Assembly: GCF_013122565.1 (NCBI RefSeq)
Contig: NZ_CP053258.1
Direction: 5' to 3' (one strand)
Length of the DNA: 64,000 bases
Source: Escherichia coli
Lineage (GTDB): Bacteria > Pseudomonadota > Gammaproteobacteria > Enterobacterales > Enterobacteriaceae
The notes below the pieces were generated by a model. That model saw nothing but the letters and a program-made list of their open reading frames with translations, did not search any database and was not told the DNA's origin. This document shows positions 1 through 64,000 of this stretch, piece after piece. Both the position numbers and the translations under genes were made by a program. Numbering within the stretch: position 1 is the first letter of the stretch; the number at the start of each line of letters is the position of its first letter.

Positions 1-1202
1 CACATGGGCAAACCATCATACTCGGGATCCAGTCATACAATACCAGCGTGTTGGGTGGGATTGTGGCAGGGTTATTAGTCGCCAGCATGTATAAAAAGAT
101 CGTTAACTTACGTATTCCTGAATCATTAGGGTTTTATAGTGGCCCACGCCTGGTGCCTATCATTACACTGATTGTGATGAGTGGATTTGGTCTGATCATT
201 CCTTTTATCTGGCCGCCATTTTTCAATCTTTTCATGCTCATTGGTCACTGGATTTCAACTTCCGGTCCTGTTGGTTATTTCTTCTATGCTGTTGCCGAAC
301 GCGTGACGATACCTTTTGGCTTAAATCACTTGGTGACATCAGTTTTCCGCTTTACCCCAATCGGCGGATCGGCAGTGATTGGCGGTGAAGAGTATTACGG
401 CACCCTGAACATGTTTATGGCATACGTCAAAGAGAATGCGGTCATTCCGCTGGATTTGGCGGGGAAAATGGAGCAGGGCAAACTGATGATTCAGTATGGT
501 CTGGCTGGAGCCGCGCTGGCGATGTATCGCACTGCTCATGCTCAAAACAGAAGGGCTATCAAAGCATTGCTGATTTCCGGTGTGCTCACGGTAATTATTG
601 GCGGCGTCAGCGAGCCGATTGAATTTCTGTTCTTATTTGTCAGCCCGCTGTTGTTTGTCTTCCATGCCTTTATGAATGGATTGGCTAACATGGTTCTGCC
701 ATATATGGGCGTGAAGATGGGCTTTACTGGCGATCTGATTCAATTTATTAGCTTTGGTGTCTTACGTGGCACAAGAACGGGATGGCCATTAGCGGTATGT
801 GTTGAAGTGGCTTATTTCTTCATTTATTACTTTGTGTTCCGTTGGACCATTCTCAAATTTAACCTGATGACTGTAGGCCGTGAAGAGTCCAGTCCTGTCA
901 CGCTGAACGCTCACGAAGAAACTGCAATAGCTAACATCCCAGTTCATGATAAATCAGAGTTGCAGGCAGCGGAGCAAATGGTTAAGGCTCTGGGTGGTAA
1001 AGAAAATATTAAATCACTGGATAATTGTGTAACTCGTTTGCGTTTAACTATCGCGGATATGGGATTGATAGATGAGGCTGCAATAAAAAGGGCCGGAGGA
1101 ATTGCGGTTGTGAAACTTGATCAAAATACCTTACAAGTCATTATCGGTACAAAAGTCATCGCACTACGTCGGGATATGGATAACTACATGGGGATATGTT
1201 GA
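1..1202 (+). CDS. PTS glucose/maltose-family EIICB component (MalX/PtsG-like), N-terminally truncated by window edge
   Basis: Frame is open from position 3 with no stop before ORF 48..1202. EIIC-like motif GVSEPIEF and a C-terminal EIIB segment with the Cys motif NCVTRLR. Directly followed by a MalY-like gene, as in malXY. Confidence 0.85.
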   Translation, partial: HGQTIILGIQSYNTSVLGGIVAGLLVASMYKKIVNLRIPESLGFYSGPRLVPIITLIVMSGFGLIIPFIWPPFFNLFMLIGHWISTSGPVGYFFYAVAERVTIPFGLNHLVTSVFRFTPIGGSAVIGGEEYYGTLNMFMAYVKENAVIPLDLAGKMEQGKLMIQYGLAGAALAMYRTAHAQNRRAIKALLISGVLTVIIGGVSEPIEFLFLFVSPLLFVFHAFMNGLANMVLPYMGVKMGFTGDLIQFISFGVLRGTRTGWPLAVCVEVAYFFIYYFVFRWTILKFNLMTVGREESSPVTLNAHEETAIANIPVHDKSELQAAEQMVKALGGKENIKSLDNCVTRLRLTIADMGLIDEAAIKRAGGIAVVKLDQNTLQVIIGTKVIALRRDMDNYMGIC

Positions 1203-2410
1203 TGGATATTTTTAATACCTCAATTTCTCGTAAAGGAACATATTGCACACAATGGGACTTTTGTGAAGACAGATTTGGTGTAAAAGATGTATTACCATTC
1301 TCTATTTCAGATATGGATCTTCCGATACCGGAAGCTATCATCAGAACATTAAAAAAACGTCTGGAACACCCGATTTTAGGGTACAGTCGTTGGCAGCATG
1401 ATGACTATCTGAATTCGATAGTCAATTGGTATCATCAACAATATAAAACAGAGATTCAACCAGAATGGATCACCTATAGCCCAAGCGTGATGTATTCAAT
1501 ATCTAAGGCAATAGAAATATTGACATTGAATGGAGATAATATTCTCATTTTCACGCCTGTTTATAACGCATTTTATGATGTGATTAAGCATAATGGTCGA
1601 AACATGCTAACAACCTCTTTGATGAAAGAAAATGGGAGAGGCTACGTTATCAACTGGCAAGACTTTGAGCTTAAAATTAAAAGCGCGAAGATGGTGTTAT
1701 TATGTAATCCTCATAACCCGACAGGAACGGTCTGGTCGGAAGACGATCTTCACAGAATCGCAGCATGCTGTGCAAGGCATAATATTTGGTTATGTTCAGA
1801 TGAAATACATAGTGATTTTGTTTTTAATCATAGTTTCACGTCAGCGCTAACAATAAAAGATGACAAAGTGGTGGTGTTTAATTCGATTTCGAAAACATTT
1901 AATGTTCCTGCGCTAACCGGATCATATATGATTTCAACTGACGATAATTTTAATCATAAGTTCAGAACGATATCGAGGTATCGCGATTTTGTAAACTCCC
2001 CATCAGTACTGAATGTAATTGCGACCATTGTTGCCTATAATGAATGTGAAGAATGGTTAAAGTCATTAAAGGTACATATTGCCTCTAACATTCAATTTAC
2101 CTTGCAGTATTTAAATGAAAATATTCCGGAATTGATCGTATGGCCAGCTGAGGGCTGCTATTTTTCGTGGGTTGATTGCTCGGCCCTTGGTTATCCCTTT
2201 GATAAATTTTACCGTCGATTAATTAACGAAGGGAGAGTAGGTATTATGGCGGGGCATGTTTATGGTACTGAAGGAGAGGGCTATCTGCGTCTTAATCTGG
2301 CCTGCAGTCGAGAAAAATTATATATGGGGCTTGCGCGCCTTGCGAGTGTAATTAAAAATATTAATCAGGAAAAAGAAAATGAACAATACGGATCTTATCC
2401 ATCTTATTAA
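1196..2410 (+). CDS. PLP-dependent C-S lyase / aminotransferase, MalY/PatB family
   Basis: 404 aa. Collinear with K-12 MalY from memory: CTQWD, LPFSISDMD, LLCNPHNPTG, SDEIH, FNVPALTG. Start overlaps the PTS stop. Confidence 0.85.
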   Translation: MLMDIFNTSISRKGTYCTQWDFCEDRFGVKDVLPFSISDMDLPIPEAIIRTLKKRLEHPILGYSRWQHDDYLNSIVNWYHQQYKTEIQPEWITYSPSVMYSISKAIEILTLNGDNILIFTPVYNAFYDVIKHNGRNMLTTSLMKENGRGYVINWQDFELKIKSAKMVLLCNPHNPTGTVWSEDDLHRIAACCARHNIWLCSDEIHSDFVFNHSFTSALTIKDDKVVVFNSISKTFNVPALTGSYMISTDDNFNHKFRTISRYRDFVNSPSVLNVIATIVAYNECEEWLKSLKVHIASNIQFTLQYLNENIPELIVWPAEGCYFSWVDCSALGYPFDKFYRRLINEGRVGIMAGHVYGTEGEGYLRLNLACSREKLYMGLARLASVIKNINQEKENEQYGSYPSY

Positions 2411-2975
2411 ACATTTTATGCGTAACGAACATAAAGCAGTAGAAGAGGTTATTGATTCCCCCCTTTCGGAAGTCGCGAATTTAATTAAAATATTACAATC
2501 TTGCCAGGGAAAAGTTGTTTTTATTGGTGTTGGGAAATCTGGCATTATTGCCAGAAAACTTGCTGCAACATTTGCCAGCACCGGAACTCCCTCGTTTTTT
2601 GTTCACGGTACGGAAGCGGTACACGGCGACCTTGGGATGGTGGCGAAAGACGATGTTGTTATTCTTATTTCAAACAGTGGTGAGACGGCGGAAATCCTGG
2701 CGACACTGCCTAGTTTGAAAAAAATGGGTAATTATTTGATCTCTTTTACCCGCAGTCATCACTCATCGCTTGCGATAAGTTGTGATTTATCTGTTGAAAT
2801 CCCCGTCAAAAGTGAGGCGGATAATTTAGGTTTAGCACCGTCATGCTCGTCTACTGTTGTTCTGGTTGTTGGTGATGCGGTGGCGCTTGCACTCTCTGAA
2901 TTGAAAAAATTTACTCGTGCTGATTTCGGCTTATATCATCCAGGAGGTGCACTCGGCATTAAAGCAAATTCATAA
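2379..2975 (+). CDS. Single-SIS-domain sugar-phosphate isomerase (arabinose-5-phosphate isomerase-like, no CBS domains)
   Basis: 198 aa. Matches the KdsD/GutQ N-terminal SIS domain: GVGKSG, ATFASTGTPSFFVH, HGDLGMV, ISNSGET, HPGGALG. Lacks the C-terminal CBS pair. Confidence 0.8.
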   Translation: MNNTDLIHLIKHFMRNEHKAVEEVIDSPLSEVANLIKILQSCQGKVVFIGVGKSGIIARKLAATFASTGTPSFFVHGTEAVHGDLGMVAKDDVVILISNSGETAEILATLPSLKKMGNYLISFTRSHHSSLAISCDLSVEIPVKSEADNLGLAPSCSSTVVLVVGDAVALALSELKKFTRADFGLYHPGGALGIKANS

Positions 2976-3037
2976 TTTCAAAGTATAAATACAGTAACCG
3001 GTCACGCCATCTTTTGGGGTGGCGTTCATTGAAGTGA

Positions 3038-3994
3038 GTGTCAGCTATGAAAAATGTTCTGGTCACCGTCCCCAGCTTTTCAGCACGCTGTGTTTCCGCC
3101 AGCAAGTTGCTAAGAGAGAATAATTTTAACCTTATTATTAAGAATAATGTGGAGCATCTGCTTAAATCAGAATCCACTGCATTACGAGAATCTATTTGCG
3201 CGGTCATCGCCGGAAAAGATTGTTACCAGGCGGACACGCTATCATTGCTGCCTGGTGTGAGAATAATATCGAGATTCGGGACGGGGATAGATAATATTGA
3301 TCTTCGTGCAGCACAACAATCCGGTATTGTAGTCAATAATGCGGTTGGGATTAATTCAAATGCTGTCGCGGAATTTATCATTGGACTTATCTTCGCGAGC
3401 ATGAGAAATATTCCTGGCAGCTATCATGCGATGCAAAATGGCTACTGGGGTGAGTCGCATGGCTATGAATTACAAGGCAAACGGATTGGCCTGGTTGGCT
3501 ACGGCAATATAGGTAAAACCCTGGCAAAAAGGTTATCCGGTTTTGATGTTGAGCTTTTAGCTTATGACAAACAACCCGATTATCAGGTTGCTGACAAAGT
3601 TGGAGTTCAGTTTGTATCAATTGAAGATATCTTTATGCAGTCGCATGTCATCATTGTTCTTTTGCCTTTTTCTCCTGAGCTGGAGAACTTCATTAGTCAT
3701 AAATATTTGTCGATGATGCGCAATGGTGCTCTAATCATCAATGCCGCAAGGGGAAAGTTGCTGGATGAGGGCGCTTTACTACAGGTGATTGAAGAACGAA
3801 ATGTGTTTGCGGCGCTGGATGTGTTTAGCTCTGAACCGTTGGCGCAATTTAGCCCACTGCTACATGCCAAAAATATCATTACAACGCCGCATATTGCGGC
3901 CGCCACCGTTGAGTCATACCAGCAAACCGGTACACACGTTGCCCAGTCGATAATTGATTACTTCGCAGGAAGGGAGATAAAAAACGTGTTGTGA
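3038..3994 (+). CDS. D-isomer-specific 2-hydroxyacid dehydrogenase, NAD-binding
   Basis: 318 aa. Rossmann GxGxxG (GLVGYGNIGKTLAKRL) and the TPHIAAAT catalytic-region motif. Track start is GTG at 3038; an ATG at 3047 is an alternative. Confidence 0.8.
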   Translation: MSAMKNVLVTVPSFSARCVSASKLLRENNFNLIIKNNVEHLLKSESTALRESICAVIAGKDCYQADTLSLLPGVRIISRFGTGIDNIDLRAAQQSGIVVNNAVGINSNAVAEFIIGLIFASMRNIPGSYHAMQNGYWGESHGYELQGKRIGLVGYGNIGKTLAKRLSGFDVELLAYDKQPDYQVADKVGVQFVSIEDIFMQSHVIIVLLPFSPELENFISHKYLSMMRNGALIINAARGKLLDEGALLQVIEERNVFAALDVFSSEPLAQFSPLLHAKNIITTPHIAAATVESYQQTGTHVAQSIIDYFAGREIKNVL

Positions 3995-4020
3995 GTTCAG
4001 CGAACGAAGTTTTTAAATAC

Positions 4021-4055
4021 AAAAAAACCGCAATTTGTGGAACACATTGCGGTTT
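4021..4055 (-). terminator. Rho-independent terminator downstream of tRNA-fMet
   Basis: Inverted repeat aaaccgcaat / attgcggttt; on the minus strand it is followed by a 7-T run. Lies just past the tRNA 3' end. Confidence 0.6.
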
Positions 4056-4072
4056 ATCAGCATTCTAAGTAT

Positions 4073-4149
<77 letters not shown>

Positions 4150-4357
4150 TCCGTGGATGCGCACTATACTCCGCTCGCGTTTTCATGCAACCTTTTTTTT
4201 ACCCCGATCACGGTTCTGGCATGATTTTGAACAAAAACAAATCACTAAAGCCTATTTTTTGTGCAAAATTTGCGTCAGGGAGAGGCTGCTCATTTCATTA
4301 AACGCGGCGGTTTGTTATCTTCGTTGCGCCTTATTTTTTAACCTGAAGAAGAGAACA

Positions 4358-5455
4358 ATGAAAGGACGTTGGGTAAAGTACCTTCTTATGGGCACGGTTG
4401 TGGCAATGCTTGCCGCCTGCTCTTCCAAACCAACCGATCGCGGACAGCAATATAAAGACGGGAAATTTACCCAGCCTTTCTCTCTGGTGAACCAGCCAGA
4501 TGCCGTTGGCGCGCCGATTAACGCCGGTGATTTTGCTGAGCAAATTAACCATATCCGTAATTCGTCACCGCGTCTGTATGGCAACCAGAGTAATGTTTAT
4601 AACGCGGTGCAAGAGTGGCTGCGCGCAGGCGGTGATACCCGCAATATGCGCCAGTTCGGCATTGATGCCTGGCAGATGGAAGGTGCCGACAACTATGGTA
4701 ACGTGCAGTTTACAGGCTATTACACGCCGGTAATTCAGGCGCGCCATACCCGCCAGGGCGAGTTCCAGTATCCGATTTACCGTATGCCGCCAAAACGTGG
4801 TCGTCTGCCGTCTCGTGCGGAGATCTACGCGGGGGCATTGAGCGATAAATACATCCTCGCTTACAGCAACTCTCTGATGGATAATTTCATTATGGATGTG
4901 CAGGGTAGTGGGTATATCGACTTTGGTGATGGCAGCCCCCTTAACTTTTTCAGCTATGCAGGGAAAAACGGTCATGCCTATCGCAGCATTGGTAAGGTGC
5001 TGATCGACCGTGGCGAAGTGAAAAAAGAAGATATGTCGATGCAAGCGATTCGTCACTGGGGCGAAACACACAGTGAAGCCGAGGTTCGCGAGCTGCTGGA
5101 ACAGAACCCGTCTTTTGTCTTCTTTAAACCGCAATCTTTTGCACCGGTGAAAGGGGCAAGTGCGGTGCCGCTGGTTGGTCGTGCTTCTGTTGCCTCTGAT
5201 CGTTCCATTATTCCGCCAGGTACTACCTTGCTGGCAGAAGTGCCGTTACTGGATAATAACGGCAAATTTAATGGTCAGTACGAACTGCGTCTGATGGTGG
5301 CGCTGGATGTCGGTGGCGCAATCAAAGGCCAACACTTCGATATCTATCAAGGGATCGGGCCGGAAGCCGGACACCGTGCAGGTTGGTACAACCACTATGG
5401 ACGGGTTTGGGTACTGAAAACGGCTCCGGGCGCAGGTAACGTCTTTAGCGGCTGA
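4358..5455 (+). CDS. mltA: Membrane-bound lytic murein transglycosylase A
   Basis: Internal ATG of ORF 4037..5455 with SD aagaagaga. Lipoprotein signal MKGRWVKYLLMGTVVAMLAACSS. 365 aa as in K-12. The longer track ORF overlaps the tRNA and is rejected. Confidence 0.93.
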   Translation: MKGRWVKYLLMGTVVAMLAACSSKPTDRGQQYKDGKFTQPFSLVNQPDAVGAPINAGDFAEQINHIRNSSPRLYGNQSNVYNAVQEWLRAGGDTRNMRQFGIDAWQMEGADNYGNVQFTGYYTPVIQARHTRQGEFQYPIYRMPPKRGRLPSRAEIYAGALSDKYILAYSNSLMDNFIMDVQGSGYIDFGDGSPLNFFSYAGKNGHAYRSIGKVLIDRGEVKKEDMSMQAIRHWGETHSEAEVRELLEQNPSFVFFKPQSFAPVKGASAVPLVGRASVASDRSIIPPGTTLLAEVPLLDNNGKFNGQYELRLMVALDVGGAIKGQHFDIYQGIGPEAGHRAGWYNHYGRVWVLKTAPGAGNVFSG

Positions 5456-5542
5456 TGTGATATTCTGTATGCCGTTTTGACGGATATGACAGGGTGAGGG
5501 GTAACCTTACATCCTGATTATTGACTAAGTGCGTGTTGTTCA

Positions 5543-5641
5543 TGCCGGATGCGGCGTGAACGCCTTATCCGGCCTACAAATCATGCAAATCCAAAATATT
5601 GCAGGAGTTATGTAGGCCTGATAAGCGTAGCGCATCAGGCA
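5543..5641. repeat. REP/BIME palindromic elements (two REP units)
   Basis: gccggatgcggcgtgaacgccttatccggcctaca and tgtaggcctgataagcgtagcgcatcaggca, typical enterobacterial REP consensus. Confidence 0.8.
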
Positions 5642-5652
5642 ATTATGCGTTT

Positions 5653-5680
5653 AGGGTGAGGGATAACCTCACCCTTTTTA
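5653..5680 (+). terminator. Terminator-like hairpin plus T-run
   Basis: agggtgagg-gataa-cctcaccct followed by ttttt, ending 14 nt before the tcdA start. Confidence 0.5.
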
Positions 5681-5693
5681 ATTCAGAGGTGCT

Positions 5694-6500
5694 ATGTCTG
5701 TTGTAATTAGTGATGCCTGGCGTCAGCGTTTTGGCGGCACTGCGCGTCTGTATGGTGAAAAAGCGTTGCAACTGTTTGCTGACGCGCATATTTGTGTGGT
5801 CGGTATTGGCGGTGTCGGTTCCTGGGCGGCGGAAGCGCTGGCGCGCACGGGGATTGGCGCAATCACGCTTATCGATATGGATGATGTGTGCGTCACCAAT
5901 ACCAATCGGCAAATTCATGCCCTGCGCGATAACGTTGGGCTGGCAAAAGCGGAAGTTATGGCGGAGCGTATTCGCCAGATTAACCCGGAGTGCCGTGTAA
6001 CGGTGGTGGATGATTTCGTGACGCCGGATAACGTAGCGCAGTATATGAGCGTGGGTTATTCGTACGTGATTGATGCCATTGATAGTGTACGGCCCAAAGC
6101 GGCGCTGATTGCTTATTGTCGGCGCAATAAAATCCCACTGGTCACAACCGGTGGCGCGGGTGGGCAGATTGATCCGACGCAGATTCAGGTTACCGATCTG
6201 GCGAAAACGATTCAGGACCCGCTGGCGGCGAAGTTGCGTGAGCGCCTGAAAAGCGATTTTGGCATAGTGAAAAACAGTAAAGGTAAGCTCGGCGTGGATT
6301 GCGTGTTCTCTACCGAAGCATTGGTGTACCCGCAGTCAGACGGTACGGTGTGTGCTATGAAAGCCACGGCAGAAGGGCCGAAGCGGATGGATTGTGCATC
6401 TGGATTTGGCGCGGCGACGATGGTGACCGCCACCTTTGGTTTTGTTGCGGTTTCTCATGCGCTGAAGAAGATGATGGCGAAAGCGGCGCGTCAGGGGTAA
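5694..6500 (+). CDS. tcdA: tRNA threonylcarbamoyladenosine dehydratase (E1-like, CsdL)
   Basis: 268 aa. ThiF/MoeB-type fold with GIGGVGSW nucleotide-binding motif. Synteny with csdA/csdE. Confidence 0.93.
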   Translation: MSVVISDAWRQRFGGTARLYGEKALQLFADAHICVVGIGGVGSWAAEALARTGIGAITLIDMDDVCVTNTNRQIHALRDNVGLAKAEVMAERIRQINPECRVTVVDDFVTPDNVAQYMSVGYSYVIDAIDSVRPKAALIAYCRRNKIPLVTTGGAGGQIDPTQIQVTDLAKTIQDPLAAKLRERLKSDFGIVKNSKGKLGVDCVFSTEALVYPQSDGTVCAMKATAEGPKRMDCASGFGAATMVTATFGFVAVSHALKKMMAKAARQG

Positions 6501-6506
6501 ACAATC

Positions 6507-6542
6507 AGGTCGGATGCGACGCGAACGTCTTATCCGACCTGG
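6507..6542. repeat. REP-like palindrome between convergent tcdA and csdE
   Basis: aggtcggatgcgacgcgaacgtcttatccgacctgg; probable bidirectional terminator or REP. Confidence 0.6.
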
Positions 6543-6550
6543 TTCTGTGC

Positions 6551-6994
6551 TTAAACCTGCTTCGCCGCAGCGATAATCGCCTCGCTTAACGCATTCAACC
6601 CCTGGCTGCGTGAGGCGCTAAGGTGCGCACGCAATCCCAGCTCATCAAACAATGCCAGCGGCGACTGTGCCTGCAATTCGGCGGCGGTTTTCCCCTCAAC
6701 GGCAGTCAACAACACCGCCAGCAGGCCGCGCACAATGCGCCCTTCACTGTCGCCAAAGAAGTGCATTTTACCGTTTTCAGCCACGGTATATCCGAGCCAG
6801 ACGCGGTTTTCGCATCCGGCAATCTCTTTAGCCTGCGCTTTTAACTCGTCTGGCAAAGCCGGAAGCTGTTTCCCCAGCATGATCAACTGGCGATATTTAT
6901 CTTCCCATTGCGTCAACGGTGCGAAGGTATTGCGTAACGTTTCTGCGGTTACGGTTGTGCCGAACGGATGTCCGGCGAATTGCGGGTTCGTCAT
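6551..6994 (-). CDS. csdE: Sulfur acceptor protein CsdE (SufE-like)
   Basis: 147 aa, matches K-12 CsdE length and N-terminus [12 protein letters not shown]. Confidence 0.93.
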
Positions 6995-8199
6995 TAATCC
7001 ACCAATAATTCCAGCGCGCGGTCAACGGCATTCACCAGCGCATCCACATCACTCTTTGTATTATATGGCGCAAAAGAGGCGCGCAGAGTGCCGGTTACGC
7101 CTAATTCTGCCAGTAGCGGCTGAGCGCAATGCTGCCCGGCCCGCAGGGCAATACCGTACTCCGCCAGCAGCGTCACCATATCGCTGTGATGAACACCCGC
7201 GAAATCAAAGGCCAGCAGGCTGGAATCCTGGCAGCGGAATGAGCGGAAGCCAGGACGTTTTGCCAGCGCATCTTCCGCCAGCGTTGCTAAGCTACGGCTC
7301 CAGCTTTCGGCCTGGTTGATATCGTAATCTGCCAGCCATTCCAGCGCCGCGCTTAATCCTATGACACCAGCGACATTTGGCGTTCCGGCTTCCAGTTTCC
7401 ACGGCGCAGATTGAGTCGTGAAGCCGTCAAAACTCACTTCGTGAACCATTTTGCCACCGCCCAGCCAGGGCGACATCGCTTCCAGCAGTTCTGGTTTGCC
7501 ATACAGCACGCCGATACCTGTCGGGCCATACAGTTTGTGACCTGAAAAAGCATAGAAATCAATATCCAGTTGCTGAACATCCGCGGGGAAATGCACCGCC
7601 CCCTGAGCACCATCAACCATCACTACCATCCCGGCTGAATGAGCAAAGGTAATCGCTCGCGCCAGATCCGGGCAACCGCCAGTAACGTTCGACATCTGAC
7701 CCAACGCCAGAATCCGACTACGGGGAGTAATCAGTTCTGGCAACAAATCGACATCCGGCAGTCGCTGCGCATTAAGCGGCAATTTCACCACTTTGGCTCC
7801 AGTTTGTTGGGCGACCATCAGCCAGGGAACGAGGTTAGCGTGATGCTCTGCCACGCTGACAATAATCTCATCGCCCGGTTGCAGACGCGGACGCGCATAG
7901 CATTGTGCCACCATGTTGATGGATTCAGTGGTGCCGCGCGTCCAGACGATATTTTTGTCATACGATGCATTCAGTAATTGTGCCACTTTTTCCCGCGCAG
8001 CTTCATAACGCGCGGTCAGGCGTTGGGCTTCGGCAAACTGGCTGCGATGGACGTTTCCGGCGCTCAGGCTGTAAAACTGTCGGGTGGCTTCAACCACGGC
8101 TTCAGGTTTAAGCGCGGTCGCGGCGCTGTCGAGATAGACGCCCGCATCCTGTAGTGCGGGAAACTGGGCGCGAAACTGCGCGGGATTAAAAACGTTCAT
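6994..8199 (-). CDS. csdA: Cysteine sulfinate desulfinase / cysteine desulfurase CsdA
   Basis: Internal start [17 protein letters not shown] with SD gaggag. 401 aa, PLP class-V aminotransferase. The track ORF carries a 12-codon 5' extension. Confidence 0.93.
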
Positions 8200-8390
8200 G
8201 GTACTCCTCGGCTTGATGCACCGATCGTGACGCAAAATTCACTTTGATACAAGGATAGTGCTAACCATCAGAATTATCTGGATATCCTGGCGAAGCCGCG
8301 TAAGTAACATATGCTGAATAGTGTTAGGCATTAATTTTAGCCTGTTAATCAATACTATTAAGATTTATTAATCGCTTTAAGGAGAAGATG

Positions 8391-8618
8391 ATGAAAAAGA
8401 CTGCCGCAATTATTTCTGCCTGTATGCTGACTTTTGCCCTGAGCGCCTGTTCCGGTTCAAACTATGTGATGCACACCAATGACGGACGTACCATCGTCTC
8501 TGACGGCAAACCACAGACTGATAACGATACCGGTATGATTTCGTATAAAGACGCTAATGGCAACAAACAGCAGATCAACCGTACTGACGTGAAAGAGATG
8601 GTCGAACTGGATCAGTAA
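8391..8618 (+). CDS. ygdI: Small lipoprotein YgdI (DUF903)
   Basis: 75 aa from the second ATG. Lipobox LSAC. SD ggag 6 nt upstream. Confidence 0.9.
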
Positions 8619-8634
8619 TTCGCGATCGCAAGGT

Positions 8635-8840
8635 AAAAAAAAGCACCGCAATTAGGCGGTGCTACATTAATCACTATGGACAGACAGGGTAAATGTACAG
8701 GAAGTGAAAAAAGGTAGCTTTGCTACCATGGTCTGAATCGCAGACCAATTGCAAACACAACAACACAACATCACAACCGTAAGCCAAAAGTTCACCAGAA
8801 CACGCATTCCGATAAAACTTTTCGTTCCGGCTCAGGAAGT
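8635..8840 (-). ncRNA. gcvB: GcvB small regulatory RNA
   Basis: Reverse complement reads ACTTCCTGAGCCGGAACGAAAAGTTTTATCGGAATGCGTGTTCTGGTGAACTTTTGGCTTACGGTTGTGATGTTGTGTTGTTGTGTTTGC..., ending in the hairpin GCACCGCCTAATTGCGGTGC plus T8. Includes the GU-rich R1 region. Divergent from gcvA as in K-12. About 206 nt. Confidence 0.92.
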
Positions 8841-8968
8841 GCCGCCACTATAGGTATTTGCTGGTAGAAGCTCAACGGACAATTTATAATGGCTCAGATT
8901 AAAAAAACTAATAGGTTACACAGTGTGATCTAATTGTTAAATTCATTTAACATCAAAGTTTAAAAGCC

Positions 8969-9886
8969 ATGTCTAAACGATTACCACCGCTAAATGCCTT
9001 ACGAGTTTTTGATGCCGCAGCACGCCATTTAAGTTTCACTCGCGCAGCAGAAGAGCTTTTTGTGACCCAGGCCGCAGTAAGTCATCAAATCAAGTCTCTT
9101 GAGGATTTTCTGGGGCTAAAACTGTTCCGCCGCCGTAATCGTTCACTCCTGTTGACCGAGGAAGGTCAAAGCTATTTCCTCGATATCAAAGAGATATTTT
9201 CGCAATTAACCGAAGCGACGCGTAAACTCCAGGCCCGTAGCGCCAAGGGGGCGTTGACGGTCAGTTTACTCCCTAGTTTTGCCATTCATTGGTTGGTTCC
9301 GCGACTTTCCAGCTTTAATTCAGCTTATCCGGGAATTGACGTTCGAATCCAGGCGGTTGATCGTCAGGAAGATAAGCTGGCGGATGATGTTGATGTGGCG
9401 ATATTTTATGGTCGGGGCAACTGGCCGGGGCTACGGGTGGAAAAACTGTACGCCGAATATTTATTGCCGGTGTGTTCGCCTCTACTGCTGACTGGCGAAA
9501 AACCCTTGAAGACCCCGGAAGATCTGGCTAAACATACGCTATTACATGATGCGTCACGCCGTGACTGGCAGACATATACCCGACAATTGGGGTTAAATCA
9601 TATCAACGTTCAGCAAGGGCCAATTTTTAGCCATAGCGCCATGGTGCTGCAAGCGGCTATCCACGGGCAGGGAGTGGCGCTGGCAAATAACGTGATGGCG
9701 CAATCTGAAATTGAAGCCGGACGTCTTGTTTGCCCGTTTAATGATGTTCTGGTCAGTAAAAACGCTTTTTATCTGGTTTGTCATGACAGCCAGGCAGAAC
9801 TGGGTAAAATAGCCGCCTTTCGCCAATGGATCCTGGCGAAAGCCGCTGCTGAACAAGAAAAATTCCGCTTTCGTTATGAACAATAA
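8969..9886 (+). CDS. gcvA: LysR-family glycine cleavage system regulator GcvA
   Basis: 305 aa, LysR HTH N-terminus. Synteny with gcvB. Confidence 0.95.
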   Translation: MSKRLPPLNALRVFDAAARHLSFTRAAEELFVTQAAVSHQIKSLEDFLGLKLFRRRNRSLLLTEEGQSYFLDIKEIFSQLTEATRKLQARSAKGALTVSLLPSFAIHWLVPRLSSFNSAYPGIDVRIQAVDRQEDKLADDVDVAIFYGRGNWPGLRVEKLYAEYLLPVCSPLLLTGEKPLKTPEDLAKHTLLHDASRRDWQTYTRQLGLNHINVQQGPIFSHSAMVLQAAIHGQGVALANNVMAQSEIEAGRLVCPFNDVLVSKNAFYLVCHDSQAELGKIAAFRQWILAKAAAEQEKFRFRYEQ

Positions 9887-9904
9887 TTTACGTAGGGTAC
9901 GACC

Positions 9905-10300
9905 ATGACCAGCCGTTTTATGCTGATTTTCGCCGCCATTAGCGGCTTCATTTTTGTGGCTCTGGGCGCTTTTGGCGCGCATGTGTTAAGTAAAACCATG
10001 GGGGCCGTTGAGATGGGCTGGATCCAGACCGGCCTCGAATACCAGGCGTTTCATACGCTGGCGATCTTAGGTCTGGCGGTGGCAATGCAGCGTCGCATCA
10101 GTATCTGGTTTTACTGGAGTAGCGTTTTCCTCGCGTTAGGCACGGTGCTGTTCAGCGGCAGCCTTTATTGCCTGGCACTGTCCCATCTGCGTTTGTGGGC
10201 GTTTGTCACTCCGGTTGGCGGCGTGAGCTTCCTTGCGGGCTGGGCGTTAATGTTAGTTGGTGCTATCCGTTTAAAGCGCAAGGGCGTAAGTCATGAATAA
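9905..10300 (+). CDS. ygdD: DUF423 inner membrane protein YgdD
   Basis: 131 aa, hydrophobic. Synteny. Confidence 0.9.
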
Positions 10301-11393
10301 GGTTGTATTGCTGTGCCGTCCGGGCTTTGAAAAAGAGTGCGCCGCAGAAATTACCGATAAAGCCGGCCAGCGGGAAATTTTCGGTTTTGCCCGCGTGAAA
10401 GAGAATGCGGGTTATGTCATTTATGAATGTTATCAACCTGATGATGGCGATAAGTTAATCCGTGAGCTGCCGTTCAGTTCATTAATTTTTGCCCGCCAGT
10501 GGTTTGTGGTGGGGGAACTCCTGCAGCATTTGCCGCCAGAAGATCGTATTACCCCCATTGTCGGCATGTTGCAGGGCGTAGTAGAGAAGGGCGGTGAACT
10601 GCGTGTTGAAGTTGCCGATACCAACGAAAGCAAAGAGTTGCTGAAATTCTGCCGTAAATTCACTGTTCCGCTACGCGCTGCCTTGCGCGATGTCGGGGTG
10701 CTGGCGAACTATGAAACGCCGAAGCGTCCGGTTGTGCATGTATTCTTTATTGCACCAGGCTGCTGCTATACCGGTTACTCATACAGCAACAATAATTCGC
10801 CGTTCTATATGGGCATTCCGCGCCTGAAATTTCCGGCAGATGCGCCGAGTCGTTCCACGCTCAAACTGGAAGAGGCATTTCATGTGTTTATTCCTGCGGA
10901 TGAGTGGGATGAACGCCTGGCGAACGGGATGTGGGCGGTGGATTTAGGCGCTTGCCCTGGCGGCTGGACCTACCAACTGGTGAAGCGCAACATGTGGGTT
11001 TATTCCGTCGACAACGGCCCGATGGCGCAAAGTCTGATGGATACCGGGCAGGTGACGTGGCTGCGGGAAGATGGTTTCAAATTCCGTCCGACACGCAGCA
11101 ATATCTCCTGGATGGTATGCGATATGGTTGAAAAACCGGCGAAAGTTGCGGCATTGATGGCGCAGTGGCTGGTTAATGGCTGGTGCCGTGAAACCATTTT
11201 CAACCTCAAACTGCCGATGAAAAAACGCTACGAAGAAGTATCACACAATCTGGCGTATATTCAGGCACAGCTTGATGAACATGGCATAAATGCTCAGATT
11301 CAGGCGCGGCAGTTGTATCACGATCGCGAAGAAGTGACGGTGCACGTCCGCCGCATCTGGGCTGCGGTGGGTGGTCGTCGCGACGAGCGATAA
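10293..11393 (+). CDS. rlmM: 23S rRNA 2'-O-ribose C2498 methyltransferase RlmM
   Basis: 366 aa. Synteny. Confidence 0.92.
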
Positions 11394-11436
11394 CAGGCAA
11401 GGCCGGGGCGTCGTCTCCGGCCTGCTACCCTTTCCG

Positions 11437-12168
11437 TCAGGCTGTTACCAAAGAAGTTGCAACCTGGCGCTCATCAGAAATAATGTGCGTTACCTCATCC
11501 AGATGCCCGATGCGGGCTTCCCCTGAACGATTAAATTTACTTTTATCAATCAATAACAACGATTGCGCGGCACGTTTTAATAGCATCGATTTGTAATCAG
11601 CGTTGATGGCATTGGAGTCCCACAGTGCGCCGCTGCTATCGATCCCTTCACAAGAAAAAATAAACAGATCGATTTCCAGCGATTTAAGTTGGGAAATCAG
11701 CGAGGGATTGACGTAACAGCCATATTTGCGCTCAAGTGTGCCGCCGGAACTGATCAGTTGAATGCGTTCGCGTTTACCGAGTTCATGGCAAATCGGATGG
11801 CTATTGGTGAAGACCAGAATGTTGATGTCAGGCAACTGGCGTGCCAGATACCAGCAGGTTGAACTGGCGTCTAAGGCTATTACCATCCCTTCTTCAATCC
11901 ATGCGAGCGCCTCGCGCGCGATATCTGCTTTATGCGCATAATGGCTTTTCAGCCGGATGTGAAAGGGATCGCCACTGTCTTGATTTTGACGGTGGATATA
12001 TTTAGCGCGCCCATGATTGCGCAGAATTTTACCCTGCGTCTGTAATTCATTGAGATCGCGACGAATGGTTTCTTTACTGACCTTTAGCTGTTCAGAGAGA
12101 GCTTCCGTGGTCAGGCTGGTATGGTTCAGCAGCAGGTCGACTATCGCTTGCTGGCGTGCCGCTTTCAT
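11437..12168 (-). CDS. fucR: DeoR-family L-fucose operon activator FucR
   Basis: 243 aa from the internal ATG (MKAARQQAIVDLL). The track ORF is 3 codons longer. Confidence 0.93.
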   Translation of the reverse strand: MKAARQQAIVDLLLNHTSLTTEALSEQLKVSKETIRRDLNELQTQGKILRNHGRAKYIHRQNQDSGDPFHIRLKSHYAHKADIAREALAWIEEGMVIALDASSTCWYLARQLPDINILVFTNSHPICHELGKRERIQLISSGGTLERKYGCYVNPSLISQLKSLEIDLFIFSCEGIDSSGALWDSNAINADYKSMLLKRAAQSLLLIDKSKFNRSGEARIGHLDEVTHIISDERQVATSLVTA

Positions 12169-12225
12169 ATTTTTCACCCCATCATTCGATAACCGCCCGC
12201 GTCATGCGGGCGTACCGGTATGAGA

Positions 12226-12648
12226 TTACGGTGTTACCCCTTTTTTTAAAAGAATATTCCCGTACTTCGCTCGTTCGCCTGTGATAACGATCGCAAAGGC
12301 TTTTTGTGCCCGTTCATAAAACGCAAAACGATTGATGCGGATGATGTCAGGACACGGGGCTTGTAGTGAAAGCGCATTACGGTAACGTCGTTCTACTTCA
12401 GGATCGAGAGTGTCACCTTCTACCGCCGCCATCATCACCAGCGGCGGTGCATAACTGTCCAGTTCAAATAACGGGATAATCGCCTGGAGCAAGTCGCTCA
12501 CCAACAGGCCATCAGCGCGGATCACCTGCGGTCCCATCGAATGGGCGGGAAAGTGAGCATCGGAAAAAATAATTTCATCTCCATGCCCCATCTCTGCCAG
12601 CACTTTCAATAGTTCGGGAGAAATTAACGGCGAAATTGTTTTCAGCAT
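12226..12648 (-). CDS. fucU: L-fucose mutarotase FucU
   Basis: 140 aa, RbsD/FucU family. Confidence 0.93.
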
Positions 12649-12649
12649 T

Positions 12650-14068
12650 TCACACTTCCTCTATAAATTCAGGTTCAGTTTGCGGGTAGAAATAACGGTA
12701 CTGATAATGAATCTGTGCGCGGGCTTCTTCCGGGCTGTTAAATTCCCCTATGCCATACCAACCGAACAGCGCAGCTCCTGCGACGGTCGTTTCGGCGTCG
12801 TCGAGAACTTTTACCGGAATATCAAGCATATTGGCTTTAATCTGATTCCACAATGTGTTGCGACTTCCTCCGCCGACTAACAATAATTCAGAGGCTTTAA
12901 AGTGCCCGATTTTTTCCAGCATCTGTAGATTGCGCTGTAATTGCGCAGTTAACCCTTCCAGCGCCGCGCGATAGAAATGCCCCCGCGTGGTATTAAGCGT
13001 CACTCCTTGCCAGCCAGCGTTCTGACACGACAATAAATCACACTGCATTTTCACGCCATCCGCGCCAGGCGCGATCAGACGAGCCTCTTCAATCAACATT
13101 TGCCAAGGTGTTTCAGCCGTCCAGAACAGTTTTCTCACCCATTCCAGCACGCCTGATGCCAGCCATTGCATACCTGGGTTATACAACCCTGCCTGGCTAT
13201 CCAGTTCGCAGGTGGAACCGGCGTACTGACTTAACAGCGAAGTATCAACCTGGGCGCTGCGAACCATTAAAATTTCCCATGTACCTGAAGAGAGCACGGG
13301 TTCATTTTGTTCAGCACCAGCGCCAAAAAGGGCGAACTGGGTATCGTGACCTGCGGAAATCACCGGTATGCCAACGGGTAAGCCGAGCATTGCTGCGGCG
13401 CTGTTCTGTAGCGTACCAATCTGTTCACCCGCTTCCACCAGACGAGGGAAAAGTCGGCGTGGAATACCGGTGGCTTGTAAAATTTGCGGACTGAAATCGC
13501 GTTGCTGGATATCCAGCATCTGGCTGGTTCCGGCCATCGTGATATCAGTAGTGAATTCACCGGTTAAACGGTGGTTAATCAGCGACGAAATAAAGAGCCA
13601 GGCGTGCGCGCGTTCCAGCAGTTGTGGATGATTTTCTTTCAACCACACCAACTTATATAACGTATTGAAACTAAAGGCTCCGACGCCAGAAATAGCCTGC
13701 AACTGCTGTGCGGAGATCAACCGTTCAATATTGTCCATAACCGCTGCTGTTCGCGGACATTTCCAGCTAATGATCGGATAGAGCAGATTGCCTTGCTTAT
13801 CTACCAGAGCGCCATCCACACCAAAGGTGGTGACGGCGATACCGCGGATGTGGCATTCAGTCAGTTCACTATTGATTTGCCGACAGCAATCAGAAAAGCG
13901 TTGCAAAATGGCGTCTAAAGACCACTGGTGCCAGGTGTTGTTTTCCATCGCGATATCGCTGGCATTAGGCGTTGAGGCGCGGGCAACAATTTTTCCCTGC
14001 CGATTAACCGCGATGGCCCTGACATTGGTCGCACCACAGTCGAGTACCAGGATAACTTCTTGTTTCAT
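12650..14068 (-). CDS. fucK: L-fuculokinase FucK
   Basis: FGGY kinase. Start chosen at [15 protein letters not shown], which has the SD aggag. The track start at 14098 gives 482 aa and is an alternative. Confidence 0.9.
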
Positions 14069-14176
14069 AATCGCTCCTGCAATATAGCCGGATAACATTG
14101 CTTATCCGGCTAACCACTCTTGCTTGTTCAGGCCCGGTAGCCGGAGCGACCGGGCATCACATCAGGGAGTAATGTA

Positions 14177-15952
14177 TTAACGCTTGTACAACGGACCGTA
14201 GTTCTGGCAAGCGCGGTAATCCTGGCCTTCAATATCCATGCCGTGCGCAGCCCAGGCAGAAGGACGATACACTTTGGTCTCTTCAACGTTGTGCATACAT
14301 ACCGGGATACGCAGCATGGAGGCAAGAGTGATAAAGTCTGCGCCAACGTGGCCGATGGTTAGAACCCCGTGGTTAGCGCCCCAGTTCGCCATTACCGAGT
14401 ACACATCCGTAAACGGCCCTTTACCGGTGAGGCGCGGTGCAAACCAGGTGGTTGGCCAGGTTGAGTTGGTGCGTTTGTTGAGGATGTCATGCACATCCTT
14501 CGGCAATTCCACGCTCCAGCCTTCCGCGATTTGCAGTACCGGTCCCAGGCCTTTGATGATGTTGACACGAGTCATGGTGAACGGGACGCCGCCTTCGGTA
14601 AGGAAGCGGGAAGAGTAACCGCCGCCACGGAAGTATTCGTGGATCGCCGGGCACCATTCGGTAGCGGCGAGGCAAGCGTCAGCCTCTTGCTGAGAGATTT
14701 CCCAGTGCGGCTTCATCGTCGGGTTACCTTCGCTGTCGCGTTGTTTACAGGAACCGTCCAGCGCAGCAGAACCTGAGTTGATCAAATGGATGATGCCGTG
14801 TTCTGCCAGTCCATGGAGTTTATGCCCCGTTACACGCTCAATTGCTTCTGGTGACCAGTAGGTACGCACATCGGCAAATACCTGAGCGGTGCCGGTGAGT
14901 TGGTGACCCATTAGCATTGCCACGCCGTTAAGACTGTCGTTTTCGGTCGCCACGACAAAGGGTTCGCGCACGCCATTCCAGTCAAATGAACTGTTGAGGA
15001 TCGCTTCGGCGGTGTCACCATTGGGATATTGATCGGTCCAGTGACGTTGTCCCTGGAAGCCCGCAGCGATGGCGTTGTAGCCAAGTGATTCTTCCACGCG
15101 ACCAATATCGGCCAGTTTGCTGTTGCCTTGCATCATGTCGCGGATACACATCGCCATCAGTAAACTTTCGCGCAGAACTGCGCGGCTTTGCTCGGCATTG
15201 CGTTGATACTGTTTGTTATTTTCATCTTCGCCATAGCGGAAGTTTTTATCAGCCCAGGCCAGTGCCATTTCCAGTTCGGCTTCGTCGTAAATCTTCTGAT
15301 CGATACGGCGGCGCAGTTCGGTCATATCCACCGCCTGGACTTTCATTCCCAGCCAGGATTCAAAGAAGTTGTGATCAACGATGGAACCGGCGATACCCAT
15401 CGAAACGCCGCCCAGCGACAGGTAGCTTTTACCTTTCATGCTGGCGACGGCCAAACCGGCGCGGGCAAAGCGCAGCAGTTTTTCTTCAACATCGGCAGGA
15501 ATCGATGTGTCATCGGCATCCTGAACGTCATGACCGTAAATAGAGAATGCCGGGATGCCTTTCTGGCTGTGAGCTGCCAGAGCTGCTGCCAGGTAAACAG
15601 CGCCGGGGCGTTCAGTGCCGTTAAAGCCCCAAATGGCTTTCGGGCGGGTTGGATCCATGTCGATGGTTTCACTGCCATAGCACCAGCAAGGCGTTACCGT
15701 AATGGTGAGGCCTACATTCTGGCTGCTGAATTTTTCTTCGCAAGCAGCGGCTTCAGCCATACCCGCGATACAGGTATCGGAAATGACACACTCGACGGCA
15801 GCTCCGCAGGCATGGCGCAGTTTCTCGGTCAGCAGTGCAGCCGTGGCTTTCGCCATATTCATTGTTTGTTCTTCAAGCGACTCACGAACACCCATGCGAC
15901 GACCGTCAATAACCGGGCGGATACCAATTTTCGGTAAGCTGATTTTTTTCAT
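14177..15952 (-). CDS. fucI: L-fucose isomerase FucI
   Basis: 591 aa, N-terminus [19 protein letters not shown]. Confidence 0.95.
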
Positions 15953-15984
15953 TACAGATTCCTCACTTTATTCGGAAAATATGT

Positions 15985-17301
15985 TCAGTTAGTTGCCGTT
16001 TGAGAACGGAAACGGGCAAAGATAAAGATGACCGCGAAGCAGAGTGCGGGGATCAGTTCAGCAGTGGGGATGTTGCCCGCCGCGTCACTGACAAAACCCA
16101 TGACCGGAGTGACAATACCGCCGCCAATGATGGTCATAACGATGAAGGACGAACCGTATTTGGTGTCCTGGCCGAGATTCTTAATGCCCAGCGAGAAGAT
16201 TGTTGGGTACTGAATCGACATAAAGGCGCTGCATAAAGTCAGGGCTATTAAGCCCACATGACCGCCAGCGAAGGCTGAGATCAGGCACAGTGCCATAGCG
16301 ATTAATGCGTAGGCGGCCAGGACTTTGTGTGGTGCGAAGCGACTGATGAGCCAGGTACCGGTGAAACGACCAATAAAGAAGCACACCATGGTTCCGGTTA
16401 AATAGTTAGCGGCAAAGCCTGCAGTCATACCTGGAATTTCTTCTACAGCGTAGCGAATCAAATAGCTCCAGCAGGCCGTTTGTGCGCCGACGTAGCAGAA
16501 TTGCGCTAATACTGCCCAGCGCCAGTGGCGAATACGCGCCAGGCGAGAAAGCGATGCGGAGAACGATCCTTGTTTGGCGTCACTGTGATTATCACTCTGC
16601 AATGCCGGGAATTTCGTCAGCATGATCAGCAGGGCGACCAGTAACACGATAGCCACGATGATCATATAAGGTGTCTGTACCGATAATACCAGGCTGTGTT
16701 TATACGCACTCAATTGCTCTGGAGACATTTTATCGAGAACGTCTTGCGATTGATGTGGCACGTTAGACAAAATAAGACTTTGCCCAAAGACAACCGCGAT
16801 AATTGCGCCAAATGAGTTAAATGTTTGCGCAAGATTTAAGCGGAAGTGACCACTGCTTTCCGGCCCTAATACCGTAACAAAAGGGTTTGCGGCAGTTTCC
16901 AGACAACCTAATCCGGCTGCAATAATAAATAGGCCAACTAAAAATAAGGTGTAGTTCATTATTTCTGCAGCGGGCCAGAATAATGCAGCACCCAGGGCAT
17001 ATAAAAATAATCCGGTAATAATCCCTGCTTTATAACTGAGTTTTTTCATCAATATCCCAGCAGGGATTGGGATAATGAAATAACCAAAGTAAAAGGCCGA
17101 TTGGATCAGGCCAGCCTGGAAATTTGTCAGCGTAAAAGCCTGCTGGAATTGAGGTAATAATATGTCGTTAAGATTATTGGCTACCGCCCAAAGAAAAAAC
17201 AGTGAGCACAGCAGCGCGAATGGAATAATGTAACTTCTGCTTTGCCCTGCATCTTTATCTACCGCACGGTAACTCTGCGTTTGTATTGATGTGTTTCCCA
17301 T
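15985..17301 (-). CDS. fucP: L-fucose:H+ symporter FucP (MFS)
   Basis: 438 aa, polytopic MFS transporter. Confidence 0.95.
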   Translation of the reverse strand: MGNTSIQTQSYRAVDKDAGQSRSYIIPFALLCSLFFLWAVANNLNDILLPQFQQAFTLTNFQAGLIQSAFYFGYFIIPIPAGILMKKLSYKAGIITGLFLYALGAALFWPAAEIMNYTLFLVGLFIIAAGLGCLETAANPFVTVLGPESSGHFRLNLAQTFNSFGAIIAVVFGQSLILSNVPHQSQDVLDKMSPEQLSAYKHSLVLSVQTPYMIIVAIVLLVALLIMLTKFPALQSDNHSDAKQGSFSASLSRLARIRHWRWAVLAQFCYVGAQTACWSYLIRYAVEEIPGMTAGFAANYLTGTMVCFFIGRFTGTWLISRFAPHKVLAAYALIAMALCLISAFAGGHVGLIALTLCSAFMSIQYPTIFSLGIKNLGQDTKYGSSFIVMTIIGGGIVTPVMGFVSDAAGNIPTAELIPALCFAVIFIFARFRSQTATN

Positions 17302-17847
17302 AGCATCCTCTTAGGTTCAGAAGCTTAAGCACGTAATCGGTTATGTTTTCAAAAGTGCAAAACCAGCGAGTTCGGGCTTCATATCAGTGAATATTTGCCT
17401 GTCTGAAATGAACTCATGGATTCATTTTCAAATAAAAAACGCTCTGTAATATGACGGCGGTCACACTTATTAGCTGGAAGGTGACTTTATGTGACTACCA
17501 TCACTTTAATAATCGAAATTTCATGCCCGTTTCAGAAAATAAATCATAAAAAACACAAACCAGATGCCCGTATTAATTGTTTATGCCGAAAACGGGCATT
17601 CCTGGCTTGGGTGAATATAAAAATGACCGTTTTGATAAATATTTTTAAGAGCGGTCATTTTTAATGGGGTTATAAAAAGAGAACTTGCAGTTATTTACTG
17701 TGATTAGTTGAACCAGATCACAAAATATAAGCTTGTGAATTTCTTTCTTGTTAATCAGGAAGAAGATCGTGGGTAATTAAACGCCTAATTCAATAGTGTG
17801 AAAGGAACAACATTATTGCCCTGTTTTGAATCAGAGAGAGGTAGCTA
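17302..17847. promoter_or_regulatory. Divergent fucPIK / fucAO control region
   Basis: 546-bp AT-rich intergenic region between divergent operons. Individual FucR/CRP sites not resolved by eye. Confidence 0.5.
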
Positions 17848-18495
17848 ATGGAACGAAATAAACTTGCTCGTCAGATTATTGACACTTGCCTGGAAATGAC
17901 CCGCCTGGGACTGAACCAGGGGACAGCGGGGAACGTCAGTGTACGTTATCAGGATGGGATGCTGATTACGCCTACAGGCATTCCATATGAAAAACTGACG
18001 GAGTCGCATATTGTCTTTATTGATGGCAACGGTAAACATGAGGAAGGAAAGCTCCCCTCAAGCGAGTGGCGTTTCCATATGGCGGCCTATCAAAGCAGAC
18101 CGGATGCCAACGCGGTTGTTCACAATCATGCCGTTCATTGCACAGCAGTTTCCATTCTTAACCGACCGATCCCCGCTATTCACTACATGATTGCGGCGGC
18201 TGGCGGTAATTCTATTCCTTGCGCGCCTTATGCGACCTTTGGAACACGCGAACTTTCTGAACATGTTGCGCTGGCTCTCAAAAATCGTAAGGCAACTTTG
18301 TTACAACATCATGGGCTTATCGCTTGTGAGGTGAATCTGGAAAAAGCGTTATGGCTGGCGCATGAAGTTGAAGTGCTGGCGCAACTTTACCTGACGACCC
18401 TGGCGATTACGGACCCGGTGCCAGTGCTGAGCGATGAAGAGATTGCCGTAGTGCTGGAGAAATTCAAAACCTATGGGTTACGGATTGAAGAGTAA
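17848..18495 (+). CDS. fucA: L-fuculose-phosphate aldolase FucA
   Basis: 215 aa class II aldolase. Confidence 0.95.
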   Translation: MERNKLARQIIDTCLEMTRLGLNQGTAGNVSVRYQDGMLITPTGIPYEKLTESHIVFIDGNGKHEEGKLPSSEWRFHMAAYQSRPDANAVVHNHAVHCTAVSILNRPIPAIHYMIAAAGGNSIPCAPYATFGTRELSEHVALALKNRKATLLQHHGLIACEVNLEKALWLAHEVEVLAQLYLTTLAITDPVPVLSDEEIAVVLEKFKTYGLRIEE

Positions 18496-18522
18496 TTTCG
18501 TAAAGCAACAAGGAGAAGGATG

Positions 18523-19671
18523 ATGGCTAACAGAATGATTCTGAACGAAACGGCATGGTTTGGTCGGGGTGCTGTTGGGGCTTTAACCGATGAGGTGAAA
18601 CGCCGTGGTTATCAGAAGGCGCTGATCGTCACCGATAAAACGCTGGTGCAATGCGGCGTGGTGGCGAAAGTGACCGATAAGATGGATGCTGCAGGGCTGG
18701 CATGGGCGATTTACGACGGCGTAGTGCCCAACCCAACAATTACTGTCGTCAAAGAAGGGCTCGGTGTATTCCAGAATAGCGGCGCGGATTACCTGATCGC
18801 TATTGGTGGTGGTTCTCCACAGGATACTTGTAAAGCGATTGGCATTATCAGCAACAACCCGGAGTTTGCCGATGTGCGTAGCCTGGAAGGACTTTCCCCG
18901 ACCAATAAATCTAGTGTACCGATTCTGGCAATCCCCACCACAGCAGGCACTGCGGCAGAAGTGACCATTAACTACGTGATCACTGACGAAGAAAAACGGC
19001 GCAAGTTTGTTTGCGTTGATCCGCATGATATCCCGCAGGTGGCGTTTATTGACGCTGACATGATGGATGGTATGCCTCCAGCGCTGAAAGCTGCGACGGG
19101 TGTCGATGCGCTCACTCATGCTATTGAGGGGTATATTACCCGTGGCGCGTGGGCGCTAACCGATGCGCTGCACATTAAAGCCATTGAAATCATTGCTGGG
19201 GCGCTGCGAGGATCGGTTGCTGGTGATAAGGATGCCGGAGAAGAAATGGCGCTCGGGCAGTATGTTGCGGGTATGGGCTTCTCGAATGTTGGGTTAGGGT
19301 TGGTGCATGGTATGGCGCATCCACTGGGCGCGTTTTATAACACTCCACACGGTGTTGCGAACGCCATCCTGCTACCGCATGTTATGCGTTATAACGCTGA
19401 CTTTACCGGTGAGAAGTACCGCGATATCGCGCGCGTTATGGGCGTGAAAGTGGAAGGTATGAGCCTGGAAGAGGCGCGTAATGCCGCTGTTGAAGCGGTG
19501 TTTGCTCTCAACCGTGATGTCGGTATTCCGCCACATTTGCGTGATGTTGGTGTACGCAAGGAAGACATTCCGGCACTGGCGCAGGCGGCACTGGATGATG
19601 TTTGTACCGGTGGCAACCCGCGTGAAGCAACGCTTGAGGATATTGTAGAGCTTTACCATACCGCCTGGTAA
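18523..19671 (+). CDS. fucO: L-1,2-propanediol oxidoreductase (lactaldehyde reductase) FucO
   Basis: Fe-dependent alcohol dehydrogenase family. 382 aa from the second ATG; the track start is 18520. Confidence 0.93.
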   Translation: MANRMILNETAWFGRGAVGALTDEVKRRGYQKALIVTDKTLVQCGVVAKVTDKMDAAGLAWAIYDGVVPNPTITVVKEGLGVFQNSGADYLIAIGGGSPQDTCKAIGIISNNPEFADVRSLEGLSPTNKSSVPILAIPTTAGTAAEVTINYVITDEEKRRKFVCVDPHDIPQVAFIDADMMDGMPPALKAATGVDALTHAIEGYITRGAWALTDALHIKAIEIIAGALRGSVAGDKDAGEEMALGQYVAGMGFSNVGLGLVHGMAHPLGAFYNTPHGVANAILLPHVMRYNADFTGEKYRDIARVMGVKVEGMSLEEARNAAVEAVFALNRDVGIPPHLRDVGVRKEDIPALAQAALDDVCTGGNPREATLEDIVELYHTAW

Positions 19672-19688
19672 ATGCGCTGATTTGATAA

Positions 19689-19720
19689 TGCCGGATGCGA
19701 CGTTTGCGGCGTATCCGGCA
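19689..19720. repeat. REP element between convergent fucO and xni
   Basis: tgccggatgcgacgtttgcggcgtatccggca palindrome. Confidence 0.7.
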
Positions 19721-19725
19721 CGCCG

Positions 19726-20592
<867 letters not shown>

Positions 20593-21960
20593 TTAATCGC
20601 AGGCAACGATCTTCATTGCCAGGCCGCCGCGAGAGGTTTCGCGGTACTTGGCATTCATATCTTTACCTGTTTCGTACATGGTTTCGATAACTTTATCGAG
20701 GCAGACGCGCGGCTCGCTGGTACGGCGCAGCGCCATACGTGCGGCGTTCACCGCTTTTACTGCCGCAATGGCGTTACGCTCGATGCATGGCACCTGTACC
20801 TGTCCGGCAACCGGGTCACACGTCAGACCGAGGTTGTGCTCCATGGCGATTTCCGCCGCGATGCACACCTGCGCCGGGCTTGCACCTAACAGTTCTGCCA
20901 GACCAGCCGCCGCCATTGAACACGCCACGCCAACTTCACCCTGGCAACCCACTTCAGCACCAGAAATCGACGCGTTCATCTTATAAAGAGAACCAATGGC
21001 GCTGGCTACCAGCAGGTAACGAGCCAGTGAGTTAGCGTTCACTTCGCGGATAAACTTGTCGTAGTACGCCAGCACTGCCGGGATAATCCCGCACGCACCG
21101 TTAGTCGGCGCAGTCACCACGCGTCCGCCAGCAGCGTTCTCTTCGTTCACTGCCAGTGCAAACATGTTGATCCAGTCAACAACCGCCATCGGGTCAGTGG
21201 TGGTTTTATCCTGGCTGACCAGCATCCGGCGTAGTGCCGCAGCACGGCGTGGAACGCGCAGTTTGCCAGGCAACACGCCTTCGGTGGAAATACCGCGCTC
21301 AATACCGCCACGCATGACTTCCCATACGTTCGCCAGGTGCTGTTCCAGCTCTTCTTTGCTGTGCAGCGCCAGCTCGTTTTTCATCATCAAGCCAGAGAGT
21401 GACAGCCCGGTTTCCTGACAATGTTTTTGCAGATCGGCTGCTGAACTGTACGGATAAGGAACTTCAACCGGTGCGCTATTCTGCTGGCCAAAATGCTCTT
21501 CATCAACGATAAAGCCACCGCCAATAGAGTAGTAAGTCTGGCTGTAAACGACTTTATCGCCCGCCAGCGCGGTAATGCGCATACCGTTTTCATGCAGAGA
21601 AAGGTTGTCGGCATGGAAGTTCATGCACTGATCAACCGGGAACTCCACTTCATGCTGACCGTTTGCCAGCATCAGGCGACCATGAGTATTCACATCCTGA
21701 ATAAAACCAGGGATGGAATCGATATCCACGGTATCCGGCAGGTTACCCGCCAGGCCCATAATAATGGCGATATCAGTGTGGTGGCCTTTACCGGTCAGAG
21801 AGAGCGAGCCGTACACGTCAACCACCACGCGGGTCACGTCTTTAAGCAGGTTACGGGCAATCAGATCGTCGGTAAATTGTTTACCCGCTTTCATTGGTCC
21901 AACGGTATGAGAACTGGAAGGGCCAATGCCGATTTTGAAAATATCGAATACGCTAATCAT
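20593..21960 (-). CDS. sdaB: L-serine dehydratase 2 (Fe-S)
   Basis: 455 aa. Confidence 0.95.
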
Positions 21961-22017
21961 AGGAAATACATCGCGTTAAAACGGAGGAAGCGCCGCCCGA
22001 AAGCGGCGCGAAAGGAC

Positions 22018-23307
22018 TTAGCTGAACAGAGAGTAGAAGATTGCGGAGATTGCAATCAGACCCATCACGACAACGAATACGTTGCTGATGTGACCGCTGT
22101 ACTTACGCATTGCCGGTACTTTCTGAATTGCGTACATCGGCATCAGGAACAGGATCATCGCGATGATTGGGCCGCCCAGGGTTTCAATCATACCCAGGAT
22201 GCTCGGGTTCAGGGTGGCAACAATCCAGGTCGTTACCAGCATGAACAGCGCAGTGATACGGTTCAGCTTGTTGATTTCGATAGACTTACCTTTACCACGC
22301 AGAGATTTAATCACCATACCGTTGAAGCCTTCACGTGCGCCCAGGTAGTGGCCGAGGAAGGATTTGGTGATAGCGATAATCGCGATAATCGGAGCCATCC
22401 ACGCGATAACCGGTGCGTTAAAGTGGTTAGCCAGGTAAGACAGAATCGAGATGTTCTGCTCTTTAGCCGCAGCCAGGTCTGCCGGAGTCAGGCTCAGTAC
22501 ACAGCTGAAGACGAAGAACATTACGGTCAGCACCATCATGATGTGTGCGAATGCCAGGATCTTCGAGCATTTCTGTTCTGCCATATCGCCGTACTCTTCA
22601 CGCTTCGCAACGGCGAAAGAAGAGATGATCGGAGAGTGGTTGAACGAGAATACCATTACCGGAATTGCCAGCCACAGGGTCATCCACAGACCGTTTCCGG
22701 TTGCAGATGCAGTGTCCAGAGACAGCGTTTCCAGTGCTGCGCCGTTCCACTGCGGGATCAGGTACAGAGCCAGCAGCATCAGTACGCCAACAAACGGGAA
22801 CACCAGAATACTCATCGCTTTAACGATCATCTGCTCACCGAAGCGAACGATGGTCATCATACCCACGATCAGGATCAGCGACAGAATCGCACGCGGCGGT
22901 GGCGTCATACCCAGCTGGTGAGACATGAAGCTTTCAACTGTATTGGTGATTGCCACGCTATAAACCAGCAGGATCGGGTAGATAGCGAAGAAGTAGAGCA
23001 GGGTAATCAGTTTACCTGCGCCAATACCAAAGTGTTCTTCTACAACCTCGGTGATGTCTTCGCCCGGGTTTTTACCAGACAGTACGAAGCGAGTCAGGCC
23101 GCGGTGAGCAAAAAACGTCATCGGGAACGCAAGGATAGCCATGATGATCAGCGGGATCATACCGCCAACACCGGCGTTGATTGGCAGGAACAGCACGCCC
23201 GCGCCGATTGCCGTGCCGTAAAGGCCCAGCATCCACATGGTGTCTGTCTTGCGCCAGGCACTACGAGAGTCTTTCGACGCAATCGTGCTGGTTTGAGTCG
23301 TTTCCAT
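22018..23307 (-). CDS. sdaC: Serine:H+ symporter SdaC
   Basis: 429 aa, HAAAP family. Confidence 0.95.
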
Positions 23308-23863
23308 CTATTTCTCCTGGAGGAATGCAAATAATTCAGCTTTTAGCCAGTTCAGCCCGGGAAGGTGCCTGACCGTAAAAATGAAATCTGTCTATCGGCG
23401 ATGGCTTAATCATTTACCGCCGTAATAATTTGAGGGCGGAAAGATACACACAAGTTATGTATCTATCAGTGATCTTGATCCCAAATACAATAATCTACTT
23501 GGAAGATAGATTATCCCAACGCTTTACTCTGTAAATCAAAAGTAAAAGAGAATTTAAGGGCAATATTTGCCCATTAAACGACATCTGACTTCTTCCGGGG
23601 CGCGCAATATATGTAGGTTGAACTGAAAAAATCAATACTTTTAGTTAATCATGGCGATAATTTCTTTTTCATAGCGATAAAATACGGTTTATGAAAATAG
23701 GGAAACGTTTGCGTTGCAACATAAATTGTATGACATATTAACTGTGATGATATTTGTCGCGTGAGGGTGGTAAGAAACATTCATATAACAAATGAAATGA
23801 GTTGATGAGTAAGTGACCAAAAACGAGAAAACCCGGCAACAAACGTCACCGGGGGAGGGGAGA

Positions 23864-25228
23864 TTACGTGCAGATTTCGTAGCAAGGGATGTAGGCTGAG
23901 CCTGGCAACTTCATACGATGCTGGGCAACAAAACCCTGTAGCAGGTCGTCCATACGACGCATAATCTCTTTATCGCCGTTGATTTTGTAAGGACCAAACT
24001 CTTCAATGGCGCGAATACCGACTTCTTTTACGTTACCCGCCACAATACCGGAGAACGCACGGCGCAGATCGGCAGCCAGCACTTCAACAGGTTGATCCGG
24101 GTAAAGCTTCAGATTAGCCATATTCTCGTGAGACGGCTCAAACGGCATTTGCAAATCTGGTGCAATGCGCATTGACCAGTTAAAGCTGTAAGCGTCACCA
24201 GTGTCGCGGCGATTTTCTTTCACCAGCGGCATCGATTTTTTCATCTGACGAGCGACTTCAGCGGCGTCATCAATGATGATGCGGTAATGGCGGCGCGCGT
24301 TTTCGCCCAGCGTATGTACGACAAACTCGTCCAGTACGCGGAAGTAGTCGGCGCTCTCTTTCGGGCCGGTGAGGATCAATGGTAAAACCTGATCTTTGTT
24401 GGCCGGGTTCATTAAAATTCCCAGCAAATACAGCAACTCTTCTGCCGTACCCACACCGCCAGGGAAGATAATGATGCCGTGAGCGATACGGACAAACGCT
24501 TCCAGACGTTTTTCGATATCCGGCATGATGATCAATTCGTTGACCAGCGGGTTAGGCGGTTCAGCGGCGATAATCGACGGCTCTGTCATACCAATAAAAC
24601 GACTGTCTTTGTAACGCTGCTGCGCGTGTCCGACCGCAGCACCTTTCATCGGCGCTTCCATCGCTCCCGGACCACAGCCGGTGCAGATATTCAGCTCACG
24701 CAGGCCCAGCTGGTTTCCGACGCGACGGGCATACAAATACTCATTTTCGTTAATTGAGTGACCGCCCCAGCAGACCACCATATTTGGCGCTTCACCCACA
24801 TGCAGCGCGCGAGCGTTACGCAAGATGGAAAAGACCAGGTTAGTGATGTGGACGGAGTTGTCGAGATTCAGGTTGGGAAAACGAACGGTATTATGGATTT
24901 GCCCGTAAACGAAGAGAATGTCTCGCAGAACCGCGAACAAGTTGGCCTGCAAAGCGCGAATAATTCGCCCATCGACAAAAGCCTCTTCCGGGGGATTAAT
25001 CAGTTCCAGCTTTACGCCGCGTTCACGGCGCAGGACGTTAATATCGAAATTTTCAAAACGAGACAGCAATTCTTTGCTGTTATCGGTCAAACTACCGGAG
25101 TTCAGTACGGCAAGTGAACAGTTGCGAAACAGTTGATAGAGGTCGCTGCTGGCGGTGCGTTTAAGCATATCCACTTCCAGCTGCGACAACATATCCATGG
25201 AGCCAAGCGGGCTAATATGTGTAATCAA
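23864..25228 (-). CDS. ppnN: Pyrimidine/purine nucleotide 5'-monophosphate nucleosidase PpnN (YgdH, LOG family)
   Basis: 454 aa. Synteny. Confidence 0.93.
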
Positions 25229-25339
25229 GAAAAACTCCTTATGGGACGAATATCGTCATTCCCTTTGATTACAATAGCCCTGCCTGATGACCTTTCACAA
25301 CCTTCTGCGTGAATCCAGCACGCAAAATTGAGAAAAAAT

Positions 25340-26188
25340 TTATTGCCGAACCAGTCTTGTGGTCGATGGGACAAAATCGCTATTACTGCGCCACGGGTTA
25401 ATGTCCAGACCGCCACGACGGGTATAACGTGCGTAAACGCTCAATTTCTCTGGCTGGCAGAAGCGTAACAGGTCATTAAAGATGCGTTCCACGCACTGTT
25501 CGTGGAACTCGTTGTGATGACGGAATGAGACCAGGTAACGCAGCAGTTTTTCTCTGTCAATTTGGCGTCCACGATACTGAATTTGGATCGAACCCCAATC
25601 TGGTTGATGGGTGATCAGGCAGTTTGATTTCAGCAGGTGGCTGACAAGCGTCTCTTCCACTACTTTTTCACCACAGGTGGCATTCTCCAGATAGTCAGTA
25701 GTGAATTCATAGTTATCGATAGTGATATCCAGGTCATCAATGCAGGTGCCATTGAAATGACCTATCGGCTGGCCTTCCAGTTCATCAAGACGATATAACG
25801 CCACGCTAACCTTACCCTGAGCGCAAGTGCTTAAGTCGCGCTCCAGCGTCTGGCGCACCTCATCCCAGTTATTAAAACGCGTCTGGTTAAAACTGTTGAG
25901 ATAAAGCTTAAAACTCTTCGACTCAATCAGATTTACGCTGGTGTAATCAAGTTCAACGTGACCGACGGCGACCTGCGGCAAACCTTTCGCATTCAGCCAG
26001 GAAAGTTCATACAGCGTCCAGATATCCGTACCGTGAAAAGGCAGGTTATCCGCTTTCAGACCCAGCGGGTCGCGATTCAGGCTGCGTGGAACGCCTTGCA
26101 GTAGGCTGGCGTCATAGGTATCCCGGTAATCGGTTGATTTTCCAAGAGTCAGGCCCGCAAGTGCCTGATGGTTTGCATAAGAAGACAT
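25340..26188 (-). CDS. queF: NADPH-dependent 7-cyano-7-deazaguanine reductase QueF
   Basis: 282 aa. Confidence 0.95.
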
Positions 26189-26255
26189 GTTTCACCGTCA
26201 TAAACCAGATAAACTAAACGACAAGTGTATCTGGTTTAAGTGAAGAGAGAAATTA

Positions 26256-26801
26256 GTGGACGATTTGACCGCACAAGCCCTGAAAGATTTTACTGCACGC
26301 TACTGCGATGCGTGGCATGAAGAGCATAAAAGCTGGCCGTTAAGTGAGGAACTGTACGGCGTTCCTTCACCGTGCATTATTTCAACTACTGAAGATGCCG
26401 TATACTGGCAACCCCAGCCGTTTACCGGGGAACAAAATGTAAACGCGGTTGAACGCGCTTTTGATATTGTGATACAACCCACAATTCATACCTTTTATAC
26501 GACTCAGTTTGCCGGGGATATGCACGCGCAGTTTGGCGATATCAAACTGACATTGCTGCAAACCTGGAGTGAAGACGACTTCCGTCGGGTGCAGGAAAAT
26601 CTGATTGGTCATCTGGTGACTCAGAAAAGGCTAAAACTGCCGCCCACGCTATTTATCGCGACGCTGGAAGAAGAGTTAGAGGTCATCTCGGTGTGTAATC
26701 TCTCCGGTGAAGTGTGCAAAGAGACGCTGGGAACACGTAAACGGGCGCATTTAGCCTCAAATCTTGCGGAATTCCTTAATCAACTTAAGCCTCTTCTGTA
26801 A
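26256..26801 (+). CDS. syd: SecY-interacting protein Syd
   Basis: 181 aa. Confidence 0.93.
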
Positions 26802-26820
26802 TCCAAATACCCCATCTGGT

Positions 26821-26838
26821 TGTAAGAGATCTCTTACA
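26821..26838. promoter_or_regulatory. UvrY (BarA/UvrY) binding inverted repeat upstream of csrB
   Basis: Perfect 18-bp palindrome tgtaagagatctcttaca, about 190 bp upstream of the csrB 5' end. Confidence 0.75.
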
Positions 26839-27011
26839 GACTCTGTAGGAGATCGCCAGGAAATAAGCGAATACTTAAAAAGATAAGAATCGTTGTTTTC
26901 ATTTAAAAACAACATGTTGCTTGTTAATTCCTAACTTTCATATGAAATTTTCCTTAAGGCATTGTCTGTAAGCGCCTTGTAAGACTTCGCGAAAAAGACG
27001 ATTCTATCTTC

Positions 27012-27377
27012 GTCGACAGGGAGTCAGACAACGAAGTGAACATCAGGATGATGACACTTCTGAAGGACACACCAGGATGGTGTTTCAGGGAAAGGCTTCT
27101 GGATGAAGCGAAGAGGATGACGCAGGACGCGTTAAAGGACACCTCCAGGATGGAGAATGAGAACCGGTCAGGATGATCCGGTGGGTCAGGAAGGCCAGGG
27201 ACACTTCAGGATGAAGTATCACATCGGGGTGGTGTGAGCAGGAAGCAATAGTTCAGGATGAACGATTGGCCGCAAGGCCAGAGGAAAAGTTGTCAAGGAT
27301 GAGCAGGGAGCAACAAAAGTAGCTGGAATGCTGCGAAACGAACCGGGAGCACTGTGAATACAGTGCTCCCTTTTTTT
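27012..27377 (+). ncRNA. csrB: CsrB sRNA (CsrA-sequestering)
   Basis: About 366 nt with roughly 18 GGA-containing motifs (caggatg, aaggaca, caggaag). Ends in hairpin gggagcactgtgaatacagtgctccc plus T7. Sits between syd and yqcC as in K-12. The 5' end is approximate, +/-5 nt. Confidence 0.92.
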
Positions 27378-27422
27378 ATTCCTGCTATCCTTCGCGGCAG
27401 TTTTTCTTATTGAGGTTGCTTT

Positions 27423-27752
27423 ATGACCACTCATGACCGCGTTCGTCTCCAGTTGCAGGCGCTTGAAGCGTTACTGCGTGAACATCAGCACTGGCGAAAC
27501 GATGAACCCCAGCCGCATCAATTTAACAGTACCCAACCGTTCTTTATGGACACCATGGAACCACTGGAGTGGTTGCAGTGGGTGCTGATCCCGCGAATGC
27601 ACGATTTGTTAAATAACAACCAGCCGTTACCGGGCGCTTTTGCTGTTGCACCCTATTATGAAATGGCGCTGGCGACGGACCATCCGCAACGCGCGCTTAT
27701 TCTGGCTGAGTTGGAAAAACTGGATGCTCTTTTTGCGGATGATGCGAGCTAA
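27423..27752 (+). CDS. yqcC: DUF446 protein YqcC
   Basis: 109 aa. Synteny. Confidence 0.9.
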   Translation: MTTHDRVRLQLQALEALLREHQHWRNDEPQPHQFNSTQPFFMDTMEPLEWLQWVLIPRMHDLLNNNQPLPGAFAVAPYYEMALATDHPQRALILAELEKLDALFADDAS

Positions 27753-28534
27753 TGCTGGAAATACTCTATCAGGATGAATGGCTGGTTGCGGTAAATAAAC
27801 CCTCCGGCTGGCTGGTTCACCGCAGCTGGCTGGATCGCGACGAGAAAGTAGTGGTCATGCAAACCGTGCGTGACCAGATAGGCCAGCATGTTTTTACTGC
27901 TCATCGTCTGGACCGACCCACTTCTGGTGTGTTGTTGATGGGATTATCCAGCGAGGCCGGACGGCTGCTGGCACAACAGTTTGAACAGCACCAAATCCAG
28001 AAACGTTACCATGCGATTGTGCGCGGCTGGTTGATGGAAGAAGCGGTGCTGGATTATCCACTGGTGGAAGAACTGGACAAAATCGCTGATAAATTTGCCC
28101 GCGAAGATAAAGGCCCGCAGCCAGCAGTGACGCATTATCGCGGTCTGGCGACCGTAGAAATGCCGGTAGCGACCGGACGTTACCCGACCACGCGCTACGG
28201 CCTGGTGGAACTGGAGCCGAAAACCGGACGCAAACATCAGCTTCGCCGACATCTTGCCCATTTGCGTCATCCGATTATTGGCGATAGCAAACATGGCGAT
28301 TTACGCCAGAATCGCAGCGGTGCTGAGCATTTTGGTCTTCAGCGGTTAATGCTGCATGCCAGTCAGTTGTCATTGACGCATCCTTTTACTGGCGAGCCGC
28401 TGACTATTCACGCGGGCCTGGACGACACCTGGATGCAGGCGTTATCACAATTTGGCTGGCGCGGTCTGCTTCCTGAAAATGAAAGGGTTGAGTTCAGTGC
28501 GCCATCGGGTCAGGATGGAGAGATAAGTTCCTAA
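27752..28534 (+). CDS. truC: tRNA pseudouridine(65) synthase TruC
   Basis: 260 aa, RluA family with the catalytic Asp motif HRLD. Confidence 0.93.
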
Positions 28535-28551
28535 TCCAGGGAGAAAACGGT

Positions 28552-29001
28552 ATGGCGGAAATTGGTATTTTTGTCGGCACCATGTACGGAAATTCGCTGT
28601 TAGTGGCGGAAGAAGCAGAAGCAATTCTGACCGCACAGGGCCACAAAGCAACGGTATTTGAAGATCCTGAATTAAGCGACTGGCTGCCCTATCAGGATAA
28701 GTATGTTCTGGTGGTTACGTCCACGACCGGGCAGGGCGACCTTCCTGATAGCATTGTGCCGCTCTTTCAGGGAATCAAAGATAGTCTGGGCTTCCAGCCG
28801 AATCTGCGTTATGGCGTGATTGCGCTCGGCGACAGCAGTTATGTAAATTTCTGCAATGGCGGCAAACAGTTCGATGCCTTGTTGCAGGAACAGAGCGCTC
28901 AGCGGGTTGGCGAAATGCTGTTGATTGACGCCAGTGAGAACCCGGAACCGGAAACGGAATCAAATCCGTGGGTCGAACAGTGGGGCACGCTGTTGTCCTG
29001 A
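28552..29001 (+). CDS. yqcA: Flavodoxin-like protein YqcA
   Basis: 149 aa. Confidence 0.9.
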
Positions 29002-29435
29002 TATGTTCAGCGAGCGGTAAATGCCGTTTTAGCGGTGCTGAATCGAATCTTTTCAGGCAAATGCCAGTAAAAACTGCTTCATAGCGCGGATTTTTACTGG
29101 CGTTTGCCTGGAGTCAAGCGATCCATTTCATACTCTTCTTTATTTCTTCGTTTTAACCCTTCCTTTCTTGTTCTTGTTTTCATTTCCGTGAAGTGGATTC
29201 CACCGTCCAGGGCTAATGCCAAAATCGGGCCTCATTGAACGCATTAATGTTGTGTTGTTGCACGGTGAGCCGCTATGGCGCGCTTTTTATACTGCTATTG
29301 CCAGATATAAACACGCGCCGTATTCGGCGAACGACCTATAAAAACGGCAAAAAACACCCTACGTCACCTCTGATTTCCTGGCGATGTCGCAGTCCAGAGT
29401 GAGCGTGGCTAACGCGAATTTTCAGGAGTGCAACA

Positions 29436-30788
29436 ATGAGTTCTTTAAGTCAGGCTGCGAGCAGTGTGGAAAAACGCACGAATGCTCGTTACTGGATAGT
29501 GGTGATGTTGTTTATCGTCACATCCTTCAACTACGGCGACCGCGCTACGCTTTCTATTGCCGGTTCGGAAATGGCCAAAGATATCGGCCTTGATCCCGTG
29601 GGAATGGGCTATGTGTTCTCTGCCTTCTCATGGGCTTATGTTATAGGGCAGATCCCTGGTGGTTGGTTGCTGGATCGTTTTGGTTCAAAACGCGTCTACT
29701 TCTGGTCGATCTTTATCTGGTCGATGTTTACCTTGCTGCAAGGCTTCGTCGATATCTTTAGTGGATTCGGCATTATCGTTGCCCTGTTTACTCTGCGCTT
29801 CCTGGTCGGGCTTGCTGAAGCGCCATCTTTCCCCGGCAACAGTCGCATTGTTGCGGCCTGGTTTCCGGCGCAGGAAAGGGGAACGGCGGTGTCGATTTTT
29901 AACTCCGCTCAATACTTCGCAACGGTGATCTTCGCGCCGATTATGGGCTGGCTGACGCATGAAGTGGGCTGGTCACACGTCTTCTTCTTTATGGGCGGTC
30001 TGGGCATTGTCATCAGCTTTATCTGGTTGAAAGTCATCCACGAGCCAAATCAACATCCGGGGGTAAATCAGAAAGAGCTGGAGTATATCGCCGCGGGTGG
30101 CGCGCTGATCAATATGGATCAGCAAAACACCAAAGTTAAAGTGCCATTCAGCGTGAAGTGGGGACAGATCAAACAACTGCTCGGGTCACGGATGATGATC
30201 GGCGTTTATATTGGTCAGTACTGTATCAACGCCCTGACTTACTTTTTCATTACCTGGTTCCCGGTTTATCTGGTGCAGGCGCGTGGGATGTCGATTCTGA
30301 AAGCGGGCTTTGTGGCTTCCGTTCCGGCGGTTTGCGGTTTTATCGGCGGTGTGCTGGGTGGGATTATTTCCGACTGGCTGATGCGCCGCACGGGATCGCT
30401 GAACATTGCGCGTAAAACACCGATCGTAATGGGCATGTTGCTGTCGATGGTGATGGTGTTCTGCAACTACGTCAACGTTGAGTGGATGATCATCGGCTTT
30501 ATGGCGCTGGCCTTCTTCGGTAAGGGCATCGGGGCGCTGGGTTGGGCAGTAATGGCAGATACCGCGCCAAAAGAGATCAGCGGTCTTTCAGGTGGCCTGT
30601 TCAACATGTTCGGTAACATTTCTGGCATCGTCACGCCAATCGCAATTGGTTATATCGTTGGCACGACTGGCTCGTTTAATGGGGCGCTGATTTATGTTGG
30701 TGTTCATGCCTTAATCGCGGTACTGAGCTACCTGGTACTGGTGGGCGATATCAAGCGTATCGAGCTGAAACCTGTCGCGGGGCAATAA
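29436..30788 (+). CDS. gudP: Glucarate/galactarate MFS transporter GudP
   Basis: 450 aa. Confidence 0.93.
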
Positions 30789-30789
30789 G

Positions 30790-32130
30790 ATGACGACACA
30801 ATCCAGTCCTGTTATTACTGATATGAAAGTCATTCCGGTCGCCGGACATGACAGCATGTTGCTCAATATTGGTGGTGCGCATAACGCATACTTCACCCGC
30901 AATATCGTGGTACTCACCGATAATGCCGGGCATACCAGCATTGGTGAAGCGCCGGGCGGAGAGGTGATTTATCAAACACTGGTCGAAGCTATTCCGATGG
31001 TGCTGGGCCAGGAAGTTGCGCGCCTGAATAAAGTGGTTCAGCAGGTGCATAAAGGTAATCAGGCCGCCGATTTTGATACCTTCGGTAAAGGTGCCTGGAC
31101 CTTTGAATTGCGCGTTAATACCGTGGCGGCGCTGGAAGCCGCCTTGCTTGACCTGCTAGGTAAGGCGCTGAATGTTCCGGTCTGCGAACTGTTAGGGCCA
31201 GGCAAGCAACGCGATGCTATTACCGTCCTCGGTTATCTGTTTTATATCGGTGATCGGACCAAAACCGATCTTCCTTATCTGGAAAATACGCCGGGCAACC
31301 ATGAGTGGTATCAGTTGCGCCATCAGAAAGCGATGAACAGCGAAGCCGTTGTGCGTCTGGCGGAAGCCTCACAGGATCGCTACGGCTTTAAAGATTTCAA
31401 ACTTAAGGGCGGCGTGTTACCTGGCGAGCAAGAAATCGACACTGTTCGTGCATTGAAGAAACGCTTCCCGGATGCGCGGATTACCGTTGATCCCAACGGT
31501 GCATGGCTGCTTGATGAAGCCATTTCTCTGTGCAAAGGGCTGAATGATGTTCTTACCTATGCCGAAGATCCATGCGGCGCAGAACAGGGCTTCTCCGGAC
31601 GTGAAGTGATGGCGGAGTTTCGGCGGGCGACCGGCTTGCCCGTCGCGACTAATATGATCGCCACCAACTGGCGCGAAATGGGTCATGCGGTGATGCTCAA
31701 TGCGGTAGATATTCCACTTGCCGATCCGCACTTCTGGACGCTTTCCGGTGCAGTCCGAGTGGCGCAGCTTTGCGACGACTGGGGGCTGACCTGGGGCTGC
31801 CATTCCAACAACCATTTCGATATCTCTCTGGCGATGTTTACCCATGTGGGCGCGGCGGCACCGGGTAATCCTACCGCTATCGATACCCACTGGATTTGGC
31901 AGGAGGGCGATTGTCGCCTGACCCAAAATCCGCTGGAGATTAAAAACGGAAAAATTGCCGTTCCTGATGCGCCCGGTCTGGGCGTGGAACTGGACTGGGA
32001 ACAGGTACAAAAGGCACATGAGGCCTATAAACGTCTGCCTGGCGGTGCGCGTAACGACGCAGGCCCGATGCAGTACCTGATCCCCGGCTGGACCTTTGAC
32101 CGTAAACGTCCCGTTTTCGGCCGTCATTGA
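30790..32130 (+). CDS. gudX: Glucarate dehydratase-related protein GudX (enolase superfamily)
   Basis: 446 aa, paralogous to the following gene. Confidence 0.93.
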
Positions 32131-32150
32131 TTCTGAAAAAGGACATAAAT

Positions 32151-33491
32151 ATGAGTTCTCAATTTACGACGCCTGTTGTTACTGAAATGCAGGTCATCCC
32201 GGTGGCGGGCCATGACAGTATGCTGATGAATCTGAGTGGTGCACACGCACCGTTCTTCACGCGTAATATTGTGATTATCAAAGATAATTCTGGTCACACT
32301 GGCGTAGGGGAAATTCCCGGCGGCGAGAAAATCCGTAAAACGCTGGAAGATGCGATTCCGCTGGTAGTGGGTAAAACGCTGGGTGAATACAAAAACGTTC
32401 TGACGCTGGTGCGTAATACTTTTGCCGATCGTGATGCCGGCGGGCGCGGTTTGCAGACATTTGATTTGCGTACCACTATTCATGTAGTTACCGGGATAGA
32501 AGCGGCAATGCTGGATCTGCTGGGGCAGCATCTGGGGGTTAACGTGGCATCCCTGCTGGGCGATGGTCAACAGCGTAGCGAAGTCGAAATGCTCGGTTAT
32601 CTGTTCTTCGTCGGTAATCGCAAAGCCACACCACTGCCGTATCAAAGCCAGCCGGATGACTCATGCGACTGGTATCGCCTGCGTCATGAAGAAGCGATGA
32701 CGCCGGATGCGGTAGTGCGCCTGGCGGAAGCGGCATATGAAAAATATGGCTTCAACGATTTCAAACTGAAGGGCGGTGTACTGGCCGGGGAAGAAGAAGC
32801 CGAGTCTATTGTGGCACTGGCGAAACGCTTCCCACAGGCGCGTATTACGCTCGATCCTAACGGTGCCTGGTCGCTGAACGAAGCGATTAAAATCGGTAAA
32901 TACCTGAAAGGTTCGCTGGCTTATGCAGAAGATCCGTGTGGTGCGGAGCAAGGTTTCTCCGGGCGTGAAGTGATGGCAGAGTTCCGTCGCGCAACTGGCC
33001 TGCCAACCGCAACCAATATGATCGCCACCGACTGGCGGCAGATGGGCCATACGCTCTCGTTACAATCCGTTGATATCCCGCTGGCGGATCCGCATTTCTG
33101 GACGATGCAAGGTTCGGTACGTGTGGCGCAAATGTGCCATGAATTTGGCCTGACCTGGGGTTCACACTCTAACAACCACTTCGATATTTCCCTGGCGATG
33201 TTTACCCATGTTGCCGCAGCTGCACCGGGTAAAATTACCGCTATTGATACACACTGGATCTGGCAGGAAGGCAATCAGCGCCTGACTAAAGAACCGTTTG
33301 AGATCAAAGGCGGGCTGGTACAGGTGCCAGAAAAACCGGGGCTGGGTGTAGAAATCGATATGGATCAAGTGATGAAAGCCCATGAGCTGTATCAGAAACA
33401 CGGGCTTGGCGCGCGTGACGATGCGATGGGAATGCAGTACCTGATTCCTGGCTGGACGTTCGATAACAAGCGTCCGTGCATGGTGCGTTAA
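32151..33491 (+). CDS. gudD: D-glucarate dehydratase GudD
   Basis: 446 aa from the internal ATG ([17 protein letters not shown]) with SD aagga. The track ORF starts 8 codons upstream. Confidence 0.93.
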
Positions 33492-33612
33492 GACAGAATA
33501 CCAAAACCGGCTCTATCTGGAGCCGGTTTGAGACTGATGCTAAACGCAAAATAGCCTGTTGTGCTATGTATCAGGTCTACATCATTTTTTAATTCATTGA
33601 ATTTAATTGGTT

Positions 33613-33650
33613 TTGTAGGCCGGATAAGGCGTTAACGCCGCATCCGGCAT
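33613..33650. repeat. REP element between gudD and barA
   Basis: ttgtaggccggataaggcgttaacgccgcatccggcat. Confidence 0.7.
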
Positions 33651-33722
33651 AAACACAGGCACTTTGTCACCAATCTGAAACCAGCGTCATAAAAAGCCGA
33701 TTGCTACTCGACAAGACGTCCG

Positions 33723-36479
33723 TTACCCGAGAATTTTGCTGGCTTCGCGCGCGACATTATCCATCTCGTCCAACAGTTCCAGCAGCTCCGGCTCCAAATC
33801 TTCTTCTTTAGTACCGCTACGTAGCTGTTGTTCGATCAGTTGGCAGAGATTCTTCATACGCGGCACACCGCTATAGCCGCAACTGCCATGCAGTTTATGA
33901 ATCAAATCAACCAGGCCTTCCGGGTTTTCTCCAACCAGCTGTTCCTCAACTTTGTTGCGAACTTCAGGCAGGAAATCGAGTAACATTTGCAGCATATCGC
34001 GCGCTAAATCGGTTTTTCCTGCTGCCTGGCGTAGTGCCAGTTGCCAGTCGAGGGTCGCATTCGGGTTCACCACAATTTCGTTGACTTCGGGCGTCACGAC
34101 GCGAGAGGAAATACCGCTGCCAGGCTTGTAGCGCAACAACAAATTATGCAATCGCTCTTCTTCAATCGGTTTCGCCAGATAATCGCTCATCCCTGCGCCA
34201 AGCAGCTTCTCTTTTTGCCCGGCCATTGCATGCGCCGTTACCGCGATAACCGGCGTTTGTTGCTGATGGGGGAGCTGGTGGATGAGCTCGCAGGCCCGAA
34301 TGCCATCCATGTCCGGCATTTGAATATCCATTAAGATCAAATCGAACGGCATCTGTTTCGCCCGTTCAACCGCCTGATGCCCGCTATCGCAAAGTTCCAC
34401 ATGTTGCACCATATCTTCCAGCAATGCGCCGATAAGTTTCAGGTTAGCGGGGTTGTCATCAACCGCCATGACTGTCATTGCCAGCTTACTTTCATCGGTT
34501 ACAGGCAAAAGCGTGTTTTGTTTGTGATGACAAAATTCCGTCAGGGCAGGCAACAGGCGCGTAGGTGTTAATGGTTTCAGCAGACACGCGCCGATACCAT
34601 CTTGCTTAAGTTTTTCAGCATTGACTTGTGCATGGCAAGGAAGTGCCAGCATCAGGAAATCGGTCATCGATACCGCTTTCGCTAATCGCTCATGTTGCAT
34701 TGTTAGCGGCTCGCGGAAGGTCACCGCGATGCCTAACAACATCATGTCGTAATGCGCGGGAGGCAGCGCGGAGAACGTTGGGCTATAAACCACTTCCAGC
34801 GGCGTTTCACTTAAAATATCCAGCGTGCATTGCGCTGCTGCGGAGTTTGGTTCGACATAGGCCAGGCGCTTACCTGCGAGGCACTGGGTGGATGGCCCTT
34901 CGATAATAATGTTCGGGTTCAGATCGAGATTAATGTGGAACCAGAAAGTTGAACCGCGATTTGGCTGGCTATGGAACGAAATATCGCCGCCCATTTCATT
35001 AACCAGTTTTTGTGTAATCACCAGCCCCAGCCCGGTGCCACCATGACGGCGGGAAATACTGGCATCAGCCTGTCGGAAGGCCTGGAATAAGCGCGATTGA
35101 TCGCGTTCAGGAATACCAATGCCGGTATCCCGAATCTGCACTTCAATCTGCACTTTGGTATTACTCAGCGCACGTTTTTCTACCAGAATATCAATGTTGC
35201 CATTCTCGGTGAATTTAATTGCATTCCCCACCAGGTTAGTGATGATTTGCTGTAATCGCAGTGGGTCGCCGATCACGTTATCAGGCACGTCGCTTTTAAT
35301 ATTGAGCGTCAGTTCCAACCCTTTATCGTGAGAAGAATGTGCCAGCAGAGTAACGACTTCATCCAGCGTGCTGCGTAGTGGGAATGGAATACTTTCCAGA
35401 ATCAGCTTACCTGCTTCCAGTTTCGAGAAGTCGAGAACATCATTAATAATTGCCAGCAAATTATTTGCTGAACGTTCAATCGTATTCAGGTGATCGCGCT
35501 GCGTTGGTGTTAATTCTGTTTTCAGTGTCAGGCGGGTAAAGCCAATAACACCATTCAGTGGTGTACGCAGCTCGTGTGACATATTTGCCAGAAACTCGGA
35601 TTTAATACGCGCCGCTTCCTGGGCGCGCTTTTTCGCCAGATCCAACTCAACGTTCTGAATTTCCATCTGCTCCAGCGTTTCACGCAGATCGGACGTCGCC
35701 TGGTCGATATTGTGCTGCATCTCTTCGTGATAAGCAGCCAGCGACATTGCCATCGAGTTGATACCGTTTTTCAGCATATCCAGCTCGCCGAGCATAAATC
35801 CTTCCACCCGGCTGTCGAGTTGCCCGCGACGGATGCGGTCGACGGTATTCACCATGTTGCGAATCGGACCGGTTACATCGCGCATTAAGCGCCAGCCAAA
35901 AATAAGCGCAATACCGATACAAAACAGCATCATCACGCTGGAAATAAAGATCTCTTTATATTGCTGCAAGCGAACCGATTTAAGATCCAGCTCAAGCGCA
36001 ATATATCCCAACATATTTTGACTATTTTTGGCATCGCTACTGGGCGATTCGTCGGGGGAATAACTCTCAGAAATAATCGGCGTGCGGAGGATCATAATAT
36101 CGCCGTCACGAGTGACAGTGAGCTGGCGAGGAAACGGCACGTTGCTGCCGAGCTGCATTGATGAGGGATCAAGATGAAAATTGGAGGTGACAAAGAGTCG
36201 GTTATTTTCATCATAAACCGAAATCGCGCGAACAATATCAGAATGGCGACGATGCAGTACGCTTATTAACTGACCGATAGATTCGCGATTTTGCAGGCTC
36301 ATGCCATATTCAGTAGAAACTGCAAGCGGCTCAATAATGCTGGCACCGGCATCTTCCAGTTGACGCTGCAAGTCGTTATAGCGATGCACGACGAAAAAGA
36401 TACTCAGCAATAAACCAATAAGGACGGTCGGTGCCAGGATCAGAATCATCATGCGTGCGCGCAGGCTGTAGTTGGTCAT
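33723..36479 (-). CDS. barA: Hybrid sensor histidine kinase BarA
   Basis: 918 aa with HAMP, HisKA/HATPase, receiver and HPt domains. Confidence 0.95.
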
Positions 36480-36535
36480 GGAGTTCCGTTATGGGACAAT
36501 TAAGGTCACACTGTTAAATTGAGAAAGTCTCGCCA

Positions 36536-37837
36536 ATGGCGCAATTCTACTCTGCAAAACGACGCACGACGACGCGTCAGATCATAACCGTTTCAGTCAA
36601 CGACCTCGACTCTTTTGGTCAGGGCGTGGCGCGACATAACGGCAAAACGCTATTTATCCCCGGATTATTACCGCAGGAAAACGCGGAAGTTACTGTTACT
36701 GAAGATAAAAAACAGTATGCCCGCGCTAAAGTCGTACGCCGGTTAAGCGATAACCCGGAACGCGAAACGCCACGCTGTCCTCATTTTGGCGTATGCGGCG
36801 GCTGTCAGCAACAACACGCCAGCGTGGATTTACAGCAGCGAAGCAAAAGTGCGGCACTCGCCCGATTAATGAAACACGAAGTCTCTGAAGTGATCGCCGA
36901 TGTTCCCTGGGGCTATCGCCGTCGCGCGCGTTTAAGTCTGAATTACTTACCGAAAACACAGCAACTTCAGATGGGGTTTCGCAAAGCGGGCTCCAGTGAC
37001 ATTGTCGACGTTAAACAATGCCCCATTTTAGTGCCCCAACTTGAAGCATTGCTGCCCAAAGTCAGGGCATGCCTGGGCAGCTTACAAGCTATGCGCCATC
37101 TTGGTCATGTTGAACTGGTACAGGCAACCAGCGGCACGCTGATGATTTTGCGCCATACCGCACCGCTAAGTTCGGCAGATCGCGAAAAACTGGAACGCTT
37201 TTCGCATTCTGAAGGCCTGGATCTGTATCTCGCCCCCGATAGTGAGATACTCGAAACCGTCTCTGGTGAGATGCCCTGGTATGACTCAAACGGGTTGCGC
37301 TTAACTTTTAGCCCGCGCGATTTTATTCAGGTCAATGCGGGTGTGAACCAAAAAATGGTAGCGCGTGCGTTGGAATGGCTGGATGTGCAACCTGAAGATC
37401 GCGTACTGGATCTGTTCTGCGGTATGGGCAACTTTACACTGCCATTGGCGACACAAGCTGCCAGTGTGGTCGGTGTAGAAGGTGTTCCGGCGCTGGTGGA
37501 AAAAGGCCAGCAGAATGCGCGTCTTAATGGCTTACAGAATGTGACGTTTTATCACGAAAATCTTGAAGAAGATGTCACAAAGCAGCCGTGGGCGAAAAAC
37601 GGCTTCGATAAAGTGTTGCTGGACCCTGCGCGAGCAGGTGCCGCAGGTGTTATGCAGCAAATTATAAAACTGGAACCTATTCGTATAGTTTATGTATCCT
37701 GTAACCCTGCAACGCTGGCTCGGGATAGCGAAGCGTTATTAAAAGCAGGATATACCATTGCGCGACTGGCGATGCTGGATATGTTCCCACACACGGGACA
37801 TCTGGAATCGATGGTACTTTTCTCGCGCGTTAAATAG
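36536..37837 (+). CDS. rlmD: 23S rRNA m5U1939 methyltransferase RlmD (RumA)
   Basis: 433 aa, TRAM domain and Fe-S Cys cluster. Confidence 0.93.
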
Positions 37838-37884
37838 TTGCGATTTGCCGATTTCGGCAGGTCTGGTCCCTAAAGGAGAGGACG

Positions 37885-40119
37885 ATGGTTGCGGTAAGAA
37901 GTGCACATATCAATAAGGCTGGTGAATTTGATCCGGAAAAATGGATCGCAAGTCTGGGTATTACCAGCCAGAAGTCGTGTGAGTGCTTAGCCGAAACCTG
38001 GGCGTATTGTCTGCAACAGACGCAGGGGCATCCGGATGCCAGTCTGTTATTGTGGCGTGGTGTTGAGATGGTGGAGATCCTCTCGACATTAAGTATGGAC
38101 ATTGACACGCTGCGGGCGGCGCTGCTTTTCCCTCTGGCGGATGCCAACGTAGTCAGCGAAGATGTGCTGCGTGAGAGCGTCGGTAAGTCGGTCGTTAACC
38201 TTATTCACGGCGTGCGTGATATGGCGGCGATCCGCCAGCTGAAAGCGACGCACACTGATTCTGTTTCCTCCGAACAGGTCGATAACGTTCGCCGGATGTT
38301 ATTGGCGATGGTCGATGATTTTCGCTGCGTGGTCATCAAACTGGCGGAGCGTATTGCTCATCTGCGTGAAGTAAAAGATGCGCCGGAAGATGAACGCGTA
38401 CTGGCGGCAAAAGAGTGCACCAATATCTACGCGCCGTTGGCAAACCGTCTTGGGATTGGGCAACTGAAATGGGAGCTGGAAGATTACTGCTTCCGTTATC
38501 TCCACCCGACCGAATACAAACGCATCGCAAAACTGTTGCATGAACGCCGTCTCGACCGCGAACACTATATCGAAGAGTTTGTCGGTCATCTGCGCGCTGA
38601 GATGAAAGCTGAAGGCGTTAAAGCTGAAGTGTATGGTCGTCCGAAACACATCTACAGCATCTGGCGCAAAATGCAGAAAAAGAACCTCGCCTTCGATGAG
38701 CTGTTTGATGTGCGTGCGGTACGTATTGTCGCCGAGCGTTTACAGGATTGTTATGCCGCACTGGGGATAGTGCACACTCACTATCGCCACCTGCCGGATG
38801 AGTTTGACGATTATGTCGCTAACCCGAAACCAAACGGTTATCAGTCTATTCATACCGTGGTTCTGGGGCCGGGTGGAAAAACCGTTGAGATCCAAATCCG
38901 CACCAAACAGATGCATGAAGATGCAGAGTTGGGTGTTGCTGCGCACTGGAAATATAAAGAGGGCGCGGCAGCTGGCGGCGCACGTTCGGGACATGAAGAC
39001 CGGATTGCCTGGCTGCGTAAACTGATTGCGTGGCAGGAAGAGATGGCTGATTCCGGCGAAATGCTCGACGAAGTACGTAGTCAGGTCTTTGACGACCGGG
39101 TGTACGTCTTTACGCCGAAAGGTGATGTCGTTGATTTGCCTGCGGGATCAACGCCGCTGGACTTCGCTTACCACATCCACAGTGATGTCGGACACCGCTG
39201 CATCGGGGCAAAAATTGGCGGGCGCATTGTGCCGTTCACCTACCAGCTGCAGATGGGCGACCAGATTGAAATTATCACCCAGAAACAGCCGAACCCCAGC
39301 CGTGACTGGTTAAACCCAAACCTCGGTTACGTCACAACCAGCCGTGGGCGTTCGAAAATTCACGCCTGGTTCCGTAAACAGGACCGTGACAAAAACATTC
39401 TGGCTGGGCGGCAAATCCTTGACGACGAGCTGGAACATCTGGGGATCAGCCTGAAAGAAGCAGAAAAACATCTGCTGCCGCGTTACAACTTCAATGATGT
39501 CGACGAGTTGCTGGCGGCGATTGGTGGAGGGGATATCCGTCTCAATCAGATGGTAAACTTCCTGCAATCGCAATTTAATAAGCCGAGTGCCGAAGAGCAG
39601 GACGCCGCCGCGCTGAAGCAACTTCAGCAAAAAAGCTACACGCCGCAAAACCGCAGTAAAGATAACGGTCGTGTGGTGGTTGAAGGTGTCGGTAACCTGA
39701 TGCACCACATCGCGCGCTGCTGCCAGCCGATTCCTGGAGATGAGATTGTCGGCTTCATTACCCAGGGACGCGGTATTTCAGTACACCGCGCCGATTGCGA
39801 ACAACTGGCGGAACTGCGCTCCCATGCGCCAGAACGCATTGTTGACGCGGTATGGGGCGAGAGCTACTCCGCCGGATATTCGCTGGTGGTCCGCGTGGTG
39901 GCTAATGATCGTAGTGGGTTGTTACGTGATATCACGACCATTCTCGCCAATGAGAAAGTGAACGTGCTTGGCGTTGCCAGCCGTAGCGACACCAAACAGC
40001 AACTGGCGACCATCGACATGACCATTGAGATTTACAACCTGCAAGTGCTGGGTCGCGTGCTGGGTAAACTCAACCAGGTGCCGGATGTTATCGACGCGCG
40101 TCGGTTGCACGGGAGTTAG
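37885..40119 (+). CDS. relA: GTP pyrophosphokinase RelA ((p)ppGpp synthetase I)
   Basis: 744 aa. Confidence 0.95.
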   Translation: MVAVRSAHINKAGEFDPEKWIASLGITSQKSCECLAETWAYCLQQTQGHPDASLLLWRGVEMVEILSTLSMDIDTLRAALLFPLADANVVSEDVLRESVGKSVVNLIHGVRDMAAIRQLKATHTDSVSSEQVDNVRRMLLAMVDDFRCVVIKLAERIAHLREVKDAPEDERVLAAKECTNIYAPLANRLGIGQLKWELEDYCFRYLHPTEYKRIAKLLHERRLDREHYIEEFVGHLRAEMKAEGVKAEVYGRPKHIYSIWRKMQKKNLAFDELFDVRAVRIVAERLQDCYAALGIVHTHYRHLPDEFDDYVANPKPNGYQSIHTVVLGPGGKTVEIQIRTKQMHEDAELGVAAHWKYKEGAAAGGARSGHEDRIAWLRKLIAWQEEMADSGEMLDEVRSQVFDDRVYVFTPKGDVVDLPAGSTPLDFAYHIHSDVGHRCIGAKIGGRIVPFTYQLQMGDQIEIITQKQPNPSRDWLNPNLGYVTTSRGRSKIHAWFRKQDRDKNILAGRQILDDELEHLGISLKEAEKHLLPRYNFNDVDELLAAIGGGDIRLNQMVNFLQSQFNKPSAEEQDAAALKQLQQKSYTPQNRSKDNGRVVVEGVGNLMHHIARCCQPIPGDEIVGFITQGRGISVHRADCEQLAELRSHAPERIVDAVWGESYSAGYSLVVRVVANDRSGLLRDITTILANEKVNVLGVASRSDTKQQLATIDMTIEIYNLQVLGRVLGKLNQVPDVIDARRLHGS

Positions 40120-40128
40120 TCTTACATA

Positions 40129-40165
40129 GCTGGATATGGCGTCAGCCGTATCCAGCGATATCTTT
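40129..40165 (+). terminator. Hairpin downstream of relA
   Basis: gctggata-N12-tatccagc followed by a T-rich stretch. Weak terminator or processing structure. Confidence 0.4.
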
Positions 40166-40214
40166 TACTCGAAGGTATTACACCTGACAGATCCGCAATT
40201 TTCAGGACAATTCA

Positions 40215-41006
40215 ATGAATCAAATCGACCGTTTGCTCACCATCATGCAGCGTCTTCGCGACCCGGAAAACGGCTGCCCGTGGGATAAAGAGCAGACATT
40301 TGCAACCATTGCGCCTTACACCCTTGAAGAAACCTACGAAGTGCTGGACGCCATCGCCCGCGAAGACTTTGACGATCTGCGCGGTGAACTCGGCGATCTG
40401 CTGTTCCAGGTGGTGTTTTACGCACAAATGGCCCAGGAAGAAGGGCGCTTTGATTTTAATGATATTTGCGCCGCGATTAGCGATAAATTAGAGCGTCGCC
40501 ATCCGCATGTTTTTGCTGACAGTTCTGCCGGAAACAGCCGCGAAGTTCTCGCCCGTTGGGAGCAAATCAAAACCGAAGAGCGCGCGCAGAAAGCGCAGCA
40601 TTCGGCGCTGGACGATATTCCTCGTAGTTTACCAGCCTTAATGCGTGCGCAAAAAATCCAGAAACGTTGCGCCAACGTTGGCTTCGACTGGACGACGCTT
40701 GGCCCGGTGGTTGATAAAGTCTACGAAGAGATCGATGAGGTGATGTGCGAGGCACGGCAGGCTGTTATCGACCAGGCTAAACTGGAGGAGGAAATGGGGG
40801 ACCTGCTGTTTGCCACGGTCAATCTGGCTCGTCATTTAGGGACAAAAGCGGAAATCGCATTGCAAAAAGCGAACGAAAAATTCGAGCGTCGTTTTCGCGA
40901 AGTGGAGCGTATTGTTGCCGCGCGTGGACTGGAAATGACAGGTGTTGACCTCGAAACAATGGAAGAAGTCTGGCAACAGGTAAAACGGCAGGAAATTGAT
41001 CTCTAA
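40215..41006 (+). CDS. mazG: Nucleoside triphosphate pyrophosphohydrolase MazG
   Basis: 263 aa. Lies 95 bp after relA, with no mazEF between. Confidence 0.93.
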   Translation: MNQIDRLLTIMQRLRDPENGCPWDKEQTFATIAPYTLEETYEVLDAIAREDFDDLRGELGDLLFQVVFYAQMAQEEGRFDFNDICAAISDKLERRHPHVFADSSAGNSREVLARWEQIKTEERAQKAQHSALDDIPRSLPALMRAQKIQKRCANVGFDWTTLGPVVDKVYEEIDEVMCEARQAVIDQAKLEEEMGDLLFATVNLARHLGTKAEIALQKANEKFERRFREVERIVAARGLEMTGVDLETMEEVWQQVKRQEIDL

Positions 41007-41218
41007 GGGAATTACGTGGTCAAGCGCGATTTGTGTCATTTTTTAAATGACAAGCGCTTGATTTGCGTCAAAAACATTTACCCCAAAGGGGCTATTTTCT
41101 CACTCCTGATTTCAATAGTGCGCTGGCGAAGAGGAGGGATAATGAAAGTTTGTGGCACAGGTCATGTTCGGGTATACTGCTTTCCCGTCCTGGTTATTCC
41201 ATCGTCTTTTCAACCTAA

Positions 41219-42871
<1,653 letters not shown>

Positions 42872-42943
42872 GTAAAAAAGTTAGAACGGCAACGCGTACC
42901 CTGGGTACGCGTTGTTTGTCTGGAGTTTCAGTTTAACTAGTGA

Positions 42944-44257
<1,314 letters not shown>

Positions 44258-44281
44258 GTCTGACTTTATCTGATTTAAAAA

Positions 44282-44307
44282 TGCCAGCCTCCGGGCTGGC
44301 ATTTTTT
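44282..44307. terminator. Bidirectional rho-independent terminator between eno and ygcG
   Basis: Hairpin tgccagcc-tccg-ggctggca flanked by an A-run on one side and a T-run on the other. Confidence 0.7.
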
Positions 44308-44316
44308 ATGGTTGAG

Positions 44317-45189
44317 TTACCAGCGGCCAGATGCGCCGCCCCCGCCAGAAGAACCGCCCCCGCCGCTAAACCCGCCGCTATCTGAGCCTCCAGCGGAACC
44401 GCTGTTGTCTGAATGATAACTTCTACCAGATGCTCTTTTCTGAAGTACACATAAACAGGTAAAGACCATAAATATGGTGAAAGTAAAAAAGAAGGAAAAT
44501 ACAGCAATGGAAAAAGTTTTATCGGAGAACAGGAATAAATCTAAAAGATAGATTGCTGAAATACAGACTCCACTTTTACATGCGCGACAAAAATTACTGC
44601 CTTGATGAAAAAACCAGAAAGGGAAGAACATCACTGCAAATACCCAAAAAATAGCAAAGTAATAATGATCACTGGAAGACGCTGATTCACTTTCTGAAGG
44701 ATTAGCCGGATATTGGTGTTGTGAAGTGAGTTGGTTATTCAAAGCGTTTATAGCTAGCTCTAATCCCTGAGCTAATTTTTGTTGTTTAAATGCGGGTATC
44801 ATGTTGCTACGGATGATATCTCCAGCCAGAGCATCGGTTACCTTTTCTTCCAGCCCATAACCTACCTGGATGCGGACAGTACGATCCGACCAGGCAACAA
44901 TGATCAGTATCCCATCATTACGTTTGGCATCTCCTAAACGCCAATTGTCAAAAACTCTTGTAGCATATTGTTCAATTGTCTCGTCTTTGGTTGTGGGAAC
45001 AATTAATACAGCAATTTGCACTTGGGTATTATTGAAAATAGATTCTAACTTGTACGTCAGTTCTTTCTTTTCTTGTGAGTTTAAGCTACTGGTAAGATCC
45101 GTAACTTGTTGCTGTAATGATGGGACAATAGTTGGTTGGGCTGCAACAAAGGAACACACGAATGTGAACATTAGTATGAAATAGCGCAT
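44317..45189 (-). CDS. ygcG: TPM-domain (DUF477) membrane protein YgcG with Gly/Ser-rich C-terminal tail
   Basis: About 290 aa from the internal start [19 protein letters not shown] (signal peptide). Low-complexity C-terminus [19 protein letters not shown]. The 384-aa track ORF carries an implausible 5' extension. Confidence 0.85.
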
Positions 45190-45481
45190 TATAAATTTCT
45201 CATTAAATCTGGATAAATAAATTGACGGCGGCATCGGTAATTTGAGATTCGTTATCATTAAAAAAGAATACAGAAAAATAAATATAAATTTGGTGAATGT
45301 TTTTGACATGATTAAATCCATTTTCTTTATTTTCTTCTGACATAATACGTTACTCCCTTTAATTCTTAACGATATGTTTCGCATTTTTCTTGAAACCTGC
45401 CTGTAACAGAATGTTAATAAGACATGATTGTTGTGGCAGGATCTGCAATAATTAACAATTATCCACTTCACAGAGAATGCT

Positions 45482-46153
45482 ATGCAGTACCCGATTAACG
45501 AGATGTTCCAGACCCTGCAAGGTGAGGGTTACTTTACCGGCGTCCCCGCCATTTTTATTCGTTTACAGGGATGCCCGGTTGGCTGTGCCTGGTGCGACAC
45601 CAAACACACCTGGGAAAAGCTTGAGGATCGGGAAGTCTCCCTTTTCAGCATTCTGGCGAAGACCAAAGAGAGTGATAAGTGGGGGGCGGCGAGCAGTGAA
45701 GACTTGCTGGCTGTCATTGGTCGCCAGGGATATACCGCGCGGCATGTGGTGATTACGGGGGGTGAGCCTTGCATTCATGATTTGCTGCCACTGACTGACC
45801 TGCTCGAAAAGAACGGTTTTAGCTGCCAGATCGAAACCAGTGGTACTCATGAAGTACGCTGTACACCGAATACCTGGGTTACCGTATCGCCAAAGCTGAA
45901 CATGCGCGGCGGCTATGAAGTGTTGTCACAGGCACTGGAGCGAGCCAACGAAATCAAGCATCCAGTGGGACGCGTACGTGATATTGAAGCACTGGATGAA
46001 CTTTTGGCGACGCTGACCGATGATAAACCGCGAGTCATTGCACTGCAGCCGATTAGCCAAAAGGATGATGCCACACGTTTGTGCATTGAAACCTGCATTG
46101 CGCGTAATTGGCGTTTGTCGATGCAAACCCATAAATATTTAAATATTGCCTGA
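45482..46153 (+). CDS. queE: 7-carboxy-7-deazaguanine synthase QueE (radical SAM)
   Basis: 223 aa, radical-SAM Cys motif [10 protein letters not shown]. Confidence 0.95.
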
Positions 46154-46490
46154 TTAAACATTTATAAGTGTTATAAATGGGTGGAACCTGTAAAGAATTC
46201 CACTCATTTATATTGTTTGTCGCCTCTGAAAACCCCTCTTTTTTGCCCATCCTTGACTAATCATTATCATTCTCTACAAATTCTGTGGCGTTAATTTTTC
46301 GCTGGAGTGAAAATTATTGCGGTAAAGTTTGGTAGATTTTAGTTTGAATAGAGTTATTTTAAATATTTATCTTTTTAATCAATGGATTAAGTGCTCTTTA
46401 ACATAATGGATGTGTTGTTTGTGTGATCCTGTAAAGTTGTTAGATTGTGACTGGCTTAAAAAATCATTAATTAATAATAGGTTATGTTTA
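46154..46490 (+). promoter_or_regulatory. AT-rich CRISPR leader for the mini-array
   Basis: About 340 bp of AT-rich sequence immediately 5' of the first repeat. The distal repeat is degenerate, so this is the leader side. Confidence 0.55.
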
Positions 46491-46702
46491 GAGTTCCCCG
46501 CGCCAGCGGGGATAAACCGGCGATTATAGCGGACTTTCAAGAGAACAGTCTGAGTTCCCCGCGCCAGCGGGGATAAACCGTGGAAAATCACCGACAATAT
46601 TCGACATGGAGAGAGTTCCCCGCGCCAGCGAGGATAAACCGTTATCGGTCATCAACTATAGCGCGTATTTACTAAGTTCCCCGTTCCAACACGAATAATC
46701 CG
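46491..46702 (+). CRISPR. Type I-E CRISPR mini-array (CRISPR2-like): 3 intact repeats, 1 degenerate terminal repeat, 3 spacers of 32 bp
   Basis: Repeats gagttccccgcgccagcggggataaaccg at 46491, 46552 and 46613 (third has one mismatch). Degenerate repeat 46674..46702. Phase confirmed by the antisense artefact ORF 46379..46597. Confidence 0.95.
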
Positions 46703-46767
46703 ATAATATCGACGATACCAACCTAATATTATCAAATGTTAAAGGTTCTAATTTAAGAGGAAATTTA

Positions 46768-47031
46768 ATGTCTACGTTAATGGAAAAAGAATCTCTCCTG
46801 AATGGCGTGAGTCAAAATATTGCATTTTTATCAAATGTATCTGAAATGGTTTACAACTCTCAGAATGAAGAGTTGCAGTATGAAATATATGAGCTGGTGA
46901 GTTATAAAGATTATCTATACTCAACAGACCATGAACTTGTTGATTTTCAAGAGGGAGTATTACGATTTCAACAAATTAGAACAAAATACAGGCAAGAGCT
47001 AAAAGAACTCGGTTATCCTGTAGGTAATTAA
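46768..47031 (+). CDS. Hypothetical protein (87 aa, acidic, AT-rich codon usage)
   Basis: Intact ORF with SD aagagg 9 nt upstream. No homolog I recognise. Occupies the position where K-12 has ygcE..ygcN. Confidence 0.5.
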   Translation: MSTLMEKESLLNGVSQNIAFLSNVSEMVYNSQNEELQYEIYELVSYKDYLYSTDHELVDFQEGVLRFQQIRTKYRQELKELGYPVGN

Positions 47032-47393
47032 GAAATATTGTCTTGATGGTGGGGAAACGTAATTTTTTATATTTTAAATATTAGATTAAAACAATAAATT
47101 AATATCATACTTTTATTTTATTCTCGAAAATGCCTAATTTCATTAAATACGTTGTCCTGTAAATGTAAACCGGGCATTTTTCCGCCCGGTCTCCCTCGAT
47201 TACGCTTCTGAGCAGGTCTCGAGCGAATTCACACTCTCCCGTTCAACTTGCATCACCAGTTGGTTAAATTCAGTCAAACTCTCGCTCATAATAATAATGT
47301 CGCAGTCGTCTTCCATGTCATGCCCCAGATATCCAGAACACAACACCCTAACATAGCGTTACTTAAGGGAAATTGACCGCCGACACACTCTTA

Positions 47394-47759
47394 TCATTCG
47401 CCGCGATAGATACAACCTGCGGTGCAGGTTTCTTTCACCATCACTGCACTTAATAGCGGCACAACGGGTTTAACCTGATCCCAAATCCATTTTGCTAAAA
47501 CTTCGCTGGTTGGGTTTTCCAGACCTGGAATATCATTGAGATAATGGTGATCGAGGCGCTCATAAGTTGGCTTAAACGCCGCTTTCAGTTCAGCGAAATC
47601 GATAATCCAGCCCGTATGCGGATCGACTTCCCCGGTAATTTCCAGTCGCACCATAAAGGAATGCCCGTGCAGGCGACCACATTTATGTCCTTCCGGGACG
47701 TGTGGTAAGCGGTGAGCGGCTTCGAAGGTGAAATCTTTAAATAACGTGGTGGACATCAT
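47394..47759 (-). CDS. queD: 6-carboxy-5,6,7,8-tetrahydropterin synthase QueD
   Basis: 121 aa from [20 protein letters not shown]. The track ORF starts 28 codons upstream at a TTG. Confidence 0.93.
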
Positions 47760-48074
47760 AATTTCTCTACATGACGATAAAACCGCCGTAGAGTACCGGA
47801 AAGGCTGTTTTTTCGCATTATCTAAAACGACTTTGTTGCGCAAAATCGCTGATTTATCTTAATGATTGGCTAAATTCATTTGTTTTTCATTAGGTTGGTT
47901 AATCTATTTTGTTGTTAAAGACTATTGCTAAAACAGGTTAGTCGATTTGGTTATTAGTTATCGCTATCCCGTCTTTAATCCACACCGTTCACCCCGTTAA
48001 CCTTACCTTCTCTTCTGTTTTATGGGCGCTGACAGGGCGCAGAAACAGCTTTGCTTACTGGAACATAACGACGC

Positions 48075-49874
48075 ATGACGACACAGGTCCCACCTTCCGC
48101 GTTGCTTCCGTTGAACCCGGAGCAACTGGCACGCCTTCAGGCGGCCACGACCGATTTAACTCCCACCCAGCTTGCCTGGGTTTCTGGCTATTTCTGGGGC
48201 GTGCTCAATCAGCAGCCTGCTGCGCTTGCAGCGACGCCAGCGCCAGCCGCAGAAATGCCGGGTATAACTATTATCTCCGCCTCGCAAACTGGCAATGCGC
48301 GCCGGGTTGCTGAAGCATTACGCGATGATTTATTGACGGCAAAACTGAACGTTAAGCTGGTGAACGCGGGCGACTATAAATTCAAACAAATCGCCAGCGA
48401 AAAACTGCTCATCGTAGTGACGTCAACGCAAGGGGAAGGGGAACCGCCGGAAGAAGCCGTCGCGCTGCATAAGTTCCTGTTCTCCAAAAAAGCGCCAAAG
48501 CTGGAAAACACCGCGTTTGCCGTGTTTAGCCTCGGCGATAGCTCTTATGAATTTTTCTGCCAGTCCGGGAAAGATTTCGACAGCAAGCTGGCGGAACTGG
48601 GCGGTGAACGCCTGCTCGACCGTGTCGACGCCGACGTTGAATACCAGGCTGCTGCCAGCGAGTGGCGCGCCCGCGTGGTTGATGCGCTTAAATCGCGTGC
48701 GCCTGTCGCGGCACCTTCGCAATCCGTCTCTACTGGCGCGGTAAATGAAATCCACGCCAGCCCGTACAGCAAAGACGCGCCGCTGGTGGCGAGCCTCTCT
48801 GTTAACCAGAAAATTACCGGGCGTAACTCTGAAAAAGACGTTCGCCATATCGAAATTGACTTAGGTGACTCGGGCCTGCGTTACCAGCCGGGTGACGCGC
48901 TGGGCGTCTGGTATCAGAACGATCCGGCACTGGTGAAAGAACTTGTCGAACTGCTGTGGCTGAAAGGCGATGAACCTGTCACCGTCGAGGGCAAAACGTT
49001 GCCTCTGAACGAAGCGCTACAGTGGCACTTCGAACTGACCGTCAACACCGCCAACATTGTTGAGAATTACGCCACGCTTACCCGCAGTGAAACACTGCTG
49101 CCGCTGGTGGGCGATAAAGCGAAGTTACAGCATTACGCCGCGACCACGCCGATTGTCGACATGGTGCGTTTCTCTCCGGCGCAACTGGATGCCGAAGCGC
49201 TGATTAATCTGCTGCGTCCGCTGACCCCGCGCCTGTATTCCATCGCCTCCTCGCAGGCGGAAGTCGAGAACGAAGTACACGTCACCGTTGGTGTGGTGCG
49301 TTACGACGTGGAAGGCCGCGCCCGTGCCGGTGGTGCCTCCAGCTTCCTCGCGGATCGTGTGGAAGAAGAGGGCGAAGTCCGCGTATTTATCGAACATAAC
49401 GATAACTTCCGTTTGCCTGCTAACCCGGAAACCCCGGTGATTATGATTGGCCCCGGTACCGGCATCGCGCCGTTCCGTGCCTTTATGCAGCAACGCGCCG
49501 CCGACGAAGCGCCGGGTAAAAACTGGCTGTTCTTTGGCAACCCGCACTTTACGGAAGATTTCCTCTACCAGGTGGAGTGGCAGCGCTACGTCAAAGAGGG
49601 CGTGCTGACGCGTATCGATCTTGCCTGGTCGCGCGACCAAAAAGAAAAAGTTTATGTACAAGACAAACTGCGCGAACAGGGCGCGGAGCTGTGGCGCTGG
49701 ATCAATGACGGTGCCCACATTTATGTCTGCGGCGACGCTAATCGCATGGCGAAAGACGTTGAGCAGGCACTTCTGGAAGTGATTGCCGAATTTGGTGGCA
49801 TGGACACCGAAGCGGCGGATGAATTTTTAAGTGAGCTGCGCGTAGAGCGCCGTTATCAGCGAGATGTCTACTAA
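48075..49874 (+). CDS. cysJ: Sulfite reductase [NADPH] flavoprotein alpha subunit
   Basis: 599 aa. Confidence 0.97.
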
Positions 49875-51586
49875 TGAGCAAAAAACATCCAGGGCCTTTA
49901 GTGGTCGAAGGAAAACTGACAGACGCCGAGCGCATGAAGCTTGAAAGCAACTACCTGCGCGGCACCATTGCGGAAGATTTAAACGACGGTCTGACCGGCG
50001 GCTTTAAGGGCGACAACTTCCTGCTGATCCGCTTCCACGGCATGTATCAGCAGGATGACCGCGACATCCGCGCCGAACGTGCTGAACAGAAGCTGGAGCC
50101 GCGCCACGCGATGCTGCTTCGCTGTCGTCTGCCGGGTGGGGTGATTACCACTAAACAGTGGCAGGCGATCGACAAATTTGCCGGTGAAAACACCATCTAT
50201 GGCAGCATTCGCCTGACCAACCGCCAGACGTTTCAGTTCCACGGCATTCTGAAAAAGAACGTCAAACCGGTGCACCAGATGCTGCACTCGGTCGGTCTTG
50301 ATGCGCTGGCGACCGCTAACGACATGAACCGTAACGTACTCTGCACCTCGAACCCTTACGAGTCGCAGCTGCACGCGGAAGCATATGAATGGGCGAAGAA
50401 AATCTCTGAACATCTGCTGCCGCGTACTCGCGCGTATGCGGAGATCTGGCTCGATCAGGAAAAAGTCGCCACCACTGATGAAGAGCCGATCCTTGGTCAG
50501 ACCTACCTGCCGCGTAAGTTCAAAACCACGGTAGTGATCCCGCCGCAGAACGATATCGATCTGCACGCCAACGACATGAACTTCGTGGCGATCGCCGAAA
50601 ACGGCAAGCTGGTGGGCTTTAACCTGCTGGTGGGCGGTGGGCTTTCTATCGAACACGGCAACAAGAAAACCTACGCCCGCACGGCGAGTGAGTTTGGCTA
50701 TCTGCCGCTAGAACATACGCTGGCGGTGGCGGAAGCCGTCGTGACAACTCAGCGTGACTGGGGTAACCGAACCGATCGTAAAAATGCCAAAACCAAATAC
50801 ACGCTGGAGCGCGTGGGGGTTGAGACGTTTAAAGCGGAAGTGGAGCGTCGCGCGGGGATCAAATTTGAACCGATCCGTCCGTATGAGTTCACCGGACGCG
50901 GCGATCGTATTGGCTGGGTTAAGGGCATTGATGATAACTGGCACCTGACGCTGTTTATCGAAAATGGTCGCATCCTTGATTATCCGGGGCGTCCGCTGAA
51001 AACTGGCCTGCTGGAGATCGCGAAGATCCACAAAGGTGATTTCCGCATTACGGCGAACCAGAATTTGATCATCGCCGGTGTGCCGGAAAGTGAGAAAGCG
51101 AAGATCGAGAAGATCGCCAAAGAGAGCGGGTTAATGAATGCCGTCACGCCGCAGCGTGAAAACTCAATGGCCTGCGTGTCATTCCCGACTTGCCCGCTGG
51201 CGATGGCGGAAGCAGAGCGTTTCCTGCCGTCTTTTATCGACAACATCGACAATTTAATGGCGAAACATGGTGTCAGCGATGAGCATATCGTGATGCGTGT
51301 AACAGGCTGCCCGAACGGTTGTGGTCGCGCGATGCTGGCGGAAGTGGGCCTGGTGGGTAAAGCGCCGGGTCGCTACAACCTGCATCTTGGCGGCAACCGC
51401 ATTGGGACACGTATCCCACGGATGTATAAAGAAAACATCACCGAGCCGGAAATCCTGGCGTCGCTTGATGAACTGATAGGGCGCTGGGCGAAAGAGCGCG
51501 AAGCGGGTGAAGGCTTCGGCGACTTTACGGTGCGTGCGGGCATCATTCGCCCGGTGCTCGATCCGGCGCGCGATTTGTGGGATTAA
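49874..51586 (+). CDS. cysI: Sulfite reductase [NADPH] hemoprotein beta subunit
   Basis: 570 aa. Confidence 0.97.
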
Positions 51587-51601
51587 CCATCAGCCCGGTC
51601 T

Positions 51602-51639
51602 TGTAGGCCTGATAAGACGCGTGAGCGTCGCATCAGGCA
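51602..51639. repeat. REP element between cysI and cysH
   Basis: tgtaggcctgataagacgcgtgagcgtcgcatcaggca. Confidence 0.7.
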
Positions 51640-51659
51640 AGGCAAACAGTGAGGAATCT

Positions 51660-52394
51660 ATGTCCAAACTCGATCTAAACGCCCTGAACGAACTGCCGAA
51701 GGTAGATCGCATTCTGGCGCTGGCGGAAACTAACGCCCAACTGGAAAAACTGGATGCTGAAGGCCGCGTTGCCTGGGCGCTGGATAATCTGCCCGGTGAA
51801 TATGTACTTTCTTCCAGCTTTGGTATTCAGGCGGCGGTGAGCCTGCATCTGGTGAATCAGATTCGGCCGGATATTCCAGTGATCCTCACCGATACCGGTT
51901 ATCTGTTCCCGGAAACCTACCGCTTTATTGACGAGTTAACGGACAAACTCAAGCTCAACCTGAAAGTGTACCGTGCTACCGAAAGCGCCGCCTGGCAGGA
52001 AGCACGCTACGGCAAACTGTGGGAGCAGGGCGTTGAAGGCATTGAAAAGTACAATGACATCAACAAAGTCGAACCGATGAACCGGGCGCTGAAAGAACTG
52101 AATGCGCAAACGTGGTTTGCTGGCCTGCGCCGTGAACAATCCGGCAGCCGCGCCAATTTACCGGTGCTGGCAATTCAGCGTGGCGTATTTAAAGTACTGC
52201 CGATTATCGATTGGGATAACCGAACGATATATCAGTATCTGCAAAAGCATGGCCTGAAATATCACCCATTATGGGACGAAGGATATTTATCGGTCGGTGA
52301 TACCCATACAACCCGTAAATGGGAACCCGGCATGGCGGAAGAAGAAACACGTTTCTTTGGTTTAAAAAGGGAGTGTGGGTTACACGAAGGGTAA
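51660..52394 (+). CDS. cysH: Phosphoadenosine phosphosulfate (PAPS) reductase
   Basis: 244 aa from [17 protein letters not shown]. The track ORF begins 51 codons upstream, inside the REP. Confidence 0.95.
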
Positions 52395-52658
52395 ATATTG
52401 CCGGATAAATTAAACGCCTCTGTCAGAAATGATGGGGGCGTTTTTATTTTGCGAGCAGCATTCCTGATTTTAAACGTGAACGCCGCTGGAAGAATTATCA
52501 GGTATAGAATGGCGTCGGGTGCTTGAGGCTGTCTGGCGTTAAGCATTCGCGAGGTTCCAGATGGACAAAAGCCCCAGGCGATATTTCTATCAACCTGAGG
52601 CTTACGTTCGAACCCAAACAATTCGAATGTTAGTCTCTTCTTTGCAGGGAGGCAAGAC

Positions 52659-52811
52659 ATGCTGACAAAATATGCCCTTGTGGCAATCATCGTACTGTGT
52701 TGTACAGTACTGGGATTCACGCTGATGGTAGGCGACTCGTTGTGTGAGTTGAGTATCAGAGAACGTGGTATGGAGTTTAAGGCAGTTCTCGCTTACGAAT
52801 CGAAGAAGTAG
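52659..52811 (+). CDS. Hok/Gef-family type I toxin (50 aa; below ORF-track cutoff)
   Basis: Translates to [50 protein letters not shown]. One TM helix and a conserved C-terminal SLCE...AYES.K block as in plasmid R1 Hok (from memory). SD agggagg 7 nt upstream. An overlapping upstream 34-codon ORF (52561..52665) ends 7 nt into hok, like a mok reading frame. Confidence 0.8.
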
Positions 52812-52814
52812 CCA

Positions 52815-52876
52815 CCACGCGGGGGTAAAACCCCGCGTACTGAATTGTGATGGTTTGGTCTCCTGCACCCTTTTTT
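52815..52876 (+). terminator. Structured 3' region and terminator of the hok transcript
   Basis: Hairpin acgcgggg-gtaaaa-ccccgcgt, then a T6 run at 52871..52876. Confidence 0.45.
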
Positions 52877-52879
52877 AAT

Positions 52880-53048
52880 TTATATTATTTATGTGAGTAT
52901 TATGCCTATGTTTATTATTTATATATATTACGGATGAAAATCATTTAATTATTCACAATGTAAATATTTTATTGAAAGATATATGTCACAGATAATTTTT
53001 AATATGTGCGTAAATATCCTTTAAGTTTTACTGAAGGATAAAAATATT
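52880..53048 (+). promoter_or_regulatory. AT-rich cas3 promoter region
   Basis: About 170 bp of very AT-rich sequence directly upstream of the cas3 start, typical of a nucleoid-protein-silenced cas promoter. Promoter elements not individually assigned. Confidence 0.4.
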
Positions 53049-54392
53049 GTGACTTTCTTTGATTTCTGGGGAAAAACCCGACGTGGCGAGAAAGAAGGGG
53101 GCGACGGCTATCACCTTCTTTGCTGGCATTCGCTGGATGTGGCCGCGATGGGCTATTTAATGGTTAAAAGAAATTGCTTCGGGCTGGCTGACTATTTTCG
53201 TCAATTAGGGATTTCTGACAAGGAACAGGCAGCTCAATTTTTCGCCTGGTTGCTGTGCTGGCACGATATTGGAAAATTTGCCCGCTCTTTTCAACAACTT
53301 TACCTGCCCCCTGAATTCAAGATTCAGGAAGGTGCCAGAAAAAATTACGAAAAAATCTCTCATTCAACGCTGGGCTACTGGTTGTGGAATCATTATTTAA
53401 GTGAATGTCAGGAGTTACTTCCTTCATCTTCGCTCTCTCCGCGCAAACTTAGGCGAGTGATAGAAATGTGGATGCCCGTGACGACAGGGCATCATGGTCG
53501 GCCCCCTGATCGTATGGATGAATTGGATAATTTTCTGCCTGAAGACAAAGCTGCAGCACGAGATTTTCTCCTTGAAATCAAACCACTGTTTCCGCTCATA
53601 GAGATCCCCGCATTCTGGGATGATGATGAGGGCATTGAACTTATAAAACACCTTTCCTGGTATATCTCTGCAACCGTCGTGCTCGCAGACTGGACGGGTT
53701 CGTCAACGCGATTTTTTCCACGCGTCGCACACCCAATGGATATTAAAGGTTACTGGCAGAAAACTTTAGTTCAGGCTCAAAATGCCTTAACCGTCTTTCC
53801 TCTAAAAGCAAAAGTCGCGCCTTTCACCGGAATTAATACGCTGTTTCCTTTTATTGAGAATCCGACACCGTTACAGCAAAAGGTGCTGGATCTGGATATC
53901 AGCCAGCCAGGGCCACAGTTATTTATTCTGGAAGATGTGACTGGCGCAGGTAAAACGGAAGCGGCGCTTATCCTGGCGCACAGGTTGATGGCTGCGGGTA
54001 AAGCGCAGGGTTTGTTTTTTGGCCTGCCAACAATGGCAACGGCCAATGCCATGTATGATCGGCTCGTCAAAACCTGGCTTTCTTTCTATTCGCCAGAATC
54101 TCGCCCCAGCCTGGTGCTGGCACACAGTGCCCGCACATTAATGGACCGCTTTAATGAATCACTCTGGTCCGGTGATTTAATCGGGTCAGAAGAACCGGAT
54201 GAACAAGCTTTCAGCCAGGGTTGTGCGGCCTGGTTTGCCGACAGTAACAAGAAGGCGTTGCTGGCTGAAATTGGCGTCGGCACCCTGGATCAGGCGATGA
54301 TGGCAGTGATGCCGTTTAAACATAATAATCTGCGGCTTCTGGGGCTGAGTAACAAAATCGTGTTCCCCGCGCCAGCGGGGATAAACCGATGA
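53049..54392 (+). pseudogene. cas3: Truncated cas3 (type I-E; HD nuclease domain and start of helicase domain only), fused to the CRISPR array
   Basis: 447-aa ORF with a GTG start. HD motif WHDIGKF and Walker A TGAGKTEAA. Collinear with the N-terminal half of K-12 Cas3 (888 aa, from memory). The frame runs through CRISPR repeat 1 (...NKIV|FPAPAGINR) and stops in spacer 1. Confidence 0.88.
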
Positions 54393-56647
54393 ATATTTGC
54401 GAATATTCGGCAGAAAGCGGGTGTTCCCCGCGCCAGCGGGGATAAACCGAGGTTGCGGCACAAATTGAGGTTGTCGCAAATGTGTTCCCCGCGCCAGCGG
54501 GGATAAACCGCCGACGCAGCAGCGGCAGCAGCGGCAGCAGCGGTGTTCCCCGCGCCAGCGGGGATAAACCGTGGATCAGTGCCGCGTTCTCTCTCCGTGT
54601 AATGTGTTCCCCGCGCCAGCGGGGATAAACCGATCGAGACGGGTACGCGTAAAGCCGAGCTGGCGTGTTCCCCGCGCCAGCGGGGATAAACCGCGATCGG
54701 TTAATTCTTCTACCTGCCTTTGCAGGTGTTCCCCGCGCCAGCGGGGATAAACCGCCCGCAATGCATTCGGGCAGTTCCTTGCCGGGGTGTTCCCCGCGCC
54801 AGCGGGGATAAACCGGAGATTGAGCCAGACGCCCGCCAGGTGTTACTGTGTTCCCCGCGCCAGCGGGGATAAACCGGAAGTAACACACCCAACCCAGGTT
54901 GCGCCAGAGTGTTCCCCGCGCCAGCGGGGATAAACCGCCTGTTTGAGCAGGCGCGAATGAACCGGACCAGTGTTCCCCGCGCCAGCGGGGATAAACCGTC
55001 AGGTAAGCCAGTGTTAGGGGCAATATAGCAGTGTTCCCCGCGCCAGCGGGGATAAACCGTCATCGGCTCGTTATTTGTAGCCAGCACTACGGTGTTCCCC
55101 GCGCCAGCGGGGATAAACCGCTTTATCAGATGGTAAAGGTGAATCAATATGAGTGTTCCCCGCGCCAGCGGGGATAAACCGATACCCCAGCGTTTCGTTA
55201 TATGACGGAAGATGTGTTCCCCGCGCCAGCGGGGATAAACCGTGCAACCAGGACGGCAGGACGCATCGCCAGATGTGTTCCCCGCGCCAGCGGGGATAAA
55301 CCGCACGTTATTATCCGATATTCACCGATAAGCGTGTGTTCCCCGCGCCAGCGGGGATAAACCGTCTGGGCGTAAACAGTCGGATAAATCGCGGGTGTGT
55401 TCCCCGCGCCAGCGGGGATAAACCGGCGGCGTGTGGGGTAACAATCAGGGAGAGAAAGTGTTCCCCGCGCCAGCGGGGATAAACCGGATAAATACAGTAT
55501 ATTCCCGCGCTCTGCTGGCGTGTTCCCCGCGCCAGCGGGGATAAACCGTAGATTTTGTCCGGCTCAGGTGCGCCGATGGTGTGTTCCCCGCGCCAGCGGG
55601 GATAAACCGATCGAGTACAACAAAAAATATACTGAGTGAGTGTGTTCCCCGCGCCAGCGGGGATAAACCGCTGTTTGCTCCTGCTGCTCATTTAGTGATT
55701 TAGTGTTCCCCGCGCCAGCGGGGATAAACCGCCTGTTCTTTTTTAGTCAACTTAACCATGCTCGTGTTCCCCGCGCCAGCGGGGATAAACCGTCTTTTTC
55801 GAGACTTGCAGCAACGCTCTGAAAGTGTTCCCCGCGCCAGCGGGGATAAACCGATCGAGTAGTTTTGAGGGTTGGTGAATTCAGGGTGTTCCCCGCGCCA
55901 GCGGGGATAAACCGCTTAATAAATGGACTTAAGCGCCCAGTATTGGGTGTTCCCCGCGCCAGCGGGGATAAACCGGGGAGGGCGAGCCGCCGTAGGTGCG
56001 GTGAGGGGTGTTCCCCGCGCCAGCGGGGATAAACCGACGCAGAAACTGGTTGAAATAGTTTACGGTGAGTGTTCCCCGCGCCAGCGGGGATAAACCGGCA
56101 GTAAATTATTTGACCTCGTTGATAATCCCGTGTTCCCCGCGCCAGCGGGGATAAACCGGTGGCGGTGTGATTGTGGGACTTATTGCCATCGTGTTCCCCG
56201 CGCCAGCGGGGATAAACCGGGCCTTTTCAGCAGATTAACCGCCGCGATTGCGTGTTCCCCGCGCCAGCGGGGATAAACCGAGAGATTTATATTCTTTCAA
56301 ACCGGATTATATCGTGTTCCCCGCGCCAGCGGGGATAAACCGCTTCAAGAATTTTTAAACGCTGGCTTCAAAATGTGTTCCCCGCGCCAGCGGGGATAAA
56401 CCGTCCCACGCGTGCCAGATGGCGCGTTTGATGGCGTGTTCCCCGCGCCAGCGGGGATAAACCGATGATAACGGCAAAGGGTACGCTACGTACAACGTGT
56501 TCCCCGCGCCAGCGGGGTTAAACTGTGATCCAGTGAGTACCGATCCGGGAACAACCGGTGTTCCTCGCATCAGCGGGGATAAACCGGGTGCACTGGATGC
56601 GATGATGGATATCACTTGGCGTTCCCCCGCCCCTGCGGTAGAACTCC
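54360..56647 (+). CRISPR. Type I-E CRISPR array: 37 repeat-spacer units plus a highly degenerate terminal repeat; no leader, no adjacent cas operon
   Basis: 29-bp repeat gtgttccccgcgccagcggggataaaccg with period 61. Spacers are 32 bp except one of 33 bp (55487..55519). Repeat phase verified against the antisense artefact ORFs ([10 protein letters not shown] / VYPRWRGEH / GLSPLARGT). Degenerate repeats at 56497, 56558 and 56619 mark the leader-distal end, next to iap. Confidence 0.97.
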
Positions 56648-56668
56648 CAGCTCCCATTTTCAAACCCA

Positions 56669-57706
56669 TCAAGACGCCTTCGCCAACTCCTTCACCAGAG
56701 GTAGCATTATCCGCATAACGTCACGGCAGCGACGTTCTATTCTTCCAGGAAGTGCCTTATCAATATGCTGTTGATTATCCAGTCTTACGTCATGCCAGCT
56801 ATTTCCCGCAGGGAATGCGGCTGTTTTTGCGCGTTGCTGATAACCATCCTTATTCCCAAGATTCCAGTTAGTCGCTTCCACCGAAAGTACAGCAATGCCC
56901 GCTTTGTCGAATATTTCGGCGTCATTACAACATCCAGTGCCTTTCGGATAATTTTTATTCAAACCCGGATTGGTCGTTGCGGCAATTCCATGACTACGCG
57001 CAATTGCCAGCGCCCTGTCGCGCGTTAATTTCCTTACTGCTTCAGGGGTTTTTACACCGCTGTTGAAATACAATTTATCGCCAACAATTAAGTTATCGAG
57101 ATTAATCACCAGCAGCGTATTTTTCTTTTCGGTGTCACTCATCCGCTTGAGTAAATTCTCAGCGCCTAATTTTCCTTCCTCTTCGCCGCTGGTCGCCACA
57201 AATCGAATACCATACTCGGTAGGCGTATTTTTCAGGCGTTCTGCCAGTTCCAGCATGACACCTAAACCTGCGGCGTTATCATCTATTCCTTGTAACGTCA
57301 GTCCGCCGAGATTGGCATCGGCGTCAGCATCGCTCAGCGGGGCGTAAGTATCCAGATGCGCCATAATGATGATCTGCTGCGGCGCTTTGCCTTCATGAGC
57401 GGCAATCACCGTACTTCCCGTCACGTTATGCCAGCTCTTACGATTATCGCGGGCGGTATAAATATATCGACTATTAAATGTCCGAATATCACTGCGATAA
57501 CCCATTTGCTGAAACTGTTGGCGAATATAATCGGCAGATAACATTTCTGCAGGAGTTCCGGTCATGCGTCCCGGAAAGAAAGTAGCAATATGTCGTGCCT
57601 GGGTATTAGCAAAATCGCCAGGTTTAGGTGACGAGGCGTGTACGGGGAGAATAAAGCATACGCCGAGCGCCAGGGCAGCGGTACGGTGGCGCAATGCGGA
57701 AAACAT
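56669..57706 (-). CDS. iap: Alkaline phosphatase isozyme conversion aminopeptidase Iap
   Basis: 345 aa, signal peptide, M28-type peptidase. Confidence 0.93.
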   Translation of the reverse strand: MFSALRHRTAALALGVCFILPVHASSPKPGDFANTQARHIATFFPGRMTGTPAEMLSADYIRQQFQQMGYRSDIRTFNSRYIYTARDNRKSWHNVTGSTVIAAHEGKAPQQIIIMAHLDTYAPLSDADADANLGGLTLQGIDDNAAGLGVMLELAERLKNTPTEYGIRFVATSGEEEGKLGAENLLKRMSDTEKKNTLLVINLDNLIVGDKLYFNSGVKTPEAVRKLTRDRALAIARSHGIAATTNPGLNKNYPKGTGCCNDAEIFDKAGIAVLSVEATNWNLGNKDGYQQRAKTAAFPAGNSWHDVRLDNQQHIDKALPGRIERRCRDVMRIMLPLVKELAKAS

Positions 57707-57957
57707 AGTGAGTCCTTAAATACCATGCAAATTTTTTTACCGCCATAGTATGAAACTGCCGCTGCGCTAAAACAATTTCAAATCTTCCTAAACGCCCGAA
57801 ATCCGGTGCCTTAAGCACTTTTTGATATTAGCTTTGCCAAATCGTTATTCCGTTAAGGAACTACTCATTCTAATTGGTAATTTCATTCGTTCTCTTACGC
57901 TCCCTATAGTCGAAACATCTGATGGCAAGAAAATAGCGGTATTGCAAAGGAACGGTT

Positions 57958-58866
57958 ATGGATCAAAAACGACTTACTCACCTGCGGCAACTGGAGGCGG
58001 AAAGCATCCACATTATTCGCGAGGTGGCGGCAGAATTCTCAAATCCGGTGATGCTCTACTCTATCGGTAAAGATTCCAGCGTCATGCTGCATCTGGCGCG
58101 CAAGGCGTTTTATCCAGGTACGCTGCCTTTCCCGTTGCTGCATGTTGATACCGGCTGGAAATTCCGCGAGATGTATGAGTTCCGCGATCGTACGGCGAAA
58201 GCCTACGGCTGCGAGCTGCTGGTGCATAAAAACCCGGAAGGCGTGGCGATGGGGATTAATCCATTCGTGCACGGCAGCGCGAAACATACCGATATTATGA
58301 AGACCGAAGGCCTGAAGCAGGCGCTGAATAAATACGGTTTTGATGCCGCCTTCGGTGGTGCGCGCCGTGACGAAGAGAAATCCCGCGCTAAAGAGCGAAT
58401 CTACTCTTTCCGTGACCGCTTCCATCGCTGGGATCCGAAAAATCAGCGCCCGGAGCTGTGGCACAACTACAACGGGCAAATTAATAAAGGCGAAAGCATC
58501 CGCGTCTTCCCGCTCTCTAACTGGACCGAGCAGGATATCTGGCAATACATCTGGCTGGAAAATATCGACATTGTTCCGCTGTATCTCGCTGCGGAACGAC
58601 CGGTTCTGGAACGTGACGGTATGTTGATGATGATTGATGACAACCGTATCGACCTGCAACCGGGCGAAGTCATTAAAAAACGGATGGTGCGTTTCCGTAC
58701 GCTGGGCTGCTGGCCGCTGACCGGTGCGGTGGAGTCAAATGCACAAACACTGCCGGAGATCATCGAAGAGATGCTGGTCTCCACCACCAGTGAACGTCAG
58801 GGTCGCGTGATTGACCGCGACCAGGCGGGATCCATGGAGCTGAAAAAACGTCAGGGGTATTTTTAA
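57958..58866 (+). CDS. cysD: Sulfate adenylyltransferase subunit 2
   Basis: 302 aa. Confidence 0.97.
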
Positions 58867-58867
58867 G

Positions 58868-60295
58868 ATGAACACCGCACTTGCACAACAAATCGCCAAT
58901 GAAGGCGGCGTCGAAGCCTGGATGATTGCGCAACAACATAAAAGCCTGCTGCGTTTTCTGACCTGTGGTAGCGTCGATGACGGCAAAAGTACCCTGATTG
59001 GCCGCCTGCTGCACGATACCCGCCAAATCTACGAAGATCAGCTTTCATCGCTGCATAACGACAGTAAGCGTCACGGCACCCAGGGCGAAAAGCTGGATCT
59101 GGCACTGTTGGTGGACGGCCTGCAAGCTGAGCGCGAACAGGGCATCACCATTGACGTGGCTTACCGTTATTTCTCTACCGAGAAGCGTAAATTTATTATC
59201 GCCGACACCCCAGGACATGAGCAGTACACCCGCAATATGGCGACTGGCGCATCGACATGTGAACTGGCGATCTTACTGATCGATGCCCGTAAAGGCGTGC
59301 TCGATCAAACCCGTCGTCACAGTTTTATCTCCACACTGTTGGGGATCAAACATCTGGTCGTGGCGATCAACAAAATGGATCTGGTGGATTACAGTGAAGA
59401 GACGTTCACCCGTATTCGTGAAGATTATTTGACCTTTGCCGGGCAGCTGCCGGGTAATCTGGATATCCGCTTTGTGCCGCTCTCTGCACTGGAAGGCGAC
59501 AACGTGGCTTCGCAAAGTGAAAGTATGCCGTGGTACAGCGGTCCGACACTGCTCGAAGTGCTGGAAACCGTGGAGATCCAGCGAGTGGTGGATGCCCAGC
59601 CAATGCGCTTCCCGGTGCAGTACGTTAACCGCCCAAATCTCGATTTTCGTGGCTACGCCGGAACGCTGGCATCCGGTCGCGTGGAAGTCGGGCAACGTGT
59701 AAAAGTGCTGCCCTCTGGTGTGGAATCAAACGTCGCGCGGATCGTGACTTTTGATGGTGATCGCGAAGAAGCCTTTGCCGGAGAAGCGATCACCCTGGTG
59801 CTGACGGATGAGATCGACATCAGCCGTGGCGATCTGCTGCTGGCGGCAGACGAAGCGTTACCGGCGGTGCAGAGCGCGTCGGTGGATGTGGTATGGATGG
59901 CGGAACAGCCGCTTTCTCCAGGGCAGAGTTACGACATCAAAATTGCCGGTAAGAAGACGCGCGCGCGTGTTGATGGCATTCGCTATCAGGTTGATATTAA
60001 TAACCTTACCCAGCGTGAAGTTGAAAACCTGCCACTGAATGGGATCGGCCTCGTGGATCTCACTTTTGACGAGCCGCTGGTGTTAGATCGTTATCAACAA
60101 AATCCGGTGACGGGTGGGCTGATTTTTATCGATCGCCTGAGCAATGTGACCGTGGGTGCCGGTATGGTGCACGAGCCAGTTAGCCAGGCAACTGCTGCGC
60201 CATCTGAATTCAGTGCATTCGAACTGGAATTGAATGCTCTGGTTCGTCGCCACTTTCCGCACTGGGGCGCGCGCGATTTGCTGGGGGATAAATAA
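58868..60295 (+). CDS. cysN: Sulfate adenylyltransferase subunit 1 (GTPase)
   Basis: 475 aa, GTP-binding motifs GSVDDGKST and DTPGH. Confidence 0.97.
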
Positions 60296-60900
60296 TGGCG
60301 CTGCATGACGAAAACGTCGTCTGGCATAGCCATCCGGTCACTGTGCAACAACGCGAGCTACACCACGGTCATCGTGGTGTAGTGCTGTGGTTTACCGGCC
60401 TCTCTGGGTCCGGTAAATCAACGGTCGCCGGGGCGCTGGAGGAGGCGTTACATAAACTCGGCGTCAGTACGTATCTGCTGGATGGCGACAATGTTCGCCA
60501 CGGATTATGCAGCGATCTCGGTTTTAGCGATGCCGATCGTAAAGAGAATATCCGTCGCGTCGGTGAAGTGGCGAATTTGATGGTTGAAGCCGGACTGGTG
60601 GTGCTGACCGCATTTATCTCGCCACACCGCGCCGAACGCCAGATGGTTCGTGAACGCGTAGGAGAAGGGCGCTTTATCGAAGTGTTTGTCGATACGCCGC
60701 TTGCGATTTGCGAAGCCCGCGATCCAAAAGGCTTATATAAGAAAGCGCGTGCCGGTGAACTGCGCAACTTTACGGGAATAGATTCCGTTTACGAAGCGCC
60801 TGAATCGGCAGAAATTCATCTCAATGGTGAACAATTAGTAACAAATTTGGTACAGCAATTATTAGATCTGTTGAGACAGAACGATATTATCAGATCCTGA
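60295..60900 (+). CDS. cysC: Adenylyl-sulfate kinase
   Basis: 201 aa, P-loop GLSGSGKST. Confidence 0.97.
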
Positions 60901-60949
60901 GACACCACCGGGTTTCCATGCCCGGTTCGTCAAAGTAACAGGATCAAAT

Positions 60950-61273
60950 ATGCGTAATAGCCATAACATTACACTAACAAATAACGACAGCCTTACTGAG
61001 GATGAAGAAACCACATGGTCACTGCCTGGTGCCGTGGTCGGTTTTATCTCCTGGTTATTTGCGCTGGCGATGCCGATGTTGATTTATGGCTCTAACACGC
61101 TGTTCTTCTTTATCTACACCTGGCCTTTCTTTCTGGCGCTGATGCCCGTCGCGGTAGTGGTGGGGATTGCGCTGCATTCATTGATGGACGGAAAGCTACG
61201 ATACAGTATTGTTTTCACCCTGGTGACAGTAGGCATTATGTTTGGCGCACTGTTTATGTGGCTACTGGGCTAA
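60950..61273 (+). CDS. ygbE: DUF3561 inner membrane protein YgbE
   Basis: 107 aa. Synteny. Confidence 0.88.
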   Translation: MRNSHNITLTNNDSLTEDEETTWSLPGAVVGFISWLFALAMPMLIYGSNTLFFFIYTWPFFLALMPVAVVVGIALHSLMDGKLRYSIVFTLVTVGIMFGALFMWLLG

Positions 61274-61466
61274 TTTGTACTTTCCCGTCTCCTCTGTTCA
61301 TAATTCAAACCGTAACTAATAATGAGATTATGTTCTGCACGCCCTGGGTATACGTAACAATGGACAAATGTGGTACATTTGCCCGCGTTGTCGCGGTATC
61401 CCCAACAGAGGATGTAGAGTCGTCTTCGGATGCATGGGATGATGATGCCGTTTTTCAGGGGGCAGG

Positions 61467-61778
61467 ATGGGTAAACTAACGCTGCTGTTGCTGGCTATTC
61501 TGGTCTGGCTACAGTATTCGCTGTGGTTCGGTAAGAACGGTATACATGACTATACCCGCGTCAATGATGATGTGGCGGCACAGCAAGCTACAAACGCGAA
61601 ACTTAAAGCGCGAAACGATCAACTTTTTGCCGAAATTGACGATCTCAATGGCGGCCAGGAGGCGCTCGAAGAGCGTGCGCGTAATGAACTCAGCATGACC
61701 AGGCCGGGCGAAACTTTTTATCGTCTGGTGCCTGACGCGTCGAAGCGCGCACAGTCTGCGGGGCAAAACAATCGATAA
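61467..61778 (+). CDS. ftsB: Cell division protein FtsB
   Basis: 103 aa, TM helix then coiled coil. Confidence 0.95.
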
Positions 61779-61796
61779 ATCAGCCCGGGAATTAAC

Positions 61797-62507
61797 ATGG
61801 CAACCACTCATTTGGATGTTTGCGCCGTGGTTCCGGCGGCCGGATTTGGCCGTCGAATGCAAACGGAATGTCCTAAGCAATATCTCTCAATCGGTAATCA
61901 AACCATTCTTGAACACTCGGTACATGCGCTGCTGGCACATCCCCGGGTGACACGTGTCGTCATTGCCATAAGTCCTGGCGATAGCCGTTTTGCACAACTT
62001 CCTCTGGCGAATCATCCGCAAATCACCGTTGTAGATGGCGGTGATGAGCGTGCCGATTCCGTGCTGGCAGGTCTGAAAGCCGCTGGCGATGCGCAGTGGG
62101 TATTGGTGCATGACGCCGCTCGTCCTTGTCTGCATCAGGATGACCTCGCGCGATTGTTGGCGTTGAGCGAAACCAGCCGCACGGGGGGGATCCTCGCCGC
62201 ACCAGTGCGCGATACTATGAAACGTGCCGAACCGGGCAAAAATGCCATTGCTCATACCGTTGATCGCAACGGCTTATGGCACGCGCTGACGCCGCAATTT
62301 TTCCCTCGTGAGCTGTTACATGACTGTCTGACGCGCGCTCTAAATGAAGGCGCGACTATTACCGACGAAGCCTCGGCGCTGGAATATTGCGGATTCCATC
62401 CTCAGTTGGTCGAAGGCCGTGCGGATAACATTAAAGTCACGCGCCCGGAAGATTTGGCACTGGCCGAGTTTTACCTCACCCGAACCATCCATCAGGAGAA
62501 TACATAA
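61797..62507 (+). CDS. ispD: 2-C-methyl-D-erythritol 4-phosphate cytidylyltransferase
   Basis: 236 aa. Confidence 0.97.
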
Positions 62508-62986
62508 TGCGAATTGGACACGGTTTTGACGTACACGCCTTTGGCGGTGAAGGCCCAATTATCATTGGTGGCGTACGCATTCCTTACGAAAAAGGATTGC
62601 TGGCGCATTCTGATGGCGACGTGGCGCTCCATGCGTTGACCGATGCATTGCTTGGCGCGGCGGCGCTGGGGGATATCGGCAAACTGTTCCCGGATACCGA
62701 TCCGGCATTTAAAGGTGCCGATAGCCGCGAGCTGCTACGCGAAGCCTGGCGTCGTATTCAGGCGAAGGGTTATACCCTTGGCAACGTCGATGTCACTATC
62801 ATCGCTCAGGCACCGAAGATGTTGCCGCACATTCCACAAATGCGCGTGTTTATTGCCGAAGATCTCGGCTGCCATATGGATGATGTTAACGTGAAAGCCA
62901 CTACTACGGAAAAACTTGGATTTACCGGACGTGGGGAAGGGATTGCCTGTGAAGCGGTGGCGCTACTCATTAAGGCAACAAAATGA
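62507..62986 (+). CDS. ispF: 2-C-methyl-D-erythritol 2,4-cyclodiphosphate synthase
   Basis: 159 aa. Confidence 0.97.
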
Positions 62987-64000
62987 TTGAGTTTGATAAT
63001 CTCACTTACCTCCACGGTAAACCGCAAGGCACCGGGCTGCTGAAAGCCAATCCGGAAGACTTTGTGGTGGTGGAAGATTTGGGCTTTGAGCCTGATGGTG
63101 AAGGTGAGCATATTCTGGTTAGAATCCTCAAAAACGGCTGCAATACCCGTTTTGTGGCGGATGCACTGGCGAAATTCCTGAAAATTCATTCCCGTGAAGT
63201 CAGCTTCGCTGGGCAAAAAGACAAACATGCTGTTACGGAACAGTGGTTATGCGCTCGCGTGCCGGGCAAAGAGATGCCCGATCTGAGTGCCTTTCAACTG
63301 GAAGGCTGCCAGGTGCTGGAGTATGCGCGGCACAAGCGTAAGTTGCGTTTAGGTGCACTAAAAGGTAATGCCTTCACTCTGGTGCTGCGCGATGTAAGCA
63401 ACCGTGACGATGTTGAACAACGTCTCATCGATATTTGCGTAAAAGGTGTACCGAACTACTTCGGTGCCCAACGTTTTGGGATTGGCGGTAGCAACTTGCA
63501 GGGTGCGCTGCGCTGGGCGCAAACCAATACTCCGGTGCGCGATCGCAATAAACGGAGTTTTTGGTTGTCGGCAGCCCGCAGTGCGTTGTTTAATCAGATT
63601 GTTGCTGAGCGCCTCAAAAAAGCAGACGTTAATCAAGTTGTTGACGGCGATGCGCTACAATTAGCCGGACGTGGTAGCTGGTTTGTCGCAACCACCGAAG
63701 AACTGGCGGAATTACAGCGTCGCGTCAACGATAAAGAGTTGATGATAACCGCCGCATTGCCGGGCAGTGGCGAATGGGGAACTCAGCGTGAAGCGCTGGC
63801 ATTCGAACAAGCAGCTGTCGCCGCAGAAACTGAATTACAAGCCTTACTGGTGCGCGAAAAAGTTGAAGCCGCGCGCAGAGCGATGCTGCTGTATCCGCAA
63901 CAATTAAGCTGGAACTGGTGGGATGACGTCACCGTAGAAATCCGTTTCTGGCTTCCGGCGGGTAGTTTTGCAACCAGCGTTGTCAGGGAACTTATCAACA
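62983..64000 (+). CDS. truD: tRNA pseudouridine(13) synthase TruD, C-terminally truncated by window edge
   Basis: ATG overlaps the ispF stop (ATGA). Frame is open to the window end. N-terminus [43 protein letters not shown]. Not in the ORF track because it has no stop in the window. Confidence 0.9.

Follow-up and report, generated by a model that had tools for sequence, protein, structure and literature searches.

Distal genes of the PafR operon between amiC and an initiator tRNA gene of Escherichia coli

Genes and features at the locus

The window, a 64,000-nucleotide stretch of the Escherichia coli contig NZ_CP053258.1, opens with four co-directional + strand ORFs (positions 1-4072) that encode: (i) a PTS EIICB, (ii) a MalY/PatB lyase, (iii) a single-SIS isomerase and (iv) a D-2-hydroxyacid dehydrogenase. 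The dehydrogenase stop codon is exactly 78 bp from a tRNA-fMet gene whose 3' end faces the cluster; the ORF and tRNA coordinates agree with the layout given in an earlier sequence-only reading, and the four family assignments made there are upheld by profile and domain matches. At the same place K-12 MG1655 has amiC, a 73-bp spacer, metV-metW-metZ and mltA, which bears out the stated placement of amiC next to the met-tRNA genes in K-12. Positions 1-4072 form the 3' 73% of a segment that stands in for this amiC-metV spacer. In the closest relatives this segment measures 5,566 bp in full, and the roughly 1.5 kb to the left of the window holds a PRD antiterminator gene, a leader and the first 126 PTS codons. 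Each complete relative aligned to the window's share of the segment also has this antiterminator gene, the fifth. In relatives that are 99.6-99.7% identical, amiC lies on the far side of the segment; the window itself shows the tRNA/mltA side. None of the four window ORFs is disrupted, and comparison with E. coli CFT073 shows purifying selection on each (dN/dS of 0.033 for the PTS, 0.136 for the lyase, 0.067 for the SIS and 0.159 for the dehydrogenase gene). Operon organization is signaled by the TGATG in which the PTS stop and lyase start codons overlap and by the 32 nt that the lyase and SIS genes share.

The PTS gene (1..1202, +) is the 3' part of a Glc-family, MalX-like EIICB gene, as assigned by homology and domains (PF02378 and PF00367). 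The ORF is open from the window edge to its stop codon at 1200-1202 and supplies codons 128-526 of a 526-aa protein that includes the EIIB motif NCVTRLR. While the closest models are those of MalX, the protein is not a MalX (maltose/glucose EIICB) equivalog: it scores under the cut-offs of TIGR02004 (537.7 bits, cut-off 632.2) and NF007509 (522.1 bits, cut-off 665) and is 42% identical to K-12 MalX. Its orthologues are the CFT073 EIIC gene beside the PRD gene and CD3030 of Clostridioides difficile.

The lyase gene (1202..2410, +) encodes a 402-aa PLP-dependent C-S lyase of the MalY/PatB family. The protein belongs to the PatB subfamily (TIGR04350; 368.5 bits, cut-off 340), carries the PLP-lysine motif SISKTFN at residues 228-234 and has MalY (1D2F) and a C. 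difficile protein (4DGT) as best PDB matches. It is a divergent allele, 85% identical to the CFT073 protein and 11 aa longer; loss of its stop codon added 13 aa and created the overlap with the SIS gene. The PTS and lyase genes are, as had been proposed, a second malX/malY-like pair. In the malX-malY genes of K-12 (MalI regulon), a Glc-family EIICB is likewise followed directly by a PatB/MalY C-S lyase; however, the K-12 proteins are distant paralogues (42% and 37% identical), are under the control of the LacI-type repressor MalI instead of an antiterminator, and are accompanied by neither the SIS isomerase nor the dehydrogenase.

The third gene (2379..2975, +) encodes a 198-aa single-SIS-domain sugar-phosphate isomerase with no CBS pair, which aligns only to the SIS half of KdsD, GutQ and KpsF (321-328 aa). 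With no tandem CBS pair and a score of 197 bits against a KdsD equivalog cut-off of 505, it is not a member of this two-domain arabinose-5-phosphate (A5P) isomerase (API) group. As in that group, the SIS domain has GxGKSG and SNSGE loops and the invariant residues K, H, E, E and H; like gutQ, the isomerase gene is embedded in a PTS operon. An alignment of 11 single-SIS proteins with KdsD shows K53, H82, E105, E146 and H187 unchanged throughout; the KdsD counterparts are K59, H88, E111, E152 and H193, which we take from structural work to be the catalytic residues. A truncated pseudogene of a two-domain KdsD is ruled out: a length of 196-208 aa is kept across Enterobacteriaceae and Firmicutes, the ORF stops about five residues past its HPGGxLG motif (HPGGALG), and no CBS remnant follows it before the dehydrogenase gene begins 71 bp on. 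The window protein differs from c3406 of CFT073 at four of 198 residues (R15H, H18L, V32F and I38V), all N-terminal, and the CFT073 sequence is identical to that of the crystallized protein (PDB 5UQI/5VHU), with which the window protein shares the other 194. Isomerization between A5P and D-ribulose-5-phosphate (Ru5P) by c3406 is reported by Mosberg et al. (2011). By length, domain and active-site residues, the window protein is predicted to be an API of this c3406 type.

The last gene (3047..3994, +; alternative GTG start at 3038) encodes a 315-aa NAD-dependent D-2-hydroxyacid dehydrogenase. The protein resembles PGDH and glyoxylate reductase and scores under every equivalog cut-off. The gene is part of the operon in Escherichia, Atlantibacter and Citrobacter and is missing from the Enterobacter and Firmicute versions. 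Beyond it, folding identifies a bulged G+C hairpin followed by U7 on the - strand (4021..4056), an intrinsic terminator of the tRNA gene that a simple terminator scan overlooked owing to the bulge. The hairpin is more stable on the - strand (dG -19.7 kcal/mol, z -4.95) than on the + strand (-16.0, z -2.0), where it may also terminate the operon. The single tRNA-fMet gene (anticodon CAU; 4073..4149, -) forms the right boundary of the accessory segment, compared with metZ-metW-metV in K-12.

Relation to the CFT073 operon and distribution

The region is almost certainly the distal 4.07 kb of the five-gene c3405-c3409 (PafR) operon of CFT073. The same five genes occur there in the same order and amiC-adjacent position, the terminator and spacer beyond the dehydrogenase gene are shared, and protein identities are high (98% for the PTS, 85% for the lyase, 98% for the SIS protein and 97% for the dehydrogenase); the suspected match to the metV-associated cluster of CFT073 thus holds. 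The operon has already been described. It forms an islet in the chromosome, with amiC on one side and the initiator-tRNA genes on the other, and for annotation it is routine accessory DNA. CFT073 differs in having three tRNA-fMet genes, compared with one in the window, and a type VI secretion module between the operon and the tRNA that the window does not have. Positions 1-2600 diverge strongly in DNA sequence from CFT073 and positions 2600-4000 only slightly, a pattern read as a recombination mosaic.

The accessory status proposed for the operon is borne out: 1,688 of 5,426 complete E. coli genomes (31%) have it, and the other 69% and K-12 lack it. In Escherichia whittamii and Atlantibacter hermannii the operon likewise lies at this locus. 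Through PafR and the metV island the operon has been tied to the fitness of uropathogenic E. coli, and PafR is described as an antiterminator-type regulator that is expressed in vivo and whose mutant is attenuated. The operon is not specific to uropathogens, as the window's allele is found in O111:H8, in other clinical human isolates and in beef and water isolates.

Regulation, Firmicute orthologues and a candidate catabolic route

The CAT+PRD protein encoded left of the window in relatives matches LicT, GlcT and BglG best. In the relative ISHS7, a RAT-like sequence, picked out by eye through comparison with LicT and SacY RATs, overlaps a strong terminator directly upstream of the antiterminator start codon; the antiterminator and leader are outside the window. 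The arrangement in relatives resembles that of the bgl, lic and sac operons (BglG-BglF, LicT and SacY), in which a CAT+PRD antiterminator sits beside its EIICB and a RAT overlaps a leader terminator, and the window's operon is a candidate for the same control. By contrast, these systems have a phospho-glycosidase or sucrase gene where the PafR operon has a PLP lyase and a sugar-phosphate isomerase.

The genes for the antiterminator, the EIICB, the PatB-type lyase and the single-SIS isomerase make up a core that is orthologous to CD3031-CD3028 of C. difficile 630 and to modules of other Firmicutes. The C. difficile genes are in the same order (antiterminator, 'malX' EIIBC, 'malY' and putative phosphosugar isomerase, with the EIIA-Glc gene CD3027), are co-regulated and have been described as one PTS operon. 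Their products are 68% (PTS), 50% (lyase) and 52% (SIS) identical to those of the window and thus far closer than K-12 MalX and MalY. The module is also found in Terrisporobacter (followed by transketolase subunits), Enterococcus termitis (PTS 71% identical) and three further metagenomic or MAG loci, the Firmicute PTS proteins being 64-71% identical to that of the window. The Firmicute version has its own EIIA-Glc and no dehydrogenase, whereas the E. coli operon is the reverse; the C. difficile antiterminator is only 36% identical, and its long leader lies between the antiterminator and PTS genes rather than upstream of the antiterminator gene as in E. coli. As the operons are orthologous, work on either organism should inform the other; the malY of CD3027-CD3031 is reported to be essential and strongly biofilm-induced.

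The full explanation that fits best, and that is likely, is a distal PafR operon with an antiterminator-PTS-lyase-isomerase mechanism; that it is an inducible PTS catabolic operon is likewise likely. PafR, a BglG/LicT-type protein encoded just left of the window, would read through the RAT-terminator leader when its cognate EIICB is busy with substrate. The MalX-like EIICB would take up and phosphorylate a carbohydrate derivative and, as E. coli encodes no EIIA of its own for it, presumably relies on Crr. The PatB/MalY-type PLP enzyme would then remove or convert an amino-acid-like moiety by beta-elimination or transamination, and the D-arabinose-5-phosphate so formed would be isomerized by the single-SIS enzyme to D-ribulose-5-phosphate, which would enter the pentose-phosphate pathway. 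The 2-hydroxyacid dehydrogenase may be a lineage-specific addition that deals with a by-product of the 2-oxo or 2-hydroxy acid type. That Firmicutes without KDO have the module argues for a catabolic rather than KDO-biosynthetic role and points to catabolic use of A5P; other single-SIS homologues are also located in sugar-catabolic contexts. The A5P-to-Ru5P direction is favored, with some reserve. Any one substrate class (e.g., a sugar O- or S-linked to serine/cysteine, or an amino-sugar acid) is at best doubtful.

A more speculative proposal is that the four-gene core forms one conserved, previously unassigned cross-phylum catabolic route, in which a PTS-phosphorylated sugar that bears a serine/cysteine-type (or 2-amino-acid) moiety is cleaved or converted by the PLP enzyme to A5P, which the isomerase passes on to the pentose-phosphate pathway. 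If correct, this would provide a first physiological rationale for the long puzzling pairing of a PTS with a MalY-type lyase (malX-malY) and would account for API genes in bacteria without KDO. The route is doubtful. Against the mechanism as a whole, the inducible operon included, we know of no pathway that yields A5P through a PatB-type enzyme. The MalY proteins of C. difficile and E. coli act in vitro as cysteine desulfhydrase/cystathionase, so a sugar need not be involved, and gutQ, an API gene in a PTS operon, is dispensable for catabolism of that sugar and has been assigned a regulatory role.

Alternative readings

The same observations could be explained without a linear route, with the EIICB as a plain glucose/maltose-type transporter and the other genes merely co-regulated: the MalY-like protein would be a cysteine desulfhydrase/cystathionase or a protein-binding regulator (as MalY acts on MalT), and the API would generate an A5P signal, as proposed for GutQ. 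This is unlikely, although the nearest E. coli paralogues are K-12 MalX and MalY, MalY-type proteins have cysteine desulfhydrase activity in vitro, malY of C. difficile is reported to be essential and tied to cysteine metabolism, and GutQ is described as regulatory. To our knowledge the Firmicutes that carry the module lack MalT; thus, a MalT-directed role would not be ancestral. The four genes stay in close synteny from one phylum to another and no other catabolic enzyme is regularly encoded beside them, which suggests that the three proteins suffice for one task. MalY-like::SIS fused ORFs exist.

A biosynthetic reading, in which the SIS protein is an extra KdsD-like API that provides the A5P needed in infection for the KDO of LPS or capsule and the PTS and lyase are incidental, is improbable. 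Its active-site residues are identical to those of KdsD, E. coli API paralogues are redundant for KDO supply and a secondary source sets c3406 in an LPS-precursor context. However, the SIS gene holds its place after the PatB-type and EIICB genes in C. difficile, Terrisporobacter and Enterococcus, which lack KDO, it overlaps or abuts the lyase gene, and the operon is found in 31% of E. coli genomes, among them those of O111:H8, food and environmental isolates.

That the operon is a decaying remnant without function in this strain is very improbable: while the antiterminator gene is frameshifted in SBF45, the closest complete genome, and the lyase is the most divergent gene and has lost its stop codon, each of the four window ORFs is of full length and retains catalytic motifs, dN/dS is 0.03-0.16 and the stop loss adds just 13 residues.

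Very improbable too, and the least likely reading, is that the segment belongs to a classical mobile pathogenicity island that an integrase placed at the metV 3' end and whose distal end is seen in the window. The segment does adjoin the tRNA 3' end, its G+C content is 36-47% compared with 51-57% in the flanks, and the literature counts the operon within 'PAI-CFT073-metV'. Yet the annotations of SBF45, ISHS7 and NRZ95651 show no integrase in the interval from amiC to the tRNA, no transposase lies there in the complete relatives, and the segment and its surroundings match the tRNA 3' end over 8 nt at most, with no repeat of at least 9 nt; the integrase and direct repeat expected at the left boundary are thus absent from the relatives and the integrase-type island is contradicted. 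The window does contain only the final 4 kb, as proposed, but the part outside it is small, at about 1.5 kb. The Atlantibacter operon, moreover, is at the same locus with divergence similar to or above that of flanking core genes. In CFT073 the tRNA 3' end is repeated over 14 nt, and this copy marks the limit of the type VI secretion module and not of the sugar operon; the module is also inserted on a K-12-type spacer without the operon. This part of the 'metV island' was inserted separately and occurs with or without the operon; as the two are usually lumped together, whole-island deletion phenotypes are not assignable to one or the other.

Genes, proteins and identity of the operon

The four genes of the cluster (window 1-4072) lie on the + strand and include: (i) the 3' 1.2 kb of a PTS EIICB gene (1-1202, stop codon 1200-1202), which is open at the window edge, (ii) a MalY/PatB-family lyase gene (ORF 1202-2410), which starts within a TGATG overlapping the PTS stop, (iii) a SIS-only gene of 198 codons (2379-2975), and (iv) a D-2-hydroxyacid dehydrogenase gene (3047-3994, alternative GTG start 3038). 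A tRNA-Met(CAU) gene (4073-4149) follows 78 bp beyond these genes; it is on the - strand, and thus its 3' end faces the cluster. Beyond it are mltA, tcdA, csdE and csdA. The coordinates and gene calls of the sequence-only reading, with four co-directional genes and a 78-bp gap to the tRNA, are right. Folding of the spacer beside the tRNA shows the tRNA gene's terminator, a hairpin with a bulge that is followed by U7 on the - strand (dG -19.7 kcal/mol, z -4.95); a simple terminator scan over 3900-4400 gave no match. Rfam places no RNA family in window 1-4072, nor in the antiterminator leader of ISHS7, an operon-bearing relative.

The full-length PTS protein, taken from a relative that is 99.6% identical, has EIIC and EIIB domains. 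Its top scores are with MalX models, yet fall under their cut-offs; it is 42% identical to K-12 MalX, and its nearest solved structures are glucose EIICB chains. With 37% identity to K-12 MalY, the lyase retains the PLP lysine and scores above the PatB subfamily cut-off. The dehydrogenase is similar to short phosphoglycerate dehydrogenases and glyoxylate reductases and reaches no equivalog cut-off. The SIS protein matches the SIS half only of KdsD, GutQ and KpsF, as had been claimed for a single-SIS isomerase. While KdsD runs on into a CBS pair after its HPGGxLG motif, the single-SIS proteins stop just past it. Alignment with KdsD reveals that the residues corresponding to K59, H88, E111, E152 and H193, which we take to be the catalytic residues of KdsD, are kept in all single-SIS proteins.

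In E. coli CFT073 this set of genes, in unchanged order and with a PRD-domain gene in front, follows directly on amiC. The window and CFT073 proteins are 98% (PTS), 85% (lyase), 98% (SIS) and 97% (dehydrogenase) identical. The chain in PDB 5UQI/5VHU has exactly the sequence of the CFT073 SIS protein, and the window protein differs from it by four N-terminal residues. Gene order, locus and the 85-98% identities thus agree with the proposed link to the c3406-type isomerase and its operon, and the paper on the characterisation of c3406 is, according to reference lists, Mosberg et al. (2011, J Bacteriol 193:2981). Bryant et al. (PMC2831201) list c3405-c3410 as a colinear gene set within PAI-CFT073-metV (the metV island), and theirs is the sole relevant paper retrieved by a full-text literature search on c3405-c3409. 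The cluster is real, and was rightly described and identified, as an operon that is already known. The additions made here are a small and non-mobile segment that is independent of the type VI secretion (T6SS) module, an occurrence far beyond uropathogens, a divergent lyase allele and orthology to the CD3027-CD3031 operon of Clostridioides difficile.

Profile scores class the PRD protein with the CAT+PRD antiterminators such as LicT, GlcT and BglG. We infer that it is PafR because, in CFT073, it is the only antiterminator-type regulator annotated in the interval from the tRNAs to amiC. As summarized in secondary sources, PafR is an antiterminator-type regulator of the metV island that is expressed in vivo, though not in urine, and that is needed for full virulence in a mouse UTI model. 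The PRD antiterminator (putative pafR) gene, which lies outside the window, is intact in ISHS7 and CFT073 and is annotated as frameshifted in SBF45 (18767-19590 of locus L001), the complete genome nearest to the window.

Structure and history of the amiC-tRNA locus

In K-12, amiC is followed by a 73-bp spacer and metV-metW-metZ. Operon-bearing genomes have 5,566 bp in place of this spacer, filling the whole interval between the amiC stop codon and the tRNA 3' end. Of this segment 4,072 bp fall within the window, which lacks the leader, the antiterminator gene and 126 codons of the PTS gene. As had been suggested, only the final 4 kb is in view; the part outside the window is small. Neither an integrase nor a direct repeat of the tRNA 3' end, both raised by the sequence-only reading, is seen: complete relatives carry no integrase or transposase in the amiC-tRNA segment, and the amiC side and the interior of the segment have no tRNA 3'-end repeat of at least 9 nt (longest copy, 8 nt). 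The segment is small and is not mobile. The K-12 spacer was also considered as a deletion scar of the island and is not recognisable as one; its best local alignment is no better than shuffles (26 of 200 scored at least as high).

The lyase gene is present in 1,688 of 5,426 complete E. coli genomes (31%) and, with only the 73-bp spacer in K-12, the cluster is accessory as had been proposed. Among the carriers, the lyase allele is of the window type (99% or more) in 266, lies at 90-95% in 123 and is of the CFT073 type, at 80-90%, in 1,299. The operon directly adjoins a tRNA-fMet gene, as in the window, in 596 of the 5,426 genomes. The tRNA-fMet genes vary in number, with a single copy in the window (4073-4149) and in SBF45, three tandem copies (metZWV) in K-12, CFT073 and ISHS7, and seven plus an IS1 in isolate NRZ95651. 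This may be real variation via recombination between 110-bp repeats or, for the window, assembly collapse.

CFT073-type genomes have the order operon, its terminator, TGGTTGCGGGGGCC, T6SS module and intact tRNAs. TGGTTGCGGGGGCC is the last 14 nt of tRNA-fMet and forms the amiC-side bound of the T6SS module; this junction lies at about 19499-19512 in CFT073 (L003), at 24075 in locus L002 and at 7010 in strain C7 (L026). The edge of the module, where GGCC meets ACAGTCAAGAGG, is identical with or without the sugar operon. Strain C7 lacks the operon, and there the 14-mer recurs with an identical module end on a K-12-type spacer; the locus thus occurs in four states: neither, operon only, operon plus T6SS, and T6SS only. 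The metV island is therefore two independent modules, of which the T6SS module alone resembles an insertion targeted to a tRNA. An IS21-family insertion separates operon and T6SS module in WP5-S18-ESBL-09.

The segment is 36-47% G+C, compared to 51-57% in the flanks. Escherichia whittamii and Atlantibacter hermannii carry the operon at the same amiC/tRNA-fMet locus. Between Atlantibacter and the window, the operon products are 65-85% identical, compared to 83-93% for AmiC, MltA, ArgA and TcdA. The shared locus and this divergence would fit an operon that is long resident and has been lost repeatedly, and not one that uropathogens acquired recently. In Citrobacter the five genes lie at another location. 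The Enterobacter version has four genes and lacks the dehydrogenase, and in one case it is beside a fructose-PTS-type (fruBKA-like) gene cluster.

Relative to CFT073, dS is 0.36 for the PTS gene, 0.49 for the lyase, 0.13 for SIS and 0.09 for the dehydrogenase, with 0.15-0.21 for mltA/tcdA; DNA identity is 80-95% over the PTS and lyase genes and 95-100% over the SIS and dehydrogenase genes. Recombination has made the locus a mosaic within E. coli, with a breakpoint near 2600. All four window genes are under purifying selection (dN/dS 0.03-0.16 against CFT073, a set that leaves out Atlantibacter as saturated or, for the dehydrogenase, mis-framed). The lyase is the fastest-evolving operon protein in every comparison (85% identity within E. 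coli, 65% to Atlantibacter). The window allele has lost the lyase stop codon via a 1-nt deletion plus a substitution (2370-2410) beside an A-rich tract (GGAAAAAGAAAATG); the protein is thereby 13 residues longer and its gene runs 32 nt into the SIS gene. Some E. coli and Shigella records (P0122-P0127) have lyase::SIS ORFs of 550-592 aa, which could be either functional fusions or frameshift errors.

Relatives in other phyla and the proposed pathway

Beyond Enterobacteriaceae, the nearest relatives of the SIS protein are Firmicute single-SIS proteins (52-60% identical), and those of the lyase are clostridial. In C. difficile, the genes for an antiterminator, EIICB, PatB-type lyase, SIS protein and EIIA-Glc form CD3031-CD3027, annotated malX/malY. 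These genes are co-regulated and described as one PTS operon; the MalY enzyme acts in vitro as a cysteine desulfhydrase, and its gene is reported to be essential. The E. coli and C. difficile proteins are 68% (PTS), 50% (lyase) and 52% (SIS) identical, well above E. coli's own MalX/MalY, and by sequence comparison the two operons are orthologous. Terrisporobacter mayombei, where transketolase subunit genes come next, Enterococcus termitis (PTS 71%) and three more loci also have these four genes, and the module surrounds seven of the eight non-enterobacterial lyase or PTS homologues inspected. No extra enzyme (glycosidase, sulfatase or aldolase) consistently travels with the module in other phyla. 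The extra genes met nearby are EIIA-Glc in some Firmicute versions (C. difficile, Terrisporobacter and one MAG), the dehydrogenase in some Enterobacteriaceae and, in a single case, transketolase.

The genes, their translational coupling, their conservation and the type of regulator are observed, and from these a mode of working is proposed. In ISHS7, a RAT-like antiterminator RNA element overlaps a strong terminator just upstream of the antiterminator gene, in a region outside the window; PafR would antiterminate here, ahead of its own gene. EIICB would import and phosphorylate the substrate, served by Crr in E. coli and by a dedicated EIIA-Glc in certain Firmicute versions (C. difficile, Terrisporobacter). 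Conversion of the phosphorylated substrate to a pentose phosphate would fall to the PLP enzyme and the isomerase, with the dehydrogenase, missing from Enterobacter and Firmicutes, as an optional extra.

In the main rival reading the genes would be co-regulated and form no single route, for which there are precedents in gutQ of the sorbitol operon, argued likewise, and in MalY, argued to be a regulator. The conservation of the module in KDO-less bacteria makes the catabolic direction, from D-arabinose-5-phosphate (A5P) to D-ribulose-5-phosphate, likelier than a supply of KDO. Other single-SIS homologues (Mammaliicoccus; lactobacilli and enterococci) are in catabolic settings. The substrate might speculatively be a sugar joined through O or S to serine or cysteine, or a 2-amino-aldonate; this fits the chemistry of the three enzymes and is improbable as it stands.

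Single-SIS homologues (51-57% identical) also occur in two other conserved contexts. Mammaliicoccus lentus (L010/L011, 7354-11854) has LacI, SIS, PfkB kinase and MFS transporter genes, with a gene for an RbsD-type mutarotase immediately upstream of LacI; one idea is that this cluster encodes a kinase-based D-arabinose route. In Lactiplantibacillus, Companilactobacillus and Enterococcus (L008, L014 and L015), SIS accompanies a Gat-type PTS, DHDPS-like and KDPG-aldolase-like genes and a Mga/PRD regulator, a gene set that might, as a working idea, cleave a 3-deoxy-ulosonate phosphate (e.g., KDO-8-P) to pyruvate and A5P.

Other features of the window

The mazE-mazF toxin-antitoxin pair is missing between relA and mazG (window 40119-40173), where about 53 bp stand against about 690 bp in the reference strain MB06171. 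Between queE and queD (46641-47288), about 650 bp correspond to 11.9 kb in MB06171, which there holds a CRISPR array and the ygcE-yqcE-ygcWUSRQPON cluster. At 53049-56160, cas3 is truncated (ORF of 447 aa compared to about 899) and casA-cas2e (7.4 kb in the reference) are gone, with Type I-E repeats (GTGTTCCCCGCGCCAGCGGGGATAAACCG) still at 54479-54876 and 56008-56159; the CRISPR arrays are therefore orphaned. Rfam identifies ES036 (CssrF) in the mltA-tcdA spacer (5577-5619), GcvB (8635-8840), CsrB (27021-27380) and, beside a hok-type gene downstream of cysH, a sok antitoxin RNA (52517-52674).

What the first reader, a model, noticed from the sequence alone, without database searches (positions are those of the whole stretch)
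5653..5693. Terminator-like hairpin ends only 14 nt before the tcdA start codon
A GC-rich hairpin with a T-run sits between the REP cluster and the tcdA SD. An intrinsic terminator this close to a start codon would block read-through from mltA and implies that the tcdA promoter lies within or downstream of the hairpin. Alternatively the structure is regulatory and sequesters or exposes the SD gaggtg.
Basis: seen in the sequence. Interest (0 to 1): 0.25.

Follow-up and report, generated by a model that had tools for sequence, protein, structure and literature searches.

The report
Leaky terminator inside the tcdA leader
The hairpin is a real, experimentally mapped Rho-independent terminator that ends mltA transcripts and sits inside the 5' leader of tcdA, whose promoter lies upstream of it, so this is an ordinary, already charted piece of E. 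coli gene punctuation.

Summary
Window 5653-5675 is a perfect 9-bp stem with a 5-nt loop (-17.6 kcal/mol), followed by T5. The T-run ends 14 nt before the tcdA ATG, and the SD lies outside the stem. The segment is present in 5425 of 5426 complete E. coli genomes.

In K-12, published Term-seq places an RNA 3' end in the T-run. It is scored Rho-independent with intrinsic-terminator score 12.2. So the terminator reading holds.

The inference that the tcdA promoter lies within or downstream of the hairpin does not hold. SMRT-Cappable-seq maps the tcdA start at K-12 2946062, which is window 5474. That is 19 nt after the mltA stop and upstream of the hairpin. An extended -10 (TGaTATTCT, 5458-5466) sits there, and this motif follows the mltA stop in 30 of 78 enterobacterial species. 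tcdA is therefore expressed by read-through of a terminator in its own leader.

About half of the species carry a hairpin plus T-run 16-28 nt before the ATG, in at least four unrelated sequence families.

In this window, as in about 52% of E. coli, a 142-bp BIME-1 was inserted into the descending arm of the ancestral hairpin with a 20-bp duplication. This lengthens the leader from 58 to 220 nt.

Interest is low.

The parts
4358..5455 (+). mltA coding sequence (365 aa); its stop codon is 5453-5455
   Evidence: ORF list. Pfam MltA and 3D domains. RefSeq annotation of orthologous loci.
5458..5466 (+). Extended -10 promoter element TGaTATTCT of tcdA, starting 3 nt after the mltA stop
   Evidence: It lies 7 nt upstream of the mapped TSS. 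TGnTAnnnT occurs within 16 nt of the mltA stop in 30 of 78 species, against 0.7% of control windows, almost always at offset +3.
5474..5474 (+). tcdA transcription start site, equivalent to K-12 2946062(-)
   Evidence: SMRT-Cappable-seq Supplementary Data 2: operon b2812, TSS 2946062, reverse. The coordinate was mapped through the gap-free K-12/window alignment.
5491..5510 (+). Upstream copy of the 20-bp duplication (5' arm, loop and 6 nt of the 3' arm of the ancestral hairpin). It folds imperfectly with the first bases of the insert and has no T-run.
   Evidence: Direct repeat D1, 90% identical, spacing 162. Long versus short allele alignment. Fold -15.4 kcal/mol. No sense-strand Term-seq 3' end in K-12.
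5511..5652 (+). 142-bp inserted BIME-1 (RIB/RIP type): Y REP 5543-5577, L linker about 5578-5610, inverted Z1 REP 5611-5641, with non-REP flanks
   Evidence: Absent from short-allele E. coli. Homologous over 5516-5652 to the fepA-entD BIME-1. Rfam ES036 hit at 5577-5619. Inverted repeats. BIME-1 definition.
5653..5675 (+). Terminator hairpin: 9-bp stem AGGGTGAGG/CCTCACCCT, loop GATAA
   Evidence: In the 20-sequence alignment 98.9% of cells are paired and all variation is wobble-compatible.
5675..5683 (+). U-rich tract TTTTTAATT. The position equivalent to the mapped K-12 RNA 3' end is 5681.
   Evidence: Term-seq 3' end at 2945855(-), read count 32337, in LB at OD 0.4.
5686..5691 (+). tcdA Shine-Dalgarno GAGGTG, outside the hairpin
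   Evidence: Sequence. GAGGT is invariant in the 20-sequence alignment.
5694..6500 (+). tcdA coding sequence (268 aa, ThiF family; tRNA ct6A37 synthase)
   Evidence: ORF list. Pfam ThiF. RefSeq product name.

Best explanation
The hairpin plus U-tract is a Rho-independent terminator with two jobs.

1. Polymerases arriving from mltA stop in the U-tract. This defines and protects the mltA 3' end.
2. The tcdA promoter is an extended -10 placed directly after the mltA stop codon, so tcdA transcripts start upstream of the same hairpin. Some of them end there, giving a leader RNA of about 208 nt in K-12-type alleles. The rest read through and carry the hairpin 10 nt upstream of a free Shine-Dalgarno.

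The terminator thus insulates tcdA from mltA transcription and sets a low, apparently constitutive tcdA level.

Shown:
- the structure
- its conservation
- the 3' end
- Rho independence
- the upstream TSS
- the conserved -10

Inferred:
- that the 3' end arises by termination rather than trimming
- that read-through is partial for both classes of transcript
- that no regulator is involved

In this window a BIME-1 was inserted into the descending arm of the ancestral hairpin with a 20-bp duplication. An intact hairpin, T-run, SD and ATG module was kept next to tcdA.
For: Structure: 9-bp perfect stem, -17.6 kcal/mol, followed by T5.

K-12 Term-seq:
- The 3' end at 2945855(-) lies 6 nt past the stem.
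- It is listed as 'upstream ORF, -13, tcdA'.
- Its Rho score is 0.55, called 'No' for Rho dependence.
- Its intrinsic terminator score is 12.2, where the threshold is 3.

K-12 SMRT-Cappable-seq: TSS 2946062(-) for a unit that fully covers tcdA alone, and TSS 2947208 for mltA alone.

Promoter: TGaTATTCT lies 7 nt upstream of that TSS. The motif is found at the same offset from the mltA stop in 30 of 78 species, against 0.7% of control windows.

Read-through: DirectRNA-seq coverage in the 800-nt windows is 107 upstream and 65 downstream. The downstream gene is therefore still transcribed.

Conservation:
- The hairpin is universal in E. coli.
- It is conserved in Salmonella, Enterobacter, Leclercia and Phytobacter, with only wobble-compatible changes.
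- 38 of 78 species have a hairpin plus T-run 16-28 nt before the ATG, against 8.7% of shuffles. These belong to at least four unrelated hairpin families.

Ancestry: short-allele E. coli and outgroups carry a single hairpin in a 75-77 nt spacer.
Against: - The Term-seq 3' end is listed only for LB at OD 0.4. It is not listed for LB at OD 2.0 or for M63.
- The site is not among the SMRT-Cappable-seq high-confidence termination sites.
- No double compensatory changes support the stem. Four of the nine pairs never vary.
- Termination efficiency is unknown. A 3' end at a stable hairpin can also arise by exonuclease trimming.
- About half of the species lack a hairpin plus T-run, and some have a 10-19 nt spacer. 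The terminator is therefore not essential for the gene pair.
- All transcript data come from K-12, not from the strain of this window. The two differ by 2 bases in the hairpin-to-ATG stretch.
Confidence: 0.8

Rival explanations
1. The hairpin is an efficient insulator, and tcdA is transcribed from a promoter that overlaps the hairpin or lies downstream of it, for example one using TTTAAT at 5677-5682 as its -10.
For: TTTAAT matches TATAAT at 5 of 6 positions. mltA and tcdA are listed as separate units.
Against: - The mapped TSS is at 5474, upstream of the hairpin.
- A start from TTTAAT would leave a leader of about 4-5 nt without the conserved SD.
- The hexamer is TTTACA in many genera that keep the hairpin.
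- The scan found no promoter-like site.
Confidence: 0.04
2. The hairpin is a translational control element that hides or exposes the tcdA ribosome-binding site.
For: The hairpin ends 10 nt before the SD. ACCTC (5666-5670) is complementary to GAGGT of the SD. In the centroid fold of the short-allele leader, leader bases pair weakly with the start-codon region.
Against: - The SD is outside the stem in every minimum-energy fold.
- The 9-bp stem is far more stable than any SD pairing.
- Rfam finds no riboswitch or thermometer.
- Unrelated hairpins fill the same place in other genera. That fits a generic terminator, not a specific operator.
Confidence: 0.05
3. The mapped 3' end is a processing product. 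Transcription continues, and 3' exonucleases stop at the stable hairpin, which mainly acts as an RNA stabiliser.
For: - Adams et al. attribute most 3' ends in 5' UTRs and ORFs to processing.
- The neighbouring REPs are known stabilisers.
- The antisense-strand 3' ends at K-12 2946049/50 abut the other hairpin copy, which has no U-tract. This shows that trimming-type ends occur here.
Against: - A U5 tract directly follows the stem, and the end lies inside it.
- The intrinsic terminator score is 12.2.
- The upstream hairpin copy, which lacks a T-run, has no sense-strand 3' end.
- T-runs accompany the unrelated hairpins in other genera.
Confidence: 0.12
4. The hairpin is a regulated attenuator. 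An unknown factor or alternative fold switches read-through into tcdA.
For: - The terminator lies between the TSS and the start codon.
- The 3' end was detected in only one of three growth conditions.
- In the long allele the upstream 5' arm copy (5491-5499) is fully complementary to the terminator 3' arm (I5).
Against: - There is no leader peptide and no conserved antiterminator.
- The short ancestral leader has no sequence able to compete with the stem.
- The duplicated arm exists in only about half of E. coli.
- There is no Rfam match.
Confidence: 0.08

Closest known systems
Intrinsic terminators in 5' UTRs mapped by Term-seq in E. coli (for example the ispU/uppS leader terminator, Adams et al. 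2021, PMC7815308)
   Same: A G+C-rich stem followed by a U-tract just upstream of an ORF. It is Rho-independent and has a high Chen-model score. This very site is a row in the same supplementary table.
   Different: Here the same hairpin is also the terminator of the upstream gene mltA. No regulation or function of the leader fragment has been examined.
Read-through (partial) intercistronic terminators such as prs-dauA and dapA-bamC (Yan et al. 2018, PMC6131387)
   Same: A terminator between co-oriented genes, where the downstream gene's level depends on the read-through fraction.
   Different: tcdA has its own promoter, placed between the upstream stop codon and the terminator. No mltA-tcdA bicistronic unit is listed.
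BIME-1 / RIB / RIP elements (Y REP, L linker with IHF site, Z1 REP)
   Same: Same composition. The inserted BIME-1 is 88-89% identical to the fepA-entD BIME-1. It lies at the 3' end of a transcription unit and shows presence/absence polymorphism among strains.
   Different: - It is flanked by a 20-bp duplication of a terminator hairpin, which 7 other BIME-1 loci do not show.
- It lacks the outer right-hand motif (CATCAGTCT) shared by three full-length copies.
- It is tandemly amplified at least 5 times in one Escherichia lineage.
Classical leader attenuators (trp, his, pyrBI)
   Same: A terminator between the promoter and the first codon.
   Different: There is no leader peptide, no alternative antiterminator helix and no known signal.

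Membership tests
Rho-independent (intrinsic) terminator | G+C-rich stem-loop of about 5-14 bp with a short loop | tested here: met
   9 bp, 6 of them G-C, 5-nt loop, -17.6 kcal/mol, z = -4.4.
Rho-independent (intrinsic) terminator | U-rich tract immediately 3' of the stem | tested here: met
   TTTTTAATT at 5675-5683. T5 or more is invariant in the 20-sequence alignment.
Rho-independent (intrinsic) terminator | RNA 3' ends map within the U-tract in vivo | tested here: met
   K-12 Term-seq 3' end at 2945855(-), which is window 5681, in LB at OD 0.4 only. These are data from the K-12 orthologue, not from this strain.
Rho-independent (intrinsic) terminator | Independence of Rho | tested here: met
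   Rho score 0.55, called 'No' after bicyclomycin treatment.
Rho-independent (intrinsic) terminator | Transcript release by purified RNA polymerase in vitro | not testable with these tools
   Needs a single-round transcription assay.
Regulated leader attenuator / riboswitch | Terminator located between the TSS and the start codon | tested here: met
   TSS at 5474 and hairpin at 5653-5675.
Regulated leader attenuator / riboswitch | Mutually exclusive antiterminator structure, leader peptide or ligand-binding domain | tested here: not met
   No Rfam family. Folds keep the terminator. The ancestral 58-nt leader has no competing complement.
SD-sequestering translational element | Shine-Dalgarno base-paired within the conserved structure | tested here: not met
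   The SD at 5686-5691 lies 10 nt outside the stem.
BIME-1 (RIB/RIP) | One Y and one Z1 palindromic unit in inverse orientation separated by the long L linker | tested here: met
   Inverted repeats I2 and I3. Rfam ES036 hit on the linker. Full-length alignment to the fepA-entD BIME-1. Family definition. The assignment of the REPs to types Y and Z1 rests on recalled consensus sequences.
BIME-1 (RIB/RIP) | IHF binding to the L linker | not testable with these tools
   Needs a binding assay.
BIME-1 (RIB/RIP) | Single copy per locus | tested here: met
   One copy in the window. One Escherichia sp. contig, however, has at least 5 tandem copies.

The most novel reading that the evidence does not exclude
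The transcript from the tcdA start (5474) to the terminator (5681) may be an abundant RNA in its own right rather than attenuation waste. It is about 208 nt long and highly structured, and it contains a complete BIME-1. It could act as a REP-derived, nucleoid-associated or sponge-type RNA. Its length is set by a 162-bp module that expands and contracts (0, 1, 2 or at least 5 copies) across Escherichia.

The K-12 Term-seq count at this end is 32337, against about 1700 at the csdE terminator. That is compatible with accumulation of the RNA, but nothing tests whether it has a function.
Probability: 0.1. Interest if true: 0.45.

Novelty: already known. Interest (0 to 1): 0.17.

Why it matters
It settles how tcdA, the tRNA ct6A37 synthase gene, is transcribed. 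tcdA has its own extended -10 promoter directly behind the mltA stop codon, and it is expressed by read-through of a terminator that also ends mltA. This is routine operon punctuation and needs no new mechanism.

There is one modest extra. The site is a natural allelic series, with a leader of 58 nt, 220 nt or at least 868 nt depending on the number of BIME-1 copies. That series could be used to measure what a BIME-1/IHF site does to a downstream gene.

Tried and rejected
Literature sources
- The Thomason 2015 dRNA-seq paper and the Bachellier 1997 Genetics paper are not held.
- For Dar and Sorek 2018 and the 3'-UTR valve paper, no supplements are held.
- The Cappable-seq 2016 and TERMITe supplements have no entry for this site.
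- A search for 'ES036' returned only unrelated papers, and one for mltA with tcdA returned nothing useful.

Counting the hairpin across genomes
- A megablast with the window's own 78 nt undercounted it (888 genomes), because SNPs break the 28-nt seed.
- I repeated the search with the K-12 sequence in sensitive mode and found it in 5425 of 5426 genomes.

Covariation
- There are no double compensatory changes, so the stem is supported only by wobble-compatible changes and by analogous hairpins in other genera.

Is the 20-bp duplication a general footprint of BIME-1 insertion?
- I rejected this idea. The closest BIME-1 (fepA-entD) is fixed in E. coli, so no empty site exists.
- I found 7 other BIME-1-like loci in 350 kb of K-12 plus the window. 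None has flanking direct repeats above shuffles; the best is 5-7 nt.

Other ideas considered
- CsrA binding to the GGA in the loop: dropped, because the loop sequence is not conserved.
- Bidirectional terminator: rejected, because the opposite strand has no T-run.

Full report
**The observation**

- AGGGTGAGG (5653-5661) pairs perfectly with CCTCACCCT (5667-5675) around the loop GATAA.
- A run of five T (5675-5679) is followed by AATT.
- The Shine-Dalgarno GAGGTG is at 5686-5691 and the tcdA ATG at 5694.
- So 14 nt separate the end of the T-run from the start codon.

The gene identities are secure.
- Upstream is mltA (4358-5455; Pfam MltA and 3D domains).
- Downstream is tcdA (5694-6500; ThiF family). 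Both follow.
- RefSeq gives the same names at orthologous loci.

The consensus scan finds this as the only terminator-like site in 1.8 kb. That scan is not above chance by itself, because shuffles give a mean of 1.6 sites. Other tests show the hairpin is real.
- The palindrome pattern is expected 0.02 times per 64 kb and occurs once.
- The hairpin folds at -17.6 kcal/mol with z = -4.4.
- It survives in folds of the entire intergenic region.

**Conservation**

The 78-nt stretch from the hairpin into tcdA is present in 5425 of 5426 complete E. coli genomes at about 95% identity or more.

I collected mltA-tcdA loci from 80 enterobacterial species. The gene order is conserved, and the spacer ranges from 10 to 238 nt.

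The same GGGTGAGG...CCTCACCC hairpin with T5 or more, about 18 nt before the ATG, occurs in Escherichia, Salmonella, Phytobacter, Enterobacter, Leclercia, Huaxiibacter and Pseudenterobacter. In that 20-sequence alignment:
- 98.9% of cells pair.
- Five of the nine pairs vary on one side only, always wobble-compatibly.
- No pair shows a double compensatory change, so covariation proper is absent.

Other genera carry unrelated hairpins with T-runs at the same place. Kosakonia, Cedecea/Buttiauxella and Mangrovibacter each have their own, all near -17 to -19 kcal/mol.

Overall, 38 of 78 species have a hairpin plus T-run in the spacer, against 8.7% of shuffled spacers. In 37 of those 38 the stem ends 16-28 nt before the ATG. 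The remaining species have a REP only, a hairpin without a T-run, or a 10-19 nt spacer with no room for either.

So a terminator here is favoured and has been reinvented several times, but it is not obligatory.

**Experimental data for the K-12 orthologue**

K-12 carries the same allele with no indels relative to the window. Coordinates therefore convert exactly: K-12 position = 2945842 + 5694 - window position.

Term-seq (Adams et al. 2021, PMC7815308) lists an RNA 3' end at 2945855(-). This is window 5681, the second A of UUUUUAA, 6 nt past the stem.
- Its read count is 32337 in LB at OD 0.4.
- It is absent from the lists for LB at OD 2.0 and for M63.
- In Supplementary file 3 the site is 'upstream ORF, -13, tcdA'.
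- It is scored not Rho-dependent (score 0.55), with an intrinsic terminator score of 12.2, where values above 3 predict intrinsic termination.

DirectRNA-seq coverage in the 800-nt windows is 107 upstream and 65 downstream without bicyclomycin.
- I inferred the column order from a clear Rho site in the same file, because arithmetic alone cannot fix it.
- Transcription therefore continues into tcdA at an appreciable level.

**Where tcdA transcription starts**

SMRT-Cappable-seq (Yan et al. 2018, PMC6131387) captures 5'-triphosphate full-length transcripts. It lists a unit containing b2812 (tcdA) alone with TSS 2946062, reverse strand. It lists b2813 (mltA) alone with TSS 2947208.

Position 2946062 is window 5474.
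- It is a G, 19 nt after the mltA stop and 179 nt upstream of the hairpin.
- Seven nucleotides upstream of it lies TGaTATTCT (5458-5466), an extended -10.

TGnTAnnnT occurs within 16 nt after the mltA stop in 30 of 78 species, against 0.7% of control windows. It almost always starts 3 nt after the stop. It occurs in genera with the GGGTGAGG hairpin, with other hairpins, and with no hairpin.

Adams et al. retained the 3' end in their 5'-UTR table. Under their filter this requires a dRNA-seq TSS between the mltA stop and the 3' end, or within 200 nt upstream of it. That is indirect agreement with the SMRT-Cappable-seq start.

The promoter is therefore upstream of the hairpin, not within or after it. 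The T-run's TTTAAT is not conserved as a -10, being TTTACA elsewhere. The scan sees no sigma-70-like site in the region.

**Mechanism**

The best-supported reading is a constitutive, leaky intrinsic terminator.
- It ends mltA transcripts.
- It lies in the tcdA leader, and tcdA is expressed by read-through.
- The SD sits 10 nt beyond the stem and is not sequestered.
- I found no antiterminator, leader peptide or Rfam element.

Three things remain inferred: that the 3' end is made by termination rather than exonuclease trimming, how efficient termination is, and that there is no regulator.

**The BIME-1 insertion**

E. coli is dimorphic at this site. The spacer is 238 nt in about 52% of genomes. 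The unique left flank of the insert is present in 2838 of 5426 genomes (consistent counts). In the rest the spacer is 76 nt.

The short form has one hairpin. It matches the 75-77 nt spacers of Phytobacter and Enterobacter, so it is ancestral.

The long form carries 162 extra bases.
- 142 bp are a BIME-1 (Y REP, L linker, inverted Z1 REP, plus non-REP flanks).
- This element aligns end to end with the fepA-entD BIME-1.
- The other 20 bp are a duplication of AGGGTGAGGGRTAACCTCRC, at 5491-5510 and 5653-5672.

The insertion point is inside the descending arm of the ancestral hairpin. The duplication leaves a complete hairpin, T-run and SD next to tcdA, and a crippled copy without a T-run upstream. 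That upstream copy has no sense-strand 3' end in K-12. The leader grows from 58 to 220 nt.

BIME-1 presence/absence polymorphism is already known.

E. albertii shares the insertion. One Escherichia sp. contig has at least five tandem 162-bp units. Four E. coli genomes have two places for the flank. Both alleles occur on both flanking mltA haplotypes. The module therefore expands, contracts or recombines repeatedly.

I tested whether a flanking duplication is a general footprint of BIME-1 insertion. Seven other BIME-1-like loci, found in 350 kb of K-12 and in the window, show none above chance. The mltA-tcdA copy also lacks the outer right-hand motif shared by three full-length copies. The duplication is therefore a local accident, not a family hallmark, and its origin is unexplained.

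**Verdict**

- The terminator reading is supported by published mapping data.
- The inferences about the promoter position and SD sequestration are not supported.
- The element is an ordinary intrinsic terminator or leader attenuator. It already appears as a row in published genome-wide tables.

Noticed in passing
window 5491-5510 and 5653-5672: A 20-bp direct duplication of most of the terminator hairpin flanks a 142-bp BIME-1. Short-allele E. coli (about 48%) have a single hairpin and a 76-nt spacer. Seven other BIME-1 loci show no such flanking repeat, so its origin is unexplained.
   Followed up: yes
L009 1-790 (Escherichia sp. MOD1-EC7003, NZ_PTRE01000045.1): At least five tandem copies of the 162-bp unit (BIME-1 plus the truncated hairpin) lie upstream of tcdA and run into the contig end. 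BIME-1 is described as single-copy per locus.
   Followed up: partly
window 5458-5466: An extended -10 motif, TGnTAnnnT, starts 3 nt after the mltA stop. It is conserved at that offset in 30 of 78 enterobacterial species and matches the mapped K-12 tcdA TSS.
   Followed up: yes
window 5486-5487, minus strand (K-12 2946049/2946050, + strand): Published Term-seq shows antisense RNA 3' ends in LB at OD 2.0 and in M63. They lie just past the complement of the upstream truncated hairpin, which has no U-tract. The source of this antisense transcript was not traced.
   Followed up: no
window 5577-5619: The Rfam family ES036 (CssrF sRNA) matches above its gathering score. The match is simply the L linker of BIME-1, so the family appears to model a repeat element rather than a specific sRNA gene.
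   Followed up: partly
window 33542-33675, minus strand: A second, diverged BIME-1-like element, 78% identical over the full length to the mltA-tcdA insert. It shares the end motifs GATTGxTGAC and GCGTTT+CATCAGTCT with the fepA-entD and dppB-dppA copies.
   Followed up: partly
L091 24363-24384 (K-12 mtlA-mtlD spacer): This is the only other GGGTGAGG-loop-CCTCACCC palindrome in 414 kb searched. It lies next to CCCTCTCC...GGAGAGGG hairpins and a REP. Several Enterobacter and Leclercia tcdA leaders also pair the two hairpin types. This hints that the terminator arms derive from a boxC-like repeat family.
   Followed up: no
window 3038-4149: A 318-aa D-2-hydroxyacid dehydrogenase ORF (3038-3994, +) and a single tRNA-Met(CAT) (4073-4149, -) lie next to mltA. 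K-12 has the three genes metZ, metW and metV at this position.
   Followed up: no
window 6459-6539: A sub-threshold Rfam naRNA4 (REP-type) match lies in the convergent tcdA/csdE spacer, so a further REP follows tcdA.
   Followed up: no

Follow-up and report, generated by a model that had tools for sequence, protein, structure and literature searches.

The gcvB small RNA gene in the gcvA-ygdI gap of an Escherichia coli genome

The gcvA-gcvB-ygdI region

Between the genes gcvA and ygdI of the window, by which the whole 64,000-nucleotide stretch of DNA that was analysed is meant, lies a small RNA gene of 206 nt on the minus strand (8635..8840), with its 5' end at 8840 and its 3' end at 8635. Upstream of it gcvA (8969..9886, plus strand) encodes the 305-aa LysR-family activator of gcvB and gcvTHP, the product matching NCBIfam NF008352 with 512.8 bits against a cutoff of 288. 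The gcvA start is 128 bp from the gcvB 5' end, and as the two genes lie on opposite strands they have the divergent arrangement that the earlier note on this DNA had claimed. At the other end ygdI (8388-8618, plus strand) is convergent on the 3' end of gcvB and is separated from it by a gap of 16 bp. The order of the genes is that found in K-12 (rlmM-ygdD-gcvA / gcvB / ygdI-csdA-csdE-tcdA), and the product of gcvA has no amino acid differences from that of K-12, with 16 nucleotide differences in the gene.

A Rfam 15 scan of the entire window at gathering thresholds gave a match to RF00022 (GcvB) at 8840..8635 on the minus strand, with a score of 199 bits (E 1.1e-46), almost five times the 42 that is set as the gathering score, and the match spans model positions 1-204 of 204 and is not truncated. 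The earlier note, made from the letters alone, had described a minus-strand RNA of roughly 206 nt at 8635-8840 that matched K-12 GcvB base for base, and had named the covariance model and an alignment to K-12 as the checks; the model returned exactly this strand, length and position, and direct comparison with gcvB of K-12 MG1655 (b4443; NC_000913.3 2942696-2942901) found 206 of 206 nucleotides identical. The predicted minimum free energy of the RNA is -62.1 kcal/mol (z = -3.63), with none of 200 dinucleotide shuffles folding as well. The further claim that the feature is absent from the ORF track was right only for the RNA itself, which is unrepresented there, but the mechanical ORF list does contain two ORFs that overlap it, one of 46 aa with an ATG start that is wholly inside gcvB on the sense strand (8667..8807, minus strand) and one of 64 aa that clips the gcvB 3' end (8457..8651, minus strand).

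Stems, seeds and terminators

A pattern scan based on the R2 region of the RNA, run on species-representative genomes, found 120 loci in the Enterobacterales, from Escherichia to Yersinia, Proteus, Photorhabdus, Xenorhabdus, Edwardsiella and Plesiomonas, and the alignment used here holds 105 distinct GcvB homologues. It is apparent from this alignment that the R1 core and the R2-R3 region are invariant and that the stems vary. The Rfam structure was derived from a family model in which E. coli is itself included. On the alignment it has 85.9% of its cells paired, and sliding the 3' partners by 1-3 columns lowers this to 33.6-50.5%. Both partners are changed in 19 pairs, where shuffles give 11.1 +/- 1.5, and the covariation score of 0.138 compares with 0.088 for the shuffles, with none of 500 shuffles reaching any of the observed values. 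The compensatory changes are located in the upper part of SL1, in SL2 and in SL3, with none in SL4. This pattern argues that the consensus structure of SL1-SL5 has been maintained during evolution, SL4 being the one stem without compensatory support.

The first stem-loop, SL1, is placed by the Rfam consensus structure at nt 9-59 of gcvB (8782..8832, minus strand). Its upper stem carries compensatory changes, with all 8 of the 8 pairs in helices 3 and 4 having double changes. Together with SL4 it provides the two sites at which the sponge RNA SroC pairs (PMC9299463). Two groups of homologues have insertions in the apical part of SL1, these being ~30 nt long in Xenorhabdus innexi (L116, 3708-3937) and X. 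indica (L087, 5575-5805) and ~5-12 nt long in two loci of Atlantibacter (L106, L118); R1, R2 and the terminator are unchanged in these homologues.

Between SL1 and SL2 lies R1, the G/U-rich single-stranded seed GTTGTGATGTTGTGTTGTTGTGTTTGCAATT (nt 64-94; 8777..8747, minus strand), which had been reported from the sequence alone and is indeed present, the richest 30-nt window being 90% G+T. The core of R1, TTGTGTTTGC (nt 79-88 and on through C90), is invariant in the 105 homologues, and the predicted probability of R1 being unpaired is only 0.51 in an unconstrained fold. SL2 follows at nt 94-112 (8729..8747, minus strand) and is found in the Rfam structure as well as in the minimum free energy and centroid folds, with three pairs having double changes. 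SL3 (nt 114-134; 8707..8727, minus strand) and the T6 behind it make up t1, an internal Rho-independent terminator that the terminator scan placed at 8727..8713 + T6; three of its pairs have double changes and 92.5% of its cells are paired.

Downstream of SL3 is R2, CACTTCCTGTACATTT, with the conserved region CACUUCCUGUACAUUU, found as an exact sequence at nt 135-150 (8691..8706, minus strand). R2 is invariant in the 105-homologue alignment, partly by construction as R2 was itself the search pattern, and it essentially serves the repression of cycA (PMC9299463). SL4 (nt 145-177; 8664..8696, minus strand; Rfam structure) holds in its loop the seed R3 (approximately nt 151-165, ~8690..8676, minus strand), for which the point mutants G156, G160 and C162 have been described (PMC9299463). 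The pairs of SL4 are weakly supported, with no double changes and 70-80% of cells paired, and an alternative hairpin can be drawn, in which UCACU pairs with AGUGA (alignment columns 206-247, gcvB nt 133-170), that would enclose R2 and R3 and replace the Rfam SL4. As all pairs of the alternative hairpin are invariant, covariation cannot choose between the two. This hairpin was one of only three elements that RNAalifold recovered from the MAFFT alignment, the others being the base of SL1 and the terminator; that result was set aside and counting on the Rfam structure was preferred, because a sequence aligner mis-registers the variable stems.

The RNA ends with stem-loop 5 and a T-run, which form the terminal Rho-independent terminator t2 and the presumed Hfq-binding 3' module (8635..8663, minus strand; terminator scan). 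The hairpin (8663..8642) has 8 pairs, 6 of them G-C, and a loop of 6 nt, and it is followed by the T-run at 8642..8635. The terminal hairpin and T8 that had been called from the letters are thus both there, an 8-bp stem and, at the very end, exactly 8 T, with the detail that the first T of the run is also the last base of the stem, leaving 7 of the 8 after it. The stem of SL5 is almost invariant, with 96.6% of cells paired across homologues, and the U tail is unpaired with a probability of 0.99. A Rho-independent hairpin at the 3' end with a U-tail of at least 6 is the module that binds the proximal face of Hfq, and at the level of sequence the 3' end of gcvB is what would be expected of an Hfq-dependent sRNA, the binding of Hfq itself being presumed. 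PMC1557403, citing Urbanowski et al. 2000, describes two Rho-independent terminators in E. coli gcvB, from which RNAs of ~130 and 206 nt arise, with ~90% of transcripts ending at t1 and the 206-nt form needed to repress oppA and dppA.

The terminal hairpin (8619-8663 region) is also 16 bp past the ygdI stop, and on the plus strand it has an A-run before it and no T-run after it. It was considered as a bidirectional terminator that would also serve the convergent ygdI, and this was rejected as the plus strand has no T-run after the hairpin. For the same reason transcription of ygdI may read through, antisense to gcvB.

Conservation, promoter and the alternatives to an active small RNA gene

Of 5426 complete E. 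coli genomes 5425 have gcvB, and in 5389 of them it is at least 99% identical. The one genome without a match aside, two of the 5,426 have a match of only 80-90% identity and are possibly mislabelled as to species, and one extra copy was found on a plasmid. Over the 5 kb around gcvB there are 84 differences from K-12 (1.7%), none of which falls inside the gene, and gcvB shows 0 differences in 206 positions where the flanks diverge by 1.6-5.4%. Compared with locus L035, gcvB has 0 differences in 206 where 11.1 would be expected from flanks that diverge by 5.41% (Poisson P 1.4e-5), with locus L081 the flanks are at 5.46% and gcvB at 1 of 206, and with E. albertii the flanks have reached 11.9% and gcvB has 2 differences in 206 (P 7e-9). 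Zero substitutions against the 3.4-11 that would be expected from the flanks argue for purifying selection on gcvB that is continuing.

The association with gcvA is equally stable. gcvA is divergent from and adjacent to gcvB in 101 of the 102 enterobacterial loci that have a GcvA tblastn match, and in the one remaining locus it is also on the opposite strand, with a truncated match; the loci that have no GcvA match almost all have too little upstream sequence. One locus from a Saccharibacteria MAG (L076) is apparently the one with 10.5 kb of upstream sequence and no gcvA match; it has 36% identity to gcvB and was excluded as a chance match to the R2 pattern.

A sigma-70-like promoter at 8875..8847 fits the 5' end annotated in K-12 (A8840). 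It consists of a -35 hexamer TTGAGC (8870..8875, minus strand) and a -10 hexamer TATAGT (8847..8852, minus strand) that ends 6 nt before A8840 (+1), the promoter scan giving a 17-nt spacer and 9 of 12 matches. The -35 hexamer is conserved in 102 distinct upstream regions of Enterobacterales and the -10 hexamer lies in columns with at least 95% conservation; across these regions nearly every position from -72 to +1 is conserved at this level. The part upstream of the promoter, from -72 to -37 (8877..8912, minus strand), forms a conserved block with at least 95% conservation over Enterobacterales, and includes ATTAGTTTTTTTAAT (8912..8898, -72..-58), which fits a T-N11-A dyad. T-N11-A is the pattern of sites bound by LysR-type regulators, and this box, or the block around it, is a putative activator site for GcvA. 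The legend to Fig. 1 of PMC1557403 places a GcvA-binding region in the gcvA/gcvB control region or spacer, and control of GcvB is known to be exerted by GcvA and GcvR, with induction by high glycine (PMC9299463). For the gcvB described here the conserved promoter, the T-N11-A box and the intact gcvA are consistent with activation by GcvA in response to glycine and with repression by GcvA together with GcvR. The 128-bp intergenic region itself has two substitutions relative to K-12.

The ORF within the gene raises the question of whether gcvB has a dual function, being both an sRNA and the message for a hydrophobic, cysteine-rich peptide of 46 aa, MRVLVNFWLTVVMLCCCVCNWSAIQTMVAKLPFFTSCTFTLSVHSD, which would be read on the same strand, with its ATG at 8807 and its stop at 8667. 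The ORF begins with an ATG and runs in the sense of the RNA, and this ATG and the N-terminal half are kept in 58 of 114 homologues, although all of these are from close Enterobacteriaceae and the half that is conserved corresponds to SL1 and R1, which are kept for reasons of the RNA. The E. coli frame with its stop is found in only 24 of the 114; in a further 20 the C-terminus is frame-shifted, giving 44 aa, in 10 there is a stop at codon 29, in 4 the ORF ends in other ways, and in 56 there is no start or there are fewer than 20 codons. Nor are the indels that separate lineages multiples of three, as with those of 7-8 nt in R1. The position of the ATG in SL1 is apical, a GGA stands directly next to it and a spaced Shine-Dalgarno sequence is lacking. 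The hydrophobic and Cys-rich character of the product arises because the ORF reads through the G/U-rich R1. It is also stated in PMC1557403, again citing Urbanowski et al. 2000, that the gcvB RNAs are not translated. The coding reading of the internal ORF was rejected on the grounds that its frame is unconserved in the 114 homologues, and a peptide-encoding gcvB is considered very improbable. Low-level translation in Escherichia, Citrobacter and Salmonella-type lineages, where it would concern the 24 frame-keeping homologues, is given just as little credence; if it were true, GcvB would be a dual-function sRNA like SgrS/SgrT.

A quite different possibility is that the sequence is a silent relic, unexpressed or non-functional in this strain. 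Loss of gcvB can occur, as in one E. coli genome the gene is interrupted by an IS4-like element. The copy in the window has no interruption and has the very sequence of the functional gene of K-12, its promoter and upstream block agree with a cross-species consensus that, for almost all positions between -72 and +1, at least 95% of sequences share, and the adjacent gcvA is intact with no amino acid changes from K-12. A relic would moreover be expected to have picked up some of the 3.4-11 substitutions predicted from the divergence of its flanks, of which there are none, and it is scarcely conceivable that this copy of gcvB is silent. The interrupted gene belongs to E. coli OkiPb01677 (L123, NZ_AP042483.1, 3501-5060), in which the match to gcvB breaks off at nt 125 and continues at another point, so that it lies in two places of the record, with an IS4-like ISVsa5 transposase annotated between gcvA and ygdI; it looks like a natural disruption of gcvB.

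GcvB as a regulator, related RNAs and the annotation of the window

There is next to no doubt that 8635-8840 of the minus strand is the gene for GcvB, the Hfq-dependent trans-acting sRNA of Enterobacterales, mechanism included. Every feature by which RF00022 is defined at the level of sequence is found in this gcvB, none of the data contradict the identification, and the reading of the feature as GcvB in the earlier note agrees with synteny, the position of the promoter, the seeds, the terminators and covariation across 105 homologues. It is a known gene in its usual locus, ordinary in its kind, whose RNA shuts down the uptake of amino acids and peptides under nutrient-rich conditions. GcvB is a noncoding sRNA of ~200 nt, divergent from gcvA, with more than 50 genes of E. 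coli under its direct repression, chiefly those for amino acid and peptide transporters and metabolic enzymes, with R1 serving most targets and R3 in SL4 serving others such as phoP and lrp (PMC9299463). As the RNA is base for base identical to that of K-12, its intrinsic properties are the ones published for K-12.

The mechanism that is proposed from these properties would start with transcription from A8840 by the sigma-70 promoter (TTGAGC / TATAGT), for which the sequence and its conservation are given above. From the literature it would be expected that GcvA activates gcvB when glycine is high and that GcvA with GcvR represses it, the T-N11-A box at -72..-58 being the candidate GcvA site. 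Transcription would then terminate either at t1, where a hairpin and U6 would give the ~130-nt form, or at t2, giving the 206-nt form; both terminator sequences are present here, with their function taken from the literature. The five stem-loops, the stems of which are backed by covariation, would keep R1, R2 and R3 available. With Hfq, R1, or for some targets R3 or R2, would pair with C/A-rich mRNA sequence at or just upstream of ribosome-binding sites, the literature giving as targets the transporters of amino acids and peptides and the enzymes of amino acid metabolism, including dppA, oppA, cycA, gdhA, lrp and phoP. Such pairing would block the initiation of translation and promote decay of the mRNA, also as reported for GcvB elsewhere. 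Turnover of GcvB itself would probably follow the published route, in which SL1 and SL4 pair with the SroC sponge and RNase E then degrades the RNA (PMC9299463).

Among the genes of the 64-kb window sdaC, sdaB, argA, gudP, csdA and fucP were looked up in the regulon paper and none is listed there as a GcvB target; as no reported target lies within the window, pairing was checked against dppA of K-12 only. R1 (nt 64-92) and positions -44..-12 of the K-12 dppA leader give a duplex of -26.0 kcal/mol directly 5' of the GGAG Shine-Dalgarno sequence, the core being a 10-nt perfect complement, AACAUCACAA. The complementarity of R1 and dppA speaks for the site that has been published, but the statistic is modest: shuffled dppA leaders give -20.2 +/- 3.0 kcal/mol and 9 of 200 mononucleotide shuffles reach -26.0. 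When duplexfold, which ignores intramolecular structure, was run on the dppA leader with the whole of GcvB, it returned an end-to-end duplex of -93.5 kcal/mol that has no meaning; this was discarded, and the run restricted to R1 was kept.

The closest known relative is gcvB of K-12 MG1655 (b4443, RF00022), which has the same sequence, neighbours, orientation to gcvA and ygdI, promoter hexamers and terminators, the differences lying outside the RNA as the two spacer substitutions and the 84 across 5 kb. GcvB of Salmonella enterica (subsp. diarizonae and arizonae; L065, L083) has the same five stems, identical R1, R2 and terminator stem and a divergent gcvA, and differs by a few substitutions that are mostly in SL1, in the SL2/SL3 loops and in the terminator loop; between E. 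coli and S. Typhimurium the difference has been given as 10 nt (PMC9299463). More distant is the GcvB of Yersinia (L013, L057, L058, L069, L096), with ~75% identity and an R1 that is 7 nt shorter (TGTGGTTGTGATGTTGTGTTTGC), in which the sequences of SL1 and SL2 differ yet the pairing is kept. That of Yersinia pestis resembles the E. coli RNA in having two terminators (~130/206 nt), in activation by GcvA and repression by GcvR, and in the repression of dppA, and differs in having two extra bases between the t1 stem and the U-run (PMC1557403).

Other sRNAs, for example MicF, RybB and Spot 42, are like GcvB in being Hfq-dependent and multi-target, in pairing by a single-stranded seed at or near ribosome-binding sites and in having a 3' hairpin with a U-tail as Rho-independent terminator. 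GcvB differs from these in being longer, in having several seeds (R1, R2 and R3) and C/A-rich targets, and in its control by GcvA/GcvR and glycine and by the SroC sponge (PMC9299463).

Finding gcvB here adds nothing new biologically, and the practical point is the gap in annotation. That ORF-based annotation misses the gene, as had been suggested, is well borne out, as 60 of 60 sampled RefSeq E. coli records have no feature under the match. The feature table of O157:H7 has no ncRNA between gcvA and ygdI, and the curated record of K-12 MG1655 has the ncRNA gcvB (b4443) annotated there. In the mechanical ORF list the spurious 46-aa ORF stands in place of gcvB. It is therefore worth marking 8635-8840 on the minus strand as gcvB, lest the apparently empty gap between gcvA and ygdI seem unexplained.

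The source strain is not K-12-like, the best of the 5,426 complete E. coli genomes being 98.9% identical over positions 1-25000 of the window. Over 40000-64000 the best E. coli genomes reach no more than ~95-96% identity, and in those genomes the matches extend over ~41-42 kb, against 24 kb here, in the vicinity of cas3/casA/cysJI/pyrG. It would seem from this that ~17 kb is missing from the window in this part or is present in a divergent version.

Other RNA genes were found in the same window. A full-length CsrB sRNA at 27021-27380 (plus strand; RF00018, 384 bits against 71), ~18 kb from gcvB, would likewise be missed by an ORF track. A sok antitoxin RNA at 52517-52674 (plus strand; RF01794, 113 bits, the gathering score being 59) implies a probable chromosomal toxin-antitoxin locus of the hok/sok type. 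The remaining matches are the ES036 (CssrF) sRNA at 5577-5619 (plus strand; RF02751, 46.5 bits, where 37.6 is the gathering score) and a tRNA gene at 4076-4149 (minus strand; 61.4 bits).

Follow-up and report, generated by a model that had tools for sequence, protein, structure and literature searches.

The BarA-UvrY-CsrB-CsrA circuit is textbook knowledge. The sensor kinase BarA phosphorylates UvrY, the response regulator that binds the palindrome found upstream of csrB. CsrB itself is a decoy RNA, which sequesters its target, the csrA product CsrA. GacA/UvrY boxes are also a feature of the Csr/Rsm sRNAs of other genera, such as RsmY/Z of Pseudomonas, CsrB1/2 of Shewanella and CsrB-D of Vibrio.

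The consensus of the UvrY/GacA box is TGTAAGN6CTTACA (PMC3171408, PMC4682653). The UvrY/SirA site footprinted at csrB of Escherichia coli and Salmonella, TGTGAGAGATCTCTTACA, is centred at -183/-182, and in E. coli K-12 UvrY-P protects it in DNase footprinting, while ChIP-exo detected it by crosslinking in vivo (PMC4682653). At K-12 csrB, UvrY crosslinking also covers a zone from -56 to +25, and activation of the gene requires IHF (PMC4682653).

The DNA analysed here is a 64-kb stretch of an E. coli chromosome (the window). Its csrB gene, the upstream box and barA were located and found to be intact (Table 1). The region is almost certainly the canonical csrB locus of Escherichia, with barA as a syntenic neighbour, and its identification agrees with the preliminary description, which had presented the locus as known rather than novel biology. 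Its value is mainly that of a positive control: an ncRNA gene, its distal activator site and the matching kinase were all recognized correctly in raw sequence. One item is new: in a rare natural allele, the UvrY box of csrB is a perfect consensus site.

Table 1. Features of the csrB-barA region (coordinates refer to the 64-kb window)
Feature	Position	Strand	Basis and details
syd (SecY-interacting protein)	26256..26801	+	NCBIfam NF003439, 286 bits (cut-off 153)
Putative UvrY(-P) binding site, csrB upstream activating sequence	26821..26838	.	Perfect 18-bp inverted repeat TGTAAGAGATCTCTTACA
Extra half-site-like element TGTAGGAGA	26844..26852	+	Read from the sequence; 5 bp downstream of the inverted repeat
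IHF-like site(s) in the box-to-promoter interval	26907..26922	.	Consensus scan: AAACAACATGTTG (+), AAGCAACATGTTG (-)
csrB promoter-proximal region	26956..27036	+	K-12 -56..+25 UvrY crosslinking zone, transferred by alignment
csrB sRNA gene	27012..27380	+	369 nt; K-12 csrB (b4408) annotation mapped by alignment
csrB intrinsic terminator	27345..27377	+	Terminator scan; 11-bp G+C-rich stem, 4-nt loop, T7 run
yqcC, truC, yqcA, gudP, gudX, gudD	27423..33491	+	ORFs; names from the collinear E. coli C/K-12 annotation, tblastn
barA, tripartite hybrid sensor histidine kinase	33723..36479	-	918 aa; NCBIfam NF008318

The csrB gene and its RNA

A scan with the Rfam model RF00018 (CsrB/RsmB) matched positions 27021-27380 (+) along the entire model (1-356 of 356) with 384 bits (E 1e-111), compared with a gathering score of 71 bits, which confirms the presence of csrB in the window. 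The preliminary description had delimited the gene as 27012..27377. The start was retained, whereas the end proved to be 3 nt short and falls inside the T-run of the terminator, whose stem corresponds to the final helix of model RF00018. The flanking genes (syd and yqcC), the length of the RNA and the terminator are those of K-12 csrB (Zere et al. 2015, PMC4682653). As had been noted earlier, csrB is missing from the track of open reading frames: no long ORF crosses the gene, which is overlapped only by two short antisense ORFs (62 and 71 aa).

The csrB sequence contains 22 GGA motifs, compared with 12.3 +/- 2.8 in shuffled sequence, and the pattern CAGGA[UCA]G occurs nine times. In the MFE fold, GGA is present in nine of the 14 hairpin loops. 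Three SNPs (27063, 27178 and 27351) distinguish the gene from K-12 csrB, and two of them turn G-U into Watson-Crick pairs. On the strength of its ~99% identity to K-12 CsrB, the encoded RNA would be expected to sequester CsrA.

barA and the surrounding gene order

BarA belongs, together with GacS, VarS and LetS, to the tripartite kinases. The intact, full-length ORF found in the window encodes a protein that scores 1624 bits against the equivalog NF008318 (cut-off 890; residues 1-917) and is identical to K-12 BarA at 918 of 918 residues; it has H302, D718 and H861 of the phosphorelay, and no differences were detected. The gene is convergent with gudD and divergent from rlmD.

barA begins 6342 bp past the 3′ end of csrB, in agreement with the 6 kb given earlier. 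K-12, E. coli C and the window share the order syd-csrB-yqcC-truC-yqcA-gudPXD-barA-rlmD-relA, and the csrB region of the window is ~99% identical to that of both strains. The 24-kb block holding csrB and barA is unbroken in 5414 of the 5426 complete E. coli genomes. In Enterobacter and Entomohabitans, too, yqcA is followed by the gud operon, consistent with a like layout in other Enterobacteriaceae. Such conservation could be taken to mean that the two genes form a selected functional module, held together for co-regulation or co-transfer. This is very unlikely, given that six genes unrelated to Csr (yqcC, truC, yqcA and gudPXD) separate csrB from barA, which lies on the opposite strand, and that uvrY and csrA are located elsewhere. 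Moreover, no BarA or Gud homolog follows syd-csrB-yqcC-truC-yqcA within the sequence available downstream of yqcA in Dickeya (5.7 kb), Photobacterium (locus L096; 4.8 kb) and Glaciecola (locus L057; 8.1 kb). With about six Csr-system genes in 4.6 Mb, the chance that some pair lies less than 10 kb apart is, by a rough estimate, several percent. The closeness of csrB and barA (6.3 kb) is inherited enterobacterial gene order, and the two genes constitute neither an operon nor a module.

The remaining members of the circuit were sought in the window by tblastn. K-12 CsrA gave no match there, and the sole match to K-12 UvrY was the BarA receiver domain (29% identity, E 8e-7). In K-12, uvrY lies ~0.93 Mb from csrB. 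The "complete regulatory arc" attributed to this region therefore does not hold, and since uvrY and csrA are outside the window, the circuit is completed only by assuming an E. coli-like remainder of the genome.

The UvrY box upstream of csrB

The inverted repeat TGTAAGAGATCTCTTACA is the longest perfect palindrome of the 64 kb and its sole match in the window even when three mismatches are allowed (0.01 expected by chance). Its centre lies 182.5 bp and its first base 191 bp upstream of the csrB start at 27012, so the distance of about 190 bp reported earlier was correct. It fits the consensus TGTAAGN6CTTACA with 0 mismatches, as an exact GacA/UvrY box of the kind that accompanies Csr/Rsm sRNAs, and no further boxes with up to two mismatches to this consensus were found in the window.

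The preliminary description had equated the palindrome with the known UvrY/SirA site. As regards position this is right, since the box lies at the orthologous place, has the same 18-bp length, centre (~-183) and downstream half-site-like element as the K-12 upstream activating sequence (PMC4682653), and is flanked by at least 70 bp on each side that are identical to K-12. As regards sequence the two are not identical: 17 of 18 bases are shared with TGTGAGAGATCTCTTACA, the form carried by both K-12 and E. coli C, and the single difference, G4>A, shifts the box towards the consensus. For this reason the assignment as a UvrY site stands despite the literal mismatch. The validated site, with G at position 4, is symmetric at 17 of 18 positions, whereas the window form, with A, is fully symmetric; G4>A is thus what makes the box both a perfect palindrome and an exact consensus match. 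The perfect 18-mer was not found in the literature searched. Judged from the alignment, the box is clearly the ortholog of the footprinted UvrY/SirA site, and published work on that site suggests that it is likewise bound by UvrY-P.

The palindrome follows syd directly (the gene ends at 26801, its stop codon 20 bp before the box), and a perfect 18-nt palindrome is able to fold in RNA, so it might be regarded mainly as a hairpin that ends or stabilizes the syd transcript. This is extremely improbable, as the stem is A+U-rich and followed by GACTCTGTAGG in place of a T-run, the orthologous K-12 site was footprinted with UvrY-P and also crosslinked in living cells (PMC4682653), and the same 18-mer precedes CsrB-family genes that have no detectable Syd homolog next to them, e.g. 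at three Vibrio loci (L005, L008 and L033). A role as the syd terminator was rejected outright: the T-run is missing and the terminator scan made no call. The syd gene lies outside the Csr circuit.

Elements between the box and csrB, and the likely course of activation

The TGTAGGAGA element has been described at equal spacing for csrB of E. coli and Salmonella (PMC4682653). Further downstream, AAACAACATGTTG and AAGCAACATGTTG each deviate by one mismatch from the IHF consensus WATCAANNNNTTR, whereas the aligned position of K-12 holds a perfect match, AATCAAAATGTTG. Four SNPs separate the window from K-12 in the IHF-site region, all of them common to the window and E. coli C.

The promoter-proximal region is identical among the window, K-12 and E. 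coli C in the alignment, and it probably holds a weak, activator-dependent promoter. A simple scan for sigma-70 promoters revealed none with the consensus at csrB, and the start of the gene (27012) was therefore transferred from the K-12 annotation. For an activator-dependent promoter the lack of this consensus is expected, and it is not counted as positive evidence.

Binding, phosphotransfer and sequestration at this locus can be sketched by analogy with E. coli K-12 and Salmonella, on which the pertinent literature is based. BarA would autophosphorylate and relay the phosphoryl group via H302, D718 and H861 to UvrY, encoded elsewhere in the genome. A UvrY-P dimer would then occupy the 18-bp inverted repeat, whose centre lies ~183 bp upstream of csrB. 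IHF, bound in the interval that separates the box from the weak promoter, would help the distal activator to reach RNA polymerase, so that csrB is transcribed. The resulting 369-nt CsrB, whose 22 GGA motifs often lie in hairpin loops, would sequester CsrA dimers and relieve CsrA control of target mRNAs.

Occurrence of the box in other species

Among GTDB species-representative genomes, at least 120 stretches contain the identical 18-mer, and the named taxa are all Gammaproteobacteria. Of 39 loci that were scanned, 23 have a correctly oriented CsrB-family gene with the 18-mer 175-340 bp upstream of it. Including the central AGATCT, the 18-mer precedes CsrB-family genes in Enterobacter, Entomohabitans, Pantoea, Pectobacterium, Brenneria, Dickeya, Samsonia, Vibrio and Photobacterium. 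The spacing between the box and the start of the Rfam match is exactly 191.5 bp in the window, Enterobacter, Entomohabitans and Vibrio salinus, and the genes flanking csrB (syd and yqcC) are conserved as far as Vibrionaceae. The exact 18-mer marks out Csr/Rsm sRNA genes throughout Gammaproteobacteria, even at loci without an Rfam match. A survey of this kind could aid the search for Csr/Rsm sRNAs in Halomonas and Alcanivorax and may help their annotation.

A rare form of the box within E. coli

Within E. coli the consensus form of the box is exceptional. The two forms differ at one base of the 36-mer CCATCTGGTTGT[A/G]AGAGATCTCTTACAGACTCTGTA. Of 5426 complete genomes, 5414 have the G form, and not one has the A form (0/5426); the zero count is not an artefact of low-complexity masking, since the G-form 36-mer, serving as a control, finds its 5414 genomes. 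The G form was also present in all 20 other E. coli contigs sampled. The Syd and YqcC alleles of the window are very common, and the contigs sharing them all carry the G box.

The A form recurs in the draft assembly GCA_052983875.1 (locus L144). Over 26536-27177 this assembly and the window are the same; across the whole 21.3-kb locus they show 138 differences, all from 27178 onwards, which indicates that the record is distinct from the window sequence. An A at 26824 that merely reflects a sequencing or assembly error, with TGTGAG as the true sequence, would fit the 5414 to 0 count among the complete genomes and the G in all 20 sampled contigs, but is hardly credible when an independent assembly differing at 138 positions also has A. 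We conclude that the A allele is real but rare.

Most likely, G4>A would leave UvrY-P binding intact or modestly strengthen it. A bolder, rather doubtful possibility is that in this rare lineage the change measurably raises UvrY-P affinity and csrB transcription and so lowers free CsrA. If this were true, the Csr set-point would be shifted for glycogen, biofilm, motility and virulence traits, and G4>A would represent a naturally occurring allele that tunes a global regulator in cis. The A allele offers an isogenic test of how far UvrY-P binding is limited by the one asymmetric base of the standard E. coli/Salmonella site.

The closest complete E. coli genome is just 99.0-99.2% identical to the window over 24 kb. 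The RlmD allele of the window is specific, being shared with two contigs, namely GCA_052983875.1 and Logan SRR11451224_136, the latter 100% identical to window positions 33620-45794.

UvrY box upstream of csrB

In Escherichia coli and Salmonella, UvrY/SirA binding was mapped by ChIP-exo and DNase I footprinting to TGTGAGAGATCTCTTACA, a "nearly perfect" inverted repeat of 18 nt whose centre lies at -183/-182 (E. coli) or -182/-181 (Salmonella) relative to csrB (Zere et al. 2015, PMC4682653). A partially conserved TGTAGGAGA lies 5 bp downstream of the repeat, and an IHF site separates the UvrY box from the csrB promoter (PMC4682653).

The palindrome that the preliminary description reported upstream of csrB is present in the window, its centre 182.5 bp before the csrB start. 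It is the longest perfect palindrome of the 64-kb window and occurs only once, even when 3 mismatches are allowed (0.01 occurrences expected by chance). Its position is the same as in K-12, with at least 70 bp identical on each side, and TGTAGGAGA is found at 26844-26852. The sole difference from the validated site is an A at position 4 of the box (26824), where K-12, E. coli C and Salmonella have G. With this substitution the repeat becomes fully symmetric and agrees at every defined base with the family consensus TGTAAGN6CTTACA, described as the "UvrY consensus binding sequence" (PMC4682653) and as the UvrY/GacA box (PMC3171408). Equating the palindrome with the known site was therefore correct as to position and orthology, but it departs from TGTGAGAGATCTCTTACA by one base, toward the consensus.

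Features of the window
Feature	Position	Strand	Size	Remarks
tRNA	4076-4149	-		Rfam, at gathering threshold
ES036/CssrF	5577-5619	+		Rfam 46.5 bits, at gathering threshold
GcvB	8635-8840	-		Rfam 199 bits, at gathering threshold
Predicted UvrY box	26821-26838		18 bp	Perfect inverted repeat TGTAAGAGATCTCTTACA
IHF-like sequence	26907-26922			One mismatch to WATCAANNNNTTR
csrB (b4408 ortholog)	27012-27380	+	369 nt	K-12 MG1655 annotation transferred by alignment
barA	33723-36479	-	918 aa	NCBIfam BarA equivalog, 1624 bits (cut-off 890)
sok (RF01794)	52517-52674	+		Rfam 113 bits
Hok-like ORF	52659-52811	+	50 aa	Intact; directly downstream of cysH-like ORF

Four clustered SNPs relative to K-12 (26909, 26913, 26920 and 26931), which also occur in E. 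coli C and certain other strains, lie in the IHF-site region that separates the box from the csrB promoter. K-12 matches WATCAANNNNTTR perfectly at the place of the IHF-like sequence; the SNPs change its perfect IHF consensus AATCAAAATGTTG to AAACAACATGTTG, and a 10-bp palindrome, CAACATGTTG, arises from them. In E. coli the window-type and K-12-type haplotypes are both common.

Distribution of the two box forms

No complete RefSeq E. coli genome (0/5426) matched a 36-mer carrying the A form, while a G-form control 36-mer matched 5414. Megablast requires a 28-nt exact word, and every such word of a 36-nt query spans the entire box, so the exact G form is present in all 5414 genomes. Further E. 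coli contigs, retrieved through exact YqcC and Syd alleles, carried G in 20 of 20 cases. The A form was found in one independent assembly, GCA_052983875.1, and the allele is thus real and rare. Between 26536 and 27177 the locus of this assembly does not differ from the window; its 138 differing positions across the 21.3 kb compared (window 26536-47837) all fall from 27178 onwards, with many in the gud region, a pattern suggestive of mosaic recombination around the csrB-barA interval.

The exact perfect 18-mer is a common sequence beyond Escherichia: at least 120 stretches of GTDB species-representative genomes contain it. Taxa among the matches listed include Vibrio, Photobacterium, Halomonas/Vreelandella, Alcanivorax, Salinicola, Shewanella, Dickeya, Pectobacterium, Brenneria, Samsonia, Pantoea, Enterobacter, Entomohabitans and several other gammaproteobacterial taxa. 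Hence it is the window that has the widespread consensus form, while the site usual in E. coli and Salmonella is the slightly degenerate one. Rfam scans of 39 loci placed a correctly oriented CsrB-family gene 175-340 bp downstream of the box in 23; the box and the start of the Rfam model are separated by exactly 191.5 bp in the window, in two Enterobacter loci, in Entomohabitans and in Vibrio salinus.

Near the perfect box, no Rfam match at the gathering threshold was obtained in six Halomonas/Vreelandella and Alcanivorax loci (L004, L013, L014, L048, L049, L054), or in loci of Shewanella (L066), Vibrio ruber (L018, L019) and V. furnissii (L068). In these ten loci one flank of the box is GGA-rich (8-22 GGA per 400 nt; background mean 4.5), which suggests putative unannotated Csr/Rsm-type sRNA genes. 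Vreelandella titanicae has four boxes of this type on four contigs, two of which (L048, L049) were checked.

Between syd and yqcC, Escherichia has one CsrB-family gene, whereas Photobacterium species have three in tandem (L038 2618-4512, L061 6252-8050, L083 396-2190, L096 2813-4612). Only one gene of each trio is preceded by the perfect box, namely the one nearest syd in L038 and L083 and the third, nearest yqcC, in L061 and L096.

csrB gene and RNA

The identity proposed for csrB was borne out by a full-model match to RF00018 (Rfam CsrB/RsmB) at 27021-27380 (+), with 384 bits (gathering score 71). Of the proposed limits, the start was correct, but the end (27377) was 3 nt short, within the terminator T-run. 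CsrB RNA contains 22 GGA motifs (12.3 ± 2.8 in shuffles), nine of which match CAGGA[UCA]G; in its MFE fold, GGA occurs in 9 of 14 hairpin loops. At the end of the gene, an 11-bp G+C-rich stem precedes T7.

Three substitutions distinguish the gene from that of K-12. A GGA motif is retained despite 27063 C>A; 27178 T>C and 27351 G>A convert G-U to Watson-Crick pairs, in a loop-GGA hairpin and the terminator stem, respectively. Such pair-preserving changes are as would be expected for a structured RNA under constraint. A simple scan revealed no consensus sigma-70 promoter for csrB, which fits an activator-dependent promoter.

barA and the regulatory circuit

The kinase gene barA, described as 6 kb away, was indeed identified 6342 bp from the csrB 3′ end. 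Its product is identical to K-12 BarA (918/918), with H302, D718 and H861 present. The gene order, queF/syd - box - csrB - yqcC - truC - yqcA - gudP - gudX - gudD - barA(-) - rlmD - relA, is the same in E. coli C and K-12. Six unrelated genes separate csrB from barA, which lies on the opposite strand, and the 24-kb syntenic block to which both belong is kept in 5414 of 5426 E. coli genomes. In Enterobacter and Entomohabitans, too, yqcA is followed by the gud operon. Past the conserved syd-csrB-yqcC-truC-yqcA block, however, the Dickeya, Photobacterium and Glaciecola loci show no homolog of BarA or Gud within 4.8-8.1 kb. On the loci compared, we read the proximity of barA and csrB as probably incidental enterobacterial gene order.

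The "complete regulatory arc" claimed for this region could not be upheld. In tblastn searches of the window, K-12 UvrY matched only the BarA receiver domain (29% identity) and K-12 CsrA gave no match, and thus both the central DNA-binding component and the target are absent; in K-12, uvrY lies ~0.93 Mb from csrB. According to the literature, BarA would autophosphorylate and relay phosphate via H302 > D718 > H861 to UvrY, UvrY-P would bind the box, IHF would bend the DNA between box and promoter, and the GGA motifs of transcribed CsrB would titrate CsrA. In K-12, deletion of barA lowers in vivo UvrY binding ~35-fold and loss of IHF lowers CsrB ~10-fold (PMC4682653). This mechanism should be preserved with the A allele, which may bind UvrY-P modestly more strongly.

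The original observation is thus confirmed and its interpretation supported with two corrections, the box base and the incomplete arc. The system was, as the preliminary description acknowledged, already known; what is new is confined to a rare SNP that restores the consensus of the UvrY box, a modest testable lead.

Other features of the window

The window is E. coli-like, but no complete RefSeq E. coli genome (of 5426) matches it exactly; the best match shows 99.0-99.2% identity over 24 kb. Logan contig SRR11451224_136 is 100% identical to 33620-45794. No mazEF is present between relA (end 40119) and mazG (start 40216), where K-12 carries it, and the gap (40120-40215) is 96 bp compared with 732 bp in K-12. 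In the 24-kb comparison many E. coli genomes likewise differ in length by 636 bp, whereas the aligned span of some, e.g. OkiPb01695, is within 1 bp of the query length. A hok/sok-type type I toxin-antitoxin locus was distinguished at 52517-52811 (+).

Follow-up and report, generated by a model that had tools for sequence, protein, structure and literature searches.

A palindromic stem-loop between Escherichia coli yqcA and gudP, a candidate terminator-derived element at the 3' end of yqcA

Between yqcA and gudP of E. coli lies a large palindrome, and it raises the question whether it acts as DNA, as an operator belonging to gudP, or as RNA, as a structure at the end of the transcript that arrives from yqcA. 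A sequence-only reading of this locus had left both options standing, namely an operator for a regulator such as CdaR or an RNA structural element. We describe here the geometry, conservation and surroundings of the palindrome within a window of 64,000 nucleotides, by which we mean the whole stretch of DNA that was analysed, and weigh the functions that it may have.

Geometry and setting of the palindrome

After CsrB (27021-27380; Rfam, 384 bits) the + strand carries yqcC, truC, yqcA (28552-29001), gudP (29436-30788) and gudX, in this order. The palindrome lies in the spacer between yqcA and gudP. Its hairpin starts 55 nt 3' of the yqcA stop codon, with the + strand as the yqcA sense strand, and is presumed to sit within the yqcA 3' untranslated region. 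The arms occupy 29056-29073 (GGCAAATGCCAGTAAAAA) and 29091-29108 (the reverse complement with one mismatch), which confirms the sequence and the 18-bp arms given by the sequence-only reading. The loop, put there at 18 nt, counts 17 nt (29074-29090), and the distance to gudP, given as about 330 bp, measures 328 bp from the palindrome to the ATG (29436). When up to three mismatches are allowed, the 18-mer is found in the 64 kb just as these two arms (0.05 expected). Pairing extends beyond the arms, outward between 29051-29055 and 29109-29113 and inward by a 4-bp stem, and in a fold of 29036-29128 the full stem with its flanks comprises 27 pairs (29051-29077 with 29086-29113). The parts of the hairpin and its immediate surroundings are as follows.

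28552-29001, + strand: coding sequence of yqcA (flavodoxin), an open reading frame annotated as yqcA in E. coli records
29038-29052, + strand: conserved block CTGAATCG(A/T)(A/G)T..., from alignments, just 5' of the hairpin
29051-29055, + strand: outer extension of the 5' arm, UUUCA, from the fold, pairing with 29109-29113 mainly in Escherichia
29056-29073, + strand: 5' arm, composed of the box GGCAAATGCC (29056-29065), AGT and then A5 (29069-29073)
29074-29090, + strand: spacer of 17 nt with the inner stem CUGC/GCGG (29074-29077 / 29086-29089), an 8-nt loop and the bulged A29090
29091-29108, + strand: 3' arm, T5 (29091-29095) followed by ACTGGCGTTTGCC
29109-29113, + strand: outer extension of the 3' arm, UGGAG, from the fold
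29114-29135, + strand: nearly invariant block TCAAGCGA-N5-TTCATACTC, from alignments, abutting the 3' side of the hairpin
29120-29200, + strand: pyrimidine-rich untranslated tract with more C than G, from skew, a candidate zone of Rho loading or termination

Both strands can fold, and the + strand does so better: its 53-nt RNA reaches -32.6 kcal/mol (z = -8.5) against -26.0 kcal/mol (z = -5.9) for the - strand RNA, each compared with 200 shuffles. The single mismatch of the arms, T29062 / G29102, still pairs as a U.G wobble when the RNA is read from the + strand and becomes an unpaired C.A in RNA of the - strand. With its flanks the + strand hairpin attains -45.5 kcal/mol and, CRISPR repeats excepted, ranks first in stability among the single hairpins of the window. 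The block at 29038-29052 bears what we take to be a likeness to a Cra half-site; the yqcA-gudP locus is absent from the text of the Cra ChIP-exo paper.

Within E. coli the element is conserved. The spacer is 99.8% identical to that of K-12, in which the palindrome corresponds to NC_000913.3 2,922,428-2,922,480 on the minus strand and in whose record no feature is annotated between yqcA and gudP. Of 5426 complete E. coli genomes, 5425 contain a 93-nt segment with the palindrome at a single place each, and no annotated feature, ncRNA included, underlies it in K-12 or in the other E. coli records checked. Four sampled E. coli variants have a change at 29049 or at loop position 29085, or an insertion right after GTCAAG; the arms are untouched in all sampled variants, with the flank or the loop altered instead.

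Several familiar classes of element can be set aside. Occurrence at one place per genome in 5425 genomes rules out a REP/BIME, ERIC or MITE repeat, and a second copy was seen neither in the 64-kb window nor in 80 yqcA loci. As an intergenic palindrome after a gene, the element resembles REP/BIME and mRNA-stabilising extragenic palindromes; unlike REP/BIME, it is single-copy per E. coli genome, has no REP consensus and has an A+T-rich middle. A described RNA family is likewise ruled out by Rfam searches in E. coli and four other genera. Rfam 15 gave no credible match at the palindrome at an E-value cut-off of 10, the sole overlapping hit being a Plasmodium snoRNA model that at 25.5 bits (E = 5.9) falls short of its gathering score of 90 and that we take as chance, and at a cut-off of 1 it gave no match at the element in Citrobacter, Salmonella, Raoultella and Superficieibacter. 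Upstream of the element CsrB was the one family recovered. A literature search found no paper treating yqcA together with gudP. The element is of an ordinary kind and is unannotated in the records checked.

Conservation and covariation in related species

The comparison drew on 80 yqcA loci of GTDB representative species. The next gene on the same strand is gudP in 69 of these loci, at spacers of 278-515 bp and in one case 1962 bp. Long spacers are found in Escherichia, the C. koseri / C. amalonaticus / C. sedlakii group, Salmonella, Silvania, Superficieibacter, Phytobacter, Kosakonia and Raoultella. They read, in order, ACTGAATCG(A/T)GTTAGC, a box GGCA-NN-TGCC, GTAAAA, a variable stem-loop, TTTTTAC, GGC(A/G)TTTTCA(C/T) and the nearly invariant TCAAGCGA-N5-TTCACACTC. 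Short spacers, as in the C. freundii complex, Enterobacter, Lelliottia, Buttiauxella and others, are without this whole series. A covariance model of the core recovers the element once each in 29 of 81 sources and nowhere else. About one in three of the Enterobacteriaceae species compared therefore has a homologous hairpin at this position, enclosed by the conserved blocks that flank it in E. coli. The sequence-only reading had proposed conservation across enterobacteria as a check; the hairpin is conserved in these 29 sources with a covarying core, and the full palindrome is confined to Escherichia.

Covariation was measured on a model-fitted alignment of 28 sequences. Pairing is seen in 73.6% of the cells of the 15-bp core, which comprises GCC-N-GTAAAA and the inner stem, and 9 of its 15 pairs are changed on both sides, with double changes in several separate lineages. 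The core scores 0.204, compared with 0.115 +/- 0.016 in shuffles, none of which (0/500) reaches this value, and with at most 0.117 when the partners are slid. A plain MAFFT alignment agrees, the pair beside the GCC clamp being C-G in 9 sequences, A-U in 7 and U-A in 3. RNAalifold returned no consensus structure on that alignment because loops of different length are misaligned, and it was replaced by counts of named structures together with the covariance-model alignment. In Escherichia, G.U outnumbers A.C by 20 cells to 2, which leans to the + strand; these cells trace to few independent changes, and we give them little weight.

The outer part of the helix behaves differently from the core. 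The outer seven arm pairs of E. coli (GGCAAAT with GTTTGCC) are unpaired in most sequences from outside Escherichia, so that arms of this length and near-perfect complementarity characterise Escherichia. Minimum free energies run from -27 to -40 kcal/mol in Escherichia, from -16 to -28 kcal/mol in Citrobacter and from -11 to -17 kcal/mol in Salmonella; in Raoultella, where a small inner hairpin is accompanied by neighbouring stems, they are about -16 to -22 kcal/mol. The fastest-changing portion within Escherichia is the spacer 29074-29090.

In the aligned rows, the arm extension in Escherichia amounts to about six clustered substitutions, each improving pairing, and either selection for a longer stem or a single template switch would account for them. 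Template switching is said to produce such changes as quasi-palindrome correction mutations, a subject reportedly developed by Ripley and by the Lovett laboratory. The palindrome might accordingly have no present function and be a decaying terminator whose arms were lengthened or kept alike by template switching and not by selection. The substitutions fall within some 15 nt and each raises complementarity, as one switch would give. Moreover, in one Escherichia lineage (L002) the stem has decayed to -26.7 kcal/mol, a Citrobacter deletion has its breakpoint within the hairpin loop, and the element is missing in many genera. Against a functionless remnant count the arms, which stay constant in every sampled E. 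coli variant while loop and flanks vary, the core double changes in several separate lineages and the strong conservation of the flanking blocks, and we consider this explanation improbable.

The gudP promoter and the question of an operator

When all loci are compared, a conserved block of the gudP promoter stands out at about 29175-29300. It consists of TTTTCATTTCCGTGAAGT..CTTCCAC, a -70 box, a -41 element and a -10.

29210-29220, + strand: -70 box GGGCTAATGCC, at a fixed offset in all genera, with similar boxes in gar promoters
29251-29293, + strand: core gudP promoter, made up of the -41 element TGTGTTGTTGCACGGTGAG (29251-29269), 18 nt (29270-29287) and the -10 TATACT (29288-29293)

The -70 box reads GGGC(T)TATGCC(A)nAAA and lies 29-30 bp upstream of the -41 element, whose TGCAC core (29259-29263) is 24 nt from the gudP -10. 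The transcription start is predicted near 29300. Comparison with the gudP promoter, another check that had been proposed, consequently places the palindrome at about -244 to -192 from a start deduced from sequence, with the conserved promoter some 190 bp downstream of it. Searchable published supplements of transcriptome 3' ends and start sites yielded no yqcA or gudP entry.

The same layout, in which the TGCAC of a TGCAC(R)(R)TG motif precedes the -10 by 24 nt, recurs at gar promoters (E. coli garP, Salmonella garL, Klebsiella garP, Raoultella garL, Brenneria garD) and at the cdaR promoters of E. coli, Salmonella, Klebsiella, Dickeya and Pantoea. The -10 is TATACT at gudP and gar and TATGCT or TATTCT at cdaR. 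We take this layout to be a probable signature of CdaR-dependent promoters. In the literature searched, no published CdaR binding site was found.

Two matrices were used to compare the arms with these promoters. A -41 matrix, built from 15 elements of the gudP/gar/cdaR promoter type, gives its top score in the window to the gudP site (22.6 bits; best background 13.2). Both E. coli arms score below 2 bits, which rules out a -41 CdaR-type element in them. A -70 matrix, built from the -70 boxes of other species and four gar boxes, ranks the 5' arm fourth (11.5 bits) and the 3' arm twelfth (8.0 bits) of 128,000 positions; the true gudP box scores 17.7 bits and one unrelated site 19.7 bits. The arms resemble the promoters of the CdaR regulon (gudPXD, garPLRK, garD and cdaR, their boxes being assigned by comparison) in the GGC(A/T)-NN-TGCC core and flanks of the -70 box, and differ from them in being without the -41 element TGCAC(R)(R)TG, in lying 190-245 bp upstream of the start and in not being retained with the promoter. 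The promoter is conserved in nearly all of the 69 syntenic loci and the hairpin is present in just 29 of 81 sources, some 40 species having the whole gudP promoter and no hairpin; retention together with the promoter, as expected of an operator, is thus not what the hairpin displays. The CdaR-operator idea of the sequence-only reading is the less well supported of its two. In its favour, the arms resemble the conserved -70 box of the gudP and gar promoters. The -41 scores of the arms, the confinement of the palindrome to Escherichia and the roughly 40 species with promoter alone tell against it.

A DNA-level form of the idea is that the arms are inverted GGCA-NN-TGCC boxes of the -70 type, located some 190-245 bp ahead of the predicted gudP start and serving as distal sites for a factor that is presumably CdaR. 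The box is a palindrome in its own right, and a pair of copies flanking a hairpin would for that reason lengthen its stem automatically. In favour of such sites, the 5' box keeps GGCA and TGCC across genera while its central dinucleotide is free (AA, TT, TA, AT or CC) and uncompensated in the partner column. With the -41 matrix the 5' box reaches 12-16.7 bits in Salmonella, C. sedlakii and Raoultella against a best 64-kb background of 13.2, so that this box may have a protein-binding role, and the E. coli cdaR -41 site carries AGGCATTTGCAC, with GGCATTTGC in common with the arm. From centre to centre the boxes are separated by 43 bp, or about four helical turns, and the ranks of both arms with the -70 matrix point the same way. 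However, the -70 scores of the arms are far under that of the real box, the likeness was noticed before it was tested, and the E. coli arms fail with the -41 matrix. The 3' side is GGCATTTTCAC in most genera, which is no copy of the box, and about 40 species with a complete gudP promoter do without the region. That CdaR would bind either motif is moreover read from sequence, the literature search having found no CdaR site. We regard distal CdaR sites as unlikely, though they are the chief rival of the RNA explanation given below.

Both functions might also be combined, the RNA serving as a 3'-end hairpin of yqcA and the DNA as inverted distal CdaR boxes of the -70 type, so that CdaR binding, maybe with looping over 150-190 bp, and transcription from upstream would interact. 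This combination strikes us as rather improbable. In a variant of it, the 3' arm RNA of a read-through transcript would pair with GCCAG(U/A)(U/A)A..AAAA at the start of the gudP leader.

A related proposal is that the hairpin ends a separate small RNA starting near the ACTGAATCG block, or that it acts on the gudP leader, since the 3' arm UUUUUACUGGC is complementary to the GCCAG(U/A)(U/A)A..AAAA motif just after the gudP -10. Sequence conservation reaches about 35 nt beyond the hairpin on its 5' side, a TA-rich hexamer (TAATAA, TATAAA, TAAAGT) precedes ACTGAATCG by 2-4 nt in Citrobacter and Salmonella, and most genera have GCCAGTTA..AAAA, which resembles the arm, close to the predicted start of gudP. 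A consensus scan nonetheless reported no promoter-like site on the + strand 5' of the hairpin in E. coli, Citrobacter, Raoultella and Superficieibacter, by which an own + strand promoter of a small RNA is dismissed for these four genera. The Rfam searches in E. coli and four other genera and the annotations of K-12 and other records also reveal no RNA here, and the U-run is short and buried in the stem. We judge either role to be very unlikely.

The consensus scan did report a promoter on the - strand, with TTGACT at 29117-29112, a 16-nt spacer and AAAAAT at 29095-29090 in the 3' arm, from which an antisense RNA would run into yqcA. The invariant GTCAA, read on the - strand, supplies its -35-like TTGAC. 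The -10-like hexamer, by contrast, is AAAAAA, AAAAAC or CAAAAA in other genera or other Escherichia and is without the key T, the transcript would start inside the hairpin, and a single promoter-like match in 600 bp does not exceed what shuffles yield (0.5 +/- 0.7). Given a -10 that is not conserved, we attach next to no credence to this promoter.

The palindrome and the 3' end of yqcA transcripts

The most likely explanation, to which we would give an even chance, is that the palindrome is the DNA image of a stem-loop that forms in + strand RNA within the yqcA 3' untranslated region, yqcA being the final gene of yqcC-truC-yqcA, and that this stem-loop derives from a terminator, defines and protects the mRNA end and insulates what follows, with termination of the Rho type in the C-rich tract behind it. 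An RNA structural element, the second option of the sequence-only reading, is better supported than a CdaR operator by the position 55 nt after the stop, the covarying core and the replacements found elsewhere.

The ancestry of such an element is suggested by the relatives, in which the inner stems are 4-7 bp long and bracketed by runs of A4-5 and T4-7. These stems differ and yet pair (CCTTTC/GAAAGG, CCCTTT/AAAGGG, CCACT/AGTGG, CCCTTTC/GAAAGGG), and in layout the relatives' version looks like a small intrinsic terminator, its A-run being followed by a G+C stem of 4-7 bp and a T-run. The Citrobacter L008 copy passes a consensus terminator scan on both strands; the scan misses copies whose A and T runs pair, since this consumes the T-run. 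In E. coli, A5 closes the 5' arm and T5 opens the 3' arm, and we regard these runs as probable remains of the same layout, which is clearer in the relatives. The sequence-only reading had seen no flanking T-run and concluded that the palindrome is not a simple terminator. This is correct outside the arms and for the full stem, and it overlooks the A5 and T5 runs inside them. In Escherichia the inner stem would have shrunk to 4 bp and the flanks have become complementary, burying the A and T runs in a 27-bp stem.

The E. coli hairpin fits poorly with an intrinsic terminator. A G+C stem with a U-rich run within 0-2 nt is not what it offers, the full stem being followed by UGGAGUCA / UGGAGUCAAG and no U-run, and the consensus scan finds no intrinsic terminator on the + strand at the hairpin, nor any other terminator-like + strand site between yqcA and gudP. 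The inner stem CUGC/GCGG is the sole stem ahead of U5. Efficient intrinsic termination in E. coli is unlikely because this stem has just 4 bp and -2.8 kcal/mol. With intrinsic terminators that have an upstream A-run ('bidirectional-type') the element shares the order of A-run, stem-loop and T-run on the sense strand after a gene, and its Citrobacter homologue passes the scan on both strands; unlike them, the stem before U5 in E. coli is 4 bp, and the pairing runs 13-18 bp past the A/U runs, with covariation. Termination by this route is accordingly doubtful in E. coli, and the weakness of the relatives' core stems (-1 to -9 kcal/mol), together with the absence of a T-run in 7 of 29 copies, counts against the proposed 3'-end role too.

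A second class fits better. In E. coli, Rho-dependent transcripts have steady-state 3' ends immediately after stable stem-loops that carry no U-run, are followed by an enrichment of C over G and protect from PNPase and RNase II (Dar and Sorek 2018, PMC6061677). The yqcA stem-loop resembles this class in lying 3' of the stop codon, in having no U-run after it and in the excess of C over G that comes next. It is a stable stem (-32.6 to -45.5 kcal/mol), and the tract downstream is untranslated and rut-like, with a GC skew of -0.29 to -0.33 and an AT skew of about -0.59 (80-nt windows, 29100-29199). It differs from the class in the A/U runs inside the E. coli stem, which Rho-dependent ends are stated to lack (PMC6061677), and its 27 bp are much longer than typical stems of that class, to which it would belong by a Rho dependence deduced from sequence.

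We infer the following course of events. Polymerase leaving yqcA would transcribe the hairpin, and few complexes, if any, would halt at the internal U5, because only 4 bp of stem precede it. The remainder would enter the C-rich, G-poor untranslated tract at 29120-29200 and be released there by Rho, whereupon 3'-to-5' exonucleases would trim the RNA back to the foot of the stem. The stem would fix and protect the yqcA mRNA end in this way, and read-through would be kept from the CdaR-dependent gudP promoter about 190 bp onward.

Further support comes from what other species carry behind yqcA. In short-spacer loci a local-fold scan finds a REP element or a G+C hairpin directly 3' of the gene, the REP element at the equivalent place in the C. 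freundii complex and Enterobacter. Species without the element may thus have replaced it functionally by a G+C hairpin or a REP. The long-spacer genera other than Escherichia have a CCCTCC...GGAGGG hairpin immediately 3' of the yqcA stop. A second hairpin there is therefore not needed simply to end yqcA, which speaks against the 3'-end role in those genera. This proximal hairpin is kept in Citrobacter, Salmonella and others and lost in E. coli and its close relatives, which leaves them with the palindrome as their sole hairpin behind yqcA; consistent with this, the palindrome may have taken over the 3'-end role of yqcA or have been strengthened for it. E. albertii has neither the gud operon nor the palindrome, and its yqcA, directly followed by the G+C-rich hairpin ATGCCCTCTGATAATCAGAGGGCAT, converges on an ORF of 918 residues that we take to be barA. 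Because operon and palindrome are both absent, this loss is uninformative between the readings.

In favour of the 3'-end stem-loop, then, are its position, its stability, its conservation in E. coli, the covariation of its core, its terminator ancestry, the replacement hairpins and the fit to the class of Dar and Sorek. Against it stand, besides the points on intrinsic termination, the outer 7 bp of the arms, which most other genera leave unpaired, and the 5' box GGCA-NN-TGCC, which with its free centre looks more like a protein site than a helix.

If true, this would explain how the constitutively transcribed yqcC-truC-yqcA is insulated from the tightly inducible gudPXD downstream on the same strand, and it would add a clear and unusually long example to the U-less protective 3' hairpins. 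The importance of the palindrome is modest. In use, the signature of CdaR-regulon promoters that emerged from this comparison may be worth more. The 'PgudP' fragment of the widely copied CdaR glucarate biosensor includes the end of yqcA along with the palindrome in its full length (Rogers et al. 2015, Supplementary Table S1), and our alignments suggest that the conserved gudP promoter may need just about 29175-29300.

Promoters of the CdaR regulon

CdaR activates gudPXD, the gar operons and cdaR itself, and we find here that promoters of this regulon share a common layout, (GCA-NN-)TGCAC(R)(R)TG, in which 24 nt separate the TGCAC from the -10 hexamer downstream. At gudP, where the predicted start is at ~29300, this layout occupies the following position:

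29251-29293: gudP promoter copy of the common layout

The same arrangement is present at gudP in ~60 species. In E. coli it is also found at garP and cdaR, and Salmonella, Klebsiella, Raoultella, Brenneria, Dickeya and Pantoea have it at gar or cdaR promoters (L082, the garP-garD spacer, and L083-L091). The -10 hexamer reads TATACT at the gudP and gar promoters, and TATGCT or TATTCT at the cdaR promoters. Based on this comparison, the TGCAC(R)(R)TG element is a candidate for the CdaR site at -41; a published CdaR site was not found in the literature. The promoter fragment of the glucarate biosensor pJKR-H-cdaR (Rogers et al. 2015, PMC4551912, Supplementary Table S1) begins inside yqcA and spans the entire palindrome of the yqcA-gudP spacer (arms 29056-29073 and 29091-29108). 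Apparently no minimal promoter has been defined.

Further boxes around the gudP promoter

Every gudP promoter also carries another conserved box, GGGC(T)(T/A)ATGCC(A/C)nAAA (29208-29225, termed here the -70 box), positioned 29-30 bp upstream of its -41 element. The gar promoters carry similar boxes, for example GGGCGTATGCTCAAAA in Salmonella. The Raoultella box reads GGCATAAGCC, exactly the reverse complement, as would be expected if the site is symmetric. The top match to the -70-box matrix in the window is TTTGACGTATGCCATAAA (414-431, minus strand, 19.7 bits); it outscores the gudP box itself and may be a chance match.

Just downstream of the gudP -10 lies the motif GCCAG(T/A)(T/A)A..AAAA (29296-29315), which is kept in most genera at homologous places in L007-L081, a set that includes the yqcA loci of relatives, and which in some cases is duplicated ~20 nt further on. 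This motif is similar to the 5' arm of the hairpin (TGCCAGTAAAAA) and complementary to the 3' arm.

Conserved blocks flanking the hairpin

Directly 3' of the hairpin lies the block TCAAGCGA-N5-TTCA(C/T)A(C/T)TC (29114-29135). No other stretch in the 5' half of the spacer is as well conserved, and TCAAG, a G and an A are invariant across 29 sequences. The block is also carried by some genera with short spacers, that is, spacers that do not have the hairpin region. AGCGA-N6-TCA(C/T)A within this block could be read as a weak CRP-like site. Upstream of the hairpin, the block (A/G)CTGAATCG(A/T)GTTAGC (29038-29052) is conserved, and it resembles the Cra (FruR) half-site GCTGAATCG. The window holds 7 copies of CTGAATCG by itself, and the Cra ChIP-exo paper makes no mention of the yqcA-gudP locus.

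Rearrangements at the locus and other hairpins

In two Citrobacter species (L015, L020) a deletion has one endpoint in the loop of the hairpin homologue and the other within the 3' end of a gud dehydratase gene. Thus, the palindrome is a deletion breakpoint there. E. coli 2014C-4135 (L095) carries a foreign insert immediately after GTCAAG, equivalent to position 29119, which separates the palindrome from the gudP promoter. Members of the C. freundii complex (L013, L014, L018) have an additional 1.6-2.8 kb between yqcA and the gudP promoter, and this sequence opens with an A+T-rich stretch containing a perfect terminator-like hairpin (AACCCGAATTTAT...AAATTCGGGTTTTTT). In E. albertii (L012 3451-3550) gudPXD is absent and yqcA converges on an ORF of 918 residues that is probably barA; one G+C hairpin separates the two. 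The strongest hairpins of the window are formed by paired copies of the repeat CGGTTTATCCCCGCTGGCGCGGGGAACAC (~54480-56460), a CRISPR array whose repeat is that of the E. coli type I-E system.

Follow-up and report, generated by a model that had tools for sequence, protein, structure and literature searches.

The site between relA and mazG is treated as the 'classic' mazEF locus (PMC7232551), and a chromosome on which these two genes lie next to each other raises the question of whether the toxin–antitoxin module was lost there or never arrived. We examined this question in an Escherichia coli strain by using a 64-kb window, the whole stretch of DNA that was analysed. An earlier reading, made from the sequence only, had placed the end of relA at 40119 and the start of mazG at 40215, and had described the 95-bp spacer between them as holding a hairpin and neither mazE nor mazF. 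The list of open reading frames and the NCBIfam identities agree with these coordinates, and we find a strong hairpin in the spacer and no coding capacity for MazE or MazF. The features of the locus, all on the + strand, are as follows.

37885..40119, +, relA (GTP diphosphokinase, 744 aa), from the open reading frame list; full-length NCBIfam match to NF008124, 1678 bits (cutoff 728)
40117-40119, +, relA stop codon, TAG
40120..40214, +, relA–mazG intergenic spacer, 95 bp, unoccupied (mazEF-negative) allele
40120..40180, +, 61-bp segment specific to the empty allele, from blastn of the window against K-12 and alignment
40129..40156, +, REP-like hairpin with a 12-bp stem and a 4-nt loop, from a terminator scan and folding
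40157..40179, +, second, weaker A/U-rich predicted stem-loop of 9 pairs, several of them G-U, from folding; no covariation, status uncertain
40181..40214, +, mazG leader, 34 bp, common to the empty and the mazEF-bearing alleles; 59/60 identity to K-12 over 40181-40240
40204-40207, +, Shine-Dalgarno-like AGGA in the mazG leader, read from the sequence
40215..41006, +, mazG (nucleoside triphosphate pyrophosphohydrolase, 263 aa); NCBIfam TIGR00444, 416.9 bits, and NF007113, 369 bits

The mazEF module is absent from its canonical site

By NCBIfam, rlmD lies upstream of relA and pyrG downstream of mazG. Both relA and mazG are intact, and no functional part is missing at the locus. A 50-aa open reading frame at 40136..40288, which overlaps the start of mazG, has no NCBIfam match and was dismissed.

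The K-12 gene order that the sequence-only reading had given, relA-mazE-mazF-mazG, is correct, as seen in the K-12 strain RP437. MazE, with an open reading frame of 82 aa, is too long for a 95-bp spacer. In tblastn searches of the 64-kb window, neither K-12 MazE nor K-12 MazF had a match at a cutoff of E<=1e-3; relaxing the cutoff to E<=10 brought up nothing but noise, at E>=1.1 for MazE and E>=3 for MazF. A blastn-short comparison of the spacer with the K-12 locus also detected no match to the K-12 mazE promoter region, with its ATCTACAATGTAGAT palindrome, between the relA stop and 40181. The tblastn searches and the length of the spacer thus support the claim that this strain is without mazEF at the canonical site, and the strain is not expected to show the phenotypes of K-12 mazEF.

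The empty and the occupied alleles differ by replacement

The sequence-only reading had left two histories side by side, an ancestral empty site and a precise loss, and had proposed comparing the junction with the relA-mazE and mazF-mazG boundaries of K-12. In this comparison the flanks are conserved: the window and K-12 are homologous through the final base of the relA stop, and the homology picks up again at 40181. From there to the mazG ATG 34 bp are shared, among them the ribosome-binding site. Between these homologous flanks, the window has the 61 bp of 40120..40180, with the REP-like hairpin inside, whereas K-12 has 697 bp made up of the mazE promoter region, mazE, mazF and a trailer. 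Inspection of the alignments by eye revealed no target-site duplications at the boundaries of the K-12 insertion. These alignments correct the earlier picture of a clean junction: one allele has 61 bp where the other has 697 bp, so that a replacement separates them, and neither a simple insertion nor a simple deletion does.

A clean-looking junction between an intact relA and an intact mazG might suggest that, in the lineage of this strain, a K-12-type locus lost mazEF by a precise or nearly precise deletion. Such a deletion, however, cannot create the 61 bp with their conserved REP-like hairpin, which are absent from K-12; by blastn, 40120..40180 is not derivable from the sequence of the K-12 mazEF region. 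The 61 bp are, moreover, homologous to the spacers of outgroups. We scanned for MazG with one genome per GTDB species and obtained 80 Enterobacterales loci. In 79 of the 80 species representatives relA lies within 4 kb upstream of mazG; none of these 79 has a match to MazE or MazF between the two genes, and in 62 of them the spacer is no longer than 150 bp. Escherichia whittamii and the representatives E69 and SCPM-O-B-8794, the last two being divergent 'E. coli' representatives, have a spacer of 94-95 bp that can be aligned throughout with that of the window and shares its hairpin. In Citrobacter species the 61 bp are still recognisable, with a looser likeness, and canonical REPs occupy the orthologous position in the spacer.

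A genuine deletion allele is found in Escherichia albertii, and it retains the ends of the module. In the type strain NBRC 107761 the spacer (locus L006, 3740-4000) is 261 bp long. It starts with the K-12 mazE promoter region (27/30) and carries, toward its 3' end, the 3' end of mazF (15/15); from the post-mazF trailer through the shared leader to the start of mazG, 85 of 92 positions match. Two REPs lie between the remnants of the mazE promoter and the mazF tail. As read from its sequence, this spacer is a decayed K-12-type mazEF locus and represents a real loss. Because the mazE-promoter and mazF-tail remnants flank the REPs, the K-12-type insertion was once present in E. albertii, or was transferred to it, and later disappeared. 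Unlike E. albertii, the window has no such K-12-type remnants, neither mazE promoter nor mazF tail, in its spacer. Taken with the outgroup spacers, these comparisons leave a deletion from a K-12-type locus with hardly any probability in this strain.

We conclude that the window very probably carries the ancestral, never-occupied relA–mazG spacer, with a REP-like hairpin between the genes, and that the allele of this strain never received mazEF. An ancestral site is favoured over a precise loss because deletion of a K-12-type mazEF cannot yield the 61 bp of the window. Of the two histories proposed earlier, the first thus stands, with the 61 bp conserved in outgroups, and the second falls, with the same 61 bp missing from K-12. 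In about four fifths of E. coli, a mobile mazEF with its own promoter would have replaced the 61 bp, hairpin included, and the relA–mazG of this strain would represent the original state of the operon. The term 'ancestral' applies to the type of allele and not necessarily to all ancestors of the strain, because the scar in E. albertii means either that the K-12-type insertion is of long standing or that it has passed from one species to another. These comparisons also provide a rule for telling the states apart: an allele with the hairpin was never occupied, while a scar of the E. albertii type marks a true loss.

Both alleles are common in E. coli

The distribution of the empty site, whose survey had been another proposed check, was followed within E. 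coli as well as in the 79 Enterobacterales representatives. The query was 96 nt of spacer, in which the shared flank is too short to seed megablast on K-12-type alleles. The window-type spacer was present in 1006 of 5426 complete E. coli genomes (18.5%), at one place in each and always on the chromosome. Its identity across these genomes is 90.6-99.0%, with a coverage of 100% among the matches listed and at least 80% in all, and each of the 1006 differs from the spacer of the window by at least 1 nt (best 99.0%). The K-12-specific mazEF segment was present in 4419 of the 5426 genomes (81.4%), never on a plasmid record. Because the two counts sum to 5425, the number of E. coli genomes that hold the relA–mazG region, E. 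coli has essentially two states here, the empty one in about 18.5% of the genomes and the occupied one in 81.4%, with their non-overlap read from the totals.

These counts bear on whether mazEF has moved to another chromosomal site or to a plasmid, in which case the strain would not truly lack the module. The protein searches covered the 64-kb window, and distant relatives of K-12 mazEF, at 65-69% nucleotide identity, do occur on mostly conjugative plasmids of Klebsiella, Providencia, Proteus and E. coli. Nevertheless, across the 5426 complete genomes the number of places with the K-12-type segment has a median of one and a maximum of 2, with 0 plasmid records; in SW07163, the one two-place genome among those listed, the segment is split. 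The matching totals, moreover, fit a mutual exclusivity of the two states. We therefore regard relocation as highly improbable, and a strain that never received the module at this site remains the preferred reading.

Genomes with the empty allele include CFT073, Nissle 1917-type strains, O25b:H4-ST131, O169:H41 ETEC, 'FDA strain Seattle 1946' and APEC strains. A stop-to-start spacing of about 95 bp is also seen in KE55, Nissle, CFT073, 118UI and 88-3493. The junctions of CFT073, Nissle 1917, UTI89, ST131 and ATCC 25922 resemble that of the window in gene order, in the 95-bp spacer and in the hairpin, with a spacer identity of 95.8-99.0%; the window differs from mazEF-negative E. coli such as CFT073 in the divergent 5' half of its mazG.

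Two records stood apart in these searches. In SW07163 (NZ_CM129852.1, ~1018132-1019061) only the mazF part of the segment (57%) is contiguous with mazG, and the query matched at two places, a pattern suggesting that mazE is interrupted by an insertion or has been rearranged. The other, NZ_OL790696.1, is a 4.8-Mb E. coli entry of the plasmid collection with K-12 mazEF at 99.4%; this is evidently a misfiled chromosome, and not a plasmid-borne copy of mazEF.

The presence or absence of mazEF between relA and mazG is a well-documented polymorphism of E. coli, and as such is already known and ordinary. A 2020 review (PMC7167474) describes relA–mazG as an undisturbed operon in many strains and the site as plastic, and names UTI89, of phylogroup B2, as mazEF-negative. 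A passage in PMC4963858, citing Fiedoruk et al. 2015, relates the type II toxin–antitoxin complement of E. coli to phylogroup, B2 having few such systems. With 18.5% of complete E. coli genomes carrying it and the review describing it, the empty site is less unusual than the sequence-only reading had implied. The details added here are the exact boundaries of the replacement, the REP-like nature and conservation of the hairpin that was replaced, the E. albertii scar, and further cargo at the site in other genera.

Mosaic flanks and a divergent mazG

Over the 10.7-kb barA-eno region, the closest E. coli genomes (99.0-99.1%) are 88-3493, several O169:H41 strains and OkiPb01695. All of these nearest relatives are empty-site, each in a single uninterrupted alignment, and this agreement in sequence favours vertical descent of the allele. 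The best identity of the window to E. coli over 20 kb is 98.0-98.4%. An origin of the window from another Escherichia species was considered and rejected: its distances to E. coli strains are like those among E. coli, with 99.1% over barA-eno, and E. whittamii, E. albertii, E69 and SCPM-O-B-8794 are only 94.6-96.0% identical to it.

The empty allele could, however, have been re-introduced by homologous recombination instead of being vertically inherited, because the flanks are slightly closer to the mazEF-bearing strain JNE23-001 than to CFT073 or 118UI and the region is mosaic. An ancestor with mazEF would then have lost it secondarily, by acquiring the empty allele of another E. coli through the relA and mazG flanks. 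The flanks are 98.6-98.8% identical to JNE23-001 as compared with 97.9-98.3% to CFT073 and 118UI, divergence along the region is patchy, and the 5' half of mazG looks foreign. Despite this mosaicism, the nearest genomes over barA-eno are uniformly empty-site, the spacer itself is 99% identical to those of the empty-site strains KE55 and 118UI, and we identified no break point of recombination on either side of the spacer. On balance such an allelic replacement seems to us improbable, though less so than relocation or deletion, and we retain the reading in which the allele of this strain was never occupied.

The foreign-looking part of mazG is 40215-40700, which has no match above 96.7% in any of 5425 E. 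coli genomes while the neighbouring genes match at ~99%. At seventeen mazG sites (40253-40747; 14 in the 5' half) the window departs from five E. coli representatives, and at most of these sites it has the state of another Escherichia species. In the protein, the five representatives all have other residues at G106, R109 and C178; the last of these is unique among the sequences compared, which have Y there. The 5' half of mazG may have been imported, or may branch deeply.

A REP-like hairpin and the expression of mazG

The hairpin begins 9 nt past the relA stop. In the terminator scan 7 of its 12 stem pairs are G-C, and it is directly followed on its 3' side by GATATCTTTT at 40157-40166, in which the longest stretch of T is four. 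The segment 40117-40214, that is, the spacer with the relA stop codon, folds at -34.5 kcal/mol (z = -6.5; 0 shuffles as stable). The hairpin is kept across Escherichia, with one compensatory UA<->CG pair. An Rfam scan of 39500-40800 (E<=1) found no known RNA family in the spacer; its only match was a chance miRNA match inside mazG, at 19 bits against a gathering score of 54.5.

Each arm of the hairpin matches the REP core GCCGGATRMGGCG with 2 mismatches. The core pattern has 25 matches in the window, compared with 6.6 expected, and canonical intergenic inverted pairs at 5544-5573, 6509-6538, 19690-19719, 33619-33648 and 51607-51638 served as the reference REPs. The hairpin is like REP elements in being an extragenic imperfect palindrome just past a stop codon, with arms that resemble the core GCCGGAT(G/A)(C/A)GGCG and an inverted geometry similar to that of the clear REP pairs elsewhere in the window. 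It differs from them in the mismatches of its arms, in a loop that is 2 nt shorter (the arm matches are 15 nt apart, as against 17-19 nt in the clear pairs), and in being a single degenerate copy in the spacer. By these features of sequence the hairpin is best described as REP-like or REP-derived, and not as a canonical REP.

The pattern of an intrinsic terminator is also present, namely a G+C-rich stem-loop and a T-run past a stop codon, but with 3 sites in the scan against 2.0 expected this pattern is weak alone. The hairpin is probably a partial (leaky) intrinsic terminator, a stabiliser of the 3' end of the relA message, or both, roles that fit its position 9 nt past the relA stop and the short T-run. 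Since no convincing promoter lies between the hairpin and mazG, mazG is probably expressed by read-through from relA in a two-gene operon, and the AGGA at 40204-40207 is its likely ribosome-binding site. A candidate mazG promoter, CTGACA-16-GACAAT (40184-40211), which ends 4 nt before the ATG, was rejected as weak, with 1 found and 1.2 in shuffles. Such read-through would agree with PMC7167474, according to which relA–mazG forms an undisturbed bicistronic unit where mazEF is absent, for example in UTI89.

A recurrent site for accessory modules

Other Enterobacterales differ from the window, whose spacer is without any cargo, in what they hold between relA and mazG. In Superficieibacter sp. 1612_C1 (L022, 3237-3786) parDE lies between the two genes (ParD, TIGR02606, 86.5 bits; ParE, PF05016, E = 1.5e-11). 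The review PMC7167474 reports parDE at the relA–mazG site in Salmonella, which resembles the Superficieibacter case in placing a module other than mazEF at this site. Buttiauxella gaviniae (L045, 2259-3927) has a 1.8-kb insert between relA and mazG that encodes hcp/TssD (TIGR03344, 191.8 bits), a 261-aa open reading frame without a family match and a 109-aa membrane open reading frame, and that looks like an orphan type VI effector–immunity cassette. The relA–mazG spacer thus appears from these sequences to have served repeatedly as a place for accessory modules. For mazEF itself, the plasmid-borne relatives would fit a mobile origin of the module.

In Klebsiella spallanzanii (L037, 1-3960), fimbrial usher-like and adhesin-like open reading frames, identified by reading the sequences, stand upstream of mazG in the expected place of relA. 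A 111-aa membrane open reading frame directly before mazG in this species resembles, by eye, a 112-aa open reading frame of Superficieibacter electus (L020, 3566-3904).

Why would one spacer receive cargo again and again? The ancestral REP-like hairpin may itself be the target that makes the site a recurrent landing pad, because what mazEF replaced is precisely the 61 bp with the hairpin, because unrelated cargo (parDE, the hcp cassette, fimbrial genes) shares the spacer in other genera, and because REPs fill the deletion scar of E. albertii. We consider this idea unlikely, if somewhat less so than the alternatives to an ancestral site weighed above. If it were true, REP-associated recombination or transposition would explain how promoter-bearing toxin–antitoxin cassettes enter operons without recognisable mobile-element ends.

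Other features of the window

Two further observations concern other parts of the window. ARAGORN calls a tRNA-Met (CAT) at 4073-4149 on the - strand, which overlaps a 472-aa open reading frame on the + strand at 4037..5455; possibly the tRNA call is a false positive, or the start of the open reading frame is wrong.

In 53049-56159 there is a truncated cas3 of 447 aa, whose match to NF007248 covers model positions 6-441 of 878. Directly after it come two short CRISPR arrays of type I-E, at 54479-54876 and 56008-56159, in which the repeat is GTGTTCCCCGCGCCAGCGGGGATAAACCG. Among the open reading frames, no long one was seen where the other cas genes would be expected, before iap (56669-57706). 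From its sequence this region looks like one in which the cas operon was deleted and the arrays were left as orphans.
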